The notes below the pieces were generated by a model. That model was not told where the DNA came from. It was given only the letters and a program-made list of their open reading frames with translations, and did not search any database. Of a stretch of DNA of 64,000 bases, positions 1 to 64,000 are shown piece by piece (position 1 is the first letter of the stretch; each line of letters begins with the position of its first letter). The DNA is from a virus (lineage: Duplodnaviria; Caudoviricetes). The position numbers and the translations under genes were made by a program. The DNA lies in IMG/VR virus record IMGVR_UViG_3300030090_003700, positions 494 to 64,493 of that record; one strand, 5' to 3'.

Positions 1-10459: not shown

Positions 10460-13400
10460 ATGCCAGAAATTAAGAATTCTTTTCTAAAAGGTAAAATGAA
10501 TAAAGACCTTGACGAAAGATTAATTCCGAATGGAGAATACAGAGACGCGCTTAATGTTGATGTAGACTATTCAGAAGGTAGTGATGTTGGTGCACTAAAA
10601 AATATTTTAGGCAATACGCAAAGAGATACTATAAGTTTATCTGGTGCAACATGTATTGGTTATGTTAAGGACACTGAAAATGATAAAATATACTGGTTTA
10701 TAACATCTAGCGCAAAAGATTTAATAGCTGAATGGGATGTTGCAAATAATTCTTATGATACAATATTAGTAGATAGTGGGAATGTATTAAATTTTAATAC
10801 AAATAATTTAATAACCGGTGTTAATGTATTAGATGGTGTATTATATTTTACAGATGATTTAAATGAACCTAGGCAAGTTGATATAGAATATTGGAGGGGA
10901 CAAACATCAGGTTCAACAGGTACAAGTACAGGTTTAGCGGCTGATAAAATTACAGTAATTAAAAAAGGACCGTTTAAAGCGCCAACTTTAAATATGAGTG
11001 CTACTTCAAGAGGCGGTGCGGGTACGTCAGGAAATGACGCAGTAACAACAAGTTTAAATTTAGGTGCTACAAATAGTAGCGCTTTAGTAATATCAAAAGA
11101 TTCCGGTGACACAATATCAGGAACTTTTTCAACTGCACCTAATTATAAGCCAAATGACATTATAATATTAACAGAAATATATACAGATCCAACAGATGGT
11201 TCTGAAACTAAAGTTGAAGCAAGAATAAAACTACCTTCAAACTATTCAGAGGGCGCTACTACATTTACTAATGCTGAAATATTAACAATAAGTGAAAGAG
11301 CGGTAGGAGCGAACAGAACGTATACATGTATTCTACAAGAAGACGATCCTTTATTTGAATTAAAATTTGCAAGATTTGCATATAGATACAAGTATGGCAT
11401 AACAGATAGCAATGGAATAACTAGAGGTAATCAATATTCTGTAATGTCGCCATTTTCTAATGTGGCATTTTTACCAGACGCAACAGCTGGTAATAATACT
11501 GGGTTTGAATTTAATGCAGAAACAGGCATGAACTTAGGAATGGTTAATAGCCTAAGAAATTTAAAAATACAAAATATAAATGATAGGTTAAGTGCAGATG
11601 TACAAGAAATAGATATTTTATATAAAGATTCAGTAGGCACAAATGTATATATAGTTGATACAATAAAAAGAACAGGCGGAAACTTTCCTAGCCCTTTAGA
11701 ATATGAAGTTAAAGATGAGCAAATATTTAAAGTAATACCATCAAATCAATTATTAAGATTATTTGATAGCGTTCCTAAAAAAGCAAAAGCACAAGATATA
11801 ACTGCTAATAGATTAATATATGGTAACTATGTACAAAATTTTAATTTATTAGACTCAAGCAATAATCCTGTAAATCCAACATTTGATATAAATTTAGTTA
11901 ATAGATATGATTCAGATTCTGCAGATAGAGTTCAAAAACAATCTATAAAATCTAATAGAACATATCAACTAGGAGTTGTTTATTATGATGAATATGGGCG
12001 ACAAACACCTGTTTTAACAGACAGCTCAGGCGTTATAAAAGTACCTCTTGGCGAAGCAAAAAATATTACAAAACTTACAGCAAAAGTAACTTCAAATGCA
12101 CCAACATTTGCAACAGATTATAAATATTTTATAAAAGAAATTTCAGAATTAACGTATAATTTTGTTGTAGATGGGTTCTATCAAGATAGACAAGGTTATA
12201 TTTACATGTCTGTTCCTTCTTCAGAAATAAATAAAGTTGATATAGATGACGTTATTATTTTGAAAAAGAAAAGTGGTAATGAAGCAGCTGATACAACAGA
12301 TAAATTTAAAATATTAGATAAATTAACTACGCCTCCTGATTTTCTTGCAAAACCTATGCGTATAAAATACGAGCCAGATGAGTTTTTCTTTGGCAGAAAT
12401 TTTAATATCCATGATACTGTATATTCTACAGATGGAGGACAAAGAGCAATACCAGGTTCAACGCCTTTACCTAATAGAAATACAATTGTAGTTCATACTA
12501 TGTTAAAAAATTCTGTTGATCCTCAAGAAAAACAACTAGATGGCGGTGGTAATATTAGCAGCAGTGGACCAGGTGTTTCGCAAGAAGCTTTCGCAGAGTT
12601 AAAAAAAGGTAATAAAGTTAAATTTGTATTAGATGACGAAGAATCAGATACATATGAAATAGCATCATCATTTAAAAGTACAGATAACGAAGATGATGTA
12701 GAAGTACATTTTAAAGAAGAATTTGGCTCAGATGTTAGATTTATATATGAAGATGGAGATAGCATAGAATTAGATTATTCTGTAAGCGGGGGAAGTATTC
12801 AGGCCACAAAAGTTAGAGATGGTGTTAAATTATGCACTGTTGAGCAAGTTGACGAAAGTGGTAAACCTGAATATCAAGGTAGATTCTTTTTGAAAATTAA
12901 AGCTGATACTAATCTTTTAGATGATTTAAGAGGAAGCACAAATTTTGAAAATTTAAATGCAGTTAGTAGCACAAATATAGATGGTAAAAAAGATGATGAT
13001 CATAGAAAAGTTTACGTTAGATTCGGAGGTAAAAAATTAATAGATTCAACAGCAACAGCCACACCTGCAACATCAGGTGGTTTTGGAGGCTGGGGATCAG
13101 ATAATGGTTATGGAAATAATTTAGGTTTTACATCAGATAAATTAGCAAAAGGATTTCATGTTGCTTTTGAAACAACGCAAGTTTATCATCATTCAGATTC
13201 AAAATACCCTGCTTGGCCATTTTTGAAAAAGCTAAAAAAAGATAATTATATGCAGTTTGATAATTCTGGTACAGGCGACCATGATGCATCAGGCACAACT
13301 GTTCAAGATAGCAATTATTATAAAATAGTAGAAGTAGAAGAATTTGGCCCTAATAACTCTAATTTTAGAAAATTATATGCAGTAAAATTTGACAGACCGC

Positions 13401-14998
13401 TCCAAGAAGATTTAACTTTTTATAGTGCCACAAACGGTGGGTCTCAATTGAGAGCTTTTCAAGCAACTGTTTTTGAATATAAAGACGATTTAGTGGGTAT
13501 TAAAAATCCGCCTATATTTGAAGTTGAGCCTAAAGATAGTGTTGACATAGATATATATTACGAAACACAAGAAAGTTTTACTGTATCTAGTAATCATGGT
13601 AACACAAATTCATTATCATATTTTAATTGCTTTAGTTTTGAAAATGGCGTTGAATCATTTATAATAAGAGATGATTTTAATGCACCGCCTATGGGCAAAG
13701 GTGTTAGAGTGTCAACTATATTTGAAGAAAATTATCAAGAAGAAAGAATTAAATCTGGTTTAATATTTTCTCAATTATATAATGGCAAAAGCGGAACAAA
13801 TCATTTAAATCAGTTTATTATAGCTGAACCAATAATAAAAGATTTAAATCCACAATATGGAAGTATACAGTTGTTGCATACAAGGTATAATGATATTATT
13901 GCATATTGCGAAGATAAAGTATTAAAAATATTAACAAATAAAGACGCTTTATTTAACGCAGATGGCAACACTAATGTAACTTCTAATACCTCTGTTTTAG
14001 GTCAAGCAATACCTTATAATTCAAATTACGGTATAAGCACAAATCCTGAAAGTTTTGCAGATTTTACTTATAGGGCTTACTTTACAGATAAAAAGAATGG
14101 TGCTGTTATAAGACATTCTGCTGACGGTATGGAGGCAGTTTCAGATTATGGTATGAAAGATTATTTTAAAGATAATTTAAGATTACAGAGTGGATATATG
14201 CATGGCTCATACGATGAAAGAAAAAATCAATATAATTTAAGTTTGCCTATTACAGAAAATAAAAGTGTATCTTTTTCCGAATCTATAAAAGGTTGGCCTA
14301 GTAGAAAATCTTTTGTAACAGAAGGAGGGGTAAGTATTAATAATAAATATTTTACATTTAAAAATGGACATATATATGAACATCACGTAGGGACTAGAAA
14401 TAATTTTTATGGTGCTCAATATAATTCTGAAGTAAAATTTGTTTTTAATGAAGCTCCCGCTAATATGAAAAACTTTAGAACATTAAACTACGAAGGCGAT
14501 ACTGGTTGGACATGCCCTGACTTTGATACTGACCAGCAAGATGGTAGTATAAGTACATTTGTTAATAAAGAAAACAAATACTTTGGTTATGTAAGAGGAG
14601 TTACAGAAAGCACTGGAACAATAGATTTTAAAGCACTAAATGTACAAGGTATAGGTAATTGGGCTACTATTAATCTTTCAGGCGGCACAGTAACACTTAC
14701 TTTTGCCGAAGGAGCACCTAATGATTTACAGGTTGGAGATGTATTATATTATGTCCACCCAAGCACAAATGCTACAACAAAATTTGGCCCAGTTACTGTA
14801 GTAAATGGGACTGAAGTAAGAGCAACTTATACGGGCTCGCCACCAACATCACCAGCATATTTTGTATTTTATGTTAAAAATGCAAGTTGGGAAACAAGTG
14901 GATTATTAGGGTATTATGCCGATGTTACTTTACGTACAACATCAACAGATAATAAGGAATTATACTCAGCAGGTAGTGAAATTAGCATAAGTAGTTAA
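10460..14998 (+). CDS. Tail stabilisation/nozzle protein (P22 gp10 / crAss muzzle-like)
   Basis: N-terminus FLKGKMNKDLDERLIPNGEYRDALN; C-terminal beta-propeller-like region (YGISTNPESF, YFTDKKNGAVIR). Confidence 0.75.
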   Translation: MPEIKNSFLKGKMNKDLDERLIPNGEYRDALNVDVDYSEGSDVGALKNILGNTQRDTISLSGATCIGYVKDTENDKIYWFITSSAKDLIAEWDVANNSYDTILVDSGNVLNFNTNNLITGVNVLDGVLYFTDDLNEPRQVDIEYWRGQTSGSTGTSTGLAADKITVIKKGPFKAPTLNMSATSRGGAGTSGNDAVTTSLNLGATNSSALVISKDSGDTISGTFSTAPNYKPNDIIILTEIYTDPTDGSETKVEARIKLPSNYSEGATTFTNAEILTISERAVGANRTYTCILQEDDPLFELKFARFAYRYKYGITDSNGITRGNQYSVMSPFSNVAFLPDATAGNNTGFEFNAETGMNLGMVNSLRNLKIQNINDRLSADVQEIDILYKDSVGTNVYIVDTIKRTGGNFPSPLEYEVKDEQIFKVIPSNQLLRLFDSVPKKAKAQDITANRLIYGNYVQNFNLLDSSNNPVNPTFDINLVNRYDSDSADRVQKQSIKSNRTYQLGVVYYDEYGRQTPVLTDSSGVIKVPLGEAKNITKLTAKVTSNAPTFATDYKYFIKEISELTYNFVVDGFYQDRQGYIYMSVPSSEINKVDIDDVIILKKKSGNEAADTTDKFKILDKLTTPPDFLAKPMRIKYEPDEFFFGRNFNIHDTVYSTDGGQRAIPGSTPLPNRNTIVVHTMLKNSVDPQEKQLDGGGNISSSGPGVSQEAFAELKKGNKVKFVLDDEESDTYEIASSFKSTDNEDDVEVHFKEEFGSDVRFIYEDGDSIELDYSVSGGSIQATKVRDGVKLCTVEQVDESGKPEYQGRFFLKIKADTNLLDDLRGSTNFENLNAVSSTNIDGKKDDDHRKVYVRFGGKKLIDSTATATPATSGGFGGWGSDNGYGNNLGFTSDKLAKGFHVAFETTQVYHHSDSKYPAWPFLKKLKKDNYMQFDNSGTGDHDASGTTVQDSNYYKIVEVEEFGPNNSNFRKLYAVKFDRPLQEDLTFYSATNGGSQLRAFQATVFEYKDDLVGIKNPPIFEVEPKDSVDIDIYYETQESFTVSSNHGNTNSLSYFNCFSFENGVESFIIRDDFNAPPMGKGVRVSTIFEENYQEERIKSGLIFSQLYNGKSGTNHLNQFIIAEPIIKDLNPQYGSIQLLHTRYNDIIAYCEDKVLKILTNKDALFNADGNTNVTSNTSVLGQAIPYNSNYGISTNPESFADFTYRAYFTDKKNGAVIRHSADGMEAVSDYGMKDYFKDNLRLQSGYMHGSYDERKNQYNLSLPITENKSVSFSESIKGWPSRKSFVTEGGVSINNKYFTFKNGHIYEHHVGTRNNFYGAQYNSEVKFVFNEAPANMKNFRTLNYEGDTGWTCPDFDTDQQDGSISTFVNKENKYFGYVRGVTESTGTIDFKALNVQGIGNWATINLSGGTVTLTFAEGAPNDLQVGDVLYYVHPSTNATTKFGPVTVVNGTEVRATYTGSPPTSPAYFVFYVKNASWETSGLLGYYADVTLRTTSTDNKELYSAGSEISISS

Positions 14999-15016
14999 TG
15001 CGTAATAATAAATAAT

Positions 15017-15739
15017 ATGTTAATCACACAATTAGGAAAAAATGTATCTAAAATAGATTTTAGTAAATTAACAAATAATAATAAAAATATGGAACCGGTA
15101 TCAACAGCGATGTTTGCAGCCCAAGCAGTTGGAGGAGTAGTAAAAACTGTAGGTAGTTTATTTGGTGGAGGAGCAAGAAGACGTGAGCAAAGAGAAGCTA
15201 AAGCTGAATTAGCTCGAAGAACTTCAGAATTTGAAAATTTAGACACTTCAAATCCTTATAAAAACCTTACAAATACATACGAAAATTTAACTGTTAATAC
15301 ACAAGCGGCAGATTTTGCAGCTCAACAAACAGCGCAAGGCGCAGCTAATATAATGAGTAATTTAGCAGCAGCGGCCGGCGGTGGAGGAGTTGCAGCTTTA
15401 GCACAATCATTAGCTAATTCACAAGCGCAAGCGGCACAAAAAGCATCTGCAGATATTGGGGCGCAAGAACAAAGAAATGCAATGTTAAGCGCACAAGGTG
15501 AGGCAAATAGACAAAAATTAGTAGCAGCAGGTGAAAGACAAACCCAGGCAATGGAATACGAAAAAACAAGTACATTATTAGGTATGTCACAACAAAGGCT
15601 AGCAGCAGCAAATCAAGCAAGAGCAGACGCAACAAATCAGTTAATTGGCGGATTAAGTGATACTATAGGTGGTTTAGCTGGGGGCGGTGCTTTTTCTGGT
15701 GAAGAAAATGCATTAGGAAAAATGTTTGGAGCAAAATAA
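15017..15739 (+). CDS. Putative internal virion (ejection) protein
   Basis: Ala/Gln/Gly-rich helical protein after nozzle gene; start may be the later Met (MEPVST). Confidence 0.6.
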   Translation: MLITQLGKNVSKIDFSKLTNNNKNMEPVSTAMFAAQAVGGVVKTVGSLFGGGARRREQREAKAELARRTSEFENLDTSNPYKNLTNTYENLTVNTQAADFAAQQTAQGAANIMSNLAAAAGGGGVAALAQSLANSQAQAAQKASADIGAQEQRNAMLSAQGEANRQKLVAAGERQTQAMEYEKTSTLLGMSQQRLAAANQARADATNQLIGGLSDTIGGLAGGGAFSGEENALGKMFGAK

Positions 15740-15750
15740 AATAAATAATT

Positions 15751-17187
15751 ATGGCAAATAAATTATTAATATTAGGTGCTGCAATGGCACACAAAAATAA
15801 AAGTTACAATTTAGGTATAGGCATTGGCCCTACCGTAGATAAAAGTGTAGCTAAATTTCAAAAAATACTTTCCGATAGGCAAGCCAGATTAAATAATTCT
15901 ACTCAATATGCACAGCGTAGAATTGATAAGCTTGACGCAGACCCTGAATTAGATTTATTACCAGAAGGAATAAAAGATTTATTTGTAACGGATTTAGATA
16001 ATACAAGAAAAACTCTTGGTGAGCTATATACAGAAAAAGATTTAAATGCTTATAAATATAGAGTGGGGACAGATGAGTATACCGAAATTCAAAAAGAAAT
16101 TTCAAAAAACGAAAAAAAATTAAAGAAAAGACAAAAACAAGCTAATGATTTTTTACAAAAAAGAGCTAACTGGATAACAGAGCATGAAGATATTTCAGAA
16201 ACATTTAAACTGCGTTTTCCTGACCAATATCATGCAATGATTAATATTTTTGACCCAGATAATCCAACCTACACTGCTACTTTTGATGAAAATGATGATT
16301 TAATCTTTGAGGCACCTACAGCAATTAATACACCTGATAATATTGGTCCTGGGTTACAAGGGCAAAGTACAGGGAATTTTAGTAAAACAAAAATGAAATT
16401 AGATGATTTAGATTGGGGCATGTTTCCTCAACCTGAAATAATGAAAATAAATGAGTTTTACGAAGTAGCCAATAATGCAGGTGCACAAAAAAGAGAAATT
16501 CCAGCCGGTACTCTTAGAAATATGGAGATTTATTTAGGCAATGTAATTAAGAAAAATGAAAATGCTGTTTATTCATTGTTATTTGATGATTTACCTATAG
16601 GAGATCTTAATAATAAAATGCCATTGTTTACAGATGAAGATTTTGCAGAAATGTTTCCTAATTTTAACGAGTCTGATGAATCTACTTGGCCAGATTTTAA
16701 TCAATTAAAAGATGCTGCTGTTAATAAATTAATTTCAAATATTCAACAAGAAAACGCAAACGCAATAGAAAAACAAAACCCAGCCGTAACAAATTATTAT
16801 AATACAGGGACTCAAACCGCAATAGATAAAAAATTCGCAACTGGAGCTTTAATACAACAAACTATTCAAGGTGTAGCGGGTTTAAAAGATAAATCAGTAA
16901 AATCAATTGCAAATTACATACAAAATAGCAGTCCTTTTAGCGGTAAAATATCTTTAATAGAAGATAGCGGAGATGTTCAAGCTCAAGGTGTTAGCTCAGA
17001 GGCTCAAATGTTGCAAAAATATAACATTTTACCACAATTACAACAAGCGGCCGCGGGCGATATATATCCTTTAATACAAAAACTTTTTAATGAAACTGGT
17101 TTAGGTTTTGATACAGTCGTTGGAATAGATCAATATAAAATACTTGAAAGAAAGGGGCAAGTTGAGTTCCTATCATCCGGTTTATAA
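15751..17187 (+). CDS. Putative internal virion protein
   Basis: 478 aa between ejection-like gene and giant protein. Confidence 0.5.
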   Translation: MANKLLILGAAMAHKNKSYNLGIGIGPTVDKSVAKFQKILSDRQARLNNSTQYAQRRIDKLDADPELDLLPEGIKDLFVTDLDNTRKTLGELYTEKDLNAYKYRVGTDEYTEIQKEISKNEKKLKKRQKQANDFLQKRANWITEHEDISETFKLRFPDQYHAMINIFDPDNPTYTATFDENDDLIFEAPTAINTPDNIGPGLQGQSTGNFSKTKMKLDDLDWGMFPQPEIMKINEFYEVANNAGAQKREIPAGTLRNMEIYLGNVIKKNENAVYSLLFDDLPIGDLNNKMPLFTDEDFAEMFPNFNESDESTWPDFNQLKDAAVNKLISNIQQENANAIEKQNPAVTNYYNTGTQTAIDKKFATGALIQQTIQGVAGLKDKSVKSIANYIQNSSPFSGKISLIEDSGDVQAQGVSSEAQMLQKYNILPQLQQAAAGDIYPLIQKLFNETGLGFDTVVGIDQYKILERKGQVEFLSSGL

Positions 17188-17200
17188 ATAAAATAATTGC

Positions 17201-20200
17201 ATGTCAGATATTAATAATCTTTTAATAGAGGCGTTATATACAAAATATGCGCCTGAAAAAAATATCAATGCACAAATTAATTTTGTACAATCAAACTATG
17301 ATTCACAAGATAAATTTGTAGAAGACTTTTATAAAGAATATGGAGTTGAATTAACGCCTGAAAAAAAATTATTTATAAGCCAAAATTTTGGTGGTTTTGG
17401 AGTAACAGCAAAGCCAACAATAAATGAAAAAGATTTTGATGTTTCTATAAGTCCTGAGTCTGCTGATTTTGTATCTTTCGGTTCTTTAACAGAGCAAGAA
17501 GAAAAAAATATTAAAAATAAATTTACTACTGAGGACAACGAACCATATTTAGGCTATTTAGATAGAAAAGTTTATAAATACCAAGCTACTGGCGAAAACA
17601 TATTTGAACAAGGTGCAAACATGGCGGAAACTTCTTTAGGCCAAAATATGTTTTATAATAATTATGAAATTATTGAAACCGACGAGCTTCAATTAACTGA
17701 GGATTTAAACTATACTGCAGAAGACAGAGATACTCATCTTGCTAATGAAATTAAAAAATTTAAAAATCCTACTAATCCCGAATATAATTTATCTGAAGCA
17801 GAAATTCAAGAAATAAATCAAATAAAAAAAGAAGTATTTGCGGGAGTAGTTGGTGCAGATTTGCAAAATGAAGAATTATATAAAAAAGCAGCATCAATAA
17901 AGTTATTAAATAGATATAAAGATGAATACACCTCTTCTATAATACAAACCAAAGTTGATAAATATATTAGAAGCAGAGCTGATTTATTTGGTGGATATGA
18001 ACAAATGTCTGGATTTGGCATTGAAGACCCTGATAAGCCTAAGTATGAAGAATTTGATAGATTAAAAGATATTGTTTTTAATGATGTTGATAAGTTTAAA
18101 GAAGTTAATGAAAACATATTAAAAGAATACGATAAAAATCAAGAATTAGGTAAAGAAATATTAGCTTATCAAGAAAAAACATCACAAGATGATTTTGAAT
18201 TTAATGCAGATGAAGCGATAGAAATGCAAAACAAATTAGCATTATACAATGCTAACCAAAAAGTTTTAACAGATGCTATTTCAAAATTTAGATTAAATAC
18301 TAAAAATTTAAACGTATTAATAAATAGCGCTGATTTATTAGGTAAAGATTATGATTTACTTAAGAAAAATTTAGCAAGAATAGGTTTAGGATTTGGCGAT
18401 TTAGGATTAGGCGGATTAAGAGTATTATCAGCCGTTTCTAATGTAGTACCATTCCAGGCTGCTTGGGCCCAGGAAAGAGGCGAAATGCTAGATAATCTTT
18501 CTTTAAAATGGGATAATTATAAGATGGGTAAAATGAATTCTTATTCACCCGATATTAAATTTGCAGACGCATTTAAAGACGGTAATTTTGGAGCATTTGT
18601 AGCCCAAGAAATTTCTACACAAATCCCTATATTTACAACAATGATTGGTGGTGGTGGAATTGCAGGATTCGCTACAAAAAGATTATTAGGTGCTAGCGCT
18701 GCAACAAGGACTGTTAGTTTATTTGGGAGAAAAACGCCATTATTACCTATTGCTGAAGCTACTGGTGCTGGTGGTACAATAGCTATTACATCAGGAGGAC
18801 AGCAATACAATACAATGACAGCTCAGGAAATGAGAGACCCTTTTTTAGAGTTTAGTGAAGCTGAAAAATTTTTAGTTTCTGCAGGGTATGGGGCGTCAGA
18901 AGGTGTATTTGGAACTGCACCTAGTTATCTTTTATTACGTAATACCGCCAATCTATTTTTAAGAAGTGGTAAAAGTGCAGCGTTTAAATTAAATATGAAG
19001 CAATACATTGCTCAAAATATAGCCTTTCCAATGGTGGCAGAGCCTTTAAGTGAAGGCTTAACAACTGTTACACAAAACATGTTATTAGGCAGACCAGTAA
19101 TGGAAAATGTTGATCATGCAATGTTTTCTGGTCTTATGTTTAGTGTTATGATGAATGCTTCACCTGCAATAGCGGGCAGATTAATGCAGGACTTTAGCAG
19201 TATAACTAAAATGAAAGAATTTAACAAAATAAATTCTGAAATGAATGGTATTGATAAGGCTTTAAATAGAAAAAATTCAAAGTTTAAAAAAGGAACAGCT
19301 GAATATGATAGCCTTATAAACACATATAATCAATTACAAATGGATAGAGATGCCATAGTAAATGATTTATATGATAATATAACTACTAAAGTTTCTAAAA
19401 GGTCTTTTAAACAATTTATGGAAAATACATCCGCACAATCAGATATTAGAGTGCGGGCAGAAAAAATTGTTAAAGAAGGCGGGATGTTTTTATCTGCTGA
19501 AGATACTAACGCACTTAATGCTTTACAAAAAGAATTTGATCAGTACCAATTTGCAAGAGATTTATTTAGGTCACAAGAAAATTTTGGTAATGAGTTTGCT
19601 AATTTAAAAGGTAAAGATTCTTCGCTTTACGACATGTATATAAAGAAAGCAAAACAAAAATTAAAAGCAGACGGTATAAACGACCCTAGCTCCGTTAAAA
19701 CTTTTCAAGAAGCATCTAGTATATATTTTGATGATCAATTTGAATTATATACAAAAAATGTAAAAAAGAATGATTTAGTTAATATGCAGGTGTTTGAAAC
19801 TAATCAAGAGTTGCTTAACTATCTTGATTCAGACCCAGCGCGTAAAGCAGAGCTTGATAAAAAAGAAAAAAGATGGGTTGTTGAAGATGGTAAACTAGTT
19901 TATAAAACAGACACAAGAAGAAACGCAATATTAAAAGGCGATATAAACGGTATCAATACAACTATTAATGGTAAAAAATTTGAATTAATATCTAAAGAAA
20001 ATTCATTAAATAATGAAAGAGCTGGTACAGGTTATCATGAGTTTTCGCATTCAGTTTTATTTGAAGCATTGGCCGCCCAGCCTGAGCAATATCTTGATAT
20101 AGCTGTAGCTATTAGAGATTATGTAAAAGAAACAGATAAAAAATTATATAACCTTATGTTTAAATCTGCGGGTGGTCAACAGGCAGATATAGCTAATCCG

Positions 20201-23200
20201 GAGGAGGTTATAGTAAACTTTTTAGAAAGAGTAGCAGAAGGAAAAATTAAAGACCCTAAGTTTATTGGTGTAGTTTCTGAAAGCTTAAGTAAAACTTCTG
20301 GGCTAGATGTTAACTTTAGAAGCGAAATAGATACTATAAAGTTTTTGCATGATTTAGGTTTAAAAATAAAAAATGGTACTTTTAAAAGAGGCGATTTAAA
20401 AAGCATAAGAGTAAATTTAAGAGGAAAGCTTAATGAAGCTAATACTGAGGTAAGAAAAATGATTGATGACTCAAAATATTCTGATTCAGATGCTAATATC
20501 ATACAAACCCTTTATAATAATCTTGGCGCTGAAGCCGCACCACAAATTGCAAATAATAAGTATGTTAGAAAAGTTATAAATGAAGTTTTAAGAAAATATT
20601 CAAATGTACCTGGCTATGCTACTTATAAAAAAGAATTTGAAGATGGCTTAATTAATGATCCAACTTATGGTATATTAGGGTCCTTGTTAACATATGATTC
20701 TAATAGAGACCCCGTTTTAGTTAAGCGTATTATTTTTAATTTAAGACAAAGAAGTAAAACGATTGCCGAAGATATATTTCCTCAAGCCTTTGCTGATGAT
20801 GTTACAGAAGTTAAAAATGTAACAGAAGACGTTACAAGCGTTGAAATATTAGATCAAAGAGAAAGCCTTAGAATTTCATTAGGGCTTAATGAAGACGTTA
20901 TAAACCGCGTTAAACAGTCTGTATTAAAGACATTTGGTGGTAAATTGCCTAATGTTACAAGCATACAGTTTAGAAGAAAGCTACAAGAGTCATTCAGAAT
21001 ATTTTTAAAGAAAACAATTGCTAAAGATGTACTAAAACAAGGTGACGCGTACAAAGCATTTTTAGAAAACAATTTTGAATTAATATATGGTGTATTATCA
21101 CAAGGTAATATAAATAAAAGATTTAAACCTTTTGCTGAACCTATATTAGGAAAAGATGGCAAACAGCTTAGAGAAAAAACTGCAGAAGGTAATAAAATAT
21201 TTATTAAAAGAAAACTTACAAAAGAAGAATTTGTAAATTATTTTGTAGGCGAAGATGTCAAGCCTTCTACTAGAGGCACAAGAAAAACTGCATTAGCAGA
21301 ATCATTAGCTGAAGAAATTGCATTTGACGCTACATTAGATGTATTAAGAGATCCCGCGCCAATTGATAATGCTGGTAATACTTTATTAGATAGAGTTGAA
21401 CAAATTATAGAAATTAACGGTGAAGAGTTTAGCGAAAACTATTTAGCGCAAGTTGCAAAAGAAATTGATAGAGCAACTGATTTTAAATTTAGCGATTCAA
21501 GCGCAGGTATAACGGTATTAGACTTTGATGACACTGTAGCTATATCTAAAAGCATGGTTATTGTTGAAATGGAAGACAAAACTAAAAAAGAATTAACACC
21601 TGCAGAGTTTGCAAAACAACATGACGCTTTAAAGAAGGAAGGCGCTAAGTTTGATTTTAGTCAGTTTAATAAAGTTATAGGTGGTGAAAAAGGACCTTTA
21701 TTTGGTAGATTACAAAAAGCTGTAAATAAATTTGGAAATAAAAATGTATTTATATTAACAGCTAGACCGCAAGAAGCAGCACCGGCTATAAAAGCATGGT
21801 TAAAATCACAAGGTATAGCATTAGCAGAAAAAAATATAGTTGGATTATCTGACGGTTCGCCGCAAGCAAAAGCCGATTGGATATTAGGAAAAGCACAAGA
21901 AGGATTTAATAACTTTTATTTTGCAGACGATGTATTAGAAAATACTTATGCAGTTGAACAAGTACTATCGCAGGTTGATGTTAAATATCGTGTAAACCAA
22001 AACTTCGGGCCCTCTCAATTTAGTGACTCAGGTAAAGTTGAAGGGCTAATTGAATTTATTGAAAATGCAATTGATAATGAATTTACAGGAGATCAATTGT
22101 GGCAATCCATGCAAAAAAATAATCCTTTAATGTATTCAATAATAACTAAAGCAAATAAAAGAGGTGAAACCGAAGAGTTATTTAGAGCAAAACAATTAAA
22201 AGGATTACTTGGGGATAAGATTGAAATACTCAATATGGAAGAGCTTGAAAATGTTTTAACCTCCAGTAGAAAAGCGCAAGACCTACAAGTTTTATTTAAA
22301 TTTAAGGGCGGTGTTAATATTGGAATGGAAATTAAAATGAGCGCTCTTGCTAAAATGGGGTCAAAAAATAGTTATAAAAAATTATTAGAAAGTTATGGCG
22401 CCGACACTATGAGTAAAATAATAGACATTCAAACCGATTTGAACGGCGCAATATTTGGTATTTTAAAAAATGAAGGATTAATAGAAGGCGAAGATTATTA
22501 TTTTGCACCGCCACCCGGAAAAAGTGAAACCACTGATGGCTATATAGAAATAAGATATGATCGAAAGAAATTATTAGAAAAAACTGGTTATGATAGATTG
22601 GCAAGAAAACCAAAACCTTCAAGGCCAGATGGTGGGCTTTTAACTGCAAAAGGGCTACAGTTATCTGACACAAACAAATATGAGTTTAATATACCCACAC
22701 TTAAACCTATAGTAGATTTATATACAAATAAAGGCGCACAATATATAATAATTAATGGAAAAATATATTCATTAGCAACTAATCCTTTAAATATAGACAC
22801 CGCTAGCTTATTAAGTTTGCCATATGATTCTAAATTACAGGTTACAATGAAAGATGAAAATGGAACAGGCGGAGAAGGTAGAATGATAATAAGAGGCTAT
22901 TTACAAATGGCTGAAAAAGGAACAACTAAAAATATTAATCCTTCTGAATTTAATGATATTAAAGGCGTTAAAACTATTGAAGAAGCATTTACAAATTTTA
23001 GTGATAGTAATGTAAATTTAGATAATGAAATAAATAATATTATAGAAAAAAGCAGTACAGCTCAGGGCAAAACTGTTAAGAATATTGTTCGTTATTCTGA
23101 TACTAAAGCGAAAATATTAGGTAAAAATAAAGGTAAAGGCGGCTTTTTATTTAGATTTTCAGCCGATGATTTACAAGGATTCACATATGAAATTATAAAA

Positions 23201-25291
23201 GGTATACGCGGCGCAGAAGGTGATAAAGCAAAACAATTTTTCCAAGAAAACCTTCATAGACCATATAATGCAGGTATTCAAGCTCTTAATTTTGAGCAAT
23301 TAAAATTAATGGATGATTTTAAAGCTATAAAAGACAAAGTAAAATCAGTGCCAAAAAGATTAAAAAAAGTAATAGAAGGTGATGTATATACAAATGAGCA
23401 AGCAATAAGAATATATATGTGGAAAAAACAAGGTATGGATATACCTGGTATTCCAAAACAAGATGTTCAAGACATGGTAAATCATGTTAAAAGTGATTTA
23501 AATTTATTGCAATTTGCAAATGATTTGATAAAAATAAACGGCGTTGATGGCTATCCTGCTCCAAATCAAAATTGGGAAGCTGGCACAATAGAAATGGATT
23601 TATATGATTCTATTAATGATACTAAAAGAGCAAAGCATTTAAAAGAGTGGCAAGATAATGTAAATATTTTATTTAGTAAAGAAAATTTAAATAAAATGGA
23701 AGCCGTATATGGTTCTAATTTTGTTAAAAATTTAACAGGTATGCTAGAAAGAATGCGTACTGGTAGAAACAGAACGTCTACTAATCCTATGATTACTAAA
23801 TGGCAAGATTGGATTAATGGATCGGTTGGTACAATAATGTTCTATAACATGCGTTCAGCAATCCTACAAACAATATCTATGGCCAACTATATAAATTGGC
23901 ATGATAATAATATGATAGCTGCTGGTAAAGCATTTGCAAATCAAAAACAATACTGGAGAGATTGGTTATATATATTTAATTCAGATTATCTTAGAGTAAG
24001 AAGAGGCGGTTTACAATTAAATGTAAATGAAAATGAATTAGCAGAAGCTGCAAATAAAAAAGGTGTTAGAGGTGTAATAGCTTTAATATTAAGAAATGGA
24101 TTTACACCTACAAGAATTGCAGATAGTATAGCGATTGCAACTGGCGGTGCTACAATGTACCGCAATAGAATATCAACATATTTAAAAGATGGATTATCGC
24201 AAACTGAAGCAGAAGCAAGAGCTTTTGAAGATTTTATGGAGGTTACAGAAGAATCACAGCAATCAAGTAGACCAGATAAAATATCTGCGCAACAAGCTAG
24301 CTCAGCGGGTAGAATATTATTAGCATTTGCTAATACACCTATGCAATATAACCGTATGATAAAAAGAGCAAGCCAAGATTTATATTATGGTAGAGGTAAT
24401 TGGAAAACAAATGTTAGTAAAATAGTTTATTATAGCTCAATACAAAACTTTCTATTTAACGCTTTACAAAAAGGAGTATACGCTTTAGGTTTTGGTTTAT
24501 ATGAAGATGACCCAGATAAACAAAAAGAAAAAACAACAAGTGTATTTGAAGGAATGGCTGATTCATTATTAAGAGGTGTGGGTATACAAGGACAAGTTGC
24601 ATTAACAGCAAAAGCATTTTTAAAAGATATAGCTAAAGAACGAAGAGGTTTTACAGAGGAAAACTGGGATAATATATTAGAATTATCACCACCTCTAGGA
24701 AGTAAAATTAGAAAAATGATGAGTGCTGATTATATGTTTAAAAAATATGAAAACAGTGTTCAAGCACAAGCAGTAGATATTCGTAATCCGTATCTTATGG
24801 CTTATGCGCAATATGCGTCAGCATTATTTAATATACCTTTAGATAGAGCATTAAGAAAAATACATAATTTGCAATCAGCAATGGCTGATGATACAGCGGA
24901 ATGGCAAAGAGCTGCGTTGTTTTTAGGATGGAACGAATGGGATATTGGTATTGATGGAATGGAAAGAGAGTTAGGTAAAACACCAATAAAAACTGAAGAA
25001 TATATAAAAGAAAGAGAAGAAACTAAAGAAGCACATCAAAGAAAAATTGATTCAATTGTAGATTTAGGTTACGTAAGAATTCCTTTATCTGGCCCAAAAT
25101 CATTCGAGCCGGAAGGTAAATTAGGAAAAGATTATTTAAGACTAAAAAGAAAAATTGACGGTAAATATCAATATTTTGTAACTGAAGAAATATTTAATAA
25201 AAAGTTTCCCCCGCCACCACCAAAAACAAGAAAAGAAATAGAGGCGCAAGTATTAGAAAGAATAAAGAAAAAATATAACGTAAAATTATAA
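17201..25291 (+). CDS. Giant multidomain internal virion polyprotein (zincin HExxH, HAD-like, PD-(D/E)xK-like modules)
   Basis: 2696 aa; GYHEFSH...PEEVIV; LDFDDT/ILTAR/FADD; DLQV...MEIK; repeated [FY]SDS linkers. Confidence 0.7.
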   Translation: MSDINNLLIEALYTKYAPEKNINAQINFVQSNYDSQDKFVEDFYKEYGVELTPEKKLFISQNFGGFGVTAKPTINEKDFDVSISPESADFVSFGSLTEQEEKNIKNKFTTEDNEPYLGYLDRKVYKYQATGENIFEQGANMAETSLGQNMFYNNYEIIETDELQLTEDLNYTAEDRDTHLANEIKKFKNPTNPEYNLSEAEIQEINQIKKEVFAGVVGADLQNEELYKKAASIKLLNRYKDEYTSSIIQTKVDKYIRSRADLFGGYEQMSGFGIEDPDKPKYEEFDRLKDIVFNDVDKFKEVNENILKEYDKNQELGKEILAYQEKTSQDDFEFNADEAIEMQNKLALYNANQKVLTDAISKFRLNTKNLNVLINSADLLGKDYDLLKKNLARIGLGFGDLGLGGLRVLSAVSNVVPFQAAWAQERGEMLDNLSLKWDNYKMGKMNSYSPDIKFADAFKDGNFGAFVAQEISTQIPIFTTMIGGGGIAGFATKRLLGASAATRTVSLFGRKTPLLPIAEATGAGGTIAITSGGQQYNTMTAQEMRDPFLEFSEAEKFLVSAGYGASEGVFGTAPSYLLLRNTANLFLRSGKSAAFKLNMKQYIAQNIAFPMVAEPLSEGLTTVTQNMLLGRPVMENVDHAMFSGLMFSVMMNASPAIAGRLMQDFSSITKMKEFNKINSEMNGIDKALNRKNSKFKKGTAEYDSLINTYNQLQMDRDAIVNDLYDNITTKVSKRSFKQFMENTSAQSDIRVRAEKIVKEGGMFLSAEDTNALNALQKEFDQYQFARDLFRSQENFGNEFANLKGKDSSLYDMYIKKAKQKLKADGINDPSSVKTFQEASSIYFDDQFELYTKNVKKNDLVNMQVFETNQELLNYLDSDPARKAELDKKEKRWVVEDGKLVYKTDTRRNAILKGDINGINTTINGKKFELISKENSLNNERAGTGYHEFSHSVLFEALAAQPEQYLDIAVAIRDYVKETDKKLYNLMFKSAGGQQADIANPEEVIVNFLERVAEGKIKDPKFIGVVSESLSKTSGLDVNFRSEIDTIKFLHDLGLKIKNGTFKRGDLKSIRVNLRGKLNEANTEVRKMIDDSKYSDSDANIIQTLYNNLGAEAAPQIANNKYVRKVINEVLRKYSNVPGYATYKKEFEDGLINDPTYGILGSLLTYDSNRDPVLVKRIIFNLRQRSKTIAEDIFPQAFADDVTEVKNVTEDVTSVEILDQRESLRISLGLNEDVINRVKQSVLKTFGGKLPNVTSIQFRRKLQESFRIFLKKTIAKDVLKQGDAYKAFLENNFELIYGVLSQGNINKRFKPFAEPILGKDGKQLREKTAEGNKIFIKRKLTKEEFVNYFVGEDVKPSTRGTRKTALAESLAEEIAFDATLDVLRDPAPIDNAGNTLLDRVEQIIEINGEEFSENYLAQVAKEIDRATDFKFSDSSAGITVLDFDDTVAISKSMVIVEMEDKTKKELTPAEFAKQHDALKKEGAKFDFSQFNKVIGGEKGPLFGRLQKAVNKFGNKNVFILTARPQEAAPAIKAWLKSQGIALAEKNIVGLSDGSPQAKADWILGKAQEGFNNFYFADDVLENTYAVEQVLSQVDVKYRVNQNFGPSQFSDSGKVEGLIEFIENAIDNEFTGDQLWQSMQKNNPLMYSIITKANKRGETEELFRAKQLKGLLGDKIEILNMEELENVLTSSRKAQDLQVLFKFKGGVNIGMEIKMSALAKMGSKNSYKKLLESYGADTMSKIIDIQTDLNGAIFGILKNEGLIEGEDYYFAPPPGKSETTDGYIEIRYDRKKLLEKTGYDRLARKPKPSRPDGGLLTAKGLQLSDTNKYEFNIPTLKPIVDLYTNKGAQYIIINGKIYSLATNPLNIDTASLLSLPYDSKLQVTMKDENGTGGEGRMIIRGYLQMAEKGTTKNINPSEFNDIKGVKTIEEAFTNFSDSNVNLDNEINNIIEKSSTAQGKTVKNIVRYSDTKAKILGKNKGKGGFLFRFSADDLQGFTYEIIKGIRGAEGDKAKQFFQENLHRPYNAGIQALNFEQLKLMDDFKAIKDKVKSVPKRLKKVIEGDVYTNEQAIRIYMWKKQGMDIPGIPKQDVQDMVNHVKSDLNLLQFANDLIKINGVDGYPAPNQNWEAGTIEMDLYDSINDTKRAKHLKEWQDNVNILFSKENLNKMEAVYGSNFVKNLTGMLERMRTGRNRTSTNPMITKWQDWINGSVGTIMFYNMRSAILQTISMANYINWHDNNMIAAGKAFANQKQYWRDWLYIFNSDYLRVRRGGLQLNVNENELAEAANKKGVRGVIALILRNGFTPTRIADSIAIATGGATMYRNRISTYLKDGLSQTEAEARAFEDFMEVTEESQQSSRPDKISAQQASSAGRILLAFANTPMQYNRMIKRASQDLYYGRGNWKTNVSKIVYYSSIQNFLFNALQKGVYALGFGLYEDDPDKQKEKTTSVFEGMADSLLRGVGIQGQVALTAKAFLKDIAKERRGFTEENWDNILELSPPLGSKIRKMMSADYMFKKYENSVQAQAVDIRNPYLMAYAQYASALFNIPLDRALRKIHNLQSAMADDTAEWQRAALFLGWNEWDIGIDGMERELGKTPIKTEEYIKEREETKEAHQRKIDSIVDLGYVRIPLSGPKSFEPEGKLGKDYLRLKRKIDGKYQYFVTEEIFNKKFPPPPPKTRKEIEAQVLERIKKKYNVKL

Positions 25292-25294
25292 ACT

Positions 25295-25426
25295 ATGGCA
25301 AAAGACGCATGTTACAAAAAAGTAAAAGCAAGGTATAAAGTGTTCCCATCCGCTTACGCTAGTGGCGCAATCGCTAAGTGTAGAAAAGTAGGAGCAGCTA
25401 ACTGGGGTAATAAATCTAAAAAATAA
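25295..25426 (+). CDS. Small basic protein (43 aa, not in ORF track)
   Basis: MAKDACYKKVKARYKVFPSAYASGAIAKCRKVGAANWGNKSKK read by hand; tightly packed. Confidence 0.7.
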   Translation: MAKDACYKKVKARYKVFPSAYASGAIAKCRKVGAANWGNKSKK

Positions 25427-25429
25427 ATT

Positions 25430-25573
25430 ATGGCAAAAAAAGACTTTAAACCACATATGATGTATTGTAAAGACGGTAAAGAATATGAAGCAAAAACATA
25501 TCAAGACCATTTAAAATATAAAAAACAAGGCTGTGGCCATAAAAAACCAATAAATGGCAGTAAGGAAAACTAA
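25430..25573 (+). CDS. Small basic protein (47 aa, not in ORF track)
   Basis: MAKKDFKPHMMYCKDGK...DHLKYKKQGCGH read by hand. Confidence 0.6.
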   Translation: MAKKDFKPHMMYCKDGKEYEAKTYQDHLKYKKQGCGHKKPINGSKEN

Positions 25574-25829
25574 AAAAGGAGCTGCTCTTAAACGTTGGTT
25601 TAAAGAAAAATGGATTGATGTACGTACAGGTAAACCATGCGGTAGACGTAAGGGTGAGAAGCGTGGTACACCTTATTGTAGACCAAGTAAAAGAGTATCA
25701 AGTAAAACGCCTAAAACTTCTGGCGAGATGTCTGCTTCGGAAAAAAGAGCTAAGATTGCAGAAAAAAAGCGATTAGGACAGCCAGCAGGTAAGCCAAGAA
25801 GAGTAAAAAACGTTAAAAGACGTAAATAA
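25554..25829 (+). CDS. Small highly basic Cys-containing protein
   Basis: LKRWFKEKW...KPCGR...PYCRP; K/R-rich. Confidence 0.7.
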   Translation: MAVRKTKKGAALKRWFKEKWIDVRTGKPCGRRKGEKRGTPYCRPSKRVSSKTPKTSGEMSASEKRAKIAEKKRLGQPAGKPRRVKNVKRRK

Positions 25830-25863
25830 CAGGTGATTACATATATTATACAAACTTAACAAT

Positions 25864-27054
25864 ATGAAACAAATTTTAACTATTTTAGCGTTATTAATAT
25901 CATTTAATATTACTGCGCAAGAAGAAAAGGAAAAAGGTAAATTTTTCAAATCTATTTATGATGAATTATTTAAATATGGTACATTATATGTAGCAGGTGA
26001 TATTAAGAATCCAAGAGAAAATCCTAAAGATTATTTTGTAAGAACAAACCCTGATGGTAATTTATATACGCCACCAGTTGTTGTTGATGGTACAGACTAT
26101 TACGATTTTGATTATCGTTATGGTTTTGGTATTCGTAAGATCGCAAGGTTTGATTATGAAAGAAAAGCTAAAGAATATTACAATGGGACTGAATCTAACG
26201 TAGCTATGACAGCTCCTAATTCATCAATTAAAGGTTTAGAGTATGTATTTCATACGGAAAAAGAAAGGTCCAGAGATGAGATATTTAAAAATCATCGTTA
26301 TTTTGTAAAACATAGTGGTAAATACCACATGGTTAAGTTAGAAAGTAGAGCGCAAGGTAAAGTTGATTTTAAATACAAATCAGCAGAGGTTAGAGCTAAA
26401 TTACCTATTGGAAAAAAGTTTAGCTTATCAGCAGGTGCAATGTATCGTACACATGAAAGAGCTTACGGATATAATCCAATTGAAATATGGTTAAATGAAA
26501 CAAATGAAAACGGTTGGCCAGTAAATTATTGGTATCAGTTAGGTTATCAATATGGATATACAGATCAATGGGTTACTATTAATATTGATGGAGAAGAAGT
26601 GTTTGATTATTATTGGTATGATCCAGAAGGAAACACAGTAGCATATACTGATTTACAGTTCCGTGATACTATATTTGAATCATTAATTAATCGTTACAAT
26701 AACGAACAATGGGATTTACTAGATCCATTTGGTGTTGTTTCACCTGTGGTCGGATTTGATTTTTATCATTTCAAGTCAAATTTCTGGCTTCATGCTTATG
26801 GCTCTTATTTATTACCATATCATAAATATGTTGAAGGTGATGAAGACTTTAGTTATTTAAATAGAAATAACTGGGGATTAGGTGGACTAAGACAAGACTC
26901 AGAACTTGAACAATGGGAAGATTTTCAAGCTGGTATAAACTTTGGATGGAAACTAAACAGATCAATAGGTGTATTTTTTGAAGGTGAATATACTAAGTTC
27001 TGGGATAGTAGAATATATAACGGGTCTGTTGGACTAAATATAACACTAAGATAA
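25864..27054 (+). CDS. Secreted, probable outer-membrane beta-barrel protein
   Basis: Sec signal MKQILTILALLISFNITAQ; aromatic-rich alternating strands; terminal strand YNGSVGLNITLR. Confidence 0.6.
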   Translation: MKQILTILALLISFNITAQEEKEKGKFFKSIYDELFKYGTLYVAGDIKNPRENPKDYFVRTNPDGNLYTPPVVVDGTDYYDFDYRYGFGIRKIARFDYERKAKEYYNGTESNVAMTAPNSSIKGLEYVFHTEKERSRDEIFKNHRYFVKHSGKYHMVKLESRAQGKVDFKYKSAEVRAKLPIGKKFSLSAGAMYRTHERAYGYNPIEIWLNETNENGWPVNYWYQLGYQYGYTDQWVTINIDGEEVFDYYWYDPEGNTVAYTDLQFRDTIFESLINRYNNEQWDLLDPFGVVSPVVGFDFYHFKSNFWLHAYGSYLLPYHKYVEGDEDFSYLNRNNWGLGGLRQDSELEQWEDFQAGINFGWKLNRSIGVFFEGEYTKFWDSRIYNGSVGLNITLR

Positions 27055-27341
27055 TGGCAAAGCAAATCGGAGAAGATACTAAAGTAACATTAGATTTAAA
27101 AACAATAGGTTTAATAATTGGCGGTGTAGTTTCACTAGCTAGCATGTATTTTGTAATGCAAGCTGATATTGCTAGAGCGATGGAATTACCTGAGCCAGTT
27201 ATAGATAGAGTTGAATATGATTTAAAAGATGAATTAATTCGTCAAACAATTATGGACACTCAAGAAGATGTCGAGGAAATAAAAGAAACTATTGATAAAA
27301 TAGATCAAAGATTATACGATATACAAAGTAAACAAAGATAG
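27054..27341 (+). CDS. Single-TM coiled-coil protein
   Basis: TM segment IGLIIGGVVSLASMYFVM followed by heptad-rich region. Confidence 0.6.
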   Translation: MAKQIGEDTKVTLDLKTIGLIIGGVVSLASMYFVMQADIARAMELPEPVIDRVEYDLKDELIRQTIMDTQEDVEEIKETIDKIDQRLYDIQSKQR

Positions 27342-27342
27342 T

Positions 27343-27741
27343 ATGAAGTACTTAAATATAATTTTACTTTTAATTACATTTAATTCATTTGGACAAGAGT
27401 GGATAGTTGATGATAATTTTGATAGTAAGATAAATGAAAAGCAAGCGTTTGGTGATAATCAAAATTTACCCGTAATAGTTGAATTTTATGCATCATTTAA
27501 CGACGCCAATAAATTTGAAGACTGGGATAAATTAGAAAACGTTATATATTATAGAGCGGATATAGCTAAATGTCCAGCAGCAAAAAAGAAATATAAAGTG
27601 CGAATGGCACCAACATTAATTATATTTAAAGAAGGTATAAAAGAAATAGTATTTAAAGCAGGATTAGATTTAATGTTACCTGCTGATTTAGAAGAAATAC
27701 AAGAATCCATTAACGAAGTCAACGCGGCTTCACAATTTTAA
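27343..27741 (+). CDS. Secreted thioredoxin-fold protein lacking CxxC
   Basis: Signal peptide; VIVEFYASFN and YKVRMAPTLIIFKEG match the thioredoxin pattern but WCxxC is replaced. Confidence 0.65.
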   Translation: MKYLNIILLLITFNSFGQEWIVDDNFDSKINEKQAFGDNQNLPVIVEFYASFNDANKFEDWDKLENVIYYRADIAKCPAAKKKYKVRMAPTLIIFKEGIKEIVFKAGLDLMLPADLEEIQESINEVNAASQF

Positions 27742-27745
27742 AAAC

Positions 27746-28159
27746 ATGAGTGATGCAAAATTTATGAATACGCTGTACAATAAGCCTATTCAAAACATGA
27801 ACCAAGAAGAATCTACCGCTTATTCTGAAGGGCAAAACACAGGAATAATAGCTGGTATTTCTATGCTGCCTATTGGTAGAGCAATCGGTTTTGGAGGTAG
27901 TATACTTTCAAAAGCACCTGCATTAGCAAGAACAATAAAAGCATTTACACAAGCACCAAGACAATATCTTACTTTAGCAACTAGTGGTGTAAAGGTTGCA
28001 GATAAGGCTAAAAAAGTAAGTGCAGTTAAAGAACTTGCTCAACAAACACCAAGATCTGGCTCAGGTAATATTAGCCCTATTATTTCAAATAATAAAATAG
28101 TAGATAAGTTACCAAAATTAAGTAACGTTAAAAATTTAGATGAATTTTTCGGATTATAA
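27746..28159 (+). CDS. Hypothetical protein
   Basis: 137-aa ORF with central Gly-rich hydrophobic stretch. Confidence 0.5.
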   Translation: MSDAKFMNTLYNKPIQNMNQEESTAYSEGQNTGIIAGISMLPIGRAIGFGGSILSKAPALARTIKAFTQAPRQYLTLATSGVKVADKAKKVSAVKELAQQTPRSGSGNISPIISNNKIVDKLPKLSNVKNLDEFFGL

Positions 28160-28173
28160 AAAAATGATTATGA

Positions 28174-28512
28174 GTGAAAGCAATACTTGTCCTCTTTGCG
28201 GCGGTTACTGTGGGCTGTGCTAGTTCGCAAGATATAGGTAAAGATAAATATTATCATTTTGCAGCGGGAGCTACAACAGCAGCAGTTGCAAATGAAATGG
28301 AATTACCAAAAGTAGCATCCTCTTTTGCAGCGGGATTTGCTAAAGAAACGTATGACTATATACGAAATGGTCAATTTGATGCTAGAGACTTGGTAGCCAC
28401 TACATTAGGTGGTATAGTAGTAAATTATATAATTAAATTAACAAAAAAGAAAAAAAATGTGGAAATTAACAAAGAAGTATCTAAAGGACGTTTGGGTACT
28501 ATTATGGAGTAA
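28174..28512 (+). CDS. Putative lipoprotein (YfiM/DUF2279-like)
   Basis: Lipobox VTVG-C; DKYYHFAAG...KETYD...DLVATTLGG pattern; GTG start. Confidence 0.55.
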   Translation: MKAILVLFAAVTVGCASSQDIGKDKYYHFAAGATTAAVANEMELPKVASSFAAGFAKETYDYIRNGQFDARDLVATTLGGIVVNYIIKLTKKKKNVEINKEVSKGRLGTIME

Positions 28513-28696
28513 AACTGAAGTAGACGAAAAAGCAATAGCTACTTTAAAAGAAGTACAAAAAAGATATAAACTTACAGTTCAAGAAATTGAAGACGTTGCA
28601 TCAGCAATGAAAGAAGTTGCAAATCAAATTGATGATATACCCGGTGCATTAGAAGGTAAAGCGCGTAAAGGAAGAAAGAATGCAAAAAATAAGTAA
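28457..28696 (+). CDS. Hypothetical protein
   Basis: 79-aa ORF overlapping both neighbours, just before endolysin. Confidence 0.55.
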   Translation: MWKLTKKYLKDVWVLLWSKTEVDEKAIATLKEVQKRYKLTVQEIEDVASAMKEVANQIDDIPGALEGKARKGRKNAKNK

Positions 28697-29141
28697 GAAT
28701 ATAAGTTATAAAGAAGGTGTGTATAGCATTACGGCTGATAGATTAGGTTTAGAAAATAAACCCACTGAAGAACACCTAGCTAACATGAAAGAAGTGGCTG
28801 AAAAAGTATTTCAACCATTAAGAACATGGGTAAACGCTCCAATAAAAATTAATTCATTCTATAGATCACCTGAATTAAATAAAGCAATTGGTGGATCATC
28901 TAAATCACAACATTGCAAAGGACAAGCAATGGATATTGACGATACATATGGTCACGCTACTAATGCAGACATGTTTATGTATATAAGAGAAAATTTAGAT
29001 TTTGATCAAATGATTTGGGAATTCGGTGATGATAAAAATCCTAACTGGGTACACGTAAGTTATGTATCACCAGAGGATAACAGAAATAGATGTTTGAAAG
29101 CTTATCGTGAAAATGGTAAGACTAAATACATGGTAATATAA
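28680..29141 (+). CDS. Endolysin, peptidase M15A family
   Basis: INSFYRSPELNKAIGGS..SQHCKGQAMD and WVHVSY Zn-binding motifs. Confidence 0.88.
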   Translation: MQKISKNISYKEGVYSITADRLGLENKPTEEHLANMKEVAEKVFQPLRTWVNAPIKINSFYRSPELNKAIGGSSKSQHCKGQAMDIDDTYGHATNADMFMYIRENLDFDQMIWEFGDDKNPNWVHVSYVSPEDNRNRCLKAYRENGKTKYMVI

Positions 29142-29506
29142 TGTACGAATATAAAATAACAATTGACCGTTGGGTTGATGGCGATACCGTAGATGTAGAT
29201 ATTGATTTAGGATTTGATATAATATTAAAGAAACAACGTGTAAGATTACATGGTATAAATGCACCTGAATCAAGAACAAGAGATTTAGAAGAAAAAGAAA
29301 AAGGTTTAGCAGCTAAAGAGTTTTGTAAAAACTTTTGTAAGGAAGGTGAACCAGCTATTCTTAAAACTAAAACATATGATGCAAGCGGTAAGTACGGTAG
29401 AATTTTAGGTGAGATATGGTCTGCAGGAGAATTTGCAGATAAATCGTTAAACGAATATCTTATTGAAAAAGGACACGCTGTTGAGTACCACGGTGGTAAA
29501 AGATAA
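29141..29506 (+). CDS. Thermonuclease (SNase-like)
   Basis: VDGDTVD, RVRLHGINAPE, GKYGRILG motifs. Confidence 0.88.
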   Translation: MYEYKITIDRWVDGDTVDVDIDLGFDIILKKQRVRLHGINAPESRTRDLEEKEKGLAAKEFCKNFCKEGEPAILKTKTYDASGKYGRILGEIWSAGEFADKSLNEYLIEKGHAVEYHGGKR

Positions 29507-29509
29507 ATT

Positions 29510-29728
29510 ATGTGGAAATTATTTAAAGACGAAAATGATATAAATGAAAAAGCTATTGTAGGTTTTGCTTCATTTATTATCATGGTTATATTTGCTTTAG
29601 CAGATTTAATAACCGGTTATTTTGGTGAAGATCTAGTTATAAACGAAGTTATTTATAACTCTTTTGTCATAGTTACATTAGGTAGTTTTGGAATAAGTTC
29701 CATAGAAAAAATAAAGGGAAGCAATTAA
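29510..29728 (+). CDS. Two-TM membrane protein, holin candidate
   Basis: 72 aa with two hydrophobic helices, near endolysin. Confidence 0.5.
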   Translation: MWKLFKDENDINEKAIVGFASFIIMVIFALADLITGYFGEDLVINEVIYNSFVIVTLGSFGISSIEKIKGSN

Positions 29729-29743
29729 GCCTCCCTTTTTTTA
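29712..29743. terminator. Bidirectional terminator between convergent arms
   Basis: AAAGGGAAGC-AATTAA-GCCTCCCTTTTTTT with flanking A and T tracts. Confidence 0.75.
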
Positions 29744-31465
29744 TTATCCATCACAGGCTAAACAATTCTCATCCATAGCTTGTTCAGCAATATCTCCTCT
29801 TAGTACAGACTCTGTACGAACATAATACAAAGTTTTAATACCTTTTTTCCACGCTTCTAAATGAACTTTATTAAGCCATTTAGGTGTAGCTACAGAAGGA
29901 AATGCTAAATTTAAACTAACAGATTGGTCAATATATTGTTGACGTATTCCTGCTTGATTAACTAATTCTAGTTGATTTATTTCTTTAAAAGTTTTGAATA
30001 TTTCTTTGACGGGTATATCGTGACTTCCATAAGTAATTTTGTCTAATGCTTTTATACCTTGGATTGATCCTCCGTCTGCTAAGATTTTGTTCCATATTTT
30101 TTCATTATCTAATTTATGTTTTCTTAATATCTTTCTTAGCGTAGGATTTTTTCTTATAAATGTACCCTTTGCTGATTGCTCAGTAAATATATTAGCGGCC
30201 CAAGGCTCAATACCAGGACTAACATTACCGCTAAGCTTGCTATTAGACACAGTAGGAGCAATAGCCCGTAAATGCGTGTTACGCATTCCAGTACCACGGC
30301 ACCAAAGAGGTTCGCCATACGTTTCAGCCAATGCGCGACTTGCTCTTTCACTTTCAATTTTAATTTGTGAAAATATCCTACGAGTTTCAAACTGTGCGAG
30401 TAAACCTTCAAAAGGAATACCTTTGTCTTGTAAATAGGTATGCCAACCAAGAACACCAAGTCCAAGGGCTCTACCCTTTTCAGCCGACCTAACAGCGTTT
30501 TCAAATCCGTATCTATATTTTGCTCTTTGTATAAATTCTTCAAGTACCCCATCCAAGAACCAAATCGCATCATGAATGATGTTTGTGTTTTTCCATTCTT
30601 CATATTTTGCTAAGTTTAATGATGATAAACAACACACAAAACTATGTGACTCATCTGTATGTAATGTTATTTCACTACATATATTAGTCATATGTACTTT
30701 TAAAGCGTTGTCTTTGTAAGCCGCTGGATTTTGTTTGTTAGTGTTACCTTTAAAAAGTATATAAGGTTCTCCAGTCGCTTTACGTTTTTGCAATAACTTA
30801 CTCCATTTTTTTCTTGCAACTTTATCGCCTGCTTCAAGTCTTCGCATGAATTTATCGCCGACGACAGCGCATTGATGTAAGTTAAGCGATTGTCTGTTGA
30901 TGTCTCCTTTAGGTTCTCTAATTTCGAGCCACTCTTCAAAATCATCGTGGTCAATGTTAATATTAACGCTAGCTGCTCCTCTTCTAACGGATCCTTGATT
31001 TGTTGCAAGAATAGTTGAATCGTATATTTTACAGAAAGGCACCACTCCGTCGCTTGTTCCATTTCCAGTTATTTTTGCGCCGGCGGGTCTAATCATATTA
31101 ATTCCGATACCTACTCCACCGCCGTGCTTAGCGAGTAACATCATCTCTAAATTCTTTTTACCAATATCTTGTATACTATCAGCAACGTCAATTCCAAAAC
31201 AACTAATAGGCAAACCTCGATCTATACCTGTATTAGAAAGCACTGGGGACGCTAAACATAGCCAACCTTTCCATATATATTCAAAAAAGGTTTCAGCTAA
31301 TTCTGGACGATATAAACGCTTCGCAACAGTTGTTGAAACACGCATATAAGCGTCACGTGGCGACTCACCATTATATAGATAACCACCTGTAATTGTTTTC
31401 TTATAAACATCTGTATCACCCCAAACAGGGTAATCAATTCCTTTTTTCCAATCTTTATTCCACAT
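29744..31465 (-). CDS. nrdA: Ribonucleotide reductase class I alpha subunit (no ATP cone)
   Basis: PISCF, GGGVG, TNICSEI, IAPTVSNS, KTLYY and C-terminal CLAC motifs. Confidence 0.95.
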   Translation of the reverse strand: MWNKDWKKGIDYPVWGDTDVYKKTITGGYLYNGESPRDAYMRVSTTVAKRLYRPELAETFFEYIWKGWLCLASPVLSNTGIDRGLPISCFGIDVADSIQDIGKKNLEMMLLAKHGGGVGIGINMIRPAGAKITGNGTSDGVVPFCKIYDSTILATNQGSVRRGAASVNINIDHDDFEEWLEIREPKGDINRQSLNLHQCAVVGDKFMRRLEAGDKVARKKWSKLLQKRKATGEPYILFKGNTNKQNPAAYKDNALKVHMTNICSEITLHTDESHSFVCCLSSLNLAKYEEWKNTNIIHDAIWFLDGVLEEFIQRAKYRYGFENAVRSAEKGRALGLGVLGWHTYLQDKGIPFEGLLAQFETRRIFSQIKIESERASRALAETYGEPLWCRGTGMRNTHLRAIAPTVSNSKLSGNVSPGIEPWAANIFTEQSAKGTFIRKNPTLRKILRKHKLDNEKIWNKILADGGSIQGIKALDKITYGSHDIPVKEIFKTFKEINQLELVNQAGIRQQYIDQSVSLNLAFPSVATPKWLNKVHLEAWKKGIKTLYYVRTESVLRGDIAEQAMDENCLACDG

Positions 31466-31466
31466 A

Positions 31467-31715
31467 TTATTTTAAAAAGTGATTTATCCAAGCAGCTAAA
31501 CCATTAAGATTTAGTGCTACTAAGTTCCATTGTTTTCTTGATGACACTTGCACTATAACACATATAAAACCAATTATAAATAATATAGGCTCAAGCGTCC
31601 ATTGTCCAGCCATCAAAAAAGCTGCACCCGCATATCCAACACGGGATGCAAACTTTTGATAACTTGTTAATTTATTTGTATAGACTAATAGTCTAAGTAA
31701 TTTTCTTCTTACCAT
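31467..31715 (-). CDS. Small membrane protein
   Basis: 82 aa with hydrophobic segments, between nrdB and nrdA. Confidence 0.55.
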   Translation of the reverse strand: MVRRKLLRLLVYTNKLTSYQKFASRVGYAGAAFLMAGQWTLEPILFIIGFICVIVQVSSRKQWNLVALNLNGLAAWINHFLK

Positions 31716-32668
31716 ATGTCTTCAAAATCTTCACCTTCATTAGCCTTGCTATAATCAGTTGGCCTAATTGCAAAAAAGTCGGTATGAGTGTGACCACCAG
31801 TAAGATGATAGAACCAATTAAGATTATTTGCACAGCCTTCATCATAAGTAAAAACGCCATTATAACCAAGTTCATTAAGTTTTTCATTTAATCTTTTCTT
31901 TATAAAGTGTTTTAAATCTTTTGCTTTAAGATTTTCAATATCACCCATTTCAAACATCTTATCAATATATTTCATTTCAGCGTCATGCATCAAGCTGGCT
32001 GCTTCTATTATATCTTTTTCAGCATCTTTTTTGAGTGTTGGTATTTCTTCACACATATGTCTAAATAATCTACAACCCATTTTACTATGTAATGATTCGT
32101 CTCTTACAGACCATTTCATTTGTTGTCCTATGCCTTTAAGTAAGTTTCTAAGCTGAAAACTATATAATACAGCAAAAGCACTGTACAAACTAACTCCTTC
32201 AGCAAAGGCGGAAAAAATAGCAAGACTGCGCCCGATACCCACAGGATCAGAGCCGTCATAACCAACCAGGTTTTCAAAGCGCTCGGCCGTAGCAGGCTCG
32301 TGTAAAAACGCTTCAAAGTCTTCAAGTCCAAGTGTTTCATTTAAATAACTATAAGCTACAGCATGTATTGTTTCTTGTGAGCCGAACATCATAGCCATTT
32401 GCTGTATTTCATGTTTTGGAAACCATGATACGACTTTCTGCGTCCAATAATCTGACACAGCACATTCAGTTTGTGCAAAACCTAAAAGGATATTACCAAC
32501 TAAATGTTTTTCTTCTTTTGTTAATTTTTCATTCCAGTCTTTAACATCACCTGACATAGGTATTTCTGTATGTAACCAAAATGCCTGAGCTTGTTTTAAC
32601 CAACCTTCTGTGTAATACTCAGGGTATTCAAAAGGCTTATACGGTATTCTTTCTTCAAATAATCCCAT
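31709..32668 (-). CDS. nrdB: Ribonucleotide reductase class I beta subunit
   Basis: FW..EI, QETIHAVAY, EGVSLYSAF, RDESLH, DFF motifs. Confidence 0.95.
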   Translation of the reverse strand: MGLFEERIPYKPFEYPEYYTEGWLKQAQAFWLHTEIPMSGDVKDWNEKLTKEEKHLVGNILLGFAQTECAVSDYWTQKVVSWFPKHEIQQMAMMFGSQETIHAVAYSYLNETLGLEDFEAFLHEPATAERFENLVGYDGSDPVGIGRSLAIFSAFAEGVSLYSAFAVLYSFQLRNLLKGIGQQMKWSVRDESLHSKMGCRLFRHMCEEIPTLKKDAEKDIIEAASLMHDAEMKYIDKMFEMGDIENLKAKDLKHFIKKRLNEKLNELGYNGVFTYDEGCANNLNWFYHLTGGHTHTDFFAIRPTDYSKANEGEDFEDIW

Positions 32669-32669
32669 T

Positions 32670-32822
32670 TTAATTATAAGGCATTGTAAATGCTACGTCC
32701 ATAAATGGAACGTAAAACACATAAGTTAATTGATTTTCTTCTTCATAGGCTCTACAGCCAAACAATATACCTGGATAAAATCCTATAGATAAACTCCAGT
32801 TCCATTTTTCTTTATTTTCCAT
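32670..32822 (-). CDS. Hypothetical protein
   Basis: MENKEKWNWSLSIGFYPG...; start moved to avoid overlap with upstream ORF. Confidence 0.55.
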   Translation of the reverse strand: MENKEKWNWSLSIGFYPGILFGCRAYEEENQLTYVFYVPFMDVAFTMPYN

Positions 32823-32826
32823 ATTA

Positions 32827-32976
32827 TTATTCTTCACTAAATACTGCGTAAACATTTGCTTTTCTTTTCTTACTAAGTTTTATTGTAGTAATCAATTCTT
32901 TGCGTTCTTTTATTTCATCTTCTTTTACGGGATAGTATTTTGGGTTTGTACTATTTAATTTTCTTTTTTTAGCCAT
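32827..32976 (-). CDS. Small basic protein (49 aa, not in ORF track)
   Basis: MAKKRKLNSTNPKYYP... read by hand; fills operon gap. Confidence 0.55.
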   Translation of the reverse strand: MAKKRKLNSTNPKYYPVKEDEIKERKELITTIKLSKKRKANVYAVFSEE

Positions 32977-33139
32977 AACATTTTATTGAGTATTTATCAT
33001 GTATAAACATTAAATCTTTCCATCTTAAACCACCTCGTGCTTTAATGCTCCATTTGATAAACGTATCAATTTTACGTTCTTTATACTTACGTCTTGCTAA
33101 GTGCTTGGCGTTTGTAGTATTTCTATTACCTTGTCGCAT
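32969..33139 (-). CDS. Small basic protein (56 aa, not in ORF track)
   Basis: MRQGNR...LARRKYKERKIDTFIKW read by hand; fills operon gap. Confidence 0.5.
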   Translation of the reverse strand: MRQGNRNTTNAKHLARRKYKERKIDTFIKWSIKARGGLRWKDLMFIHDKYSIKCYG

Positions 33140-33552
33140 TCTTTTTGATTTTGTGGTTTAAATAATTTATAATTAGGAAACTGTTGCATTACTAATCTTT
33201 TAAACAATTTCCATCGCATTGGAAACGATTCATTGGGTCTTCCTTTAGTTTCAATAATAAAATCTTTACCAATAAAGTCTGGAGTATATTTTATAGGCAA
33301 GATTCTTTTCTCGCCTCTATTTTTAAAATCTCCTTTACTATTAGATTGTCTTTCCCAGCATTCATTATCAAAATGAAAGCCATTAAGTAATACAAAGGTT
33401 TCACCCTCGTAGCTAGATTTTATACCAGCTTTTTTCAAAGCACAGTACATATATTTTTCTAACCCGGAAGCGAAGGTGATACCATCATATACTACTTTTT
33501 TAGAAACTACGGGACCTCTTTTCTTTCTTCTTTTATAAGTCCTCTTCTTCAT
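33097..33552 (-). CDS. T7 endonuclease I-like resolvase (PD-(D/E)xK)
   Basis: FASGLE...KYTPDF...IIETKGR motifs. Confidence 0.82.
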   Translation of the reverse strand: MKKRTYKRRKKRGPVVSKKVVYDGITFASGLEKYMYCALKKAGIKSSYEGETFVLLNGFHFDNECWERQSNSKGDFKNRGEKRILPIKYTPDFIGKDFIIETKGRPNESFPMRWKLFKRLVMQQFPNYKLFKPQNQKECDKVIEILQTPST

Positions 33553-33775
33553 CGAATTGCATTCTTTTTAACATACATTCTTCAATCTCATCACATAAAA
33601 CAGACTTTGCTTTTTCAATATAATTAACAGCGTCCATTAATTCTTCTTGTATGTGTGTTAGCCAGACTTCTAGTGACTGGTCGTCTTCTTGTAACGTTAC
33701 GCCATATTTTTTATAGCCTACGTCTGAGCGGCTTTTAATCTTATTAATTACTCGCTCGATTATTTTATCTCTCAT
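33533..33775 (-). CDS. Small helical protein, possible all-alpha NTP-pyrophosphatase relative
   Basis: GYKKYG...HIQEELMDAVNY acidic helix. Confidence 0.45.
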   Translation of the reverse strand: MRDKIIERVINKIKSRSDVGYKKYGVTLQEDDQSLEVWLTHIQEELMDAVNYIEKAKSVLCDEIEECMLKRMQFDEEEDL

Positions 33776-34538
33776 CTTTTACAAATGTTCCGTTAATCAT
33801 TTCACCTTTACGGTTCTTAATTTGATTGTATGCTGATGCTATACACGTTTCAATCTTTACACCTTCTAAATGCGCTAGATTTGTAAGTACAACAACCATA
33901 TCGCCAATGGCATCTACAATTTCTTCATGATCACTAGTTAATAATGCTTTAGCTAATTCACCAGCTTCTTCTTGTAGTTTAATATATTGAACAATAGTAT
34001 TACCTTCGTCATATATTCCTCGCACTTGTGCCCATGCTCTAATGTTTTCAAATACGCTACTTTGTGAATCAGCATATTCTATTAAGCTGTCTAAGCTATT
34101 TTGTTCATTAAAGAATTCTATCATAGCTTTATTATATACATAACATCTATTCTTGTTATACATAGACTCTTTAGCATTATCTGTTATCCATTTAGCAAGG
34201 TCTTTATCTAAAGACACTCTACCAAATTCTGTTTTCCAGTTCATACCTAAGCTATCCATTAATCTACCTTTCAGTTTATTAACAGGAACCGGAAATGTTG
34301 TGGTTTGTTCGGTTACGTTTATTTTCATTTTAAATAAATTTTTATAAGGTTTGTGGTCAATCCTATATCCATAAGACTGTTGAAGTTCTATCTCTTTCTC
34401 TGATATATAATTTATATCATCGGACTGATCAAGAACTTCGTACTCTCCAGGCTTATAGCCCTGCGTTAGCGTAACCCTTTTATTAAGATTACGTGTAACG
34501 CCGATTTTTTTACCTGGAATATGATAAATATAATACAT
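33765..34538 (-). CDS. MazG-like NTP pyrophosphohydrolase with N-terminal GIY-YIG-like segment
   Basis: C-terminal KLQEEAGEL...DAIGDMVV...AYNQIKNRKG; N-terminal YYIY...KIGVT...KR. Confidence 0.78.
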   Translation of the reverse strand: MYYIYHIPGKKIGVTRNLNKRVTLTQGYKPGEYEVLDQSDDINYISEKEIELQQSYGYRIDHKPYKNLFKMKINVTEQTTTFPVPVNKLKGRLMDSLGMNWKTEFGRVSLDKDLAKWITDNAKESMYNKNRCYVYNKAMIEFFNEQNSLDSLIEYADSQSSVFENIRAWAQVRGIYDEGNTIVQYIKLQEEAGELAKALLTSDHEEIVDAIGDMVVVLTNLAHLEGVKIETCIASAYNQIKNRKGEMINGTFVKDER

Positions 34539-35380
34539 TATTTTCCAACGTTTAGCTTTGCCTTTATTGGAGGCAAAGGATTATAATTAATTAATTCAAA
34601 TTGTTTTTTCTTTGGTATTTTTAATCCAGGATTACTTCTGTGACCGCCTTCATATATAATACCATCGCCAGTTATTTTAAGTTTAGGTAATTCAATATTG
34701 CTTATATCTCTATATATGTATTCTTCTGCAGGTTTAAGATGATTTAAATATAGGTGGCAATCACCAAGTTGTGCAATAAGTTTACCTGGTTTATATTCTG
34801 TATTGTAACATAGTAATTCAAGTAATATACCGTACATTGCAATATCATAAGGTAAACCTAAGAATACATCTGCTGAACGTTGAATCCATATTAAATCCAT
34901 TTTATCATTATTTATATTTACTTGTAAACCATAATGACATGGTGGTAATACCATATTCTTTAATTTATCTGGTCTCCATGCATTTATAATATGTCTTCTT
35001 GATGATGGGTTAACACTAATGTTATATATTAAATTCATAAGTTGGTCATAACCATTAAAGTCACGCCATTGTGCACCATAAACTGGGCCAAGCTTTCCGT
35101 CTTTACGGCCAGACCTTTCATAATCATCATCCCAATAATGAACACCGTTCTCATGCAAATAATTTAAGTCTGTTCTACCTTGCAATATCCATAGTAATTC
35201 AGTAATTGCATGATTGAAATACATTTTCTTTCCAACTAATAAAGGAAAGCCAATAGACATATCATGCTCTAACTGTCTACCAAACACAGATTTAGTACCA
35301 ACTCCGGTTCTATCTGCTTTTGTAGATGCATTTAATAAGCTTGCCATTAAAGCTCTATATTGATTTTCTATATTTGTCAT
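34538..35380 (-). CDS. thyA: Thymidylate synthase homologue with Asn-to-Asp specificity change (possible dCMP methylase/hydroxymethylase)
   Basis: DRTGVGT, ELLW, GPVYGAQWR, SRR, LPPCH, QRSADVFLGLPYDI, GDCHLY; start set at MTNIENQY. Confidence 0.88.
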   Translation of the reverse strand: MTNIENQYRALMASLLNASTKADRTGVGTKSVFGRQLEHDMSIGFPLLVGKKMYFNHAITELLWILQGRTDLNYLHENGVHYWDDDYERSGRKDGKLGPVYGAQWRDFNGYDQLMNLIYNISVNPSSRRHIINAWRPDKLKNMVLPPCHYGLQVNINNDKMDLIWIQRSADVFLGLPYDIAMYGILLELLCYNTEYKPGKLIAQLGDCHLYLNHLKPAEEYIYRDISNIELPKLKITGDGIIYEGGHRSNPGLKIPKKKQFELINYNPLPPIKAKLNVGK

Positions 35381-35639
35381 AATAATATTTACACATTCTA
35401 TAATACTCAGACCATATTGTATGTTTATCATAAATAGATGGAGATACATTTGCTCTCTCACCTTTTTTATATGGTCCCATTCTAATTTCTATTCTCCATT
35501 TTTGAGAATCTTCTTTAATACCTATAGGTGATATTCGTATATTATTTCTTACGCAATAATTATATGCTGCTCTTTCCTCCTCGCTAGGAAGATATTGCGG
35601 CATTCGATAATTCTTACGTTTTCCATATATACTTTTCAT
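35355..35639 (-). CDS. Hypothetical protein
   Basis: 94-aa ORF abutting primase-helicase. Confidence 0.6.
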   Translation of the reverse strand: MKSIYGKRKNYRMPQYLPSEEERAAYNYCVRNNIRISPIGIKEDSQKWRIEIRMGPYKKGERANVSPSIYDKHTIWSEYYRMCKYYYDKYRKSI

Positions 35640-37361
35640 TTATTCCCAAGGCATTGGTTCCGCATCTAATTCTAGTTGCTCGTGCGGTATAAAGCAACCT
35701 GAACGAGGCTCCCATTTAAAATGAGCTTCAGCTCCGTTCTCTCCGAGATTTTGAAACTTAACTTTAAGGACTTTTGCCTTGACAGTTTTTGCATCATAAT
35801 CGCGGTGTACGAGAAGGCCATGATAACTCGCGTCATACCATTCACCTCCCCCTTTGATATTATACATCGTTGGTTCTTCAATTTTTCCTTCACTTGTTTT
35901 ATACATTTTAGTAGGGTGAGCAACTATAAATACTAATACATCAAACTTCTTAGCAAAGATTTCAATCTTAGTAAGATATTCCATTGTATATCTATTTACA
36001 TCTTCAGACTTACAATCTACATCTCTAATCTTATTAAATGGGTCTATAACAAGGCATTTAATACCTTTACGCTTAACTAATTCTGCACCTTTACGTAATA
36101 CTGTTTCAAGAGTATAACGCTCCATATCGATAAAGAAAAAGTTATCGTTAACGTGTTCTGCTACTTGTTTCCATTTAGCTGAGCCAATATCAGATTTTCG
36201 CGGCATGTCTTGCCATACTTTACGCATTAACTTATGCGCATGTAAATAAGTGGGTGCATTTTCAGGAGATGCAAACGCTGTTTTCCAGCCGTAGTTATTA
36301 TTATAACCTACAACCATTTGGTCAACAAAATCAGACTTACCGCTACTAGGTATACCAGTAACAGTAATAAACTGACCAGTGTAAGTACTGAATATATCAT
36401 CGAAGTTTTTGATTCCGATTTGATACCCTTTCCTAAAACCGTTTTGTACAAAGTCCGTAACTTCATGTTCTATATCTTTAAAAGTTGTTACATTTTCTAA
36501 TGGTACAGGTCTACATTCAGTAATTGTTTTGGCTAAGTCCTCTTTACCATATTTAAGTAAATATTCATTAGCGTCTTTACAATCAACAAAGTTGGTTAGA
36601 TAACAGGTCTCTGCTCCTAGCCTTCTAATTAATTCTGTCTGCAATGCTATACCAGCTTCATCAGCATCTACTGCTAAGATTATCTTTTCTTTATCTTCAA
36701 AGTAATCGATACAATTATCAAGATAATCTAAATTGTTATGGTTTAATGTAGCCCCGTTTGGTACGGATATTACATTATGTATTCCTGCTTCATGATAAGA
36801 CAGTGCATCCATCTCACCTTCAACAATAACACAAGTGTCATAACCCACTATACTATTTAAATTATAAAAGACTTTCTCAGCACCTTTATATAATTTAAAG
36901 TGCTTATGTCCGTCTCTATATTTTATATTGATAAGTTCATCACCTATCATGTAGTTGAATTTAATTGTGTTTTCAACCTTGCCTGTTTGTGGCATGAATT
37001 CTGGGCCTTCAGATACATTCATTTCTTCTAGTGTATCTTTTGATATGCCTCGCTGTTCAAACCATTCAATTACTTTACTACTAACGGGTTTATGTGTTTT
37101 TGTAGAATAATCTGGTTTAATATATTCTTTATCACCGCCGCCTTTACGTTGATAAGTATGTAATTGAAATGTTGAGTTACAGTTGTGACAAGTACCAAGA
37201 CCACGTTCCCAATCATAACTAGCACATTTTTGTTTCCTGTTTTCAGGCTTACGGTTATGTGAACACAGGGGACAAATCCCCTGCGTTGCACCAACCTTCA
37301 AATCATGCTGGTTAAACTGGTCGATTAAGAATCCATTAATCTCCGTATTGTTTACTTGCAT
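35640..37361 (-). CDS. Primase-helicase (T7 gp4/Twinkle-like)
   Basis: Zn finger CPLC...CHNC, TOPRIM VEGEMD...DAD...KDANE, Walker A GIPSSGKS, IDP, VAHP. Confidence 0.93.
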   Translation of the reverse strand: MQVNNTEINGFLIDQFNQHDLKVGATQGICPLCSHNRKPENRKQKCASYDWERGLGTCHNCNSTFQLHTYQRKGGGDKEYIKPDYSTKTHKPVSSKVIEWFEQRGISKDTLEEMNVSEGPEFMPQTGKVENTIKFNYMIGDELINIKYRDGHKHFKLYKGAEKVFYNLNSIVGYDTCVIVEGEMDALSYHEAGIHNVISVPNGATLNHNNLDYLDNCIDYFEDKEKIILAVDADEAGIALQTELIRRLGAETCYLTNFVDCKDANEYLLKYGKEDLAKTITECRPVPLENVTTFKDIEHEVTDFVQNGFRKGYQIGIKNFDDIFSTYTGQFITVTGIPSSGKSDFVDQMVVGYNNNYGWKTAFASPENAPTYLHAHKLMRKVWQDMPRKSDIGSAKWKQVAEHVNDNFFFIDMERYTLETVLRKGAELVKRKGIKCLVIDPFNKIRDVDCKSEDVNRYTMEYLTKIEIFAKKFDVLVFIVAHPTKMYKTSEGKIEEPTMYNIKGGGEWYDASYHGLLVHRDYDAKTVKAKVLKVKFQNLGENGAEAHFKWEPRSGCFIPHEQLELDAEPMPWE

Positions 37362-37371
37362 TTAATTTAAT

Positions 37372-37680
37372 TTAAAATGGTAAATCATCTACCGGCTGTG
37401 ATACTGGTGCTGCTGCTGCCGGTTGATCTGTTCGAGGTGCAGCTGGTACGTTCTGGTCATTTGTCCAAACAACTTGAACATTACCTAAATAAACTTTAGG
37501 TACTTTAGCATCACGCTCCTCTTTCGTTTGAGCTACTACAACTGGACCTTGATTGCCGAACTGATCGACTTCATCATTAAGGGTAATTGTAATAGGTAAG
37601 TACTTTCCTTTTTTGCCTTCGATAATTTTTGACTTATCTATGTTATTAAGGTTAATACTTGTTTTAATAATACTTGCCAT
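37372..37680 (-). CDS. Putative single-stranded DNA-binding protein
   Basis: Small beta protein with acidic DDLPF C-terminus. Confidence 0.7.
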   Translation of the reverse strand: MASIIKTSINLNNIDKSKIIEGKKGKYLPITITLNDEVDQFGNQGPVVVAQTKEERDAKVPKVYLGNVQVVWTNDQNVPAAPRTDQPAAAAPVSQPVDDLPF

Positions 37681-37859
37681 TATGCGTATTGATTTATTTG
37701 GTTAAACATTCTTTGTAACTGTTCTTTATTAGCACCAGTTACTCTTCTGAAATTATCTACAGCTTTCAGGTGATTTTGATTCTTGTAAAAGTTATTTACT
37801 GAAGTTTCTAATCCTGTTACTGAACAAACTTTTGTTTGTATTTTTCTAGTTCTTGCCAT
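37680..37859 (-). CDS. Hypothetical protein (59 aa, not in ORF track)
   Basis: MARTRKIQTKVCSVTG... read by hand; coupled to SSB start. Confidence 0.6.
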   Translation of the reverse strand: MARTRKIQTKVCSVTGLETSVNNFYKNQNHLKAVDNFRRVTGANKEQLQRMFNQINQYA

Positions 37860-37866
37860 AATTTAA

Positions 37867-38604
37867 TTATAATGTTAAGTTAATAAAATATTGAGATGGG
37901 TCAAATCCATCAGTTTTGTAGAATAAATCGTAAGCTTCTACTGCTCTCTTAACCTTGTCTTTACCTGACTCATAAAAATCAGGTGAACAATCTACTACTG
38001 CTATTTGATTAGTATTTTTATCAATAACAATAAAACAAAATTCATAACCAAACAAAGTACTGTATATATATGCTTGACTATCGTAATTCCAACGGTAAGC
38101 AGAGCGCCTGAAAGAGTTTATATCTGAGGTAGTCTTTAAATCAATCACAAGTCTTTCATCATGATTAACTATATCAGCCTTACCTTTCCACATAACTCCT
38201 TCAAGCTCCGCAATACCTGGCTTCTCATACTCAACATCAATACCACGAATAAGTCCGCGACATATATCATTTTCCAATACTTTAGTGGTCATCAATTCTA
38301 TTTTGTCTACTTCATGCTGTAATAAGCACAGCTCTCCGCCTGACATTTCTTTGTAAGCCTTAGTGTTTCTAGTTGACGAAGGTATTACTCGGTATTTCTT
38401 CAACTTATCTGGTTCAAGTATAGCGGTGTGAAAATATCCGCCAACAAGAAACGCTGGGCTAGGCTTAGATTGTTCTCCAAGCGCTAAGGGGTTAGTTAAT
38501 AAAGTTTTAATGTCACTATTACTTAAATATTGTTTACCAAATTCGCCATAATAGTTTTCATCATCTCTTAACTTTTTAATAACCTCTTCTTTTTTCATTA
38601 TCAA
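37867..38604 (-). CDS. RecE/exonuclease VIII-like PD-(D/E)xK exonuclease
   Basis: LSNSDIK, G.YFHTAILEP, KGKAD, IDLKTT, YDSQAYIY motifs. Confidence 0.85.
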   Translation of the reverse strand: MIMKKEEVIKKLRDDENYYGEFGKQYLSNSDIKTLLTNPLALGEQSKPSPAFLVGGYFHTAILEPDKLKKYRVIPSSTRNTKAYKEMSGGELCLLQHEVDKIELMTTKVLENDICRGLIRGIDVEYEKPGIAELEGVMWKGKADIVNHDERLVIDLKTTSDINSFRRSAYRWNYDSQAYIYSTLFGYEFCFIVIDKNTNQIAVVDCSPDFYESGKDKVKRAVEAYDLFYKTDGFDPSQYFINLTL

Positions 38605-38628
38605 ATTTAGTTCGTGTTACGCTTGTAA
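38597..38628 (-). promoter_or_regulatory. Conserved phage promoter-like motif, copy 1
   Basis: - strand TTACAAGCGTAACACGAACTAAATTTGATAAT. Confidence 0.65.
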
Positions 38629-39153
38629 TAGTTTTTCTTGCTCTGGTGTTAAATCATATTTTGCTTTAATAGCATCTAATTTACCGCCAGCTTTTAAATA
38701 ATCTACTGCTTTAGTTATATCACTAAGTTTTTGTTTTATTTTTTGTTTAGCTATAACTTTACCATGATTATTTGTAGCGTCACTATCTTGCGTATCATCG
38801 ATTAATAATAGGTTTCCTAACGCGTACTTTTTAGCATAACTCGACGCCGAACCAAATTGTTGTGGTGTCTGCATACCTTTCTGGTTCAGATCCACACCAA
38901 CTATCGCAACAGCAGTTAACTCCATGCCTTTATCGTCAGTTAACTTTGCAGTCGACTGTATAATAGGCATAGGTTCAGTAGCAATTAATTCTTCATTAAT
39001 TGTAACTGCAATTCCCAACTCGTCGTTAAACGGTTTAATAGCTTCGAGAATGTCTTCGGCAGAGCGAAAGTAATATTTGCCGAATGAATTAAATCTACTC
39101 TTCTTCGATTTAAATTTTGTTTGAATTTTTGCTAGTTTCTGGTATATGGTCAT
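38617..39153 (-). CDS. ERF-family single-strand annealing protein
   Basis: KYYFRSAEDILEAIKP, QQFGSASSYAKKYAL...DDTQDSD. Confidence 0.88.
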   Translation of the reverse strand: MTIYQKLAKIQTKFKSKKSRFNSFGKYYFRSAEDILEAIKPFNDELGIAVTINEELIATEPMPIIQSTAKLTDDKGMELTAVAIVGVDLNQKGMQTPQQFGSASSYAKKYALGNLLLIDDTQDSDATNNHGKVIAKQKIKQKLSDITKAVDYLKAGGKLDAIKAKYDLTPEQEKLLQA

Positions 39154-39207
39154 AATAATATAATTACATATTTTTAATTAAACTTAAACGGTAATATTTA
39201 CCGTAAC

Positions 39208-39972
39208 TTAAAGGTAATCAAGCACTTGCGAGGAATCAACGTTATCGATTAGACATTGTATAGCATCACGTTTTATTTGAGAAATACGTACATGAGCTGT
39301 GTTTACATTAATATCTAATTTAGCCGCAATTTCGTTTGCAGAGTGCTTATCACAGTCAAGACCGTAACTTAATCTAAGTACTTCTTGCTGCTTAAAATCT
39401 AAATGCTTTTTCATTAGTTGTAATAAATAAGCATTGAGTAAATGTATGTTATATGGTTCTGATTTATCAATAACTTGATAAGCCATATTTTCATCATCAT
39501 TTGGTTTATCGTCAATACTTGCAAATACACTATTAAAAAACATTGCAACCATTTTTTCATCTTTTGGGTTGCGTCTTATTTCATTTAGTTTATGTTCAGG
39601 AATGCGTACGCCGCCTCTATTAATATCTACGGCTCTACGTACGGCTCCTTTAATTCTTTTTGATAGAAATGATTTAATTGTTTTTTCTTGGTCGTCAGAC
39701 TCAGCTAAAACAGTTCGGTCTAATTTACTAACCGCTGCTGTAAGCCCCGCCGCACCTTCTTGTAATAAATCATTTATACTTAATACACCTGACGCTTGGT
39801 CTGAGGTGGATTGTTTTCTTGCTAATGTTTCAACTAACGGTAAAAAGTTAATTACTATTTCTTCGTTTGTTAAATACGTATAATCACCGTCAATTGGTTT
39901 TCTTACACGTTTAACAGCTGCTTCAACTTCTTTCTTGTATCTAACATAATTAGCTATGTTATACTTTCTCAT
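39208..39972 (-). CDS. Phage sigma70-family RNA polymerase sigma factor
   Basis: FLPLVETLAR, DLLQEG..GL..AV, VRIPEH, region-4 HTH VLRLSYGL...EIAAKL...RISQIK. Confidence 0.85.
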   Translation of the reverse strand: MRKYNIANYVRYKKEVEAAVKRVRKPIDGDYTYLTNEEIVINFLPLVETLARKQSTSDQASGVLSINDLLQEGAAGLTAAVSKLDRTVLAESDDQEKTIKSFLSKRIKGAVRRAVDINRGGVRIPEHKLNEIRRNPKDEKMVAMFFNSVFASIDDKPNDDENMAYQVIDKSEPYNIHLLNAYLLQLMKKHLDFKQQEVLRLSYGLDCDKHSANEIAAKLDINVNTAHVRISQIKRDAIQCLIDNVDSSQVLDYL

Positions 39973-40586
39973 AATTCTTTATTCAGTATTTCTTTTTCTT
40001 GTTTTAATTGGTTACCCATATTTCTGTATATGGTTCGTGTAGTACACTTTAATAACTTAGCTAACTTAGCTATAGTTATTTTTTGTTTACTATCGTTTAA
40101 ATCTATCATGCATTGGTATATATCTTCTTCACATATTCTTTTACTTCTACCAATCAATCTTCCAACTATACTTAGCTTTTCACTTAATGATAAACCAGTA
40201 TAATCTTTAAATATTACTTTACGTATACGATTACGTGGGGGTTCGCCTCCTTCCATAAACACATCTTTAATTATATCTTTTAATACCTTTTGTTTAATAA
40301 AGAATGTTACAAAACCATTTTCTTTATCTGCTATAAACTTAAATACAGCACCAATATCCATCATTGGAATATCGGGATTTAGGTATTGTAATACAAGCAT
40401 GTGCCATTTCAACGACTTATACGTAGTAATCTTTGCTTTGCTTCTAAATAAACTATAGCATTGATACGTACCTTCCGCGTAGTAATCGTATTGATCAGTA
40501 CTTTCGGTAGGCTTATCTGTGATAGGGTCACGTCTATATATTATTCGCCTATCATTTAGCCACTTCATATTTCTTTCATGTGACAT
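39969..40586 (-). CDS. DNA-binding protein with C-terminal HTH
   Basis: KITIAKLAKLLKCTTRTIYRNM HTH. Confidence 0.7.
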   Translation of the reverse strand: MSHERNMKWLNDRRIIYRRDPITDKPTESTDQYDYYAEGTYQCYSLFRSKAKITTYKSLKWHMLVLQYLNPDIPMMDIGAVFKFIADKENGFVTFFIKQKVLKDIIKDVFMEGGEPPRNRIRKVIFKDYTGLSLSEKLSIVGRLIGRSKRICEEDIYQCMIDLNDSKQKITIAKLAKLLKCTTRTIYRNMGNQLKQEKEILNKEL

Positions 40587-40704
40587 TTGCTTCTTACTAT
40601 TTATTTATTATTAGCTTTTGTCGCTTTGCGTTTTTTAAATTGTTTTATTGCCGAGGCAATATTTCTATAATTGGTTTCAATTAAATGTTTATATAGTTTT
40701 CTTC

Positions 40705-41001
40705 TCATTTTCTGTCGTATTTTACATTACCGTACACAATCAATTGTATATCACTATCTTTATACACTGATTTTTCAGGGTAATTTAAGTATCTATTTTT
40801 TATTTGTATATCTTTATCCAGCGGTAGATTGTAATTTATATATATCGCTGTTACTAGAGACGAATTGATTGCTATCAATAGTATTATAATAAGTTTCGAT
40901 AACTTCTCTAGGGACTGTGTTGTAATCGTAAGGTGTTTCATTTTTGTTACAGATTTTTCGTTTGTCAATAATATAGTAGCGCCAATAACCGTGTATAGCA
41001 T
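40705..41001 (-). CDS. Hypothetical protein with hydrophobic segment (start uncertain)
   Basis: LIIILLIAINSSLVTAIYI; overlaps 3' part of glycosylase gene. Confidence 0.35.
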   Translation of the reverse strand: MLYTVIGATILLTNEKSVTKMKHLTITTQSLEKLSKLIIILLIAINSSLVTAIYINYNLPLDKDIQIKNRYLNYPEKSVYKDSDIQLIVYGNVKYDRK

Positions 41002-41389
41002 TTACCATTTTGTATTCGTCTGGCATACACTGTGGTGGGTCTGTCCACTCATAGCTAGTTATATTAGCAGGTGGTGTCGCTAAGAAATCTCTACATTTAA
41101 TTATAGTGAGATGCTCTTTACCATATCGTTTAGTATATTCTTTACCCAATGCAATCATATGGTCATATAACCACATATAATTTGGTATAGAAGTTCTACA
41201 CCATATAGTTGATGGGTGATTAAGGTGAGCCTGTTTATAAGGTATATGTTGCTTTTGTTCTTGGCTGCCAAACACGTGGTGTGCAGTGCAAAGCATCTGT
41301 GCAGACTCTAATATCATTTTTACTTTATGCTTATCGTAAACATAAGACGCCGCTTTTGCGGGATCGTGGTGTAAGAAAAATATATTCAT
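40814..41389 (-). CDS. Pyrimidine-dimer DNA glycosylase-like protein (DenV superfamily)
   Basis: MNIFFL, DKHKVKMILESAQMLCTAH, HLNHPSTIW, EYTKRYGKEH, PPQCMPDEYK. Confidence 0.75.
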   Translation of the reverse strand: MNIFFLHHDPAKAASYVYDKHKVKMILESAQMLCTAHHVFGSQEQKQHIPYKQAHLNHPSTIWCRTSIPNYMWLYDHMIALGKEYTKRYGKEHLTIIKCRDFLATPPANITSYEWTDPPQCMPDEYKMVNAIHGYWRYYIIDKRKICNKNETPYDYNTVPREVIETYYNTIDSNQFVSSNSDIYKLQSTAG

Positions 41390-41661
41390 AGTTTTTTTTG
41401 TAAATAGTTAATTCGTTGGTTAATTACTGCAGCTTTTTCATATTCTTCAGTTACTAAATACTCCTGTAATATTAATTTTAGATTTTTTATTTCTTCTTTA
41501 ATATCGTCTTCAGGTGTTTTAATACTTTCATATACATCATTATTAATAACATCTAACCCATAAGTTGCAGTTTCTGGGTCTAAAAATTCTTCGTATAAAT
41601 CTTTTTTTATACGATTATATAATGCTTGGTATTCTTCCTCGCTCATATTTATATTATCCAT
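41386..41661 (-). CDS. Hypothetical protein with UVR-like C-terminal motif
   Basis: EEYEKAAVINQRI; true start may be MSEEE at 41646. Confidence 0.55.
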   Translation of the reverse strand: MDNINMSEEEYQALYNRIKKDLYEEFLDPETATYGLDVINNDVYESIKTPEDDIKEEIKNLKLILQEYLVTEEYEKAAVINQRINYLQKKL

Positions 41662-41684
41662 AAGGTTTCGTGTTTAGTCTGTAG
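41651..41684 (-). promoter_or_regulatory. Conserved phage promoter-like motif, copy 2
   Basis: - strand TACAGACTAAACACGAAACCTTATGGATAATAT. Confidence 0.6.
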
Positions 41685-42213
41685 TTAGTATATCAACTAT
41701 AGATTGAGCATTCGCTCTAATTTTATTATACTTAGCTATTTCATCTTTTGTAATTGTATCAACTCCAACATCGCCGAATCTAGTTTTACCATTAGCAAAA
41801 TCAGTATATCGCATATCATCTTTATATGTCTCTATAATCTTATCAGCTGTTGCTACAAATACACATTGTTCTTTATATCTATCGTGACAAGCAACCATAG
41901 TTCTAGCTTTATCACCAGTCCATATTACATATGTATATTGGTGGTCTACATTATCTACATCGGCATATAAGTAGCAACTGTCGTAATACATATCGTGTAC
42001 TAATTTTGCTGCTATTGCTGAGCCGTCTTGTCGGTTATTTACATTTAACCAATTTGCTATTTGTACTGCTTGCCATTCAGGATAACCGTCGTGGTGATGA
42101 TACATATTTACATAGCTGTATTTAGCTACGTTTTCAGGGTGTATAGCAAGTCCGTATGAACTACCTCTTGCATGTCTTCGGTCTACGACCATAATTAAAT
42201 TTCTAGTTGCCAT
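41674..42213 (-). CDS. Hypothetical early protein
   Basis: MATR...YHHHDGYP motif common in small phage early proteins. Confidence 0.65.
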   Translation of the reverse strand: MATRNLIMVVDRRHARGSSYGLAIHPENVAKYSYVNMYHHHDGYPEWQAVQIANWLNVNNRQDGSAIAAKLVHDMYYDSCYLYADVDNVDHQYTYVIWTGDKARTMVACHDRYKEQCVFVATADKIIETYKDDMRYTDFANGKTRFGDVGVDTITKDEIAKYNKIRANAQSIVDILTTD

Positions 42214-42484
42214 ATTCTATATCTTCGTTATTAGTTACCATCCATTCACAATCACCTAATCTGTGACCTGCACCTAATAAAAATGCTTCACAAGATTCAT
42301 GGTCTGGATTCCATTCGTTTTCTTCGTTACATAATGCTCTAACATTATATCTATATACTTTACCATCGTTAAAGTCTAGTACAAATATATATTTAGTACG
42401 CTCAAATTTTTCTTTACGAGCGTGGTTAATAATATTATGTAATTCACTACCATGTTCTAATTCGTATGCTTTACTGCTATTCAT
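42203..42484 (-). CDS. Hypothetical protein
   Basis: 93-aa ORF coupled to neighbours. Confidence 0.6.
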   Translation of the reverse strand: MNSSKAYELEHGSELHNIINHARKEKFERTKYIFVLDFNDGKVYRYNVRALCNEENEWNPDHESCEAFLLGAGHRLGDCEWMVTNNEDIEYGN

Positions 42485-42935
42485 CTTCTTCTAATTTATA
42501 TTCACCAGTGTCTAATAGTTCTTCTTTCTTTTGGTCAAACAATTCCTCATATACATCAGGCCACCAGTTTTCTAGTTCATAATTAAAATCGTATTCCATA
42601 TCACTCCATAAGTTTGGGTCTACCCATACGTTACAACCAGCAGTTAATTCTTGAACAGCCTGCTCTGACCATTCAGAATAATCTTCATAGTAGTAACCGT
42701 CTTGTGATACATAAGGTCTAGACTCAAAGGTACACCAATATATATCGTAAGAATCACAGGTCATTTCACTATATATTTTTAAGGTATACTTGTCGTCAAT
42801 AAAGTCACTTGTATTGTCTAGTGTGCCTCCGTATTCTGATTGGATATACTCTAGTAACCAAGGACCATCTGGCTCTTCCATGAAGCCATCTTCATTTAGT
42901 TTTTCGATGATTATTTCATCAGTTAAAATTTCCAT
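42477..42935 (-). CDS. Highly acidic hypothetical protein
   Basis: 152 aa, extremely D/E- and aromatic-rich. Confidence 0.65.
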   Translation of the reverse strand: MEILTDEIIIEKLNEDGFMEEPDGPWLLEYIQSEYGGTLDNTSDFIDDKYTLKIYSEMTCDSYDIYWCTFESRPYVSQDGYYYEDYSEWSEQAVQELTAGCNVWVDPNLWSDMEYDFNYELENWWPDVYEELFDQKKEELLDTGEYKLEEDE

Positions 42936-42956
42936 AATTAATTGATTTTCAGTTAG

Positions 42957-43031
<75 letters not shown>

Positions 43032-43040
43032 ATAATATTT

Positions 43041-43510
43041 TAGGGTGGTATTGTGCACATACCCACGCTTTCTGAGGTTTCCGTCTTAGCCGTGCACTAC
43101 TATTTCAAGCTGTGACTATTCTTAAGTTACCGTCCTTCGTGTGTTACCCTAAGGCATTGCCCATGACTCGGTTAGATTCAGTGTAATACACTCCCGTACG
43201 TACCTCGGCAATTACCCCGTATACATCACATACACCTACTGTTACCACGTCTCGGTCCAGCCTCTGTCTCGGGTCGCTCATAGTGCCTTTGTAAAACCAG
43301 TCACTAGCGGTGCGCCTCTGACATTAATATTTTCGGGGGAAGAAACCCCAGCAGTCTCTTCTCATTACAGGTGATTCACATATCGGCACTTAGTCCCTAA
43401 TGTGATTTGCCTTGGGAGTCACCAACCCTTAAACGAGCCATTCACTTATGTGGTGTAACGGAATTTTACCGTACTTGGTTTGAACCACCGTGCTAAACTT
43501 GCACACCCTA
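43041..43510 (-). ncRNA. Candidate large structured non-coding RNA (~470 nt)
   Basis: No ORF in track, GC-richer than genome, ends complementary (TAGGGTG/CACCCTA), many hairpins, ends 9 nt before the tRNA. Confidence 0.65.
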
Positions 43511-43526
43511 ATTAAGTTACTCGTCT

Positions 43527-43718
43527 CTATTTACGCCGCCATGCTCTGTGAACACTTGCAGAAACTTCTTGGCTGACGATTTGTATAGTGTTACCCGTCT
43601 TGCCGCTGATAATTGGAACGTAACTATATTGACGTATAGCACTGCAGGAAACGCAAGTACTATAGCCTAAGGCGATACGGCCAGCGGGTATTACATTTGA
43701 ACATTTACATTTTTTCAT
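43527..43718 (-). CDS. DksA/TraR-type C4 zinc-finger protein
   Basis: CKC..VIPAGRIALGYSTCVSC resembles the C..C..IP..R......C..C TraR/DksA finger. Confidence 0.6.
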   Translation of the reverse strand: MKKCKCSNVIPAGRIALGYSTCVSCSAIRQYSYVPIISGKTGNTIQIVSQEVSASVHRAWRRK

Positions 43719-43721
43719 ACA

Positions 43722-43758
43722 CTTATAATATCAAATCTATTTCGTGTTAGGCTTGTAA
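43722..43758 (-). promoter_or_regulatory. Conserved phage promoter-like motif, copy 3
   Basis: - strand TTACAAGCCTAACACGAAATAGATTTGATATTATAAG. Confidence 0.7.
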
Positions 43759-43958
43759 TGATTTACTTCCATCCAGTTCAACATATACTCAATTGTTCTT
43801 ATTGTTATTGCTTTCTTTACTTCCTCATAATCGTCACCTTCTAATTCCTCTAGTTCAGGTATACCATCAACAGCCCAGTCAATTGAGTCATATATTTGGT
43901 CTAAACATACTTCGTGTAAGTATTCTGCTACTCTGTCTATTTCTTTCATTTTTCCCAT
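43737..43958 (-). CDS. Hypothetical early protein
   Basis: MGKMKEID...; start moved to ATG after upstream ORF. Confidence 0.55.
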   Translation of the reverse strand: MGKMKEIDRVAEYLHEVCLDQIYDSIDWAVDGIPELEELEGDDYEEVKKAITIRTIEYMLNWMEVNHYKPNTK

Positions 43959-43960
43959 AA

Positions 43961-44089
43961 TTAAAACCCGTAATGTGGTGTTGCACCAGTTAATAAATGT
44001 AATACTACTCCTATCCAACCAACAATTGTTAGTGTAGTTAATCCCGCAAATGCTATTTTAATAGCATAGTGTGTAAACTTTCTTTTCAT
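43961..44089 (-). CDS. Small single-TM protein (42 aa, not in ORF track)
   Basis: MKRKFTHYAIKIAFAGLTTLTIVGWIGVVLHLLTGATPHYGF read by hand. Confidence 0.55.
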   Translation of the reverse strand: MKRKFTHYAIKIAFAGLTTLTIVGWIGVVLHLLTGATPHYGF

Positions 44090-44283
44090 TGTATATAATC
44101 TTTTTCAATTGTTAAACCTAATTCTCTTGCAACGTAGTTAATATGTTTCTGGGTTGTTACACTCCACCATCCGTGTTGTATAAGTTTTCCCGGATATTCG
44201 ATCGTTGCGACGTGTGTTGAGTAAGACCATATGTCATTACCAACTCGTCTTAAATTTTCTTTATACCTGTTAAATTTTCTCAT
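44086..44283 (-). CDS. Hypothetical early protein
   Basis: SYSTHVA...WSVTTQKHINY. Confidence 0.65.
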   Translation of the reverse strand: MRKFNRYKENLRRVGNDIWSYSTHVATIEYPGKLIQHGWWSVTTQKHINYVARELGLTIEKDYIQ

Positions 44284-44465
44284 TAGTATATATTTTTATT
44301 TGCCCACTGTTGATACTCTTCCCAAGTTTGTTCTTGGTTCAGGTAGCCGTTGTAGACTTTACCGCCACCCATAAATTTTATTCCATTAAAGTTTCCGTTT
44401 TCTAAAAATTCCATTTGTTTGTTATTTCTTTGTTTGCAGCAGCGAGTGATTGTCTCCACTGCCAT
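44283..44465 (-). CDS. Hypothetical early protein (start probably MEFLEN)
   Basis: Stop coupled to next start. Confidence 0.45.
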   Translation of the reverse strand: MAVETITRCCKQRNNKQMEFLENGNFNGIKFMGGGKVYNGYLNQEQTWEEYQQWANKNIY

Positions 44466-44611
44466 TCTTTTTTCCTGTACTCGTAGCTGTTACACCACTT
44501 TTTCCATGCTCTCGTCATGTCGTTCGGGCCATACTTTTCTTCAAACCTTTCGACTTGTACTAGCTTTTCAGCTATTTTTACTGGGTTAAAATCTTTAAAC
44601 TCTGCTACCAT
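44402..44611 (-). CDS. Hypothetical early protein
   Basis: 69-aa ORF. Confidence 0.55.
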   Translation of the reverse strand: MVAEFKDFNPVKIAEKLVQVERFEEKYGPNDMTRAWKKWCNSYEYRKKEWQWRQSLAAANKEITNKWNF

Positions 44612-44843
44612 CAGTGAAGAATTTATGTCCGTATTTAAAGTCTAACCTACTCCACTCGTATTCATGTACATCACCCCAGATTATTAAGTCTTTGATGACA
44701 CGCATGGTGAGGTCGTTGTAGGAAGTAAATCGGTGTAGTTCAGCAATTACTTCGCGTGGTCCGTACTCATATTTCTGAGCGTTTTCTTTTAGCTTTGCCT
44801 TGATTTCTGGCTTTAGCATTTGGTAAAGTGTTTTAATTTTCAT
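44595..44843 (-). CDS. Hypothetical early protein
   Basis: 82-aa ORF directly downstream of promoter copy 4. Confidence 0.6.
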   Translation of the reverse strand: MKIKTLYQMLKPEIKAKLKENAQKYEYGPREVIAELHRFTSYNDLTMRVIKDLIIWGDVHEYEWSRLDFKYGHKFFTDGSRV

Positions 44844-44856
44844 ATCTGTATTTTAT

Positions 44857-44890
44857 TATATTATCAAATTAGGTTCGTGTTTATCTTGTA
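44857..44890 (-). promoter_or_regulatory. Conserved phage promoter-like motif, copy 4
   Basis: - strand TACAAGATAAACACGAACCTAATTTGATAATATA. Confidence 0.7.
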
Positions 44891-45039
44891 TAAAATTTCT
44901 TACTGAATACTTGTTTCTGTGGTACTTTGTATCTTCGATTACCCATACCTTTACACTCACCATATATCTTTACCATTTCAATATGGTGGTGTTTACGTGC
45001 TTTCTTTTTATTCTCTACGTACTGACATAGTTCTTTCAT
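44881..45039 (-). CDS. Small basic protein (52 aa, not in ORF track)
   Basis: MKELCQYVENKRKARKHHH... read by hand. Confidence 0.5.
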   Translation of the reverse strand: MKELCQYVENKKKARKHHHIEMVKIYGECKGMGNRRYKVPQKQVFSKKFYTR

Positions 45040-45040
45040 A

Positions 45041-45184
45041 TTAGTTACTTTCATAAGCTTCGTTTATTAGTTGGTTAATTTCTTTTAGTATTTCTTCTTT
45101 ACTTAAGTCACTGTATTCTAGTCCACTTTTAGTGAACATTTCTATTTTCAGTAACGCTACTATTCTTTTATCTAATCTACTCAT
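45041..45184 (-). CDS. Small protein (47 aa, not in ORF track)
   Basis: MSRLDKRIVALLKIEMF... read by hand. Confidence 0.5.
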   Translation of the reverse strand: MSRLDKRIVALLKIEMFTKSGLEYSDLSKEEILKEINQLINEAYESN

Positions 45185-45185
45185 A

Positions 45186-45404
45186 TTACTTATTTAATTC
45201 AGTTAATATATCTTCTAACATTTCTATACTTGTTGACTTCAATCTCTCGTCAAACCAGTCTTGAGTGACTATACCATTATGTAGTACATAGTTACATATT
45301 ATAGTTTCATTGTTTACGTCTTCTTCTGTTCCCCAGTAGTTTACGTTTTCTTTGTGTTTTACTATTTCTTTTTTAGTAAATTCAATAATTTCTTTAGTGT
45401 TCAT
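45186..45404 (-). CDS. Hypothetical early protein
   Basis: 72-aa ORF downstream of promoter copy 5. Confidence 0.6.
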   Translation of the reverse strand: MNTKEIIEFTKKEIVKHKENVNYWGTEEDVNNETIICNYVLHNGIVTQDWFDERLKSTSIEMLEDILTELNK

Positions 45405-45420
45405 TTCTTAATTTTTATTA

Positions 45421-45463
45421 GTTACATATTAAATATCAATTTAGGTTCGTGTTAGGCTTGTAA
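45421..45463 (-). promoter_or_regulatory. Conserved phage promoter-like motif, copy 5
   Basis: - strand TTACAAGCCTAACACGAACCTAAATTGATATTTAATATGTAAC. Confidence 0.7.
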
Positions 45464-45668
45464 AAGTATATTAACTGTTTAGTAGTAAAAAAAGAGATTC
45501 AGGTGTAGTTCTTACTCTCTTTTCTTGTAAAGTAAAAATAGTGACGTTAGCTAGTAATATTAGTAATAATAGTGAGCTTTTGTCACACTATTTACCGGCA
45601 TGACGATCTGTCGTGTTAGTAACTTTATATGACAATACGTCATACGGTGACAATTCCGGCGCGGTTTT

Positions 45669-45714
45669 TGCTATACGCTATGCTATACGCAAATGCTATA
45701 CATTTGCTATACAC
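45669..45714. repeat. Four direct TGCTATAC repeats at roughly one-helical-turn spacing
   Basis: tgctatacgcta-tgctatacgcaaa-tgctatacatt-tgctatacac; fifth copy near 46595. Confidence 0.8.
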
Positions 45715-45780
45715 CGAAACCCTCCGGTGCCGAGTGATACTTTCCGTATATCTTGCCTTTGGGTTTGGTGATTAGAGAGT

Positions 45781-46083
45781 CTACTTTACTTCAACTCTCT
45801 CTATTACTATGTCTCTTACATTTGAAGGCATTCTAGTACTTTGTGACCAGTAACCTCTTTTTAACCAACATGGCATTATGTTTAGTTTAGGCAACATTAC
45901 TTTTAATACTTCATCATGGTTGTAAGTTACTTTTTCATTTTTGTTGTTAACAAATGTTATGATTTGGTTACGTCCATACCATGACTTTCTTACTACAAAG
46001 TTTTTTCTGGTAATTGGTGGAAAGATTTCTTTTAATTCTTTCTTACTTAGTTTACTGATTGCTTGATTTAATTTAGTGTTCAT
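45781..46083 (-). CDS. Hypothetical early protein
   Basis: 100-aa ORF. Confidence 0.65.
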   Translation of the reverse strand: MNTKLNQAISKLSKKELKEIFPPITRKNFVVRKSWYGRNQIITFVNNKNEKVTYNHDEVLKVMLPKLNIMPCWLKRGYWSQSTRMPSNVRDIVIERVEVK

Positions 46084-46101
46084 AATTTTTAATTTTAATT
46101 G

Positions 46102-46257
46102 TTATTTATATATTTGTATTAATTTATTAATTTCTTTTAAGTTTTTAAAGTGATAGTGATATATAACTTTATTATTATTTAATATGGTAAAGTCATACAT
46201 TTTAAATTCTTTTGAGTAGATTATTTGGAAATAGTTTGGGTGTTTTGATTTTAACAT
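46102..46257 (-). CDS. Small protein (51 aa, not in ORF track)
   Basis: MLKSKHPNYFQIIYSK... downstream of promoter copy 6. Confidence 0.45.
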   Translation of the reverse strand: MLKSKHPNYFQIIYSKEFKMYDFTILNNNKVIYHYHFKNLKEINKLIQIYK

Positions 46258-46274
46258 TTTATTATTTTTTATTT

Positions 46275-46316
46275 GTTACATTAATAATATCAATTTCGTT
46301 TCGTGTTTAGTTTGTT
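46275..46316 (-). promoter_or_regulatory. Conserved phage promoter-like motif, copy 6
   Basis: - strand AACAAACTAAACACGAAACGAAATTGATATTATTAATGTAAC. Confidence 0.68.
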
Positions 46317-46530
46317 ACCAAGGCAGTATAGTTTTTTCAACATAGGTTAGACCTTTGTATTTTAGCCAGTGTGACTTGCCAGTTTTATATTGGTGATTGC
46401 CATCTTCGTCTTGGCCTAAGTATTTTGTTTTAAAGCCGAATGAGTTTGGAAGATTGCCGACTGTGTAGCCTTGATAGTAAGTGTTATTAACTTTAATAAC
46501 ATTGTCTTTTAAGAATTTAATTGTTAACAT
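46315..46530 (-). CDS. Hypothetical early protein (first gene of - arm)
   Basis: 71-aa ORF downstream of promoter copy 7. Confidence 0.6.
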   Translation of the reverse strand: MLTIKFLKDNVIKVNNTYYQGYTVGNLPNSFGFKTKYLGQDEDGNHQYKTGKSHWLKYKGLTYVEKTILPW

Positions 46531-46549
46531 AGTAATTTATTTTTTAATT

Positions 46550-46592
46550 GTTACACTTATAATATCAAATTAACTACGTGTTAACCTTGTAA
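46550..46592 (-). promoter_or_regulatory. Conserved phage promoter-like motif, copy 7
   Basis: - strand TTACAAGGTTAACACGTAGTTAATTTGATATTATAAGTGTAAC. Confidence 0.7.
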
Positions 46593-46940
46593 TTGCTATA
46601 CGCCATGCGGCGTTGAGGTCCCCAGGAAAAGCCCAATATCTACACGAATTTTTATATATACTATACACAACCGCACGACCTGATAGCACCGAATCCCGAG
46701 AACCTCGATTGCAAACGGCAAAACAGCATGGGGGCTGCGTTTAAAAATAACGTTTCCGGTTACAAGGGTGGCACGACAAGGCTATGCGTAACCCTTTTCC
46801 TCCCTATATCTTATAATATACGTACCTTATAATAAATAATGTTATTATTTATTTATATATGACATAAGATATAATTATATAATAGTAGGTAGCAAGCGTC
46901 GCATTATTAAAATTTACTATTTTTGAGTAATAATATAGAT

Positions 46941-47171
46941 ATGGCACAAAAATTATCAGCAACAGCACGCCGAAATAAGGCAGCAAGAGACAAAAGATAC
47001 GCTATGTCTGAGTGGGGTAAGTATAAAAAACGTACTGCACAGAAGAAAAAGTGTAAAAAAGGCTATGATTATGACCATAGGCTCAAAAAATGCGTAAAAG
47101 CTTCTAAAAATCGAGCCGGAGGCAAAGGAGGTACCAAAAATGAGCGCACTAGACAGCGTTATGGGTACTAA
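46941..47171 (+). CDS. Small basic protein, degenerate HNH-like
   Basis: MAQKLS...GYDYDH...SKNR; start moved to ATG 46941. Confidence 0.55.
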   Translation: MAQKLSATARRNKAARDKRYAMSEWGKYKKRTAQKKKCKKGYDYDHRLKKCVKASKNRAGGKGGTKNERTRQRYGY

Positions 47172-47216
47172 AAACCACTAATTTTACGTAATTATACTAA
47201 TATAAAACCAAAACCA

Positions 47217-47507
47217 ATGACATTTTATTACAAAACCTACTCTTGGTCGCAAGGCGAAGCAGGAGTACCCGAAGAAACCAGGAAGCTTTGGGGGCACATC
47301 GCAGAAAAGAAGAACTGGCGAATTGTTCAACTACCAAATGGCTTTTATCAGGCTGAATATATTGATTTAGATGATACCTGGGTTGACGTAACTAGAAGAG
47401 AAACCATAGAATCTTGCGAAAACGCTATCGATGGAAGCATCGAGCACTATCAAAAGAAGCTAGATTTCTTAAAAGGGCCAAAAGTAGTCAAAACTTTCGA
47501 AAAATAA
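47217..47507 (+). CDS. Hypothetical protein
   Basis: 96 aa; NWRIVQLPNGFYQAE. Confidence 0.65.
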   Translation: MTFYYKTYSWSQGEAGVPEETRKLWGHIAEKKNWRIVQLPNGFYQAEYIDLDDTWVDVTRRETIESCENAIDGSIEHYQKKLDFLKGPKVVKTFEK

Positions 47508-47531
47508 CCACTAACTAATAAATTTAATTAA

Positions 47532-49097
47532 ATGGAGTACAATAATCCTAGTGAGATAGTAAAGAATCTGTCTTTCGGGGCAGATGGAAAAGATAAAATA
47601 ATGCACGGGGTTGACAAATTAGCAAATGCTGTTAAATCAACCCTTGGTGCTTCAGGAAAATGCGTAATATACGAAGACGCATTAGGTCGGCCGGTTATAA
47701 CAAAAGACGGTGTAACGGTAGCAGAATCCGTAGTCTTATATGATCCGGTCGAAAATATAGGCGCAACCCTTATAAAGGAAGCGGCTAGGAATACAGTTAA
47801 AGAAGCTGGAGACGGCACAACAACAGCGACAGTGCTTGCGCAGGCATTGTTGCATTTAGCATATGCGAAGATTGAGGAAGAGGGTGTACGTAATATTAAA
47901 TTAGGTATATCCTCCGCCCTTGATAAAGTAACTGAGCACTTACAGGAGGAAGCAATTCCCGTCAAGGATGACATGTTAAGATCCGTGAGTGCTATTAGTT
48001 GCAATAATGATGAAGCTCTAGGAAATATCATATCGCAAGCCTATTCGAAAGTAGGTAAGGATGGTGTCGTCCTAATGGAAGAGTCTGAGACCCATGACAC
48101 ATACGTTAAATTCGTAGAGGGCACCAGAATAGAAGGCGGACTCAAATCGCCACATTTTATGACAGATAGGGATAAAGGTAAGGCAGTACTAGACAATCCG
48201 TACGTACTAATAGTATCTTCGCCAATACCCAATATTCGTAAAATACAAAATGTATTGGAGTTTGTTATTAAAAAGAAAAGGAGCTTATTAATCGTTGCAG
48301 GCGTAGAGCAACAACCTATGGCGGCTTTATTAGCTAACAAGGTAAAAGGCAATATAAAAGTTAATGTTGTAGATCTGCCTGGATTCGGACCAACTAAGCA
48401 AGATACAGTAGAAGATCTTGCGATATTGACTGGAGCTAAAATTATAAATGAAGAACTTGGTGATGATTTAGATTTAATTAATCCAGATGTTCTTGGTGAA
48501 GCTAAGCAAGCTATAACCGATAGTACCCATACAGTTCTTCAAACTATAGATCAAGGTAATGTTACTAAAGAACGTATTGAAAACGTTGAAAAGAAAGTAA
48601 AAAAAGAAAAAGATCCGTACTTTAAGAAGAAGCAACAAGAACGTTTAGCTATGCTAAATGGGCAAGTTGCGATGATAAAAGTCGGCGCCGATTCTAAAAT
48701 TGAGCTAAAAGAAAAGAAAGATAGGGTTGAAGACGCTATCTATGCAACTAAAGCCGCACTACAAGAAGGAATAGTATCTGGTGGTGGAGTTGCATTATTA
48801 GATGCTCACTATAATATACAACCAGAAAATGAAGGCGAACGTATTTTATTAGAAGCTATAAAGTCTCCATATAAAACTATTTTAGAAAATGCTAATTTAG
48901 AATATAAAGAAACGGGAAAACAAGGAACGGGTGTTAATGTTGTGTGTAATAAATCAGTTAACATGATTAAAGCTGGTATTATTGATCCTGTACTTGTAAC
49001 TAAAACAGCACTAAAAAATGCAGTTAGCGTTGTTAATACTATAATTTCTGCAGATTGTGTAATTTCAAATATAAGACTAGACAATGCAAGCAGTTAA
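47532..49097 (+). CDS. groEL: Phage-encoded chaperonin GroEL
   Basis: VKSTLGASG, ITKDGVTVA, AGDGTTTAT, PGFG, EKKDRVEDA, GIVSGGG, GIIDP motifs; no GGM tail. Confidence 0.95.
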   Translation: MEYNNPSEIVKNLSFGADGKDKIMHGVDKLANAVKSTLGASGKCVIYEDALGRPVITKDGVTVAESVVLYDPVENIGATLIKEAARNTVKEAGDGTTTATVLAQALLHLAYAKIEEEGVRNIKLGISSALDKVTEHLQEEAIPVKDDMLRSVSAISCNNDEALGNIISQAYSKVGKDGVVLMEESETHDTYVKFVEGTRIEGGLKSPHFMTDRDKGKAVLDNPYVLIVSSPIPNIRKIQNVLEFVIKKKRSLLIVAGVEQQPMAALLANKVKGNIKVNVVDLPGFGPTKQDTVEDLAILTGAKIINEELGDDLDLINPDVLGEAKQAITDSTHTVLQTIDQGNVTKERIENVEKKVKKEKDPYFKKKQQERLAMLNGQVAMIKVGADSKIELKEKKDRVEDAIYATKAALQEGIVSGGGVALLDAHYNIQPENEGERILLEAIKSPYKTILENANLEYKETGKQGTGVNVVCNKSVNMIKAGIIDPVLVTKTALKNAVSVVNTIISADCVISNIRLDNASS

Positions 49098-49341
49098 TTA
49101 TTATATAGTAATAGAAAAAATAAAAGAAGCGCCGAAGAAAGTAGGTGGCTTAGAACTTACCGAAGATCAAAATAAAGACATAAGATATTCAAAAGGTAAA
49201 ATAATTTCTGCCGGCGATAAGGTAGAGATGCTAAATAAAGGTGATATAGTACATTATGATAAACATGCAGGGCATGGAATTCAATGGAAAGATAAACTAT
49301 ATTATGTATTAAAACTTGGTGATATAGTTTTAGTTGAATGA
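49084..49341 (+). CDS. groES: Co-chaperonin GroES
   Basis: 85 aa overlapping groEL; mobile loop KVGGLEL, GKIISAG, GDIVHYDKHAG. Confidence 0.85.
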   Translation: MQAVNYYIVIEKIKEAPKKVGGLELTEDQNKDIRYSKGKIISAGDKVEMLNKGDIVHYDKHAGHGIQWKDKLYYVLKLGDIVLVE

Positions 49342-49778
49342 GACTAACAGCAAGTGACATACGAGAATTAAATTTATTAAAGTATTATAGGCTCATTCGC
49401 AAATGGGCCTGTAAAACTTATGGGCTAAAAGACGCTGATTTAGAACTTTTAGTGTATTTAGATTGCAAATCGCGATTTACACGTAATGAATTTATAGAAG
49501 GCGCATATACATACTCATGGGATAAAAACAGATGGGAACGACTAAGAAAAGATGGTTGGATAGATGTATGGCGTCACAGAAACAGAACAACTATAAAATA
49601 CAGTATATACAAAACCTCATTTAAATGTAGTCAACTTATATCTCGTATATACAGAATAATGCTCGCAGAAGAAGACTTACCTACAAGCGAGAGAAGCGTA
49701 TTTTATAATAATAAATCATATACCGATAAAGTCTATAATAAAGCTATAGATGATATGATTAAAGATAAAGATCGCTAA
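49338..49778 (+). CDS. Putative winged-helix protein
   Basis: YGLKDADLELLVYL...ERLRKDGWI pattern. Confidence 0.5.
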   Translation: MRLTASDIRELNLLKYYRLIRKWACKTYGLKDADLELLVYLDCKSRFTRNEFIEGAYTYSWDKNRWERLRKDGWIDVWRHRNRTTIKYSIYKTSFKCSQLISRIYRIMLAEEDLPTSERSVFYNNKSYTDKVYNKAIDDMIKDKDR

Positions 49779-50179
49779 TGGGCTACAAAATGAAAACTAA
49801 TATTCCGGGATTATTAGGTATTAATGAAAAACATTCTACACCTGATATTCCAGTATTTGAATCAAATCTAGGTGGCGTATGGGGATATGCTCTTATGGAT
49901 AGAACTATTCATATTAACAAAAAGTTGAATGAAAAGCAAAAAGAAAAAGCGGTACAACACGAAAAAGAGCATGTACTACAAATGAGAAGAGGAGAAACTT
50001 GGTATGATATGAATAAAGTTTATCATCATCCTGATAAAAGTAAACCTATACAAACATATTTAAGAATTGGAGATGGTATATTAGTTAAAGGAAAAGTAAT
50101 ACCTAACGGTCATCCTAAAAATCCAGTTGAAGAAACTGTATATGCAAAAACAGGTTACAAACCTACAAAGTTAAGTTAA
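49778..50179 (+). CDS. Small zincin-like (HExxH) protein
   Basis: GYA...TIHINKKL...AVQHEKEHVLQ. Confidence 0.55.
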   Translation: MGYKMKTNIPGLLGINEKHSTPDIPVFESNLGGVWGYALMDRTIHINKKLNEKQKEKAVQHEKEHVLQMRRGETWYDMNKVYHHPDKSKPIQTYLRIGDGILVKGKVIPNGHPKNPVEETVYAKTGYKPTKLS

Positions 50180-50181
50180 TT

Positions 50182-50475
50182 ATGGCAAATAAAAATGCAC
50201 CATCAAGAAAAAAATCCTTAGGTTATTATAACGAGGTAAGAGATAAGAAAAAAGAAGGAGCTGCTGCTGGAGGCGGTATGACTAAAAAAGGTGTAGCTAA
50301 ATATAGAAGAGATAATCCCGGTAGTAAATTAAAAACTGCCGTTACTAATTGTAAAGTAAAACCAGGCACTAAAGCTTATAAAAGACAAAAAGCTTTTTGT
50401 AGTAGATCAAGAAGTTGGAAAGGAGAAAGAGGAAAAGCTGCAAGACGTAGATGGTGCTGTAGTAGACACAGATAA
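50182..50475 (+). CDS. Small basic protein
   Basis: GGMTKKGVAKYRRDNPGSKLK...KAFCSRS...RRRWCC. Confidence 0.7.
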   Translation: MANKNAPSRKKSLGYYNEVRDKKKEGAAAGGGMTKKGVAKYRRDNPGSKLKTAVTNCKVKPGTKAYKRQKAFCSRSRSWKGERGKAARRRWCCSRHR

Positions 50476-50477
50476 TT

Positions 50478-50648
50478 ATGTATAGAGAAAAACCAAAGGG
50501 TCTTGGAGACTCAATAGAAAATTTTACAACAAAAACAGGAATAAAGGGGTTTGTAGATAAAGTATCAGATGGCCTCAACATACCATGCGGCTGCGAAGGC
50601 AGGCGTAAGGCTATGAATACTTTATTCCCTTATAAATACAAACAATAA
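50478..50648 (+). CDS. Small GLGD...CGC protein (56 aa, not in ORF track)
   Basis: MYREKPKGLGDSIENFTTKTGIK...PCGCEGRRKAMN read by hand. Confidence 0.7.
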   Translation: MYREKPKGLGDSIENFTTKTGIKGFVDKVSDGLNIPCGCEGRRKAMNTLFPYKYKQ

Positions 50649-50659
50649 AAACAAAAATC

Positions 50660-51736
50660 ATGCCAAACAAAGAATTAAAAAATGTACCTGAAGGAAAAGC
50701 AGGTAAAGGGCTAAGATCATTACCAACAGATGTTAGAAATAACATGGGTTATAAAATGGACGACAAAGTATATAAAATGGCTCAAATAGCTGGTAAACCA
50801 GCAATGCCTATGCAGCATACCGATAAGTTATATGCTACAGATCCTGCTAAAAAAAGTATTAGACCTTTATACGCTACACCAAATAACTTACACAAATTTA
50901 CTGAAACTAGTAAGTCAGGTAATGTAATAACATACGATACTACCGTAGATGGTAGACCAGTTATATATCCTGTTGGAATGGATGTTCCTGCAAATATAAG
51001 ACAAAGATCTTCTACTTCAGCTAGGGATATGCAATTTGCTAAAGACAGTTATCAAGCAGCAATGAGTTCTGATGAAGCGAAGGGTTTTGGTAATCAGGTA
51101 ATGACATCTATTAATCAAACTTATACAGGGCAAAATAGAGCAATAGGAGATTTTAAAAGACAAACAACTAATAGACCTAGACAGTATCAATCTAATTATT
51201 CAAACGTAGACATTAGATCTTCTGCTTCTATGATAAATCCACGTTCAGGTAAACCTATATCATTTGGTTCTCCTTTTGATGTAAGTAATTATAAATATGA
51301 TACCGAATATAATATAGGTATGACAAATATGTTAGGTGGGCCAGACGCTAAATATCCTTCAAAAAAGAATCAAAGAATATATAGACAAAGCGAAAAAGTT
51401 CAAGCTAATATTGATCAAGCTGTTAAAAATTGGAGAAGTGGTGAAAAATCAGGTCTTAAAAACTTAGAACAAGGTATAGTTCATGTTCAACCAGAAAAAC
51501 CAAAAGTTGAAATTCGTCAAGTTGTTGATATGAATGCAAAGCCTAAAAAAGATAAAAATAAAGGACCAGGATTATTTAAAGTAGTAGGTCAAGCAATTTC
51601 TGATTTAAATTTATTTAGAGCACCAAAATACAAAGGAGCAAAAATAAAGAGTAGAGGAAGAAGTAGAAGCGGTTCTAGCTTTAGATATAGAGGTGGCCGT
51701 GGCGGCGGAAGAAGATCCAATAGATTCAATAGATAA
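50660..51736 (+). CDS. Hypothetical basic protein with RG-rich tail
   Basis: 358 aa ending RSRSGSSFRYRGGRGGGRRSNRFNR. Confidence 0.65.
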   Translation: MPNKELKNVPEGKAGKGLRSLPTDVRNNMGYKMDDKVYKMAQIAGKPAMPMQHTDKLYATDPAKKSIRPLYATPNNLHKFTETSKSGNVITYDTTVDGRPVIYPVGMDVPANIRQRSSTSARDMQFAKDSYQAAMSSDEAKGFGNQVMTSINQTYTGQNRAIGDFKRQTTNRPRQYQSNYSNVDIRSSASMINPRSGKPISFGSPFDVSNYKYDTEYNIGMTNMLGGPDAKYPSKKNQRIYRQSEKVQANIDQAVKNWRSGEKSGLKNLEQGIVHVQPEKPKVEIRQVVDMNAKPKKDKNKGPGLFKVVGQAISDLNLFRAPKYKGAKIKSRGRSRSGSSFRYRGGRGGGRRSNRFNR

Positions 51737-51766
51737 ATAAATATAAACAATTAAATTAAATTAAAT

Positions 51767-52114
51767 ATGAAAAAAACAATTTTAGCACTAGCTATGCTTT
51801 TTAGCATGGCTACAAACGGGCAAGACTTTACAGGAATATGGCAAGATGAAGGAGATGCATCCTTTTATATTGTAATATTATATAATGAAGATAAAGGATA
51901 TATATTTTCAAACTTTTCTTTTATAGAACAAAATACAGTACAAGAAAATTTTGTTAGTCAAAAAAATGATAAAATAAATACAACTGTATATAACCCAGAT
52001 AATGGGTGGAGAACATTTATTGAATATAAATATATTAATAAAGATTCTATTCAAGTTAAGTATACTGGAGATATTGAAAGAAAATCTTTCTTGCATAGAA
52101 AAGAAATAAAATAA
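51767..52114 (+). CDS. Secreted protein
   Basis: Bacteroidota-style signal peptide MKKTILALAMLFSMATNG-Q; FTGIW strand. Confidence 0.6.
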   Translation: MKKTILALAMLFSMATNGQDFTGIWQDEGDASFYIVILYNEDKGYIFSNFSFIEQNTVQENFVSQKNDKINTTVYNPDNGWRTFIEYKYINKDSIQVKYTGDIERKSFLHRKEIK

Positions 52115-52512
52115 TGTCAAAAATATTATCTAAACTATTCGGCAATGGAGGTGGAGCAGTCGTAGACAAGCTAGCTAACGTTGCTGATAAGTTTATTCGA
52201 ACCAAAGATGAAAAAGCTGAGTTCGAAAAAGAAATGACGCAAATACTTATAGAGGCAGAAGCTCAGATGCAAAAAAACGTAACTGAAAGATGGAAAGCAG
52301 ATTTAGAGCATGGTAACTGGTTGACACGTTCGGTTAGACCGTTAGTATTAGTATTTTTAATTATAAGTACTGTATTAATGGTTTTTATTGATTCTGGCTC
52401 TATTGCCTTTGAGGTAGAAGATAAATGGACAGATTTATTACAAATTGTCCTTATAACCGTAATCGGTGCATACTTCGGTGGGCGCTCGGTTGAAAAAATA
52501 AGAAAAAAATAA
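52114..52512 (+). CDS. Holin-like protein (3TM/GTA-holin family)
   Basis: DKFIRTKDEK...NWLTRSVRPLVL...GAYFGGRSVEK pattern with hydrophobic helices. Confidence 0.72.
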   Translation: MSKILSKLFGNGGGAVVDKLANVADKFIRTKDEKAEFEKEMTQILIEAEAQMQKNVTERWKADLEHGNWLTRSVRPLVLVFLIISTVLMVFIDSGSIAFEVEDKWTDLLQIVLITVIGAYFGGRSVEKIRKK

Positions 52513-52854
52513 ATGCCTAGAATTAAAAATGTACAAACAGACAATACTATCACAATTGAGGATAAGCTGCTAGGTACAGATTCGCAAACCGGCAATACTA
52601 AAAATTACAGAGTAGGGGATTTAAAAGATTTTATAAAAAGTGAAAGACTTTATGTCCATAATCAAGCTATAGCTTCGACTACATGGGTAATAAACCATAA
52701 TAAAAACACATTTCCAAGTGTTAGCCTAAAATTTTCAAGCAGCGATGAAGTTTATGAAAATGTTGGCGCATTTGGCGGTGTAACATACAACAACGCAAAT
52801 ACTATAACAATAACTTTAGCGGCTGCAGAAAGCGGCTACGCATACTTAAACTAA
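52513..52854 (+). CDS. Tail-associated protein
   Basis: HNQAIASTTWVINHN..FPSV...NTITIT motif. Confidence 0.6.
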   Translation: MPRIKNVQTDNTITIEDKLLGTDSQTGNTKNYRVGDLKDFIKSERLYVHNQAIASTTWVINHNKNTFPSVSLKFSSSDEVYENVGAFGGVTYNNANTITITLAAAESGYAYLN

Positions 52855-52860
52855 AAAAAA

Positions 52861-54666
52861 ATGAGTAAAATACCTTTTTTAAATCACTTAGATCTACGAA
52901 GTGTATCGGAGCTGCAAAACGCAATTCTGCATAAAACAACATCGGGCTCTGCATCAAATGTAGAAGGTAAGGTAATATATGATACCGGGTCTAACACAAT
53001 AAAATATTATAATGGATCCGCATGGATTTCATTAACAGGAGATGGTACAAAATATGATTTATTAGTGCCTTCCGGAACAACAGCAATAAGATTAGAAGGC
53101 GCAACTGATTCAGGTAATACAAATGACGATATTACAATTACAGGCGGTACTAATGTAACTGTTACAAGAAACAGCGCTACTCAACTTACAATTGCATCTA
53201 CAGATACAAATACTAATCAACTAACAGAGTGGATATTAACAGATGATGATGATGATAATACAACTATAGCTCATGGTGATCATGTTAAGTTCGTTATGGC
53301 TACAGGAACATTAGGTACAAATACTACTGGCTCTGGTACAGATGGTGATCCATATCTTGTTACACTTACATCTCCTAATACACAATTATCTGACGAACAA
53401 CTCCAAGATAAAGTTGGTGCAATGGTTACCAACAACACAGAGACTAGAATTAATGTATCATATGATGATACAACTGGAACGCTAGATTTTGTTGTAGATG
53501 ACATGAACTATACTCACCCGACACACCCTGGTGATGATATTAGTGTTGATACTGGTGCTTTAACAGGTGCCACTGTAATTAGTGATTTAGATTTTAATGT
53601 TACAACAGATACGCTGGGTCACGTTACAGATGCAAATGCTACTTTTGCAACAAGAAATTTAACGTTAGCTAATTTAGGATATACCGGTGATGATGATGCA
53701 AACAACTATAGTTTAGATTTAACTAAGTTAAACGCTGTTACTTCTGCAATGACAGAAAGTAATACTTTAACGTTTGGTGATTCTGGCGAAGATACACAAG
53801 TAACAATTAAAGGTAACTTAACTGTAACTGGTACACAAACAGTAAACAATGTTGTAACAGTATCAACATCAAATGGTGTACAATTTGAAGGTACAGCTGC
53901 TGATGGTAATGATGCAACTCTTGTATCTGTTGTTGCTGGTTCTGATAAAACATATACATTACCAAATATAACTGGTCATATTCCAATTATGACTAATGAC
54001 CCTGGCACAACAGCTTTAGCTCCTACAATTACTGAGCTTAATTATGTTGATGGTGTTACTAGCGCCATCCAAGGTCAAATTGATGGAAAGCAAGCGTCTA
54101 GTGCTAAGTTAACTGAATTAGCAACTATGGCTCAGGCTACTGCAAATGCACTGGCAGATTTAACAAGTACTGAAGTTCAAAAAATAGACGGTGCGACAGC
54201 TGGTACTGTTGTTGCTAGTAAAGCGGTTGTAGTTGATAGTAGTAAAAATATAACAGGATTTAATAATGTAACTCTTGCTGGTGAATTAGATGCTGCTACA
54301 TTAGATATTAGTGGTAATGCAGATATTGATGGAACTTTAGAAGCTGATGCAATTACAGTTAATGGCACAGCACTTAACACTGTTATTGACAATAGAATTA
54401 CTGTTAGAGAGTTTAAAGGTAATTTCCCAAGTTCAGCAAGTTCAGCAGGTGATACTTTAACACTAACGCATAACTTAGGAACAAGAGATGTTATTGTACA
54501 GTTTTATGCTAATGTTGCAGATATAACTGGAAATGGCACGGGTGATGTTACTCAATATGAAGAAGTAAAACTTTCAACTACTAGAGCAACAACTAATACT
54601 ATTACTGTTGTTCCTTTAGTTGCACTTGCTGCAAATTCACTAAGAGTATTAGTAAAAGAATTATAA
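52861..54666 (+). CDS. Tail fibre protein
   Basis: T/D/G-rich beta repeats; ELNYVDGVTSAIQ; C-terminal THNLGTRDVIVQ. Confidence 0.75.
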   Translation: MSKIPFLNHLDLRSVSELQNAILHKTTSGSASNVEGKVIYDTGSNTIKYYNGSAWISLTGDGTKYDLLVPSGTTAIRLEGATDSGNTNDDITITGGTNVTVTRNSATQLTIASTDTNTNQLTEWILTDDDDDNTTIAHGDHVKFVMATGTLGTNTTGSGTDGDPYLVTLTSPNTQLSDEQLQDKVGAMVTNNTETRINVSYDDTTGTLDFVVDDMNYTHPTHPGDDISVDTGALTGATVISDLDFNVTTDTLGHVTDANATFATRNLTLANLGYTGDDDANNYSLDLTKLNAVTSAMTESNTLTFGDSGEDTQVTIKGNLTVTGTQTVNNVVTVSTSNGVQFEGTAADGNDATLVSVVAGSDKTYTLPNITGHIPIMTNDPGTTALAPTITELNYVDGVTSAIQGQIDGKQASSAKLTELATMAQATANALADLTSTEVQKIDGATAGTVVASKAVVVDSSKNITGFNNVTLAGELDAATLDISGNADIDGTLEADAITVNGTALNTVIDNRITVREFKGNFPSSASSAGDTLTLTHNLGTRDVIVQFYANVADITGNGTGDVTQYEEVKLSTTRATTNTITVVPLVALAANSLRVLVKEL

Positions 54667-54677
54667 AATAAAATTAA

Positions 54678-54872
54678 ATGATAATTAGAGTAGAGTATGA
54701 TAAAACAGATGCTACTTTAACGCTCACAAAAGATGATGATATAGTTGCTGTTATCAATAATACAAGTATTGTTGATAATAGTGACTCATTATCATTTGAA
54801 ATAGCGTTAGATGTATCTCAATATCAAGAACAATATAACGAAGTAATAGTAGATGGCAACAATAACGAGTAA
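54678..54872 (+). CDS. Small tail-associated protein
   Basis: 64-aa acidic ORF between fibre genes. Confidence 0.5.
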   Translation: MIIRVEYDKTDATLTLTKDDDIVAVINNTSIVDNSDSLSFEIALDVSQYQEQYNEVIVDGNNNE

Positions 54873-57648
54873 TTCATCGGGTAACTGGGCTACAGGCTCT
54901 ACATGGGTAGGAGGATCAGTTCCTGCCGCTGATGATTTAGTAGTTATTGCACACGGCCACAAAGTTACTTTAAATACAAATATACAGTCAACAAGAACTG
55001 GAGACGTTACTATAGACGGTAATTTACATTTTGCTAATGGTGGTAAAATGCATTTGCACGGTCGTATGAGTGTAAATAACACTAGCAACTCTAACAATAC
55101 TGCTGGAGAGTTTGCTGAAGGTACCAGTACATCTGGTTCTCTACTCAGTATGGCTGGGGGTACCGAAATAAAAATATCTGGTAGCAATAGTGACCAACAT
55201 GGTATACAAATACGTAGTAGAAAATGGTGTGGTGTACAAATAAATGGTAGTGAACCTACATTAATAACAACAGTTAACGGTAACCATGCACCTGATTCTT
55301 CATATATAACTGTAGCAAATTCTGCTAATTTTGCAGCTAATGATAGAATATCGCTTTATAAAAGAGAAGAAGATTATACAGTTGCAAACGATGAAGTGTT
55401 TTTTATTCATGATATAGACACTTCAAATCATAGAATTTATTTTAGACAATATGTTTGTCCTGAAGCAACAATACAATCAGTTAGCGGCTCTACAATAACA
55501 GTTAATGATGCATCTGTATTTAGAGTTAATTATCTATTAATATTTGGTACCGGTAATAATAGAAACGTACTACGTGTCACAGCTATAAATAAAAATACCA
55601 TAACCTTTGGTAGCACTGTTGACAATGATCCTTCCTTAGTTGGTGCAAAAGTATATCAAACCGGCACCGAAAAACATCACATAAATGGAAAATTTTGCAG
55701 AAGAATAGCTAGCGCAGTAGCAACAGAATATATAGGTGCTACTAGCCTTAGAACTATTACTCTTAATGACGTAACTGATTTTTCAGTTGGCGATACAGTA
55801 TATATACACGCTAGTTTTAGTAAACTCGGCGGTAATCTTGCTGGTGATTATTATTATACTTCTAGTGGATTTGGAAGTACTTCACTGGGAAATAATGAAG
55901 GTATATGGAGGCTTAAAACTATATACAATATAACAAGTATTGATACCAGTGCTAAAACAATAACTGTTGACAGAGATATACTTTTTAATGGTAATGTAGG
56001 TGATCCTGTTGTAAAAATGACAAGGGATGTTTTAATTAAGGCTTGTGATACTAGTGGTAACGATATAGCTGATGGTGACAGAGATACAGCTAGAGTATTT
56101 TTTAACGTACAATATTGGACAAGTAATAGTTGGTATAACGCACCAACAAGAAGAGTTAAGATAAAATACGTAGAGTTTTCTGGCTTAGGATATAATACTA
56201 ATGATAGTACAAACTTTAGAGCTGGTGTATTAATAGGAGGTTATAATGGTAGATTTGAAAAAGCTATAACTGGAAGCGCGGAAGATAATACAACAATACA
56301 TAATAATAACGGCGTAAGTCAAACTGGAGAAAATTATATAGACGGATGTACTTTTACCGCTCATAATCAATATGTTAATGATGCACGCGACGGCGACGAT
56401 TATGGGGCTATATGTATAAGACACCCTTATGGTATGGTCACTAGAAATTTAGCTGTTATTGGTGCTGGCAGAGGTGTATGGCACTGGAGCACACAATATT
56501 TCAATAAGTCTCATGGGCATATTACAGCACACTGTAATTACTGTAATTTTGAAATCGGGGCTGGATATGAGCAATTTAATGAATATTCTTATATGCAAGG
56601 CTACGGTTCTGAAGACTATGGTTTTATGACTTTTAATGTTGGAAGACAAAATAATGCCAGCAAGGTAATGCATATAAGAAATGAAAATGCACGTAGTTAT
56701 TGTTATTATTTTGGCGGCAGTACAATATCTCCTTTTTATAGAAGATTTTTTGCTAATAGATACGGGCAAGCAACATATATAGCTGATAGTACTGTTAATA
56801 TTAATGTAGATGATTCTAAATTTTATCCTAGTGATTGGGATGCTACAAGAAGTATATATAAAGAAGGTATTGGCAGAAGGTATGCTCAAACTTTACAATC
56901 TCATGCAAGTAGCCACCACGGTTTATATAGAGGAGGTACTGGTGTTAGAGGTATTGTATGTTTTACCGGACATGGGTTTAGAGAACAAGAAAAAGTAGAG
57001 GTATATTACAATATAACAAGATTTAGAGGTTTAAAAGGATATGGGCGTGATTTATATGCATCATCTTGGAGTGGTAATCCGCTAGCAACAGGTGTAATTA
57101 AAATACCCGCAAACTGTACTGTTAAAATAAAATCTGTTATAAAAATAAATGAAACAGAATGGGATGGAACACCTAGAGGTGTTGATGATTCTTCACCGCC
57201 ATGGCTAATAGCAGGTTATGCATATCATCCATCTTATGGTGGTAACAGATACGATATAAACTCTGAAAACCATAGATACGCAATTACTGATTTAGATTTA
57301 AATAGTGCTACGGAAATTGCAGATATAAAAAATAGTACATTTGCACAAGGAAATTTAGAAAAAGGATTTTTAGAATATGTACAACATACTCAAGCAGCAA
57401 TTGGAGCTTTTGAAACAAAAACATTAACAGTACAGCCTCAATATAAAAGTTACTATTTAATGTTTGGTTATTATTTTACAGACCACGATTTGATTCATGA
57501 AGGTTTTGAAGCAGAAGATATACACTTAGCTATGTCAGTATCACCGCCGCATGGTTTAGAAATGTGGCCAAATAACTTTGCAAAAGTAACAGTACGACCT
57601 TCAGCAAATTTTGACACTGGAAAAAAACGAATATCAGGAAGAATTTAA
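54853..57648 (+). CDS. G8-domain / beta-helix tail spike candidate
   Basis: SGNW...TW.GG.VP...D.VVI..GHKVTL G8 pattern; later parallel beta-helix-like repeats. Confidence 0.6.
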   Translation: MATITSNSSGNWATGSTWVGGSVPAADDLVVIAHGHKVTLNTNIQSTRTGDVTIDGNLHFANGGKMHLHGRMSVNNTSNSNNTAGEFAEGTSTSGSLLSMAGGTEIKISGSNSDQHGIQIRSRKWCGVQINGSEPTLITTVNGNHAPDSSYITVANSANFAANDRISLYKREEDYTVANDEVFFIHDIDTSNHRIYFRQYVCPEATIQSVSGSTITVNDASVFRVNYLLIFGTGNNRNVLRVTAINKNTITFGSTVDNDPSLVGAKVYQTGTEKHHINGKFCRRIASAVATEYIGATSLRTITLNDVTDFSVGDTVYIHASFSKLGGNLAGDYYYTSSGFGSTSLGNNEGIWRLKTIYNITSIDTSAKTITVDRDILFNGNVGDPVVKMTRDVLIKACDTSGNDIADGDRDTARVFFNVQYWTSNSWYNAPTRRVKIKYVEFSGLGYNTNDSTNFRAGVLIGGYNGRFEKAITGSAEDNTTIHNNNGVSQTGENYIDGCTFTAHNQYVNDARDGDDYGAICIRHPYGMVTRNLAVIGAGRGVWHWSTQYFNKSHGHITAHCNYCNFEIGAGYEQFNEYSYMQGYGSEDYGFMTFNVGRQNNASKVMHIRNENARSYCYYFGGSTISPFYRRFFANRYGQATYIADSTVNINVDDSKFYPSDWDATRSIYKEGIGRRYAQTLQSHASSHHGLYRGGTGVRGIVCFTGHGFREQEKVEVYYNITRFRGLKGYGRDLYASSWSGNPLATGVIKIPANCTVKIKSVIKINETEWDGTPRGVDDSSPPWLIAGYAYHPSYGGNRYDINSENHRYAITDLDLNSATEIADIKNSTFAQGNLEKGFLEYVQHTQAAIGAFETKTLTVQPQYKSYYLMFGYYFTDHDLIHEGFEAEDIHLAMSVSPPHGLEMWPNNFAKVTVRPSANFDTGKKRISGRI

Positions 57649-57658
57649 ATAATAAATA

Positions 57659-60600
57659 ATGGCAGAATTTTTACATGATTTAAATATACACGGCGCAGGG
57701 CAAATACAATTTAGAACTACTGCAGGAGCAAATGCTGGTAAAATAGATCAAAATGGTAATGACTTAGTTTTAAGTAATGCTGTTGGTGATATTATTATTG
57801 GAAATGGTAGTGATGATGTTTTTATTGGTGATGGAACAAATGCTGTTGATATTAGATTTGAACAGAATATGGCAATATTTGCTGATTCTAGTTCAACAAA
57901 AACTTTAACACTAGGTGGTTCAAATACAAGTTTAATATTAGAAAGCCCAACCTTTAATGGCACTGTTACTTTGGGTGCTACAACAATAAATAATAAACTT
58001 ACTTTTACAACTGGTACTGGTTATATAGTGTTTGACTACGAGCCATCAACAGGTTCCAATGCTGAATATTCAAGTGAGGTTCCTTTATTAAAAGTTGACC
58101 ATGCTGGTACAGAAAAAACAATACTTTCTAGGTTAACAAATAACGCTGCTCTTGCAATAGGTAACGATGATACAGTTGCTATTGTAGCTGGAGATACAAA
58201 AGCTGTTATCAAAGATAACTGGAATTATCCAAATGAAAATGTATTATTTGCTGCTGAAGGTGGTTTTTATGCTTTTGGTTTTCCTGATAACAATGTAACC
58301 TGGGCAAATAGAAATGTGTTTCAATTTAGGTCAGAAAGCGCTACAGCTAGTAATAACGGTTTATATATAGGTGATGGTGGTCAAACACAATTTATAGATT
58401 TAGATAGAAACTTAAAAAATATTGGGACAATAAGCAGCACAGGTGATGTAACTATTACTAATGGTAATATTATATTTTCATCACAATACGGCATTAGATT
58501 TACCGATGCTAACACTAGAATATATACAAATACAGATAGCCCAGAAGATTTATTAGTAGAGGCTGATCAAGACTTATTATTAACTCCTGATAGGTATGTT
58601 GGTGTTAACACAACAACCCCTGCATCTGTGCTACATATCAATACAGGCTCAGGAACACAAAATTCTAATACTGTTATTATTGATAGAGCAGGCTCAAGTG
58701 ATTATTCAGGTGTAAGCTTTGCAACTGCAGGGACTGTAGATTGGTCAATAGGCCAAAACTCAGCTGGAACTTTTGAAGTATATGAAGATGGTCAAGATGC
58801 TCAAACTAGGTTAACTATAGCAAGCGGCGGTAACGCAACTTTTGCAGGTGATATAGCTGTTGGGCCAAAAAGCAATGCAACTGTACAAGTTTCAGAAAGT
58901 GGTAATTCAACAGTAAAAATGTTAGCTGGTTCTGTAGGTAGAGTTGGTACCTATAGTAACCATAATTTAAACTTGATGGTTAATAGCAACACTGCATTAA
59001 CACTAGATACATCACAAGATGCTTTATTTGCAAGTGATGTTGCAGTTACAGCTAAATTAGCAGTAGGAGCAACTTCAGTTCACGCTAGTTATGATTTATA
59101 TAATCAAGGAACATTTTACTCTAACGGTGCTGCTACAATAAACGCAGACCTAACTGTTGATGCAGGTTCTATATCTATATCAGGTGATGGTAGTAACGCG
59201 GTTACTCTTACTGAAAGCGGTAGTGGTGATTTTACAATAGATGCCGCGGATGATATTAGATTAGATGCAGGTGGTGGTGATATTGTTTTAAGAGATGATG
59301 GCTCTGAATATGCTAGATTAACTAACGAAAGCCAAACTCTTGTAATAAAAGCATCTACAAATGATATGGATATTAAATTTAATGGCTTTGATAACGGAAC
59401 AGGTATAACAGCCCTTAAATTAGATATGTCTAATGCGGGTGAAGGCCAATTTAATAATAGCATTAGAGTACCTGGAGAAATTACTAAGGCGGGTAGTACA
59501 ACGTTTAGTATTGATTTAAAAGATCATTCTAATTATACATGGCTTAGAAATGAACCAGGTCAATGGAGTTTTCAATCAGGAACCTCAGGTGACGACTGGA
59601 CTCAATCATGGCAAATATATGTACCTAACGTAGATAGTGATGGTGGTAACGCAACTTTTGTTGAATTAGGACAAAGACATACAAACGATACAACTGGTGA
59701 GTTTAAAGGTGTTAAAATAGTTAAAAGAACTGGATCTGGAGTTGTAGATGGAGATTTCCAAGCAGGAGCAACTACAGTATCTGATTTAACAGTAACTGGT
59801 AACTTAACTATAACTGGCGATATAAACTCTTACAATGTTACAGATTTAGATGTTTCGGATAAAACAATAACAATTGGTAAAGGACAAACAGAAGCTAACT
59901 CAGGTGGTTCAGGTATTATAGTAGATGGTTCTAGTGCTAGTATTTTATGGGACGAAAGTAATGATACTTGGGATTTAAATAAAGGTTTAGATGTAGCTGG
60001 TAATATACATGCTCAAAGTAATTTAAGCGCGTCAGGTACTTTAACTATTAATGGTCACAGCACATTAGGCAATGCTACTTCTGATACTACAACTATAAAT
60101 GGAAGCACAATATTAAATAAAAAAGCAGCTTCTGGTAATACAAATATTGCAATAGCACAATTAAAAACTGCTGACGGTAGTACCACTTGGAATATTGGCG
60201 GTAGTAATACCTCCTATAACGACTTTATGATATGGGCACCAGATAAAGGTGTTGGCAATTATTTTCAAATAAATAAATCATCAGGGCAAGTAAAAATAGG
60301 TGCAGACACAAGTGGCTCTGACCTTATAGTATATGGTAATGCAACTGGTGAAAGAATGTTTTGGGACGCAAGTGAAAGCAATTTAACTATAAATCATGAC
60401 ACAGATGATGCAGGTCTTGAAATATATACAGTAGCAAGTGCACAACCAACTACACATCAAGTTAAAATAGGTAGAGATAATGGTCAATATTTAGGTATAA
60501 GAGTTGATGATGGTAGATCATATTTTGTACATAGACAAGATGAAAGCGGGGGCAGTGATAATCATCATCAAAGTAATCAAATATGGACTGATGGAGGTGG

Positions 60601-62896
60601 AACGCATACGTGGAATTGGGATATAGCTAATAGCTCTGGAAGTTCTCCTTCTAATAAAATGCAATTAAACTCTTCTGGTAATCTTACTGTTGCAGGAAAT
60701 ATTATATTAGGTGATGGTCAGTATATACACCTTGGTGATAATCCAGATCTTAAAATATATCACAACGGATCACATAGCTTTATACAAGATACAGGTGCAG
60801 GTGATTTAAGATTTTTAGGAAGTACAATTAGATTACAAAGTACAACAGAAGAAAACATGCTTGTAGCTACTCCAGATGCAGGTGTAACACTCTACTATAA
60901 TAACTCAGCTAAATTTGAAACTTATAACGCTGGTGTTGGAGTAACAGGTAGTGCTTATTTAACATCTGGTAACCATATACATTTTGATAATGGCGTAAGT
61001 AATAATTACTATGTAAGAAAAACAGGTACTACATTAGAATTTAAAACAGGTGGTAGTTATAACTTTTTATCTGGTAATGCAGATTTTGCAGGTACTTTAC
61101 AATGGGGTAATGGAAAAGCTATTTTAACCTATGGTAGTGATAGAGGAATTATAAGAGCAGATCAGGTTTTAGAACTTCAAACAAACGCAACAAGCTCTCC
61201 CACAGCAGCGCTAACCCTAGATACATCTCAAAATGCAACTTTTGCAGGTGGTATTTCATATGCTGGCACTTTAACTTCTACGGGATCAACAACAATACCT
61301 ATATATGCTAGAAGCACCTCTAACGTATCTTATATACAAATACAAAATAGTGCTACTGGTTCTAATAGTGGCAATGATGGTTTAACTGTTGGTGTAAACG
61401 GAACTGCTGCTTATGTATGGAATAGAGAACAAGCTAATTTATATTTAGGAACAAATGATACTACAGCAGTAACTATTGATTCGTCACAAAATGCAACTTT
61501 TGCTGGTAATGTGTATATAGATGGGGATGATATATACTTAGGAGACGAAGAAACTCGTATAAAAACATATTCTACTTATTTAGGAATATTTGCAGCTGGA
61601 GGATCTGCTAAAGATGTAAAAGCCAAATCATTAACACTAACAAATGATTTTAATAATTCTGCTCCAACAAATGGGCTTTATGTTCAGGGAGATGCTAATT
61701 TTGGAGCTGATGTAACTATTGGTACTACTAGCTCAACTAAAGCATTAAAATTACCAAATAATAGTGAAATACAATTATTTAACACTAATGATGATAATAA
61801 GTTTACTATTAGAAATATTGGTTCTGCTCAAAATACTTTTGCTATTGAAACCAACGATGGTACAGATGCATTAACTATTTCTTCTCTTGGTAATGCAACT
61901 TTTGCGGGTGATATATTAGTAAACACTGCAACATCAGGTAGATATATTCAAATTGATCATAGTGATGATAGTTTAAAATTAGCTGATAATAATAAAATAA
62001 AAATAGGTACTAGTAATGATTTACAAATATATCACGAAGGTACAGATTCTATAATACAAAATTATACAGGAAGTATTTATGTTGATAATAATGCTGATAA
62101 CCAAGATATTGTATTTAGATGTGATGATGGGTCTGGTGGTCTTGCTACATATTTTAGAGTTGATGGTAGCGAAGTTGAAACTGGATTTCTAAAAACAACA
62201 CATCATTACGATAACATACAAGCAAGATTTGGTGATTCAGGAGATTTAAGAATATACCACGATGGTAGTAATAGTTATATAAGTGATACAGGAACAGGAG
62301 ATTTATTTATAAAAGCATCAAATGATATATACTTACAAGGTGCAAATAATGAATTTATGGCTGAGTTTTCAGAAAATGGCTCAGTAGATTTATATTATAA
62401 TGGCAGCAAAAAGTTTGAAACTACCGCCTCGGGTATTTCTGTTACTAATGGAATTACATTAGGCGGAACTGTTGCAGCAAGAACTATACCTTATGTAATA
62501 CACACGGGATGGGGTGATGATACATCAACTACAGCAAATAAAATTATACCATTAGGTAATTCAGTTACTGAGCAAAATGTTTCTGCTGCTGATGGGCAAC
62601 ATTTCTTTATTGCGCCTTATAATGGTAAAGTTCAAAAAATTATTATGAAAAATGTAGCTGGAACATTAAGTTCAAGTTTTACAACTGAATTAAAGCTTTA
62701 TATAAATGGTGCTAATGTAACAAGCAGTGGTGAATTAACAGCTTCAAGCAGTGCAATAACATGGGAACCAAGCTCTTCAAATACATTTAGTGCTGCTGAT
62801 GAAATATCATTAGTATATCAAAAAAGTGCAACAAGTAAGTATTGGAGAGAAGTTTCATTAACAATGGTATTAACAATGAACGGACAAGATATATAA
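57659..62896 (+). CDS. Long modular tail fibre
   Basis: 1745 aa G/T/S/N-rich; recurrent NATFAG and L.IYH.G..S.I.D.G.GDL modules. Confidence 0.8.
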   Translation: MAEFLHDLNIHGAGQIQFRTTAGANAGKIDQNGNDLVLSNAVGDIIIGNGSDDVFIGDGTNAVDIRFEQNMAIFADSSSTKTLTLGGSNTSLILESPTFNGTVTLGATTINNKLTFTTGTGYIVFDYEPSTGSNAEYSSEVPLLKVDHAGTEKTILSRLTNNAALAIGNDDTVAIVAGDTKAVIKDNWNYPNENVLFAAEGGFYAFGFPDNNVTWANRNVFQFRSESATASNNGLYIGDGGQTQFIDLDRNLKNIGTISSTGDVTITNGNIIFSSQYGIRFTDANTRIYTNTDSPEDLLVEADQDLLLTPDRYVGVNTTTPASVLHINTGSGTQNSNTVIIDRAGSSDYSGVSFATAGTVDWSIGQNSAGTFEVYEDGQDAQTRLTIASGGNATFAGDIAVGPKSNATVQVSESGNSTVKMLAGSVGRVGTYSNHNLNLMVNSNTALTLDTSQDALFASDVAVTAKLAVGATSVHASYDLYNQGTFYSNGAATINADLTVDAGSISISGDGSNAVTLTESGSGDFTIDAADDIRLDAGGGDIVLRDDGSEYARLTNESQTLVIKASTNDMDIKFNGFDNGTGITALKLDMSNAGEGQFNNSIRVPGEITKAGSTTFSIDLKDHSNYTWLRNEPGQWSFQSGTSGDDWTQSWQIYVPNVDSDGGNATFVELGQRHTNDTTGEFKGVKIVKRTGSGVVDGDFQAGATTVSDLTVTGNLTITGDINSYNVTDLDVSDKTITIGKGQTEANSGGSGIIVDGSSASILWDESNDTWDLNKGLDVAGNIHAQSNLSASGTLTINGHSTLGNATSDTTTINGSTILNKKAASGNTNIAIAQLKTADGSTTWNIGGSNTSYNDFMIWAPDKGVGNYFQINKSSGQVKIGADTSGSDLIVYGNATGERMFWDASESNLTINHDTDDAGLEIYTVASAQPTTHQVKIGRDNGQYLGIRVDDGRSYFVHRQDESGGSDNHHQSNQIWTDGGGTHTWNWDIANSSGSSPSNKMQLNSSGNLTVAGNIILGDGQYIHLGDNPDLKIYHNGSHSFIQDTGAGDLRFLGSTIRLQSTTEENMLVATPDAGVTLYYNNSAKFETYNAGVGVTGSAYLTSGNHIHFDNGVSNNYYVRKTGTTLEFKTGGSYNFLSGNADFAGTLQWGNGKAILTYGSDRGIIRADQVLELQTNATSSPTAALTLDTSQNATFAGGISYAGTLTSTGSTTIPIYARSTSNVSYIQIQNSATGSNSGNDGLTVGVNGTAAYVWNREQANLYLGTNDTTAVTIDSSQNATFAGNVYIDGDDIYLGDEETRIKTYSTYLGIFAAGGSAKDVKAKSLTLTNDFNNSAPTNGLYVQGDANFGADVTIGTTSSTKALKLPNNSEIQLFNTNDDNKFTIRNIGSAQNTFAIETNDGTDALTISSLGNATFAGDILVNTATSGRYIQIDHSDDSLKLADNNKIKIGTSNDLQIYHEGTDSIIQNYTGSIYVDNNADNQDIVFRCDDGSGGLATYFRVDGSEVETGFLKTTHHYDNIQARFGDSGDLRIYHDGSNSYISDTGTGDLFIKASNDIYLQGANNEFMAEFSENGSVDLYYNGSKKFETTASGISVTNGITLGGTVAARTIPYVIHTGWGDDTSTTANKIIPLGNSVTEQNVSAADGQHFFIAPYNGKVQKIIMKNVAGTLSSSFTTELKLYINGANVTSSGELTASSSAITWEPSSSNTFSAADEISLVYQKSATSKYWREVSLTMVLTMNGQDI

Positions 62897-62899
62897 ATT

Positions 62900-63394
62900 A
62901 TGGGATATTGGGAAAATTTAAATACAGATGAATTAAACATTAAAACTGACGGAAAAGTTAGATATGTTAATGGTGGATTAGAGCTAGTTCCTTGGATAGA
63001 AGGAACAGATGATCCTATATATACAGGGTGCATATCCGATTTATTAGAATTAGATTGGACAGGTTATCAATTATATTTAGTAGGAGGAGTTTTAGAAGGA
63101 TGGAGAACAACAGATATTGATATATGTATAACAGGAACAGTACAAAATAATTTATCTAGCTTAATGGAGCAAGCAGAAAAACTAGGACCATTTGATTTGT
63201 ATTATGTAAAATCATTAGAAGAAATTAGCGATCAAACAAGCAGGGTATGGGAATTTGCAAAACATAAAGATAAAAAAGGTTCTAAAACTGAGAGATGGCA
63301 TGGGCAATGGAAAAGCGACGGTTTATTTTGGATGTGTGAAAAATTTCCAGATAAAGGTAGAACTTATGATGCACAGCCTTTACTGTTAAATTAA
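62900..63394 (+). CDS. Putative minimal nucleotidyltransferase (Pol-beta superfamily)
   Basis: LYLVGGVLEGWRTTDIDICI matches hG[GS]x(n)DhD; later PFDLYY as third Asp. Confidence 0.55.
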   Translation: MGYWENLNTDELNIKTDGKVRYVNGGLELVPWIEGTDDPIYTGCISDLLELDWTGYQLYLVGGVLEGWRTTDIDICITGTVQNNLSSLMEQAEKLGPFDLYYVKSLEEISDQTSRVWEFAKHKDKKGSKTERWHGQWKSDGLFWMCEKFPDKGRTYDAQPLLLN

Positions 63395-63461
63395 TAAAAG
63401 TAAAAATTACGTAAAATACGTAATGATATAAACATAGTAATAACAATTAAAATTAAATTTT

Positions 63462-63728
63462 ATGGCAAAGAAAACAGATGATTTAAAAATCACAGACGAA
63501 GAATTACAAATAATTCAAGAAAAAGTACAACAAATCAATAATTTGCAAATGCAAGTTGGTGGTTTAGAAGTTCAAAAAGCTACTGCTTTAGGTTTTTTAA
63601 AACAAGCCCAAGCAGAGCTAGGTAAGACTCAGGAAATGCTGGAAGAAAAATATGGTAAAGTTTCAGTTAATTTAACTGACGGTACTATAAAAGAAATTGA
63701 AGAAGATGAGCCTAATAAGGAAGATTAG
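63462..63728 (+). CDS. Coiled-coil protein
   Basis: 88 aa heptad-rich, ends LEEKYGKVSVNLTDGTI. Confidence 0.65.
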   Translation: MAKKTDDLKITDEELQIIQEKVQQINNLQMQVGGLEVQKATALGFLKQAQAELGKTQEMLEEKYGKVSVNLTDGTIKEIEEDEPNKED

Positions 63729-63924
63729 TATTGGTAGAGATTATAAAAATGATGCAATGCACTATGCTGTTGGCCAAGAAGTATACGGCGGGCATACCAT
63801 ATGCGATATAATTGAACAGGAAAATAAATTTTCTATATTGATTAAAAAAGGTAAAGATGTTTTACCTTGGAAAGATTTTAATAAGAATATGGCAGTTTCT
63901 GTTGAATATAATTTAGAGTATTAA
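63706..63924 (+). CDS. Conserved hypothetical protein
   Basis: MSLIRKISIGRDYKNDAMHYAVGQ; coupled to next ORF. Confidence 0.65.
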   Translation: MSLIRKISIGRDYKNDAMHYAVGQEVYGGHTICDIIEQENKFSILIKKGKDVLPWKDFNKNMAVSVEYNLEY

Positions 63925-64000
63925 TGCAAAGTTTATTTGATTTTATAATTAAACCAAAAAAAGAAAGATACGAAAATATAAAACAAATTGGTGATCAGGA
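63924..64000 (+). CDS. 5' end of GroES-like/conserved protein (truncated by window end)
   Basis: MQSLFDFIIKPKKERYENIKQIGDQ resembles GroES first strand; open to window end. Confidence 0.5.
   Translation, partial: MQSLFDFIIKPKKERYENIKQIGDQ

What the first reader, a model, noticed from the sequence alone, without database searches (positions are those of the whole stretch)
33533..35380. ThyA homologue with the dCMP-specificity Asp beside a MazG-like pyrophosphatase: candidate cytosine-modification (5mC/5hmC) pathway
Seen: the motif reads QRSADVFLGLPYDIAMY (GAT codon at 34844-34846) where dUMP-specific thymidylate synthases have GLPFNIASY. Established: this Asn (E. coli N177, L. casei N229) sets dUMP versus dCMP specificity; N-to-D mutants methylate dCMP, and T4 dCMP hydroxymethylase has Asp here. 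The rest of the protein is ThyA-like (PPCH, SRR, GDCHLY), which fits a methylase better than a T4-type hydroxymethylase. The gene is translationally coupled to a MazG-like NTP pyrophosphatase, followed by a small acidic helical protein. Inference: MazG converts dCTP to dCMP, the ThyA homologue makes 5-methyl-dCMP, and the phage DNA carries modified cytosine as anti-restriction, or dTMP is made via a dCMP route. No dedicated dNMP kinase or DNA polymerase is visible, so host enzymes would have to complete the pathway.
Basis: partly seen in the sequence, partly recalled or inferred. Interest (0 to 1): 0.85.

Follow-up and report, generated by a model that had tools for sequence, protein, structure and literature searches.

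The report
Predicted phage dCMP methylase with MazG partner
A marine phage carries a thymidylate-synthase look-alike whose one key residue predicts that it methylates dCMP instead of dUMP, a known phage route to 5-methylcytosine DNA, seen here in a large uncultured phage family.

Summary
Window 34538-35380 (minus strand) encodes a complete 280-aa ThyA-family enzyme (PF00303, E 9.8e-77). Aligned with E. coli ThyA, it has Asp (GAT, 34844-34846) at N177. It keeps Cys146, His147, Leu143, Asp169 and the C-terminal tail. The Asp is not private: it is present in 121 of 121 metagenomic homologues (59-91% identity) and 80 of 80 IMG/VR loci.

By published residue rules, this signature predicts a dCMP C5-methyltransferase (5-methyl-dCMP synthase). 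It does not fit a hydroxymethylase or a 5-hydroxy-dCMP synthase.

The downstream gene overlaps by one base (TAATG). It is not a plain MazG but a conserved fusion: a weakly T5orf172/GIY-YIG-like N-domain, a middle domain, and a MazG/PRA-PH pyrophosphatase. It lies beside the ThyA homologue in 80 of 80 loci. The 80-aa acidic helical-hairpin protein is present in 68 of 80.

The 64.5-kb genome is a Flavobacteriia-type podophage. No DNA polymerase, deaminase, DHFR, ThyX, dUTPase, C5-methyltransferase or P-loop dNMP kinase was detected.

The principle is already published (Xp12, MetaGPA studies), so this is a new member of a known kind. Nothing here tests whether virion DNA carries 5mC.

The parts
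34538..35380 (-). ThyA-family enzyme (P0001, 280 aa). Predicted dCMP C5-methyltransferase (5-methyl-dCMP synthase).
   Evidence: PF00303 E 9.8e-77. Best solved relative is T4 thymidylate synthase 1TIS, E 1.2e-58. Alignment A1 gives 40% identity to E. coli ThyA, 28% to the Xp12 enzyme and 23% to T4 gp42. Residues at E. coli positions 143/146/147/169/176/177 are L-C-H-D-Y-D.
34844..34846 (-). GAT codon for Asp179, equivalent to E. coli ThyA Asn177. This is the pyrimidine-specificity residue.
   Evidence: codon; alignment. Conserved in 121 of 121 homologues and 80 of 80 loci.
34308..34538 (-). N-terminal domain of the fusion protein P0002 (about residues 1-77). Weakly T5orf172/MUG113-like, i.e. 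GIY-YIG superfamily.
   Evidence: PF10544 hits 15 of 24 family members and PF13455 hits 12 of 24; all hits are below the curated cut-off, best E 0.002. An ESM Atlas feature search also points to T5orf172. Many columns are invariant in A2. The AlphaFold model has pLDDT below 50 for residues 1-69.
34077..34307 (-). Middle alpha/beta region of P0002 (about residues 78-154). Function unknown.
   Evidence: pLDDT 70-88. Conserved in A2. No structural match covers it.
33765..34076 (-). MazG/PRA-PH all-alpha NTP pyrophosphohydrolase domain of P0002 (about residues 155-257), plus the stop codon. Inferred dCTP to dCMP + PPi.
   Evidence: PF01503 at 30.8 bits (cut-off 21.3) and PF03819 at 24.5 bits (cut-off 22). 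PHROG 'MazG-like pyrophosphatase' families, E 5.9e-32 and 1.3e-29. PDB 1vmg by sequence. Fold matches to S-2L MazZ 7ody, Sulfolobus MazG and PRA-PH: Foldseek E about 0.02, VIA Z 6.8-7.8.
33533..33775 (-). Small acidic two-helix hairpin protein (P0003, 80 aa). Conserved module member of unknown function.
   Evidence: Present in 68 of 80 loci, mostly directly after the MazG fusion. Only PHROGs of unknown function match. No Pfam family. Model pLDDT 88.9, helices 4-24 and 35-79. No Foldseek match.
35355..35639 (-). 94-aa ORF upstream of the ThyA gene, overlapping its start. Function unknown.
   Evidence: Its cluster is present in 58 of 80 loci. No Pfam, PHROG or NCBIfam match.
35640..37361 (-). 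Primase-helicase (Toprim + DnaB-like). The only replication enzyme recognised.
   Evidence: PF13155 E 1.6e-14 and PF03796 E 3.4e-08. Walker A motif.
31709..32668 (-). Ribonucleotide reductase small subunit. Supplies dNDPs to the same module.
   Evidence: PF00268 E 7.3e-58. Syntenic in 60 of 80 loci.
29744..31465 (-). Ribonucleotide reductase large subunit.
   Evidence: PF02867 E 8.5e-94.
33097..33552 (-). DUF1064 / Holliday-junction-resolvase-like nuclease downstream of the module.
   Evidence: PF06356 E 8.7e-07. phrog_190 E 2.7e-12. Present in 78 of 80 loci.

Best explanation
The ThyA homologue is a folate-dependent dCMP C5-methyltransferase. Cys148 attacks C6 of dCMP. Asp179 (E. coli N177) reads and protonates the cytosine N3/N4 face, where Asn would read uracil. 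Methylene-THF then gives its one-carbon unit and a hydride inside an active site closed by the retained C-terminal tail and Leu at position 143. The products are 5-methyl-dCMP and dihydrofolate.

The overlapping downstream gene supplies the substrate. Its MazG/PRA-PH domain is inferred to hydrolyse dCTP to dCMP + PPi. That both feeds the methylase and drains unmodified dCTP, as gp56 does for gp42 in T4.

Host kinases and the host replicative polymerase would then carry 5-methyl-dCTP into phage DNA. The phage brings only a primase-helicase and ribonucleotide reductase. Cytosine would be replaced, fully or in part, by 5-methylcytosine as cover against restriction.

Shown: the residues, their conservation and the gene linkage. 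Inferred: the dCMP substrate, the methyl product, the MazG substrate and the fate of the product.
For: Enzyme integrity and signature:
- It is an intact TS-fold enzyme.
- In A1 these E. coli positions are invariant: Cys146, Arg126/127, Arg166, Ser167, Asp169, Tyr94, Glu58, His207 and Tyr209.
- The signature is Asp at 177, Leu at 143 and Asp at 169, with the full C-terminal tail.

Published rules:
- N177D gives dCMP. A hydrophobic residue at 143 gives methyl, and Asp/Glu gives hydroxymethyl. D169N gives 5-hydroxy-dCMP (PMC13326640 sections 24 and 28).
- The TS C-terminal tail seals the site for methylation and is missing in T4 dCH (PMC6400193 passages).
- Single N-to-D mutants of otherwise normal TS make 5mdCMP (PMC8670742 passage).
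- Five of seven metagenomic D177 homologues, and the Xp12 enzyme, made 5mdC in vivo (bioRxiv 10.1101/2024.12.05.627091 passage).

Conservation and linkage:
- Asp is under strong constraint: 121 of 121 and 80 of 80.
- The MazG fusion is present in 80 of 80 loci.
- It lies directly downstream in at least 65, and one ORF away in 8, of the 73 loci covered by the printed gene orders.
- The stop and start overlap as TAATG.
- TS and PRA-PH domains co-occur on cytosine-modified contigs (PMC8670742; bioRxiv).
- The two nearest deposited relatives by terminase, MW202828 and Flavobacterium phage elemoA, lack both genes. The two genes therefore travel together.

No other thymidylate or cytosine-methylation route:
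- No second ThyA, ThyX or C5 DNA methyltransferase was found in the genome.
Against: - No activity or DNA-composition data exist for this clade.
- No dNMP kinase is recognisable. The published in-vivo assays co-expressed a phage dNMP kinase to get modified nucleotides into DNA. Xp12 is recalled to induce its own 5mdCMP kinase.
- Unlike Xp12, the genome has no DNA polymerase, dCMP deaminase or DHFR.
- The enzyme keeps His147, the second most modification-associated position in MetaGPA. Xp12 has Pro there and gp42 has Thr.
- The position-143 rule is not absolute: the Xp12 methylase aligns Asn there.
- Two of seven tested D177 homologues gave no 5mdC.
- C-containing restriction sites are still avoided. 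GATATC is 0 observed against 19 expected in the window, and GATC 98 against 158. In 755 kb of relatives, the observed/expected ratio is 0.39 for GATATC and 0.60 for GAGCTC. This would be unexpected if the DNA were broadly restriction-proof.
- MazG substrate specificity cannot be read from the fold.
Confidence: 0.55

Rival explanations
1. The enzyme is the same (a dCMP methylase fed by the MazG dCTPase), but the product does not go into DNA as 5mC. Instead 5-methyl-dCMP, or its triphosphate, is deaminated by a host dCMP/dCTP-type deaminase to dTMP/dTTP. The module would then be a dUMP-independent thymidylate route that turns the dCTP pool into T for a 67% A+T genome.
For: - Genome G+C is 0.30-0.35.
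- No phage kinase for 5mdCMP is recognisable.
- The phage has no other thymidylate synthase.
- Deamination of 5-methyl-dC nucleotides to thymidine nucleotides is the proposed dTTP route in Xp12-like phages (bioRxiv passage).
- Restriction-site avoidance persists.
Against: - No deaminase domain is in the genome (PF00383 gave no match). In the published cases the deaminase is phage-encoded and lies beside the TS: 104 of 149 modified contigs, and in Xp12.
- A plain Asn177 ThyA would make dTMP more simply, so this route does not explain strict conservation of Asp.
- Whether host deaminases accept 5mdCMP is assumed, not tested.
Confidence: 0.2
2. Despite the Asp, the enzyme is still mainly a dUMP-methylating thymidylate synthase. 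It would be an ordinary phage ThyA that boosts dTMP supply, and the MazG fusion would be a general house-cleaning or dUTP/dCTP pyrophosphatase.
For: - Everything apart from residue 177 is TS-like.
- It passes the TIGR03284 thymidylate synthase cut-off: 226.3 bits against 108.35.
- Sources name relatives 'thymidylate synthase'.
- Two of seven tested D177 homologues gave no 5mdC.
- MazG genes occur in many phages with no sign of modification.
Against: - Asn177 is kept in 139 of the 150 nearest family representatives, yet Asp is fixed in this clade.
- Mutagenesis cited shows that N-to-D switches preference to dCMP.
- It scores below the NCBIfam equivalog cut-offs NF002497 (253.6 against 327) and NF002499 (211.8 against 405).
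Confidence: 0.1
3. The enzyme makes a different C5 product from dCMP, such as 5-hydroxymethyl-dCMP or 5-hydroxy-dCMP. That product would start a hypermodification pathway whose tailoring enzymes lie among the unannotated genes.
For: - Asp177 is shared with the dCMP hydroxymethylases and the 5hodCMP synthases.
- The position-143 rule has at least one exception, Xp12.
- P0003, the N and middle domains of P0002, and many small ORFs have no assigned function.
Against: - Position 143 is Leu, not Asp/Glu. Asp169 is not Asn. The C-terminal tail is present.
- No glycosyltransferase, carbamoyltransferase, dioxygenase or kinase family appeared among the 47 ORFs scanned against Pfam. This covers 47 of the 75 non-overlapping ORFs of 45 aa or more, plus the orf94 reading frame. 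The ORFs left unscanned are nearly all under 90 aa.
Confidence: 0.08

Closest known systems
Xanthomonas phage Xp12 thymidylate-synthase homologue (dCMP methyltransferase; MT664984, CDS 45326-46195)
   Same: - It has the TS fold, the catalytic Cys, Asp at E. coli position 177 within the same LPYD motif, Asp169 and a C-terminal tail.
- It makes 5mdCMP, and Xp12 DNA has 5mC in place of C (bioRxiv passage; PMC7653180 passages).
- Ribonucleotide reductase is also present in the Xp12 genome.
   Different: - Identity is only 28%, and Xp12 sits on a separate long branch in the tree.
- Xp12 aligns Asn at position 143 and Pro at 147, where the window enzyme keeps Leu and His.
- Next to its enzyme, Xp12 has a dCMP deaminase and a DHFR-like gene. 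Elsewhere it has its own DNA polymerase I. It has no homologue of the MazG fusion.
- The window phage has none of the deaminase, DHFR or polymerase.
Engineered N177D E. coli and N229D L. casei thymidylate synthases
   Same: An otherwise normal TS active site with the single Asn-to-Asp change. That is what the window enzyme looks like: 40% identical to E. coli ThyA, with signature L-C-H-D-Y-D against L-C-H-D-F-N. These mutants are reported to make 5mdCMP (passage in PMC8670742).
   Different: Those are laboratory mutants. Here the change is natural and fixed across a large clade. I did not read the primary mutagenesis papers; I saw them only as cited.
Metagenomic D177 TS homologues with 5mC-selective deaminases and PRA-PH neighbours (MetaGPA; PMC8670742 and bioRxiv 10.1101/2024.12.05.627091)
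   Same: Viral TS homologues with Asp177 sit on contigs enriched for modified cytosine and co-occur with PRA-PH (PF01503) domains. PF01503 is also the best Pfam hit of P0002. Five of seven tested made 5mdC.
   Different: The tested enzymes were chosen because a deaminase lies beside them. The window genome has no deaminase. I could not check whether members of this clade are in those datasets, because supplements are closed.
T4 gp42 dCMP hydroxymethylase with gp56 dCTPase
   Same: The logic is the same: a pyrophosphatase turns dCTP into dCMP, and a TS-fold enzyme with Asp at the specificity position modifies C5 before replication (gp42, alignment). The gp56 role is recalled, not checked here.
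   Different: - gp42 has Asp at position 143, lacks the C-terminal tail and is 23% identical.
- Its product is hydroxymethyl.
- T4 also brings its own dNMP kinase, polymerase and glucosyltransferases.
Cyanophage S-2L MazZ (MazG-like, PDB 7ody), which feeds PurZ
   Same: A small phage MazG-like pyrophosphohydrolase that prepares the monophosphate substrate for a base-modifying enzyme. It is the top Foldseek match of the P0002 C-domain (E 0.016, TM 0.65 on the target) and has VIA Z 7.0.
   Different: - The match is weak and shared with many MazG/PRA-PH structures.
- MazZ acts on purine nucleotides (the entry title names dGDP).
- P0002 carries two extra N-terminal domains.

Membership tests
Thymidylate synthase superfamily (ThyA fold, PF00303) | Full-length match to the family profile and to solved TS structures | tested here: met
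   PF00303 at 258.1 bits against a cut-off of 24.3, covering residues 7-277 and profile positions 2-265 of 266. 121 PDB sequences match at E<=0.001, the best being T4 TS 1TIS.
Thymidylate synthase superfamily (ThyA fold, PF00303) | Catalytic Cys (E. coli C146) and the phosphate-binding and general acid/base residues | tested here: met
   C146, R126, R127, R166, S167, E58, Y94, H207 and Y209 are invariant columns in A1.
Canonical dUMP-specific thymidylate synthase (ThyA, EC 2.1.1.45) | Asn at E. coli position 177 | tested here: not met
   Asp is there. Among the 150 nearest representatives, 139 have Asn and 9 have Asp.
Canonical dUMP-specific thymidylate synthase (ThyA, EC 2.1.1.45) | Score above the curated NCBIfam equivalog cut-offs | tested here: inconclusive
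   TIGR03284 is passed (226.3 against 108.35). NF002497 is not (253.6 against 327), nor NF002499 (211.8 against 405).
Phage dCMP C5-methyltransferase / 5-methyl-dCMP synthase (Xp12 type) | Asp at position 177 (dCMP specificity) | tested here: met
   Rule taken from PMC13326640 section 24 and PMC8670742.
Phage dCMP C5-methyltransferase / 5-methyl-dCMP synthase (Xp12 type) | No acidic residue at position 143, and a C-terminal tail to close the site for hydride transfer | tested here: met
   Leu is at 143 and the tail is present to the end of the alignment. Rationale. Caveat: Xp12 itself aligns Asn at 143.
Phage dCMP C5-methyltransferase / 5-methyl-dCMP synthase (Xp12 type) | Formation of 5-methyl-dCMP from dCMP and methylene-THF | not testable with these tools
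   Needs an enzyme assay or in-vivo LC-MS.
Phage dCMP C5-methyltransferase / 5-methyl-dCMP synthase (Xp12 type) | Common descent with the Xp12 enzyme | tested here: inconclusive
   Identity is 28%. In the FastTree of 113 rows, the Asp label needs 9 changes, and Xp12 is a long branch joined to gp42. Several independent Asn-to-Asp lineages are likely but not proven.
dCMP hydroxymethylase (T4 gp42 type) | Asp/Glu at position 143 and no C-terminal tail | tested here: not met
   Leu is at 143 and the tail is present. Features taken.
5-hydroxy-dCMP synthase (RB69 gp48 / DLP3 gp80 type) | Asn in place of Asp169 (D169N) | tested here: not met
   Asp169 is kept. Rule from PMC13326640 section 28.
MazG / PRA-PH all-alpha NTP pyrophosphohydrolases | Profile match above the curated cut-off, and the four-helix fold | tested here: met
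   PF01503 at 30.8 against 21.3, and PF03819 at 24.5 against 22. 24 of 24 relatives match both. Fold matches. The acidic EEAGE and EEIVD stretches are visible in the sequence; that these are the metal-binding motif is recalled.
MazG / PRA-PH all-alpha NTP pyrophosphohydrolases | Preference for dCTP over 5-methyl-dCTP | not testable with these tools
   Inferred only from the gene linkage.
T5orf172 / MUG113 (GIY-YIG superfamily), for the N-domain of P0002 | Profile match above the curated cut-off | tested here: inconclusive
   PF10544 scores 15 bits against a cut-off of 20 for P0002. Weak hits occur in 15 of 24 relatives, and PF13455 in 12 of 24. The ESM Atlas gives a lead. The model is unreliable for residues 1-69.

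The most novel reading that the evidence does not exclude
A very abundant, uncultured family of marine Flavobacteriia podophages may replace cytosine by 5-methylcytosine with a minimal three-gene cassette and no polymerase, kinase or deaminase of its own. The host replisome would then copy a fully methylated genome.

In this reading the GIY-YIG-like (T5orf172) domain fused to the dCTPase acts like T4 endonuclease II. It would cut unmodified host DNA and feed its cytosine into the pathway. The small hairpin protein would be a new accessory factor, for example one that retunes a host kinase or blocks a host enzyme that would destroy 5-methyl-dC nucleotides.
Probability: 0.12. Interest if true: 0.7.

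Novelty: new member of a known kind. Interest (0 to 1): 0.45.

Why it matters
If the prediction holds, a phage family widespread in the sea would carry 5mC-substituted DNA. The alignment scan returned at least 598 IMG/VR stretches. The stretch itself turned up in marine metagenome runs of 12 studies.

That would bear on three things:
- How marine viromes are sequenced and methylation-called.
- The restriction and anti-restriction arms race in Flavobacteriia, which are major algal-bloom degraders.
- The search for enzymes useful in methylation sequencing.

It would also show that pre-replicative cytosine replacement can work with a host polymerase and host kinases. If the product instead ends up as dTMP, the module would be a natural dUMP-independent thymidylate route.

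The residue logic itself is textbook and already exploited in print. The gain is in distribution and pathway economy, not in principle.

Tried and rejected
- **Close DNA relatives among deposited phages:** none (megablast).
- **Close protein relatives of P0001 among deposited phages:** none at 60% identity or more, either with the whole protein (4124 records, all under 60%) or with the 66-aa active-site core (2404 records, all under 60%).
- **P0003 as a half-MazG domain:** the profile comparison with the MazG fusion was not significant (hhalign probability 0.2, E 0.27). There was no Pfam family, only chance-level NCBIfam rows and no Foldseek match. The idea is left as speculation.
- **Complex prediction of P0003 with the MazG domain:** no verdict (score 0.02, mark 0.32). 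This is evidence neither way.
- **N and middle domains of P0002:** neither Foldseek nor VIA-align covered them; all rows fell on residues ~142-257.
- **Direct evidence of modification from public reads:** not obtainable. All 24 runs listed are kept as contigs, so nothing could be learnt, and read laying was not used.
- **Literature:** four searches found no paper on this marine clade. That is not proof that none exists.
- **Closed supplements that may bear on the claims:**
  - The Xp12 restriction table of PMC7653180, for whether EcoRV-type enzymes cut 5mC DNA.
  - The TS sequence lists of PMC8670742 and of the bioRxiv preprint, for whether this clade was sampled or assayed.
- **Sequencing error or a private variant:** rejected.
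- **A homing endonuclease recently inserted in front of MazG:** rejected. The N-domain is conserved at 45-88% identity in every locus where it could be read and has many invariant columns.

Full report
**What is there.** The window is bases 494-64493 of a 64,493-bp IMG/VR virus record that CheckV rates as complete. Its G+C is 0.30-0.35. On the minus strand, three overlapping genes fill the finding's coordinates.

- P0001 (34538-35380, 280 aa).
- P0002 (33765-34538, 257 aa).
- P0003 (33533-33775, 80 aa).

The P0001 stop and the P0002 start overlap as TAATG. P0002 and P0003 overlap by 11 nt.

P0001 is a full-length thymidylate-synthase-fold protein. PF00303 scores E 9.8e-77 across the whole profile. 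The best solved relative is T4 thymidylate synthase 1TIS, E 1.2e-58.

**The observation.** I fetched reference enzymes from named records: E. coli K-12 ThyA, the Xp12 TS homologue and T4 gp42. I then aligned them with P0001 (A1).

- The Asp in LGLPYD aligns with E. coli Asn177.
- The codon is GAT at 34844-34846.
- The Xp12 enzyme and gp42 also have Asp there.
- Cys146, Arg126/127, Arg166, Ser167, Asp169, Glu58, Tyr94, His207 and Tyr209 are invariant in the alignment.
- P0001 is 40% identical to E. coli ThyA, 28% to the Xp12 enzyme and 23% to gp42.

**Is the Asp real and constrained?**

- A search of 5.8 billion proteins gave thousands of hits. All 121 sequences aligned (the query plus the best 120, 59-91% identical) have Asp at this column.
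- Two scans of IMG/VR gave 22 close loci. With an alignment as query, the second scan gave at least 598 matching stretches, of which the best 80 were kept (54-93% identity). All 80 read LGLPYD.
- In an exhaustive search of 1.84 billion cluster representatives, the 150 best hits are mostly ordinary ThyA. Of these, 139 have Asn, 9 Asp and 1 Ser, and 1 is a fragment without the site.
- In a FastTree of 113 rows (47 representatives left out for length), the window's clade is one well-supported group. The Asp label needs about nine changes, so Asn-to-Asp has probably arisen several times. Most deep branches are poorly supported, and Xp12 and gp42 are long branches.

**What the residues predict.** Three papers give explicit rules.

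- PMC8670742 (passages). Asn177 sets dUMP specificity. Asn-to-Asp mutants make 5mdCMP. Positions 177 and 147 are the two most modification-associated positions among 433 virome TS sequences.
- PMC13326640 (sections 24 and 28 read in full). N177D gives dCMP. A bulky hydrophobic residue at 143 excludes water and goes with methylation, while Asp/Glu there goes with hydroxymethylation. D169N marks the flavin-dependent 5-hydroxy-dCMP synthases.
- PMC6400193 (passages). The TS C-terminal tail seals the site for the methylation reaction, and T4 dCMP hydroxymethylase lacks it. Trp83/Leu143 of E. coli TS are replaced by Val85/Asp145 in the T4 enzyme.

P0001 has Leu143, Asp169, Asp177 and a full C-terminal tail. 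That fits a dCMP methyltransferase and fails the tests for the other two product classes.

Two caveats apply. P0001 keeps His147, whereas Xp12 has Pro and gp42 has Thr. The Xp12 methylase aligns Asn at position 143, so that rule is not absolute.

Experimental precedent comes from the bioRxiv preprint 10.1101/2024.12.05.627091 (passages). Five of seven metagenomic D177 homologues, and the Xp12 enzyme, produced 5mdC in E. coli when co-expressed with T4 dNMP kinase.

**The neighbours.** P0002 is not a simple MazG.

- Only residues ~155-257 match MazG/PRA-PH:
  - PF01503 and PF03819 score above their cut-offs.
  - PHROG MazG-like families match.
  - PDB 1vmg matches by sequence.
  - Fold matches go to S-2L MazZ, archaeal and bacterial MazG, PRA-PH and DCTPP1, all at modest scores.
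- Residues 1-150 are at least as conserved as the MazG part (A2).
- Residues 1-77 give weak, sub-threshold hits to T5orf172 (15 of 24 relatives) and MUG113 (12 of 24). These families are recalled to belong to the GIY-YIG superfamily. A language-model feature search points the same way.
- The AlphaFold model is unreliable for residues 1-69.

P0003 is an acidic two-helix hairpin (pLDDT 88.9) with no family. Its conserved core does not match MazG significantly.

**Linkage.** In the 22 close loci, the gene order is primase-helicase, orf94, ThyA homologue, MazG fusion, (P0003), DUF1064 nuclease, small ORFs, NrdB, NrdA. The ThyA homologue and MazG fusion are adjacent in 22 of 22, and P0003 was found in 15 of 22.

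I clustered all ORFs of the 80 wider loci.

| Gene cluster | Loci with it (of 80) |
|---|---|
| ThyA homologue | 80 |
| MazG fusion | 80 |
| DUF1064 | 78 |
| Primase-helicase | 72 |
| P0003 | 68 |
| NrdB | 60 |
| orf94 | 58 |

All of these contigs therefore belong to one phage family of about 35-66 kb that carries the module as core genes.

The nearest deposited relatives by large terminase are MW202828 (62%) and the Flavobacterium elemo phages (44%), followed by Cellulophaga, Tenacibaculum and Maribacter phages. MW202828 and elemoA lack both the ThyA homologue and the MazG fusion.

Clade members in genome collections sit on small contigs binned mostly into Flavobacteriales, Flavobacteriaceae, Winogradskyella, Flaviramulus and Bacteroidetes MAGs. 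A Flavobacteriia host is therefore likely.

**What the phage lacks.** Six-frame family searches of the whole record found none of the following. The controls rang in known genomes.

| Family sought | Pfam |
|---|---|
| dCMP/cytidine deaminase | PF00383 |
| DNA polymerase A | PF00476 |
| DNA polymerase B | PF00136 |
| C5 DNA methyltransferase | PF00145 |
| DHFR | PF00186 |
| ThyX | PF02511 |
| dUTPase | PF00692 |

- No P-loop kinase motif occurs outside the helicase, apart from chance-looking hits.
- Pfam scans of 47 ORFs found no glycosyltransferase, dioxygenase, carbamoyltransferase or kinase.
- By contrast, Xp12 has a dCMP deaminase and a DHFR-like gene beside its enzyme, plus its own DNA polymerase I.

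**Mechanism.** The best-supported reading has three steps.

1. The MazG domain turns dCTP into dCMP (inferred).
2. P0001 methylates dCMP with methylene-THF (predicted from residues and precedent).
3. Host enzymes phosphorylate the product, and the host polymerase incorporates it (inferred).

The published co-occurrence of TS and PRA-PH domains on modified contigs supports the pairing.

The weakest link is the fate of 5mdCMP. No kinase is recognisable, and published assays needed a phage kinase for good incorporation. That keeps alive the rival in which a host deaminase turns 5-methyl-dC nucleotides into thymidine nucleotides.

An indirect sign against broad protection is that C-containing palindromes are still avoided.

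- In the window, GATATC is 0 observed against 19 expected (z -5.1), GATC is 98 against 158 (z -5.6) and TCTAGA is 2 against 11.
- In 755 kb of relatives, the observed/expected ratio is 0.39 for GATATC, 0.48 for GAATTC and 0.60 for GAGCTC, while GATC is not avoided (1.04).
- Xp12 DNA resists about 90% of type II enzymes tested, but some cut it regardless (PMC7653180 passage). The argument is therefore weak.

**Novelty.** Three things are in print: the specificity switch, natural Asp177 homologues in phages, their link to 5mC genomes, and their association with PRA-PH pyrophosphatases and deaminases. The reading is thus a correct rediscovery.

What is new is the setting.

- The lineage is distinct, TS-like and keeps His147.
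- It is fixed in a very common uncultured marine phage family.
- It has a T5orf172-like-MazG fusion and a small hairpin protein as constant partners.
- It has none of the polymerase, kinase or deaminase genes seen in the known 5mC phages.

No cultured phage in the deposited collection carries a close member. Four literature searches found nothing on this clade.

**Verdict.** This is a new member of a known kind. It is moderately interesting as a testable prediction about the DNA of an abundant marine phage group.

Noticed in passing
window, whole; loci L039-L108: Strong avoidance of some restriction palindromes. In the window, GATATC is 0 observed against 19 expected (z -5.1), GATC 98 against 158 (z -5.6) and TCTAGA 2 against 11. 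In 755 kb of related loci, the observed/expected ratio is 0.39 for GATATC and 0.48 for GAATTC, while GATC is not avoided. 9 of 29 loci over 12 kb have no GATATC.
   Followed up: partly
window 10460-14998 (+) and 17201-25291 (+): The 1512-aa protein carries a crAss-virus muzzle-protein C-terminal domain (PF25729, E 4.8e-11). The adjacent 2696-aa ORF and the 1745-aa ORF at 57659-62896 have no Pfam match. These are structural features like those of crAss-like Bacteroidota podophages.
   Followed up: no
window 47532-49097 (+), with 47217-47507 (+): A phage-encoded GroEL-type chaperonin (PF00118, E 1.2e-50), preceded by a 96-aa ORF with no Pfam hit. The related Flavobacterium phage elemoA is annotated with a co-chaperonin GroES next to its terminase.
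   Followed up: no
window 37867-39153 (-) and 39208-40586 (-): A recombination pair: an ERF single-strand annealing protein (PF04404) and a PDDEXK-like DUF3799. Next to it are a protein with sigma-70 region 4 and an HTH protein. They may be phage transcription factors.
   Followed up: no
L008:192-368, L017:3779-3919, L020:3426-3602: In three related loci the P0003 homologue lies about 6 kb upstream of the ThyA gene rather than after the MazG fusion. In one search a few loci have it directly before the ThyA gene. The small gene moves within the module.
   Followed up: partly
L117 (contig of 117,301 bp in a Flavobacteriaceae MAG): The whole module (primase-helicase to NrdA) sits inside a 117-kb contig of a long-read MAG. 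This is about twice the usual genome size of the family. It could be a concatemer, a larger relative or an integrated copy.
   Followed up: no
alignment A1; representatives: The Xp12 5mdCMP synthase aligns Asn at E. coli position 143 and Pro at 147. Among other Asp177 representatives, position 147 is His, Pro or Trp. The published 143 and 147 markers therefore do not behave uniformly across Asp177 lineages.
   Followed up: partly
window 40814-41389 (-): A 191-aa protein with a strong PHROG match labelled 'DNA binding protein' (phrog_624, E 2.7e-48) and a weak sub-threshold hit to pyrimidine-dimer DNA glycosylase (PF03013, E 5.9e-4). A DNA glycosylase-like protein in a phage predicted to modify a pyrimidine may deserve a look.
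   Followed up: no

What the first reader, a model, noticed from the sequence alone, without database searches (positions are those of the whole stretch)
43041..43510. ~470-nt structured non-coding element with paired ends, co-oriented with initiator tRNA
Seen: an ORF-free, GC-richer block in an otherwise densely coding genome. Its ends are exact complements (TAGGGTG 43041-43047, CACCCTA 43504-43510). Internal helices include GTGCAC/GTGCAC (43053/43092), AGTGT..ACACT (43180-43192), GGGG..CCCC (43336-43349), TCACAT/ATGTGA (43376/43400), ACGG..CCGT (43458-43472) and TGGT..ACCA (43476-43487). On the - strand it ends 9 nt before the tRNA-fMet 5' end. Established: large phage ncRNAs such as GOLLD and ROOL often lie beside tRNA genes. 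Inference: a discrete RNA released by RNase P cleavage of the tRNA leader; it may be a compact GOLLD/ROOL relative or a new class. I could not recognise tmRNA, RNase P or intron hallmarks.
Basis: partly seen in the sequence, partly recalled or inferred. Interest (0 to 1): 0.8.

Follow-up and report, generated by a model that had tools for sequence, protein, structure and literature searches.

The report
Modular structured RNA beside phage tRNA-Met
The ORF-free block upstream of the phage's initiator-type tRNA is a real, conserved, modular structured RNA with no match to any described RNA family, and its function is still unknown.

Summary
Window 43032-43526 is ORF-free and GC-richer than the window (0.46 against 0.33).

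The evidence that it is an RNA is comparative, not thermodynamic; fold energies are no better than shuffles. On the minus strand the block is a mosaic of conserved cores and swappable hairpins.
- **5' module (43431-43526):** found in 89 distinct instances from uncultured ~50-70 kb phage contigs. One pair switches C-G (59) to G-C (20) without exception. The variable hairpin has 47 different closing stems.
- **Central core (about 43266-43336):** shared by only five close relatives.
- **3' domain (43040-43152):** a three-way junction in about 21 instances; 96.7% of cells pair and 6 of 14 pairs show compensatory change.

G-U pairs fix the strand as minus. Rfam gives only the tRNA, so membership of GOLLD, ROOL, tmRNA or RNase P is not met.

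The 5' module starts within 9 nt of the stop codon of a conserved 63-aa zinc-finger-like gene in 36 of 67 cases. The 3' domain ends 8 nt before tRNA-Met. Short contigs from four marine RNA libraries cover the block.

Function is inferred only: a processed stable RNA from a zinc-finger gene, RNA, tRNA transcript.

The parts
43719..43735 (-). Promoter-like 17-nt motif directly upstream of the zinc-finger-like gene. An identical second copy lies at 46553-46569.
   Evidence: two exact copies and one copy with 3 mismatches. This count is not above chance, since 19 of 100 shuffles give 3 or more matches at 3 mismatches or fewer. The extended ~45-nt similarity between the two copies is read directly. 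Promoter function is inferred.
43527..43718 (-). Conserved 63-aa CxC...CxxC zinc-finger-like gene. Its stop codon abuts the RNA.
   Evidence: One search gives the translation. One search finds homologues in 39 of 53 related loci at 42-98% identity. One search finds it upstream of the 5' module in 67 of 85 instances, with a gap of 9 nt or less in 36 of those 67. There is no Pfam or PHROGs hit. The protein Atlas gives only a lead to the TraR/DksA zinc finger at score 0.87.
43431..43526 (-). 5' module. P1 pairs 43519-43526 with 43431-43438. P2 pairs 43513-43517 with 43444-43448. P3 is a variable hairpin, closing stem 43503-43507 with 43452-43456.
   Evidence: Searches give 93 matching stretches and 89 distinct instances. 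One search covers 79 unique sequences: one P2 pair is C-G 59 and G-C 20 with none broken; its neighbour is G-U 67, A-U 6, G-C 5, A-C 1. The P3 end helix averages 6.06 bp against 3.17 in shuffles, with 47 distinct closing stems among 66 inserts. RNAalifold predicts P1 and P2 independently.
43337..43430 (-).
   Evidence: It is shared only with the two nearest relatives (L009/L173 and L011/L159). Other relatives carry different hairpins here. The structure comes from the constrained fold only; covariation could not be tested.
43266..43336 (-). Central conserved core: two conserved blocks flanking a variable hairpin.
   Evidence: the blocks are near-identical in the window, L009, L010, L005 and L011. 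The hairpin between them has four unrelated sequences, each self-complementary at its ends. One search finds these blocks in only 5 of the 89 instances.
43153..43265 (-). Central region 2. It includes a recurrent swappable hairpin module at about 43180-43236.
   Evidence: The same module occurs as the P3 insert and as the insert of the 3' domain in other phages. The helices come from the constrained fold only.
43040..43152 (-). 3' three-way-junction domain. Pa pairs 43146-43152 with 43040-43046. Pb pairs 43138-43141 with 43064-43067. Pc pairs 43129-43131 with 43076-43078 and carries a variable hairpin. Pd is a hairpin, 43059-43063 with 43047-43051.
   Evidence: One search gives 18 unique instances, with one more and two; 96.7% of cells paired, 6 of 14 pairs changed on both sides, 0 of 500 shuffles as high, slid controls 24-51% paired. 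The MFE fold of the minimal 74-nt version in L072 reproduces all four helices. Covariance model R1 scores 79.3 bits on L018, which was not in the training set.
43032..43039 (-). A/U-rich spacer between the 3' domain and the tRNA. A near-copy lies at 43325-43337.
   Evidence: One search reports the 13-nt direct repeat at 92% identity. A similar spacer precedes the 3' domain in 6 of 18 relatives (flanks).
42956..43031 (-). tRNA-Met (CAT), initiator-like.
   Evidence: ARAGORN. Rfam tRNA at 65.7 bits, with the 1-72 pair flagged as non-standard. Three G-C pairs in the anticodon stem are read from the sequence. The initiator criteria are recalled knowledge.

Best explanation
Window 43032-43526, read on the minus strand, encodes a roughly 495-nt modular structured non-coding RNA.

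**Shown**
- It is built from conserved cores joined by hairpins whose sequences are exchanged between phages while their stems stay paired.
- The 5' module is an irregular hairpin (P1-P2-P3).
- The central core is found only in close relatives.
- The 3' domain is a three-way junction (Pa, Pb/Pc, Pd).

**Inferred**
- It is transcribed with the upstream 63-aa zinc-finger-like gene, whose stop codon touches the 5' module, and with the downstream initiator-type tRNA-Met.
- RNase P cleavage at the tRNA 5' end sets its 3' end.
- The product is one or several stable folded RNAs.

**Guess at function (weak)**
- It may serve as a protein-binding scaffold or decoy aimed at the host's tRNA-processing or translation machinery, or as the partner of the zinc-finger-like protein.
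- This guess rests on relatives that fill the same slot with tRNA-like and tmRNA-like units.

It resembles GOLLD and ROOL in setting only. It is not a detectable member of either family.
For: **Conservation outside coding sequence**
- Six blocks are near-identical across relatives whose intervening sequence is unrelated.

**5' module**
- The 5' motif matches 93 stretches in IMG/VR. These give 89 distinct instances, and 84 carry the second half within 130 nt.
- In 79 unique sequences one P2 pair is C-G in 59 and G-C in 20, with none broken. The search pattern did not constrain the 3' partner.
- The same hairpin inserts occur with both versions of that pair.
- P3 closing helices average 6.06 bp against 3.17 in shuffles, with 47 distinct stems.

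**3' domain**
- 96.7% of 243 cells pair and 6 of 14 pairs show compensatory change. No shuffle of 500 reaches this, and slid controls pair at 24-51%.
- RNAalifold finds P1, P2, Pb, Pc and Pd without guidance.
- The pair flanking Pa is complementary in 11 of 18 sequences with three pair types.

**Strand**
- G-U pairs (67 of 79 in P2; 11 of 18 at one Pd pair) would be A-C mismatches on the plus strand.

**Not coding, not a DNA repeat element**
- There is no conserved frame and no iterons.

**Context**
- The zinc-finger-like gene lies upstream in 67 of 85 instances. The gap is 9 nt or less in 36 of those 67.
- 14 of the 18 3' domains are followed within about 12 nt by a tRNA-Met start.
- No terminator is predicted in 42400-44400.

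**RNA libraries**
- Contigs from 4 of 4 marine metatranscriptome runs (4 studies) lie on the block with few differences. Examples are 43335-43448, 43419-43532, 43287-43452, 43255-43391, 43146-43282 and 43359-43510.

**Phage-restricted**
- Only 1 of 6 motif matches in 596 Gb of prokaryote genomes is a true instance, and it sits on a 6.7-kb contig of a metagenome-assembled genome (MAG).
Against: - Fold energies are not better than shuffles. The whole stretch gives z = +1.08, and single domains give -1.56 to +0.17.
- The middle third (43153-43430) is shared only with very close relatives, so its structure has no covariation support.
- No long-range pairing ties the 5' and 3' modules together. Each occurs without the other: the 3' domain is present in only about 21 instances against 89 for the 5' module, and L016 has the 3' domain without the 5' module. 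The block may therefore be a string of separate RNAs rather than one RNA.
- The 5' half of the 5' module is conserved partly by construction, because it was the search pattern.
- The shuffle control ignores relatedness of the sequences. Some compensatory changes are single events; the Pb switch occurs only in two close relatives.
- Contigs from RNA libraries cannot show strand, ends or level, and DNA carry-over was not excluded because no silent control stretch was laid.
- Nothing tested here bears on function.
Confidence: 0.55

Rival explanations
1. The block is not one RNA. It is an array of independent small structured units (5' module, central core, 3' domain), each cut out of a polycistronic precursor in the way tRNAs are. 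The 3' domain would be a tRNA-shaped unit processed at its own 5' side.
For: - The modules occur separately and in different combinations.
- A similar A/U-rich spacer precedes both the 3' domain and the tRNA.
- In 5 of 18 cases the 3' domain follows the 3' end of a tRNA-like unit after 5-6 nt.
- Pd has a 5-bp stem and a 7-nt loop that abuts the 3' strand of Pa. This is the topology of a T arm next to an acceptor stem, read. The comparison itself is recalled knowledge.
- No conserved long-range helix joins the modules.
Against: - The Pd loop is not a T-loop, and the window has no extra T-loop motif.
- No tRNA-model hit occurs in the block even at E <= 10.
- In the window's subfamily P1 encloses only the 5' module, and the rest is collinear in 5 relatives. 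That is equally compatible with a single RNA.
- No RNA ends were observed.
Confidence: 0.3
2. It is a highly diverged or miniaturised relative of GOLLD or ROOL and, like them, assembles into a homo-oligomeric RNA cage.
For: - The setting is the same. GOLLD and ROOL are phage or prophage RNAs often found near tRNA islands. One GOLLD came from a marine sample next to a Met-tRNA. GOLLD has a conserved 3' region and a variable 5' region, and tRNAs sometimes sit in its linker (passages read; ROOL passages).
- This RNA also has variable ornaments. Relatives embed tRNA-like units.
- The Pd loop holds a 6-nt palindrome that stays a palindrome when it changes: 15 sequences carry one version and 3 carry the other.
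Against: - There is no Rfam match to GOLLD, ROOL or any other family at E <= 10 on 1.1 kb, nor at gathering score on 11 related loci.
- It is 215-580 nt long, against about 580 nt for ROOL and over 800 nt for GOLLD.
- The palindrome change is equally explained by an ordinary closing pair (G-C to A-U) around a 4-nt loop.
- No oligomerisation data exist.
Confidence: 0.08
3. The 5' module is mainly an mRNA-end element. It would be a processing site, for example for RNase III, or a stabilising 3' hairpin that separates the zinc-finger-like mRNA from the downstream RNAs. The rest would be a tRNA leader.
For: - The module starts 0-9 nt after the stop codon in 36 of 67 cases.
- P1, P2 and P3 stack to about 20 bp with conserved internal loops. 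This resembles phage intergenic RNase III sites, a comparison that is recalled and not tested.
- The module is always the first element of the island.
Against: - It does not explain the strict conservation of the unpaired stretches, the central core, or the 3' domain with its conserved junction strands.
- A 3' domain also occurs where no tRNA follows, in 4 of 18 cases.
Confidence: 0.15
4. It is a DNA-level feature (regulatory region, origin, packaging site) or decayed tRNA genes, and not a functional RNA.
For: - The block lies in the early, DNA-metabolism gene region.
- Its fold energies are ordinary.
- Relatives hold tRNA-like sequences at the same slot.
Against: - Compensatory changes with G-U pairs on one strand only.
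- No iterons.
- No tRNA-model similarity at E <= 10 and no T-loop.
- The conserved blocks are kept across phages whose proteins are only 44-75% identical.
Confidence: 0.04

Closest known systems
GOLLD RNA (Rfam RF01998) and ROOL RNA (RF03087)
   Same: All are phage-borne, large for a bacterial ncRNA, ornate with variable peripheral hairpins, next to tRNA genes and of unknown function. GOLLD has a conserved 3' part, a variable 5' part and sometimes embedded tRNAs (passages).
   Different: There is no sequence or structure match in Rfam searches. This RNA is smaller (215-580 nt). Its cores are different. No pseudoknots or quaternary contacts are shown. It is tightly coupled to a small zinc-finger-like gene.
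Small stable RNAs encoded in the tRNA gene cluster of phage T4 (recalled from the literature, no call)
   Same: They are non-tRNA stable RNAs co-transcribed with phage tRNAs, released by the tRNA-processing enzymes, and of unknown function.
   Different: No model or sequence was on hand, so nothing was compared. The T4 RNAs are recalled as much shorter.
tmRNA and tRNA-like RNAs of phages
   Same: Relatives of this phage place tRNA-like units in the same slot. These include a 77-149 nt unit that matches the tRNA-like domain of the Rfam tmRNA model at 36.2 bits, with a third acceptor pair that is G-U. Marine phages are known to carry tmRNA genes (passages).
   Different: The window's own RNA has no T-loop, no tmRNA call and no tRNA-model hit. 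The relatives' units lack a tag reading frame and score below the family cut-off of 47 bits.
Bulk catalogue of candidate structured RNAs from IMG/VR (PMC10690425)
   Same: That study mined intergenic regions of the same collection and lists 8495 unnamed motifs of 29-151 nt, including tRNA-like ones (passages). Single modules of this RNA may be among them.
   Different: No 200-500 nt modular RNA is described in the passages read.

Membership tests
GOLLD (RF01998) | Match to the family covariance model at or above its gathering score | tested here: not met
   Searches (gathering score; window and 11 related loci; E <= 10 on 42800-43900) return no GOLLD match.
GOLLD / ROOL | Phage or prophage location near tRNA genes | tested here: met
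   The record is a virus record. tRNA-Met starts 8 nt after the 3' domain. This is context, not homology.
GOLLD / ROOL | Homo-oligomeric cage held by kissing loops and A-minor contacts | not testable with these tools
   This needs native gels, SEC-MALS or cryo-EM.
ROOL (RF03087) | Match to the family covariance model | tested here: not met
   Searches return no match.
tmRNA (RF00023, permuted RF04321) | tRNA-like domain with a T-loop plus a tag reading frame | tested here: not met
   ARAGORN finds no tmRNA in the window. Rfam gives no match in the block. The only T-loop motif in the window is that of tRNA-Met. Relatives carry a partial match at 36.2 bits, below the cut-off of 47.
RNase P RNA | Match to any Rfam RNase P model | tested here: not met
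   Searches return no match. A resemblance of single blocks recalled from memory was not pursued.
Group I / group II intron | Match to intron models and an interrupted host gene | tested here: not met
   Rfam gives no match. The flanking zinc-finger-like gene and the tRNA are intact.
Bacterial Y RNA (YrlA) | tRNA-like domain plus a Ro60 (TROVE) gene nearby | tested here: not met
   The phage record has no TROVE domain, while the search found TROVE in 2 of 14 control genomes. Rfam gives no match.
Riboswitch or other cis-regulatory leader | Match to a known aptamer, with an expression platform before a coding gene | tested here: not met
   Rfam gives no match. The element is followed by a tRNA, not an ORF.

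The most novel reading that the evidence does not exclude
The block is the window's version of a phage 'RNA island'. A zinc-finger-like gene is followed by a conserved capping module and an exchangeable set of folded units, ending in an initiator tRNA. In relatives these units include tRNA mimics and an alanine-type mini-tmRNA. The units would be cut out by the host's tRNA-processing enzymes. They would act as decoys or hijackers of host tRNA-directed machinery, such as anticodon nucleases, trans-translation, RNase P or the CCA-adding enzyme. The window's 3' domain would be a new tRNA-shaped mimic without a T-loop.
Probability: 0.15. Interest if true: 0.85.

Novelty: new variant of a known kind. 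Interest (0 to 1): 0.62.

Why it matters
Large structured RNAs of phages are rare, and their functions are an open question. GOLLD and ROOL were only recently shown to form cages, and their roles remain unknown.

This family adds a third, unrelated example in the same setting (phage, next to a Met-tRNA). It has several features that make it tractable:
- a minimal 3' domain of about 65-75 nt;
- a 5' module with about 80 natural variants;
- a conserved small protein neighbour that is an obvious candidate partner.

The exchange of whole hairpin modules between positions and between phages is a natural experiment in RNA modularity. The tRNA-like and tmRNA-like units that relatives carry in the same slot point to interference with host tRNA biology, and that can be tested.

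Tried and rejected
**Folding energy**
- Whole-block and per-domain z-scores are ordinary. They were not used as support.

**Searches that gave little**
- blastn of 42900-43800 against 50,697 phage records matched only the tRNA part.
- tblastn of the 179-aa neighbour found no cultured relative. GroEL gave only about 39% matches to Flavobacterium and Bacteroides phages, so the host remains unknown.
- Pfam and PHROGs name none of the five neighbouring small proteins.
- The genome-contig scan with the 5' motif gave 6 matches. Five lack the second half and are chance.
- The metagenome scan used a pattern too short for that collection.
- The viral scan used an over-strict pattern. It found 9 stretches, all already held.
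- Model R1 found only one new 3' domain in 100 sources.

**Structure**
- RNAalifold on alignment A1 left the middle of the RNA unstructured.
- The long-range helix 43423-43428 with 43271-43276 from the constrained fold is not kept in L010 or L005, by eye. It was dropped.
- The kissing-loop reading of the Pd palindrome is kept only as a low-probability idea.

**Other readings rejected**
- Reading the 5' module as a tmRNA tag frame was rejected, because the covarying pair shows RNA pairing.
- Resemblances of single blocks to RNase P RNA, 5S rRNA and 16S rRNA were recalled from memory. They were not tested and not used.
- A Ro60 (TROVE) gene is absent.

**Read laying**
- In runs X1, X3 and X5 no contig covered most of the zinc-finger-like coding part although the block was covered.
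- One X1 contig joins the tRNA, 61 other letters and 43268-43320. It is probably a relative with another module order and shows no single transcript.

- Supplementary files of papers were closed, so the motif lists of PMC10690425 could not be checked.

- timed out and was replaced.
- One search used a faulty regular expression; it was debugged and fixed.
It was turned back for a missing confidence value, which is now added.
Full report
**1. The observation**

The window is a 64.5-kb IMG/VR virus record, rated complete.
- Genes around the finding run on the minus strand.
- ARAGORN and Rfam place one tRNA-Met (CAT) at 42956-43031 on the minus strand.
- Between it and the next long ORF lie about 700 nt. 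The distal 192 nt (43527-43718) are a real gene. It encodes a 63-aa CxC...CxxC protein with homologues in 39 of 53 related loci.
- The truly non-coding block is therefore 43032-43526, 495 nt. Its GC is 0.461 against 0.328 for the window.
- The only ORF of 30 aa or more inside it is not conserved as a frame.
- The terminal complement is 8 nt long and is reached by 21 of 2000 shuffles.
- Folding energy does not single the region out. The z-scores are +1.08 and +1.09 for the two strands of 709 nt and -1.56 to +0.17 for single domains.

**2. Known families**

Rfam 15 finds nothing but the tRNA.
- This holds at gathering score over the whole window.
- It holds at E <= 10 with lax filters over 42800-43900.
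- It holds at gathering score over 11 related loci.
- No tmRNA is called.
- The only T-loop motif in the window is that of the tRNA.
- The phage has no Ro60/TROVE gene.

**3. Relatives**

Neighbouring proteins retrieved 6 and 47 related IMG/VR loci.
- BLAST of the block against them gave a patchwork. Short stretches of 20-50 nt match at 90-100% identity, in collinear order, separated by unrelated sequence of varying length.
- An alignment of seven versions shows six conserved blocks with variable inserts.
- Scanning IMG/VR with the first block as a degenerate 19-mer gave 93 stretches and 89 distinct instances including the window.
- In 596 Gb of prokaryote genomes the same pattern hit 6 times. 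Only one is a true instance, on a 6.7-kb MAG contig.
- The family is therefore phage-restricted as far as these collections show.

**4. The 5' module (43431-43526)**

Eighty-four of the 89 instances carry a second conserved half within 130 nt, and 79 are unique.
- Between the halves lies a hairpin of 8 to about 105 nt with many unrelated sequences.
- Among 66 distinct inserts the ends form a helix of 6.06 bp on average, against 3.17 in shuffles. Seventy-four percent reach 5 bp or more, against 15% of shuffles. There are 47 different closing stems.
- In the 5-bp helix P2 that flanks the hairpin, one pair is C-G in 59 and G-C in 20 sequences, with none broken.
- Its neighbour is G-U 67, A-U 6, G-C 5, A-C 1.
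- The 3' partners were not part of the search pattern.
- Identical inserts occur with both versions of the switching pair. The switch is therefore not one clade marker, or else the modules recombine.
- In the window's subfamily an outer helix P1 closes the module. RNAalifold predicts P1 and P2 unaided.
- Next to P2 the two strands carry letters that I recall as the consensus of a sarcin-ricin/loop-E type internal loop. That is a recalled resemblance and was not tested.

**5. The 3' domain (43040-43152)**

Eighteen unique instances were collected. One more came from a covariance-model search (L018, 79.3 bits, not in the training set) and two from metagenome contigs.
- The domain has a closing helix Pa and a helix Pb. 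Pb leads through a conserved internal loop to Pc, which carries a hairpin of 6-100 nt. A hairpin Pd abuts the 3' strand of Pa.
- On alignment A2 the helices Pb, Pc and Pd pair in 96.7% of 243 cells.
- Six of 14 pairs change on both sides. None of 500 shuffles reaches these values, and sliding the partners by 1-3 columns drops pairing to 24-51%.
- The Pd stem occurs in five compensated versions, and a sixth appears in a metagenome contig.
- Pa itself is invariant. Its flanking pair is complementary in 11 of 18 sequences (A-U 7, U-A 3, G-U 1). Five of the other seven gain an inner U-A pair instead.
- The minimal 74-nt version folds by energy alone into exactly these four helices.
- G-U pairs in P2 and Pd fix the RNA strand as minus.

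**6. The middle (43153-43430)**

Two further conserved blocks (about 43266-43336) flank a hairpin with four unrelated, self-complementary sequences in five relatives. Only 5 of the 89 instances have this core.
- The rest of the middle is shared only with the two nearest relatives, so it cannot be tested.
- A hairpin module at about 43180-43236 recurs elsewhere as the P3 insert and as the Pc insert. Whole hairpins therefore move between positions.

**7. One RNA or several?**

In the other eight RNAs with both end modules it is 4-6 bp in shifting registers. Pa uses the same 3' letters in a constant register in all ten.
- No other long-range pairing was found.
- The modules occur independently. 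The 3' domain occurs in about 21 instances against 89 for the 5' module, and L016 has it without the 5' module.
- A 13-nt A/U-rich spacer is repeated before the central core and before the tRNA. A like spacer precedes the 3' domain in 6 of 18 relatives.
- I therefore keep 'array of separately processed units' as a strong rival at 0.3.

**8. Context and expression**

The zinc-finger-like gene lies upstream on the same strand in 67 of 85 instances with enough flank.
- In 36 of those 67 the module starts within 9 nt of the stop codon, and in 23 the distance is exactly 2 nt.
- A tRNA-Met follows within 1.5 kb in only 25 of 61 instances.
- Of the 18 3' domains, 14 are followed within about 12 nt by a tRNA-Met start.
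- No terminator is predicted between the gene and the tRNA.
- A 17-nt motif directly upstream of the gene recurs exactly at 46553-46569 and may be a promoter.
- Co-transcription of gene, RNA and tRNA, and 3' end formation by RNase P, are inferences from these facts and from the general role of RNase P.
- Marine metatranscriptome runs from 17 studies hold small shares of the stretch.
- In the four runs laid, short contigs lie on most of the block with few differences.
- Contigs cannot show strand, ends or level, and DNA carry-over was not controlled.

**9. Relatives fill the slot differently**

Many relatives carry tRNA-like units between the 5' module and the tRNA.
- One type (27 loci, 22 unique, 77-149 nt) matches the tRNA-like domain of the Rfam tmRNA model at 36.2 bits, below the cut-off of 47. 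Its third acceptor pair is G-U, which I recall as the alanine identity element.
- A second type occurs in 17 loci.
- The window has neither.
- This suggests that the island as a whole deals with host tRNA biology. That is the basis of my guess at function, and it is weak.

**10. Comparison and novelty**

GOLLD and ROOL share the setting. They are phage RNAs near tRNA islands. One GOLLD came from a marine sample beside a Met-tRNA. GOLLD has a conserved 3' part and a variable 5' part, and tRNAs sometimes sit in its linker (passages read).
- Membership fails the model test.
- Searches of the paper library for related descriptions were made. I read only listings and abstracts, plus passages of four papers. 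None describes this RNA.
- A bulk catalogue of 8495 unnamed IMG/VR motifs of 29-151 nt exists (PMC10690425, passages). Its lists are in supplements that I could not open, so single modules may already be listed there.
- I rate the finding a new RNA family of a known general kind.

**11. Verdict**

- The element is real and conserved, and it is structured in its 5' module, central core and 3' domain; the rest of the middle could not be tested.

Noticed in passing
L034:3312-3440 and 26 other related loci (not in the window): A 77-149 nt tRNA-like unit with an acceptor stem, a D-loop-like stretch, a T arm and a variable hairpin in place of the anticodon arm. It matches the tRNA-like domain of the Rfam tmRNA model at 36.2 bits (cut-off 47). 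Its third acceptor pair is G-U, and no tag frame is evident. It is a possible mini-tmRNA or an alanine-accepting mimic.
   Followed up: partly
L071:4030-4130, L034:3090-3190 and others (17 loci): A second tRNA-like unit type: a 6-bp acceptor-like stem, a T arm with a canonical T-loop and a variable internal hairpin. It lies directly after the 5' module. ARAGORN does not call it as a tRNA.
   Followed up: partly
window 46084-46922: An intergenic region of about 840 nt between divergent genes. It is very AT-rich at 46084-46300 (GC 0.16-0.18). An ORF-poor stretch at about 46590-46800 is GC-rich (0.485) and could be a second non-coding RNA. There is no Rfam hit at gathering score.
   Followed up: no
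window 43719-43735 and 46553-46569 (minus strand): An identical 17-nt motif within a repeat of about 45 nt, each copy directly upstream of a minus-strand gene start. It is promoter-like.
   Followed up: partly
window 43527-43718 (minus strand): A 63-aa CxC...CxxC protein with a basic C-terminus. It is conserved across the phage group and has no Pfam or PHROGs family. The protein Atlas gives only a lead to the TraR/DksA zinc finger at score 0.87.
   Followed up: partly
window 43180-43236; also the P3 or Pc inserts of L106, L108, L121, L148, L056, L060, L113, L119, L087: One hairpin module with a conserved purine-rich internal stretch turns up at three different positions of the RNA in different phages. 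Peripheral hairpins therefore appear to be exchanged as units.
   Followed up: partly
window 42956-43031 (minus strand): The tRNA-Met has a non-standard 1-72 pair (A opposite A in the Rfam alignment) and three consecutive G-C pairs in the anticodon stem. These are initiator-like features by recalled criteria.
   Followed up: no
L189:2054-2200: A 6.7-kb contig binned into an Ilumatobacteraceae MAG carries a complete 5' module. It is probably a phage contig that was mis-binned.
   Followed up: no
window 47532-49341: The phage encodes GroEL (521 aa) and a GroES-like protein. The best matches, at about 39% identity, are chaperonins of Flavobacterium and Bacteroides phages. This is a weak hint at a Bacteroidota host.
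   Followed up: no
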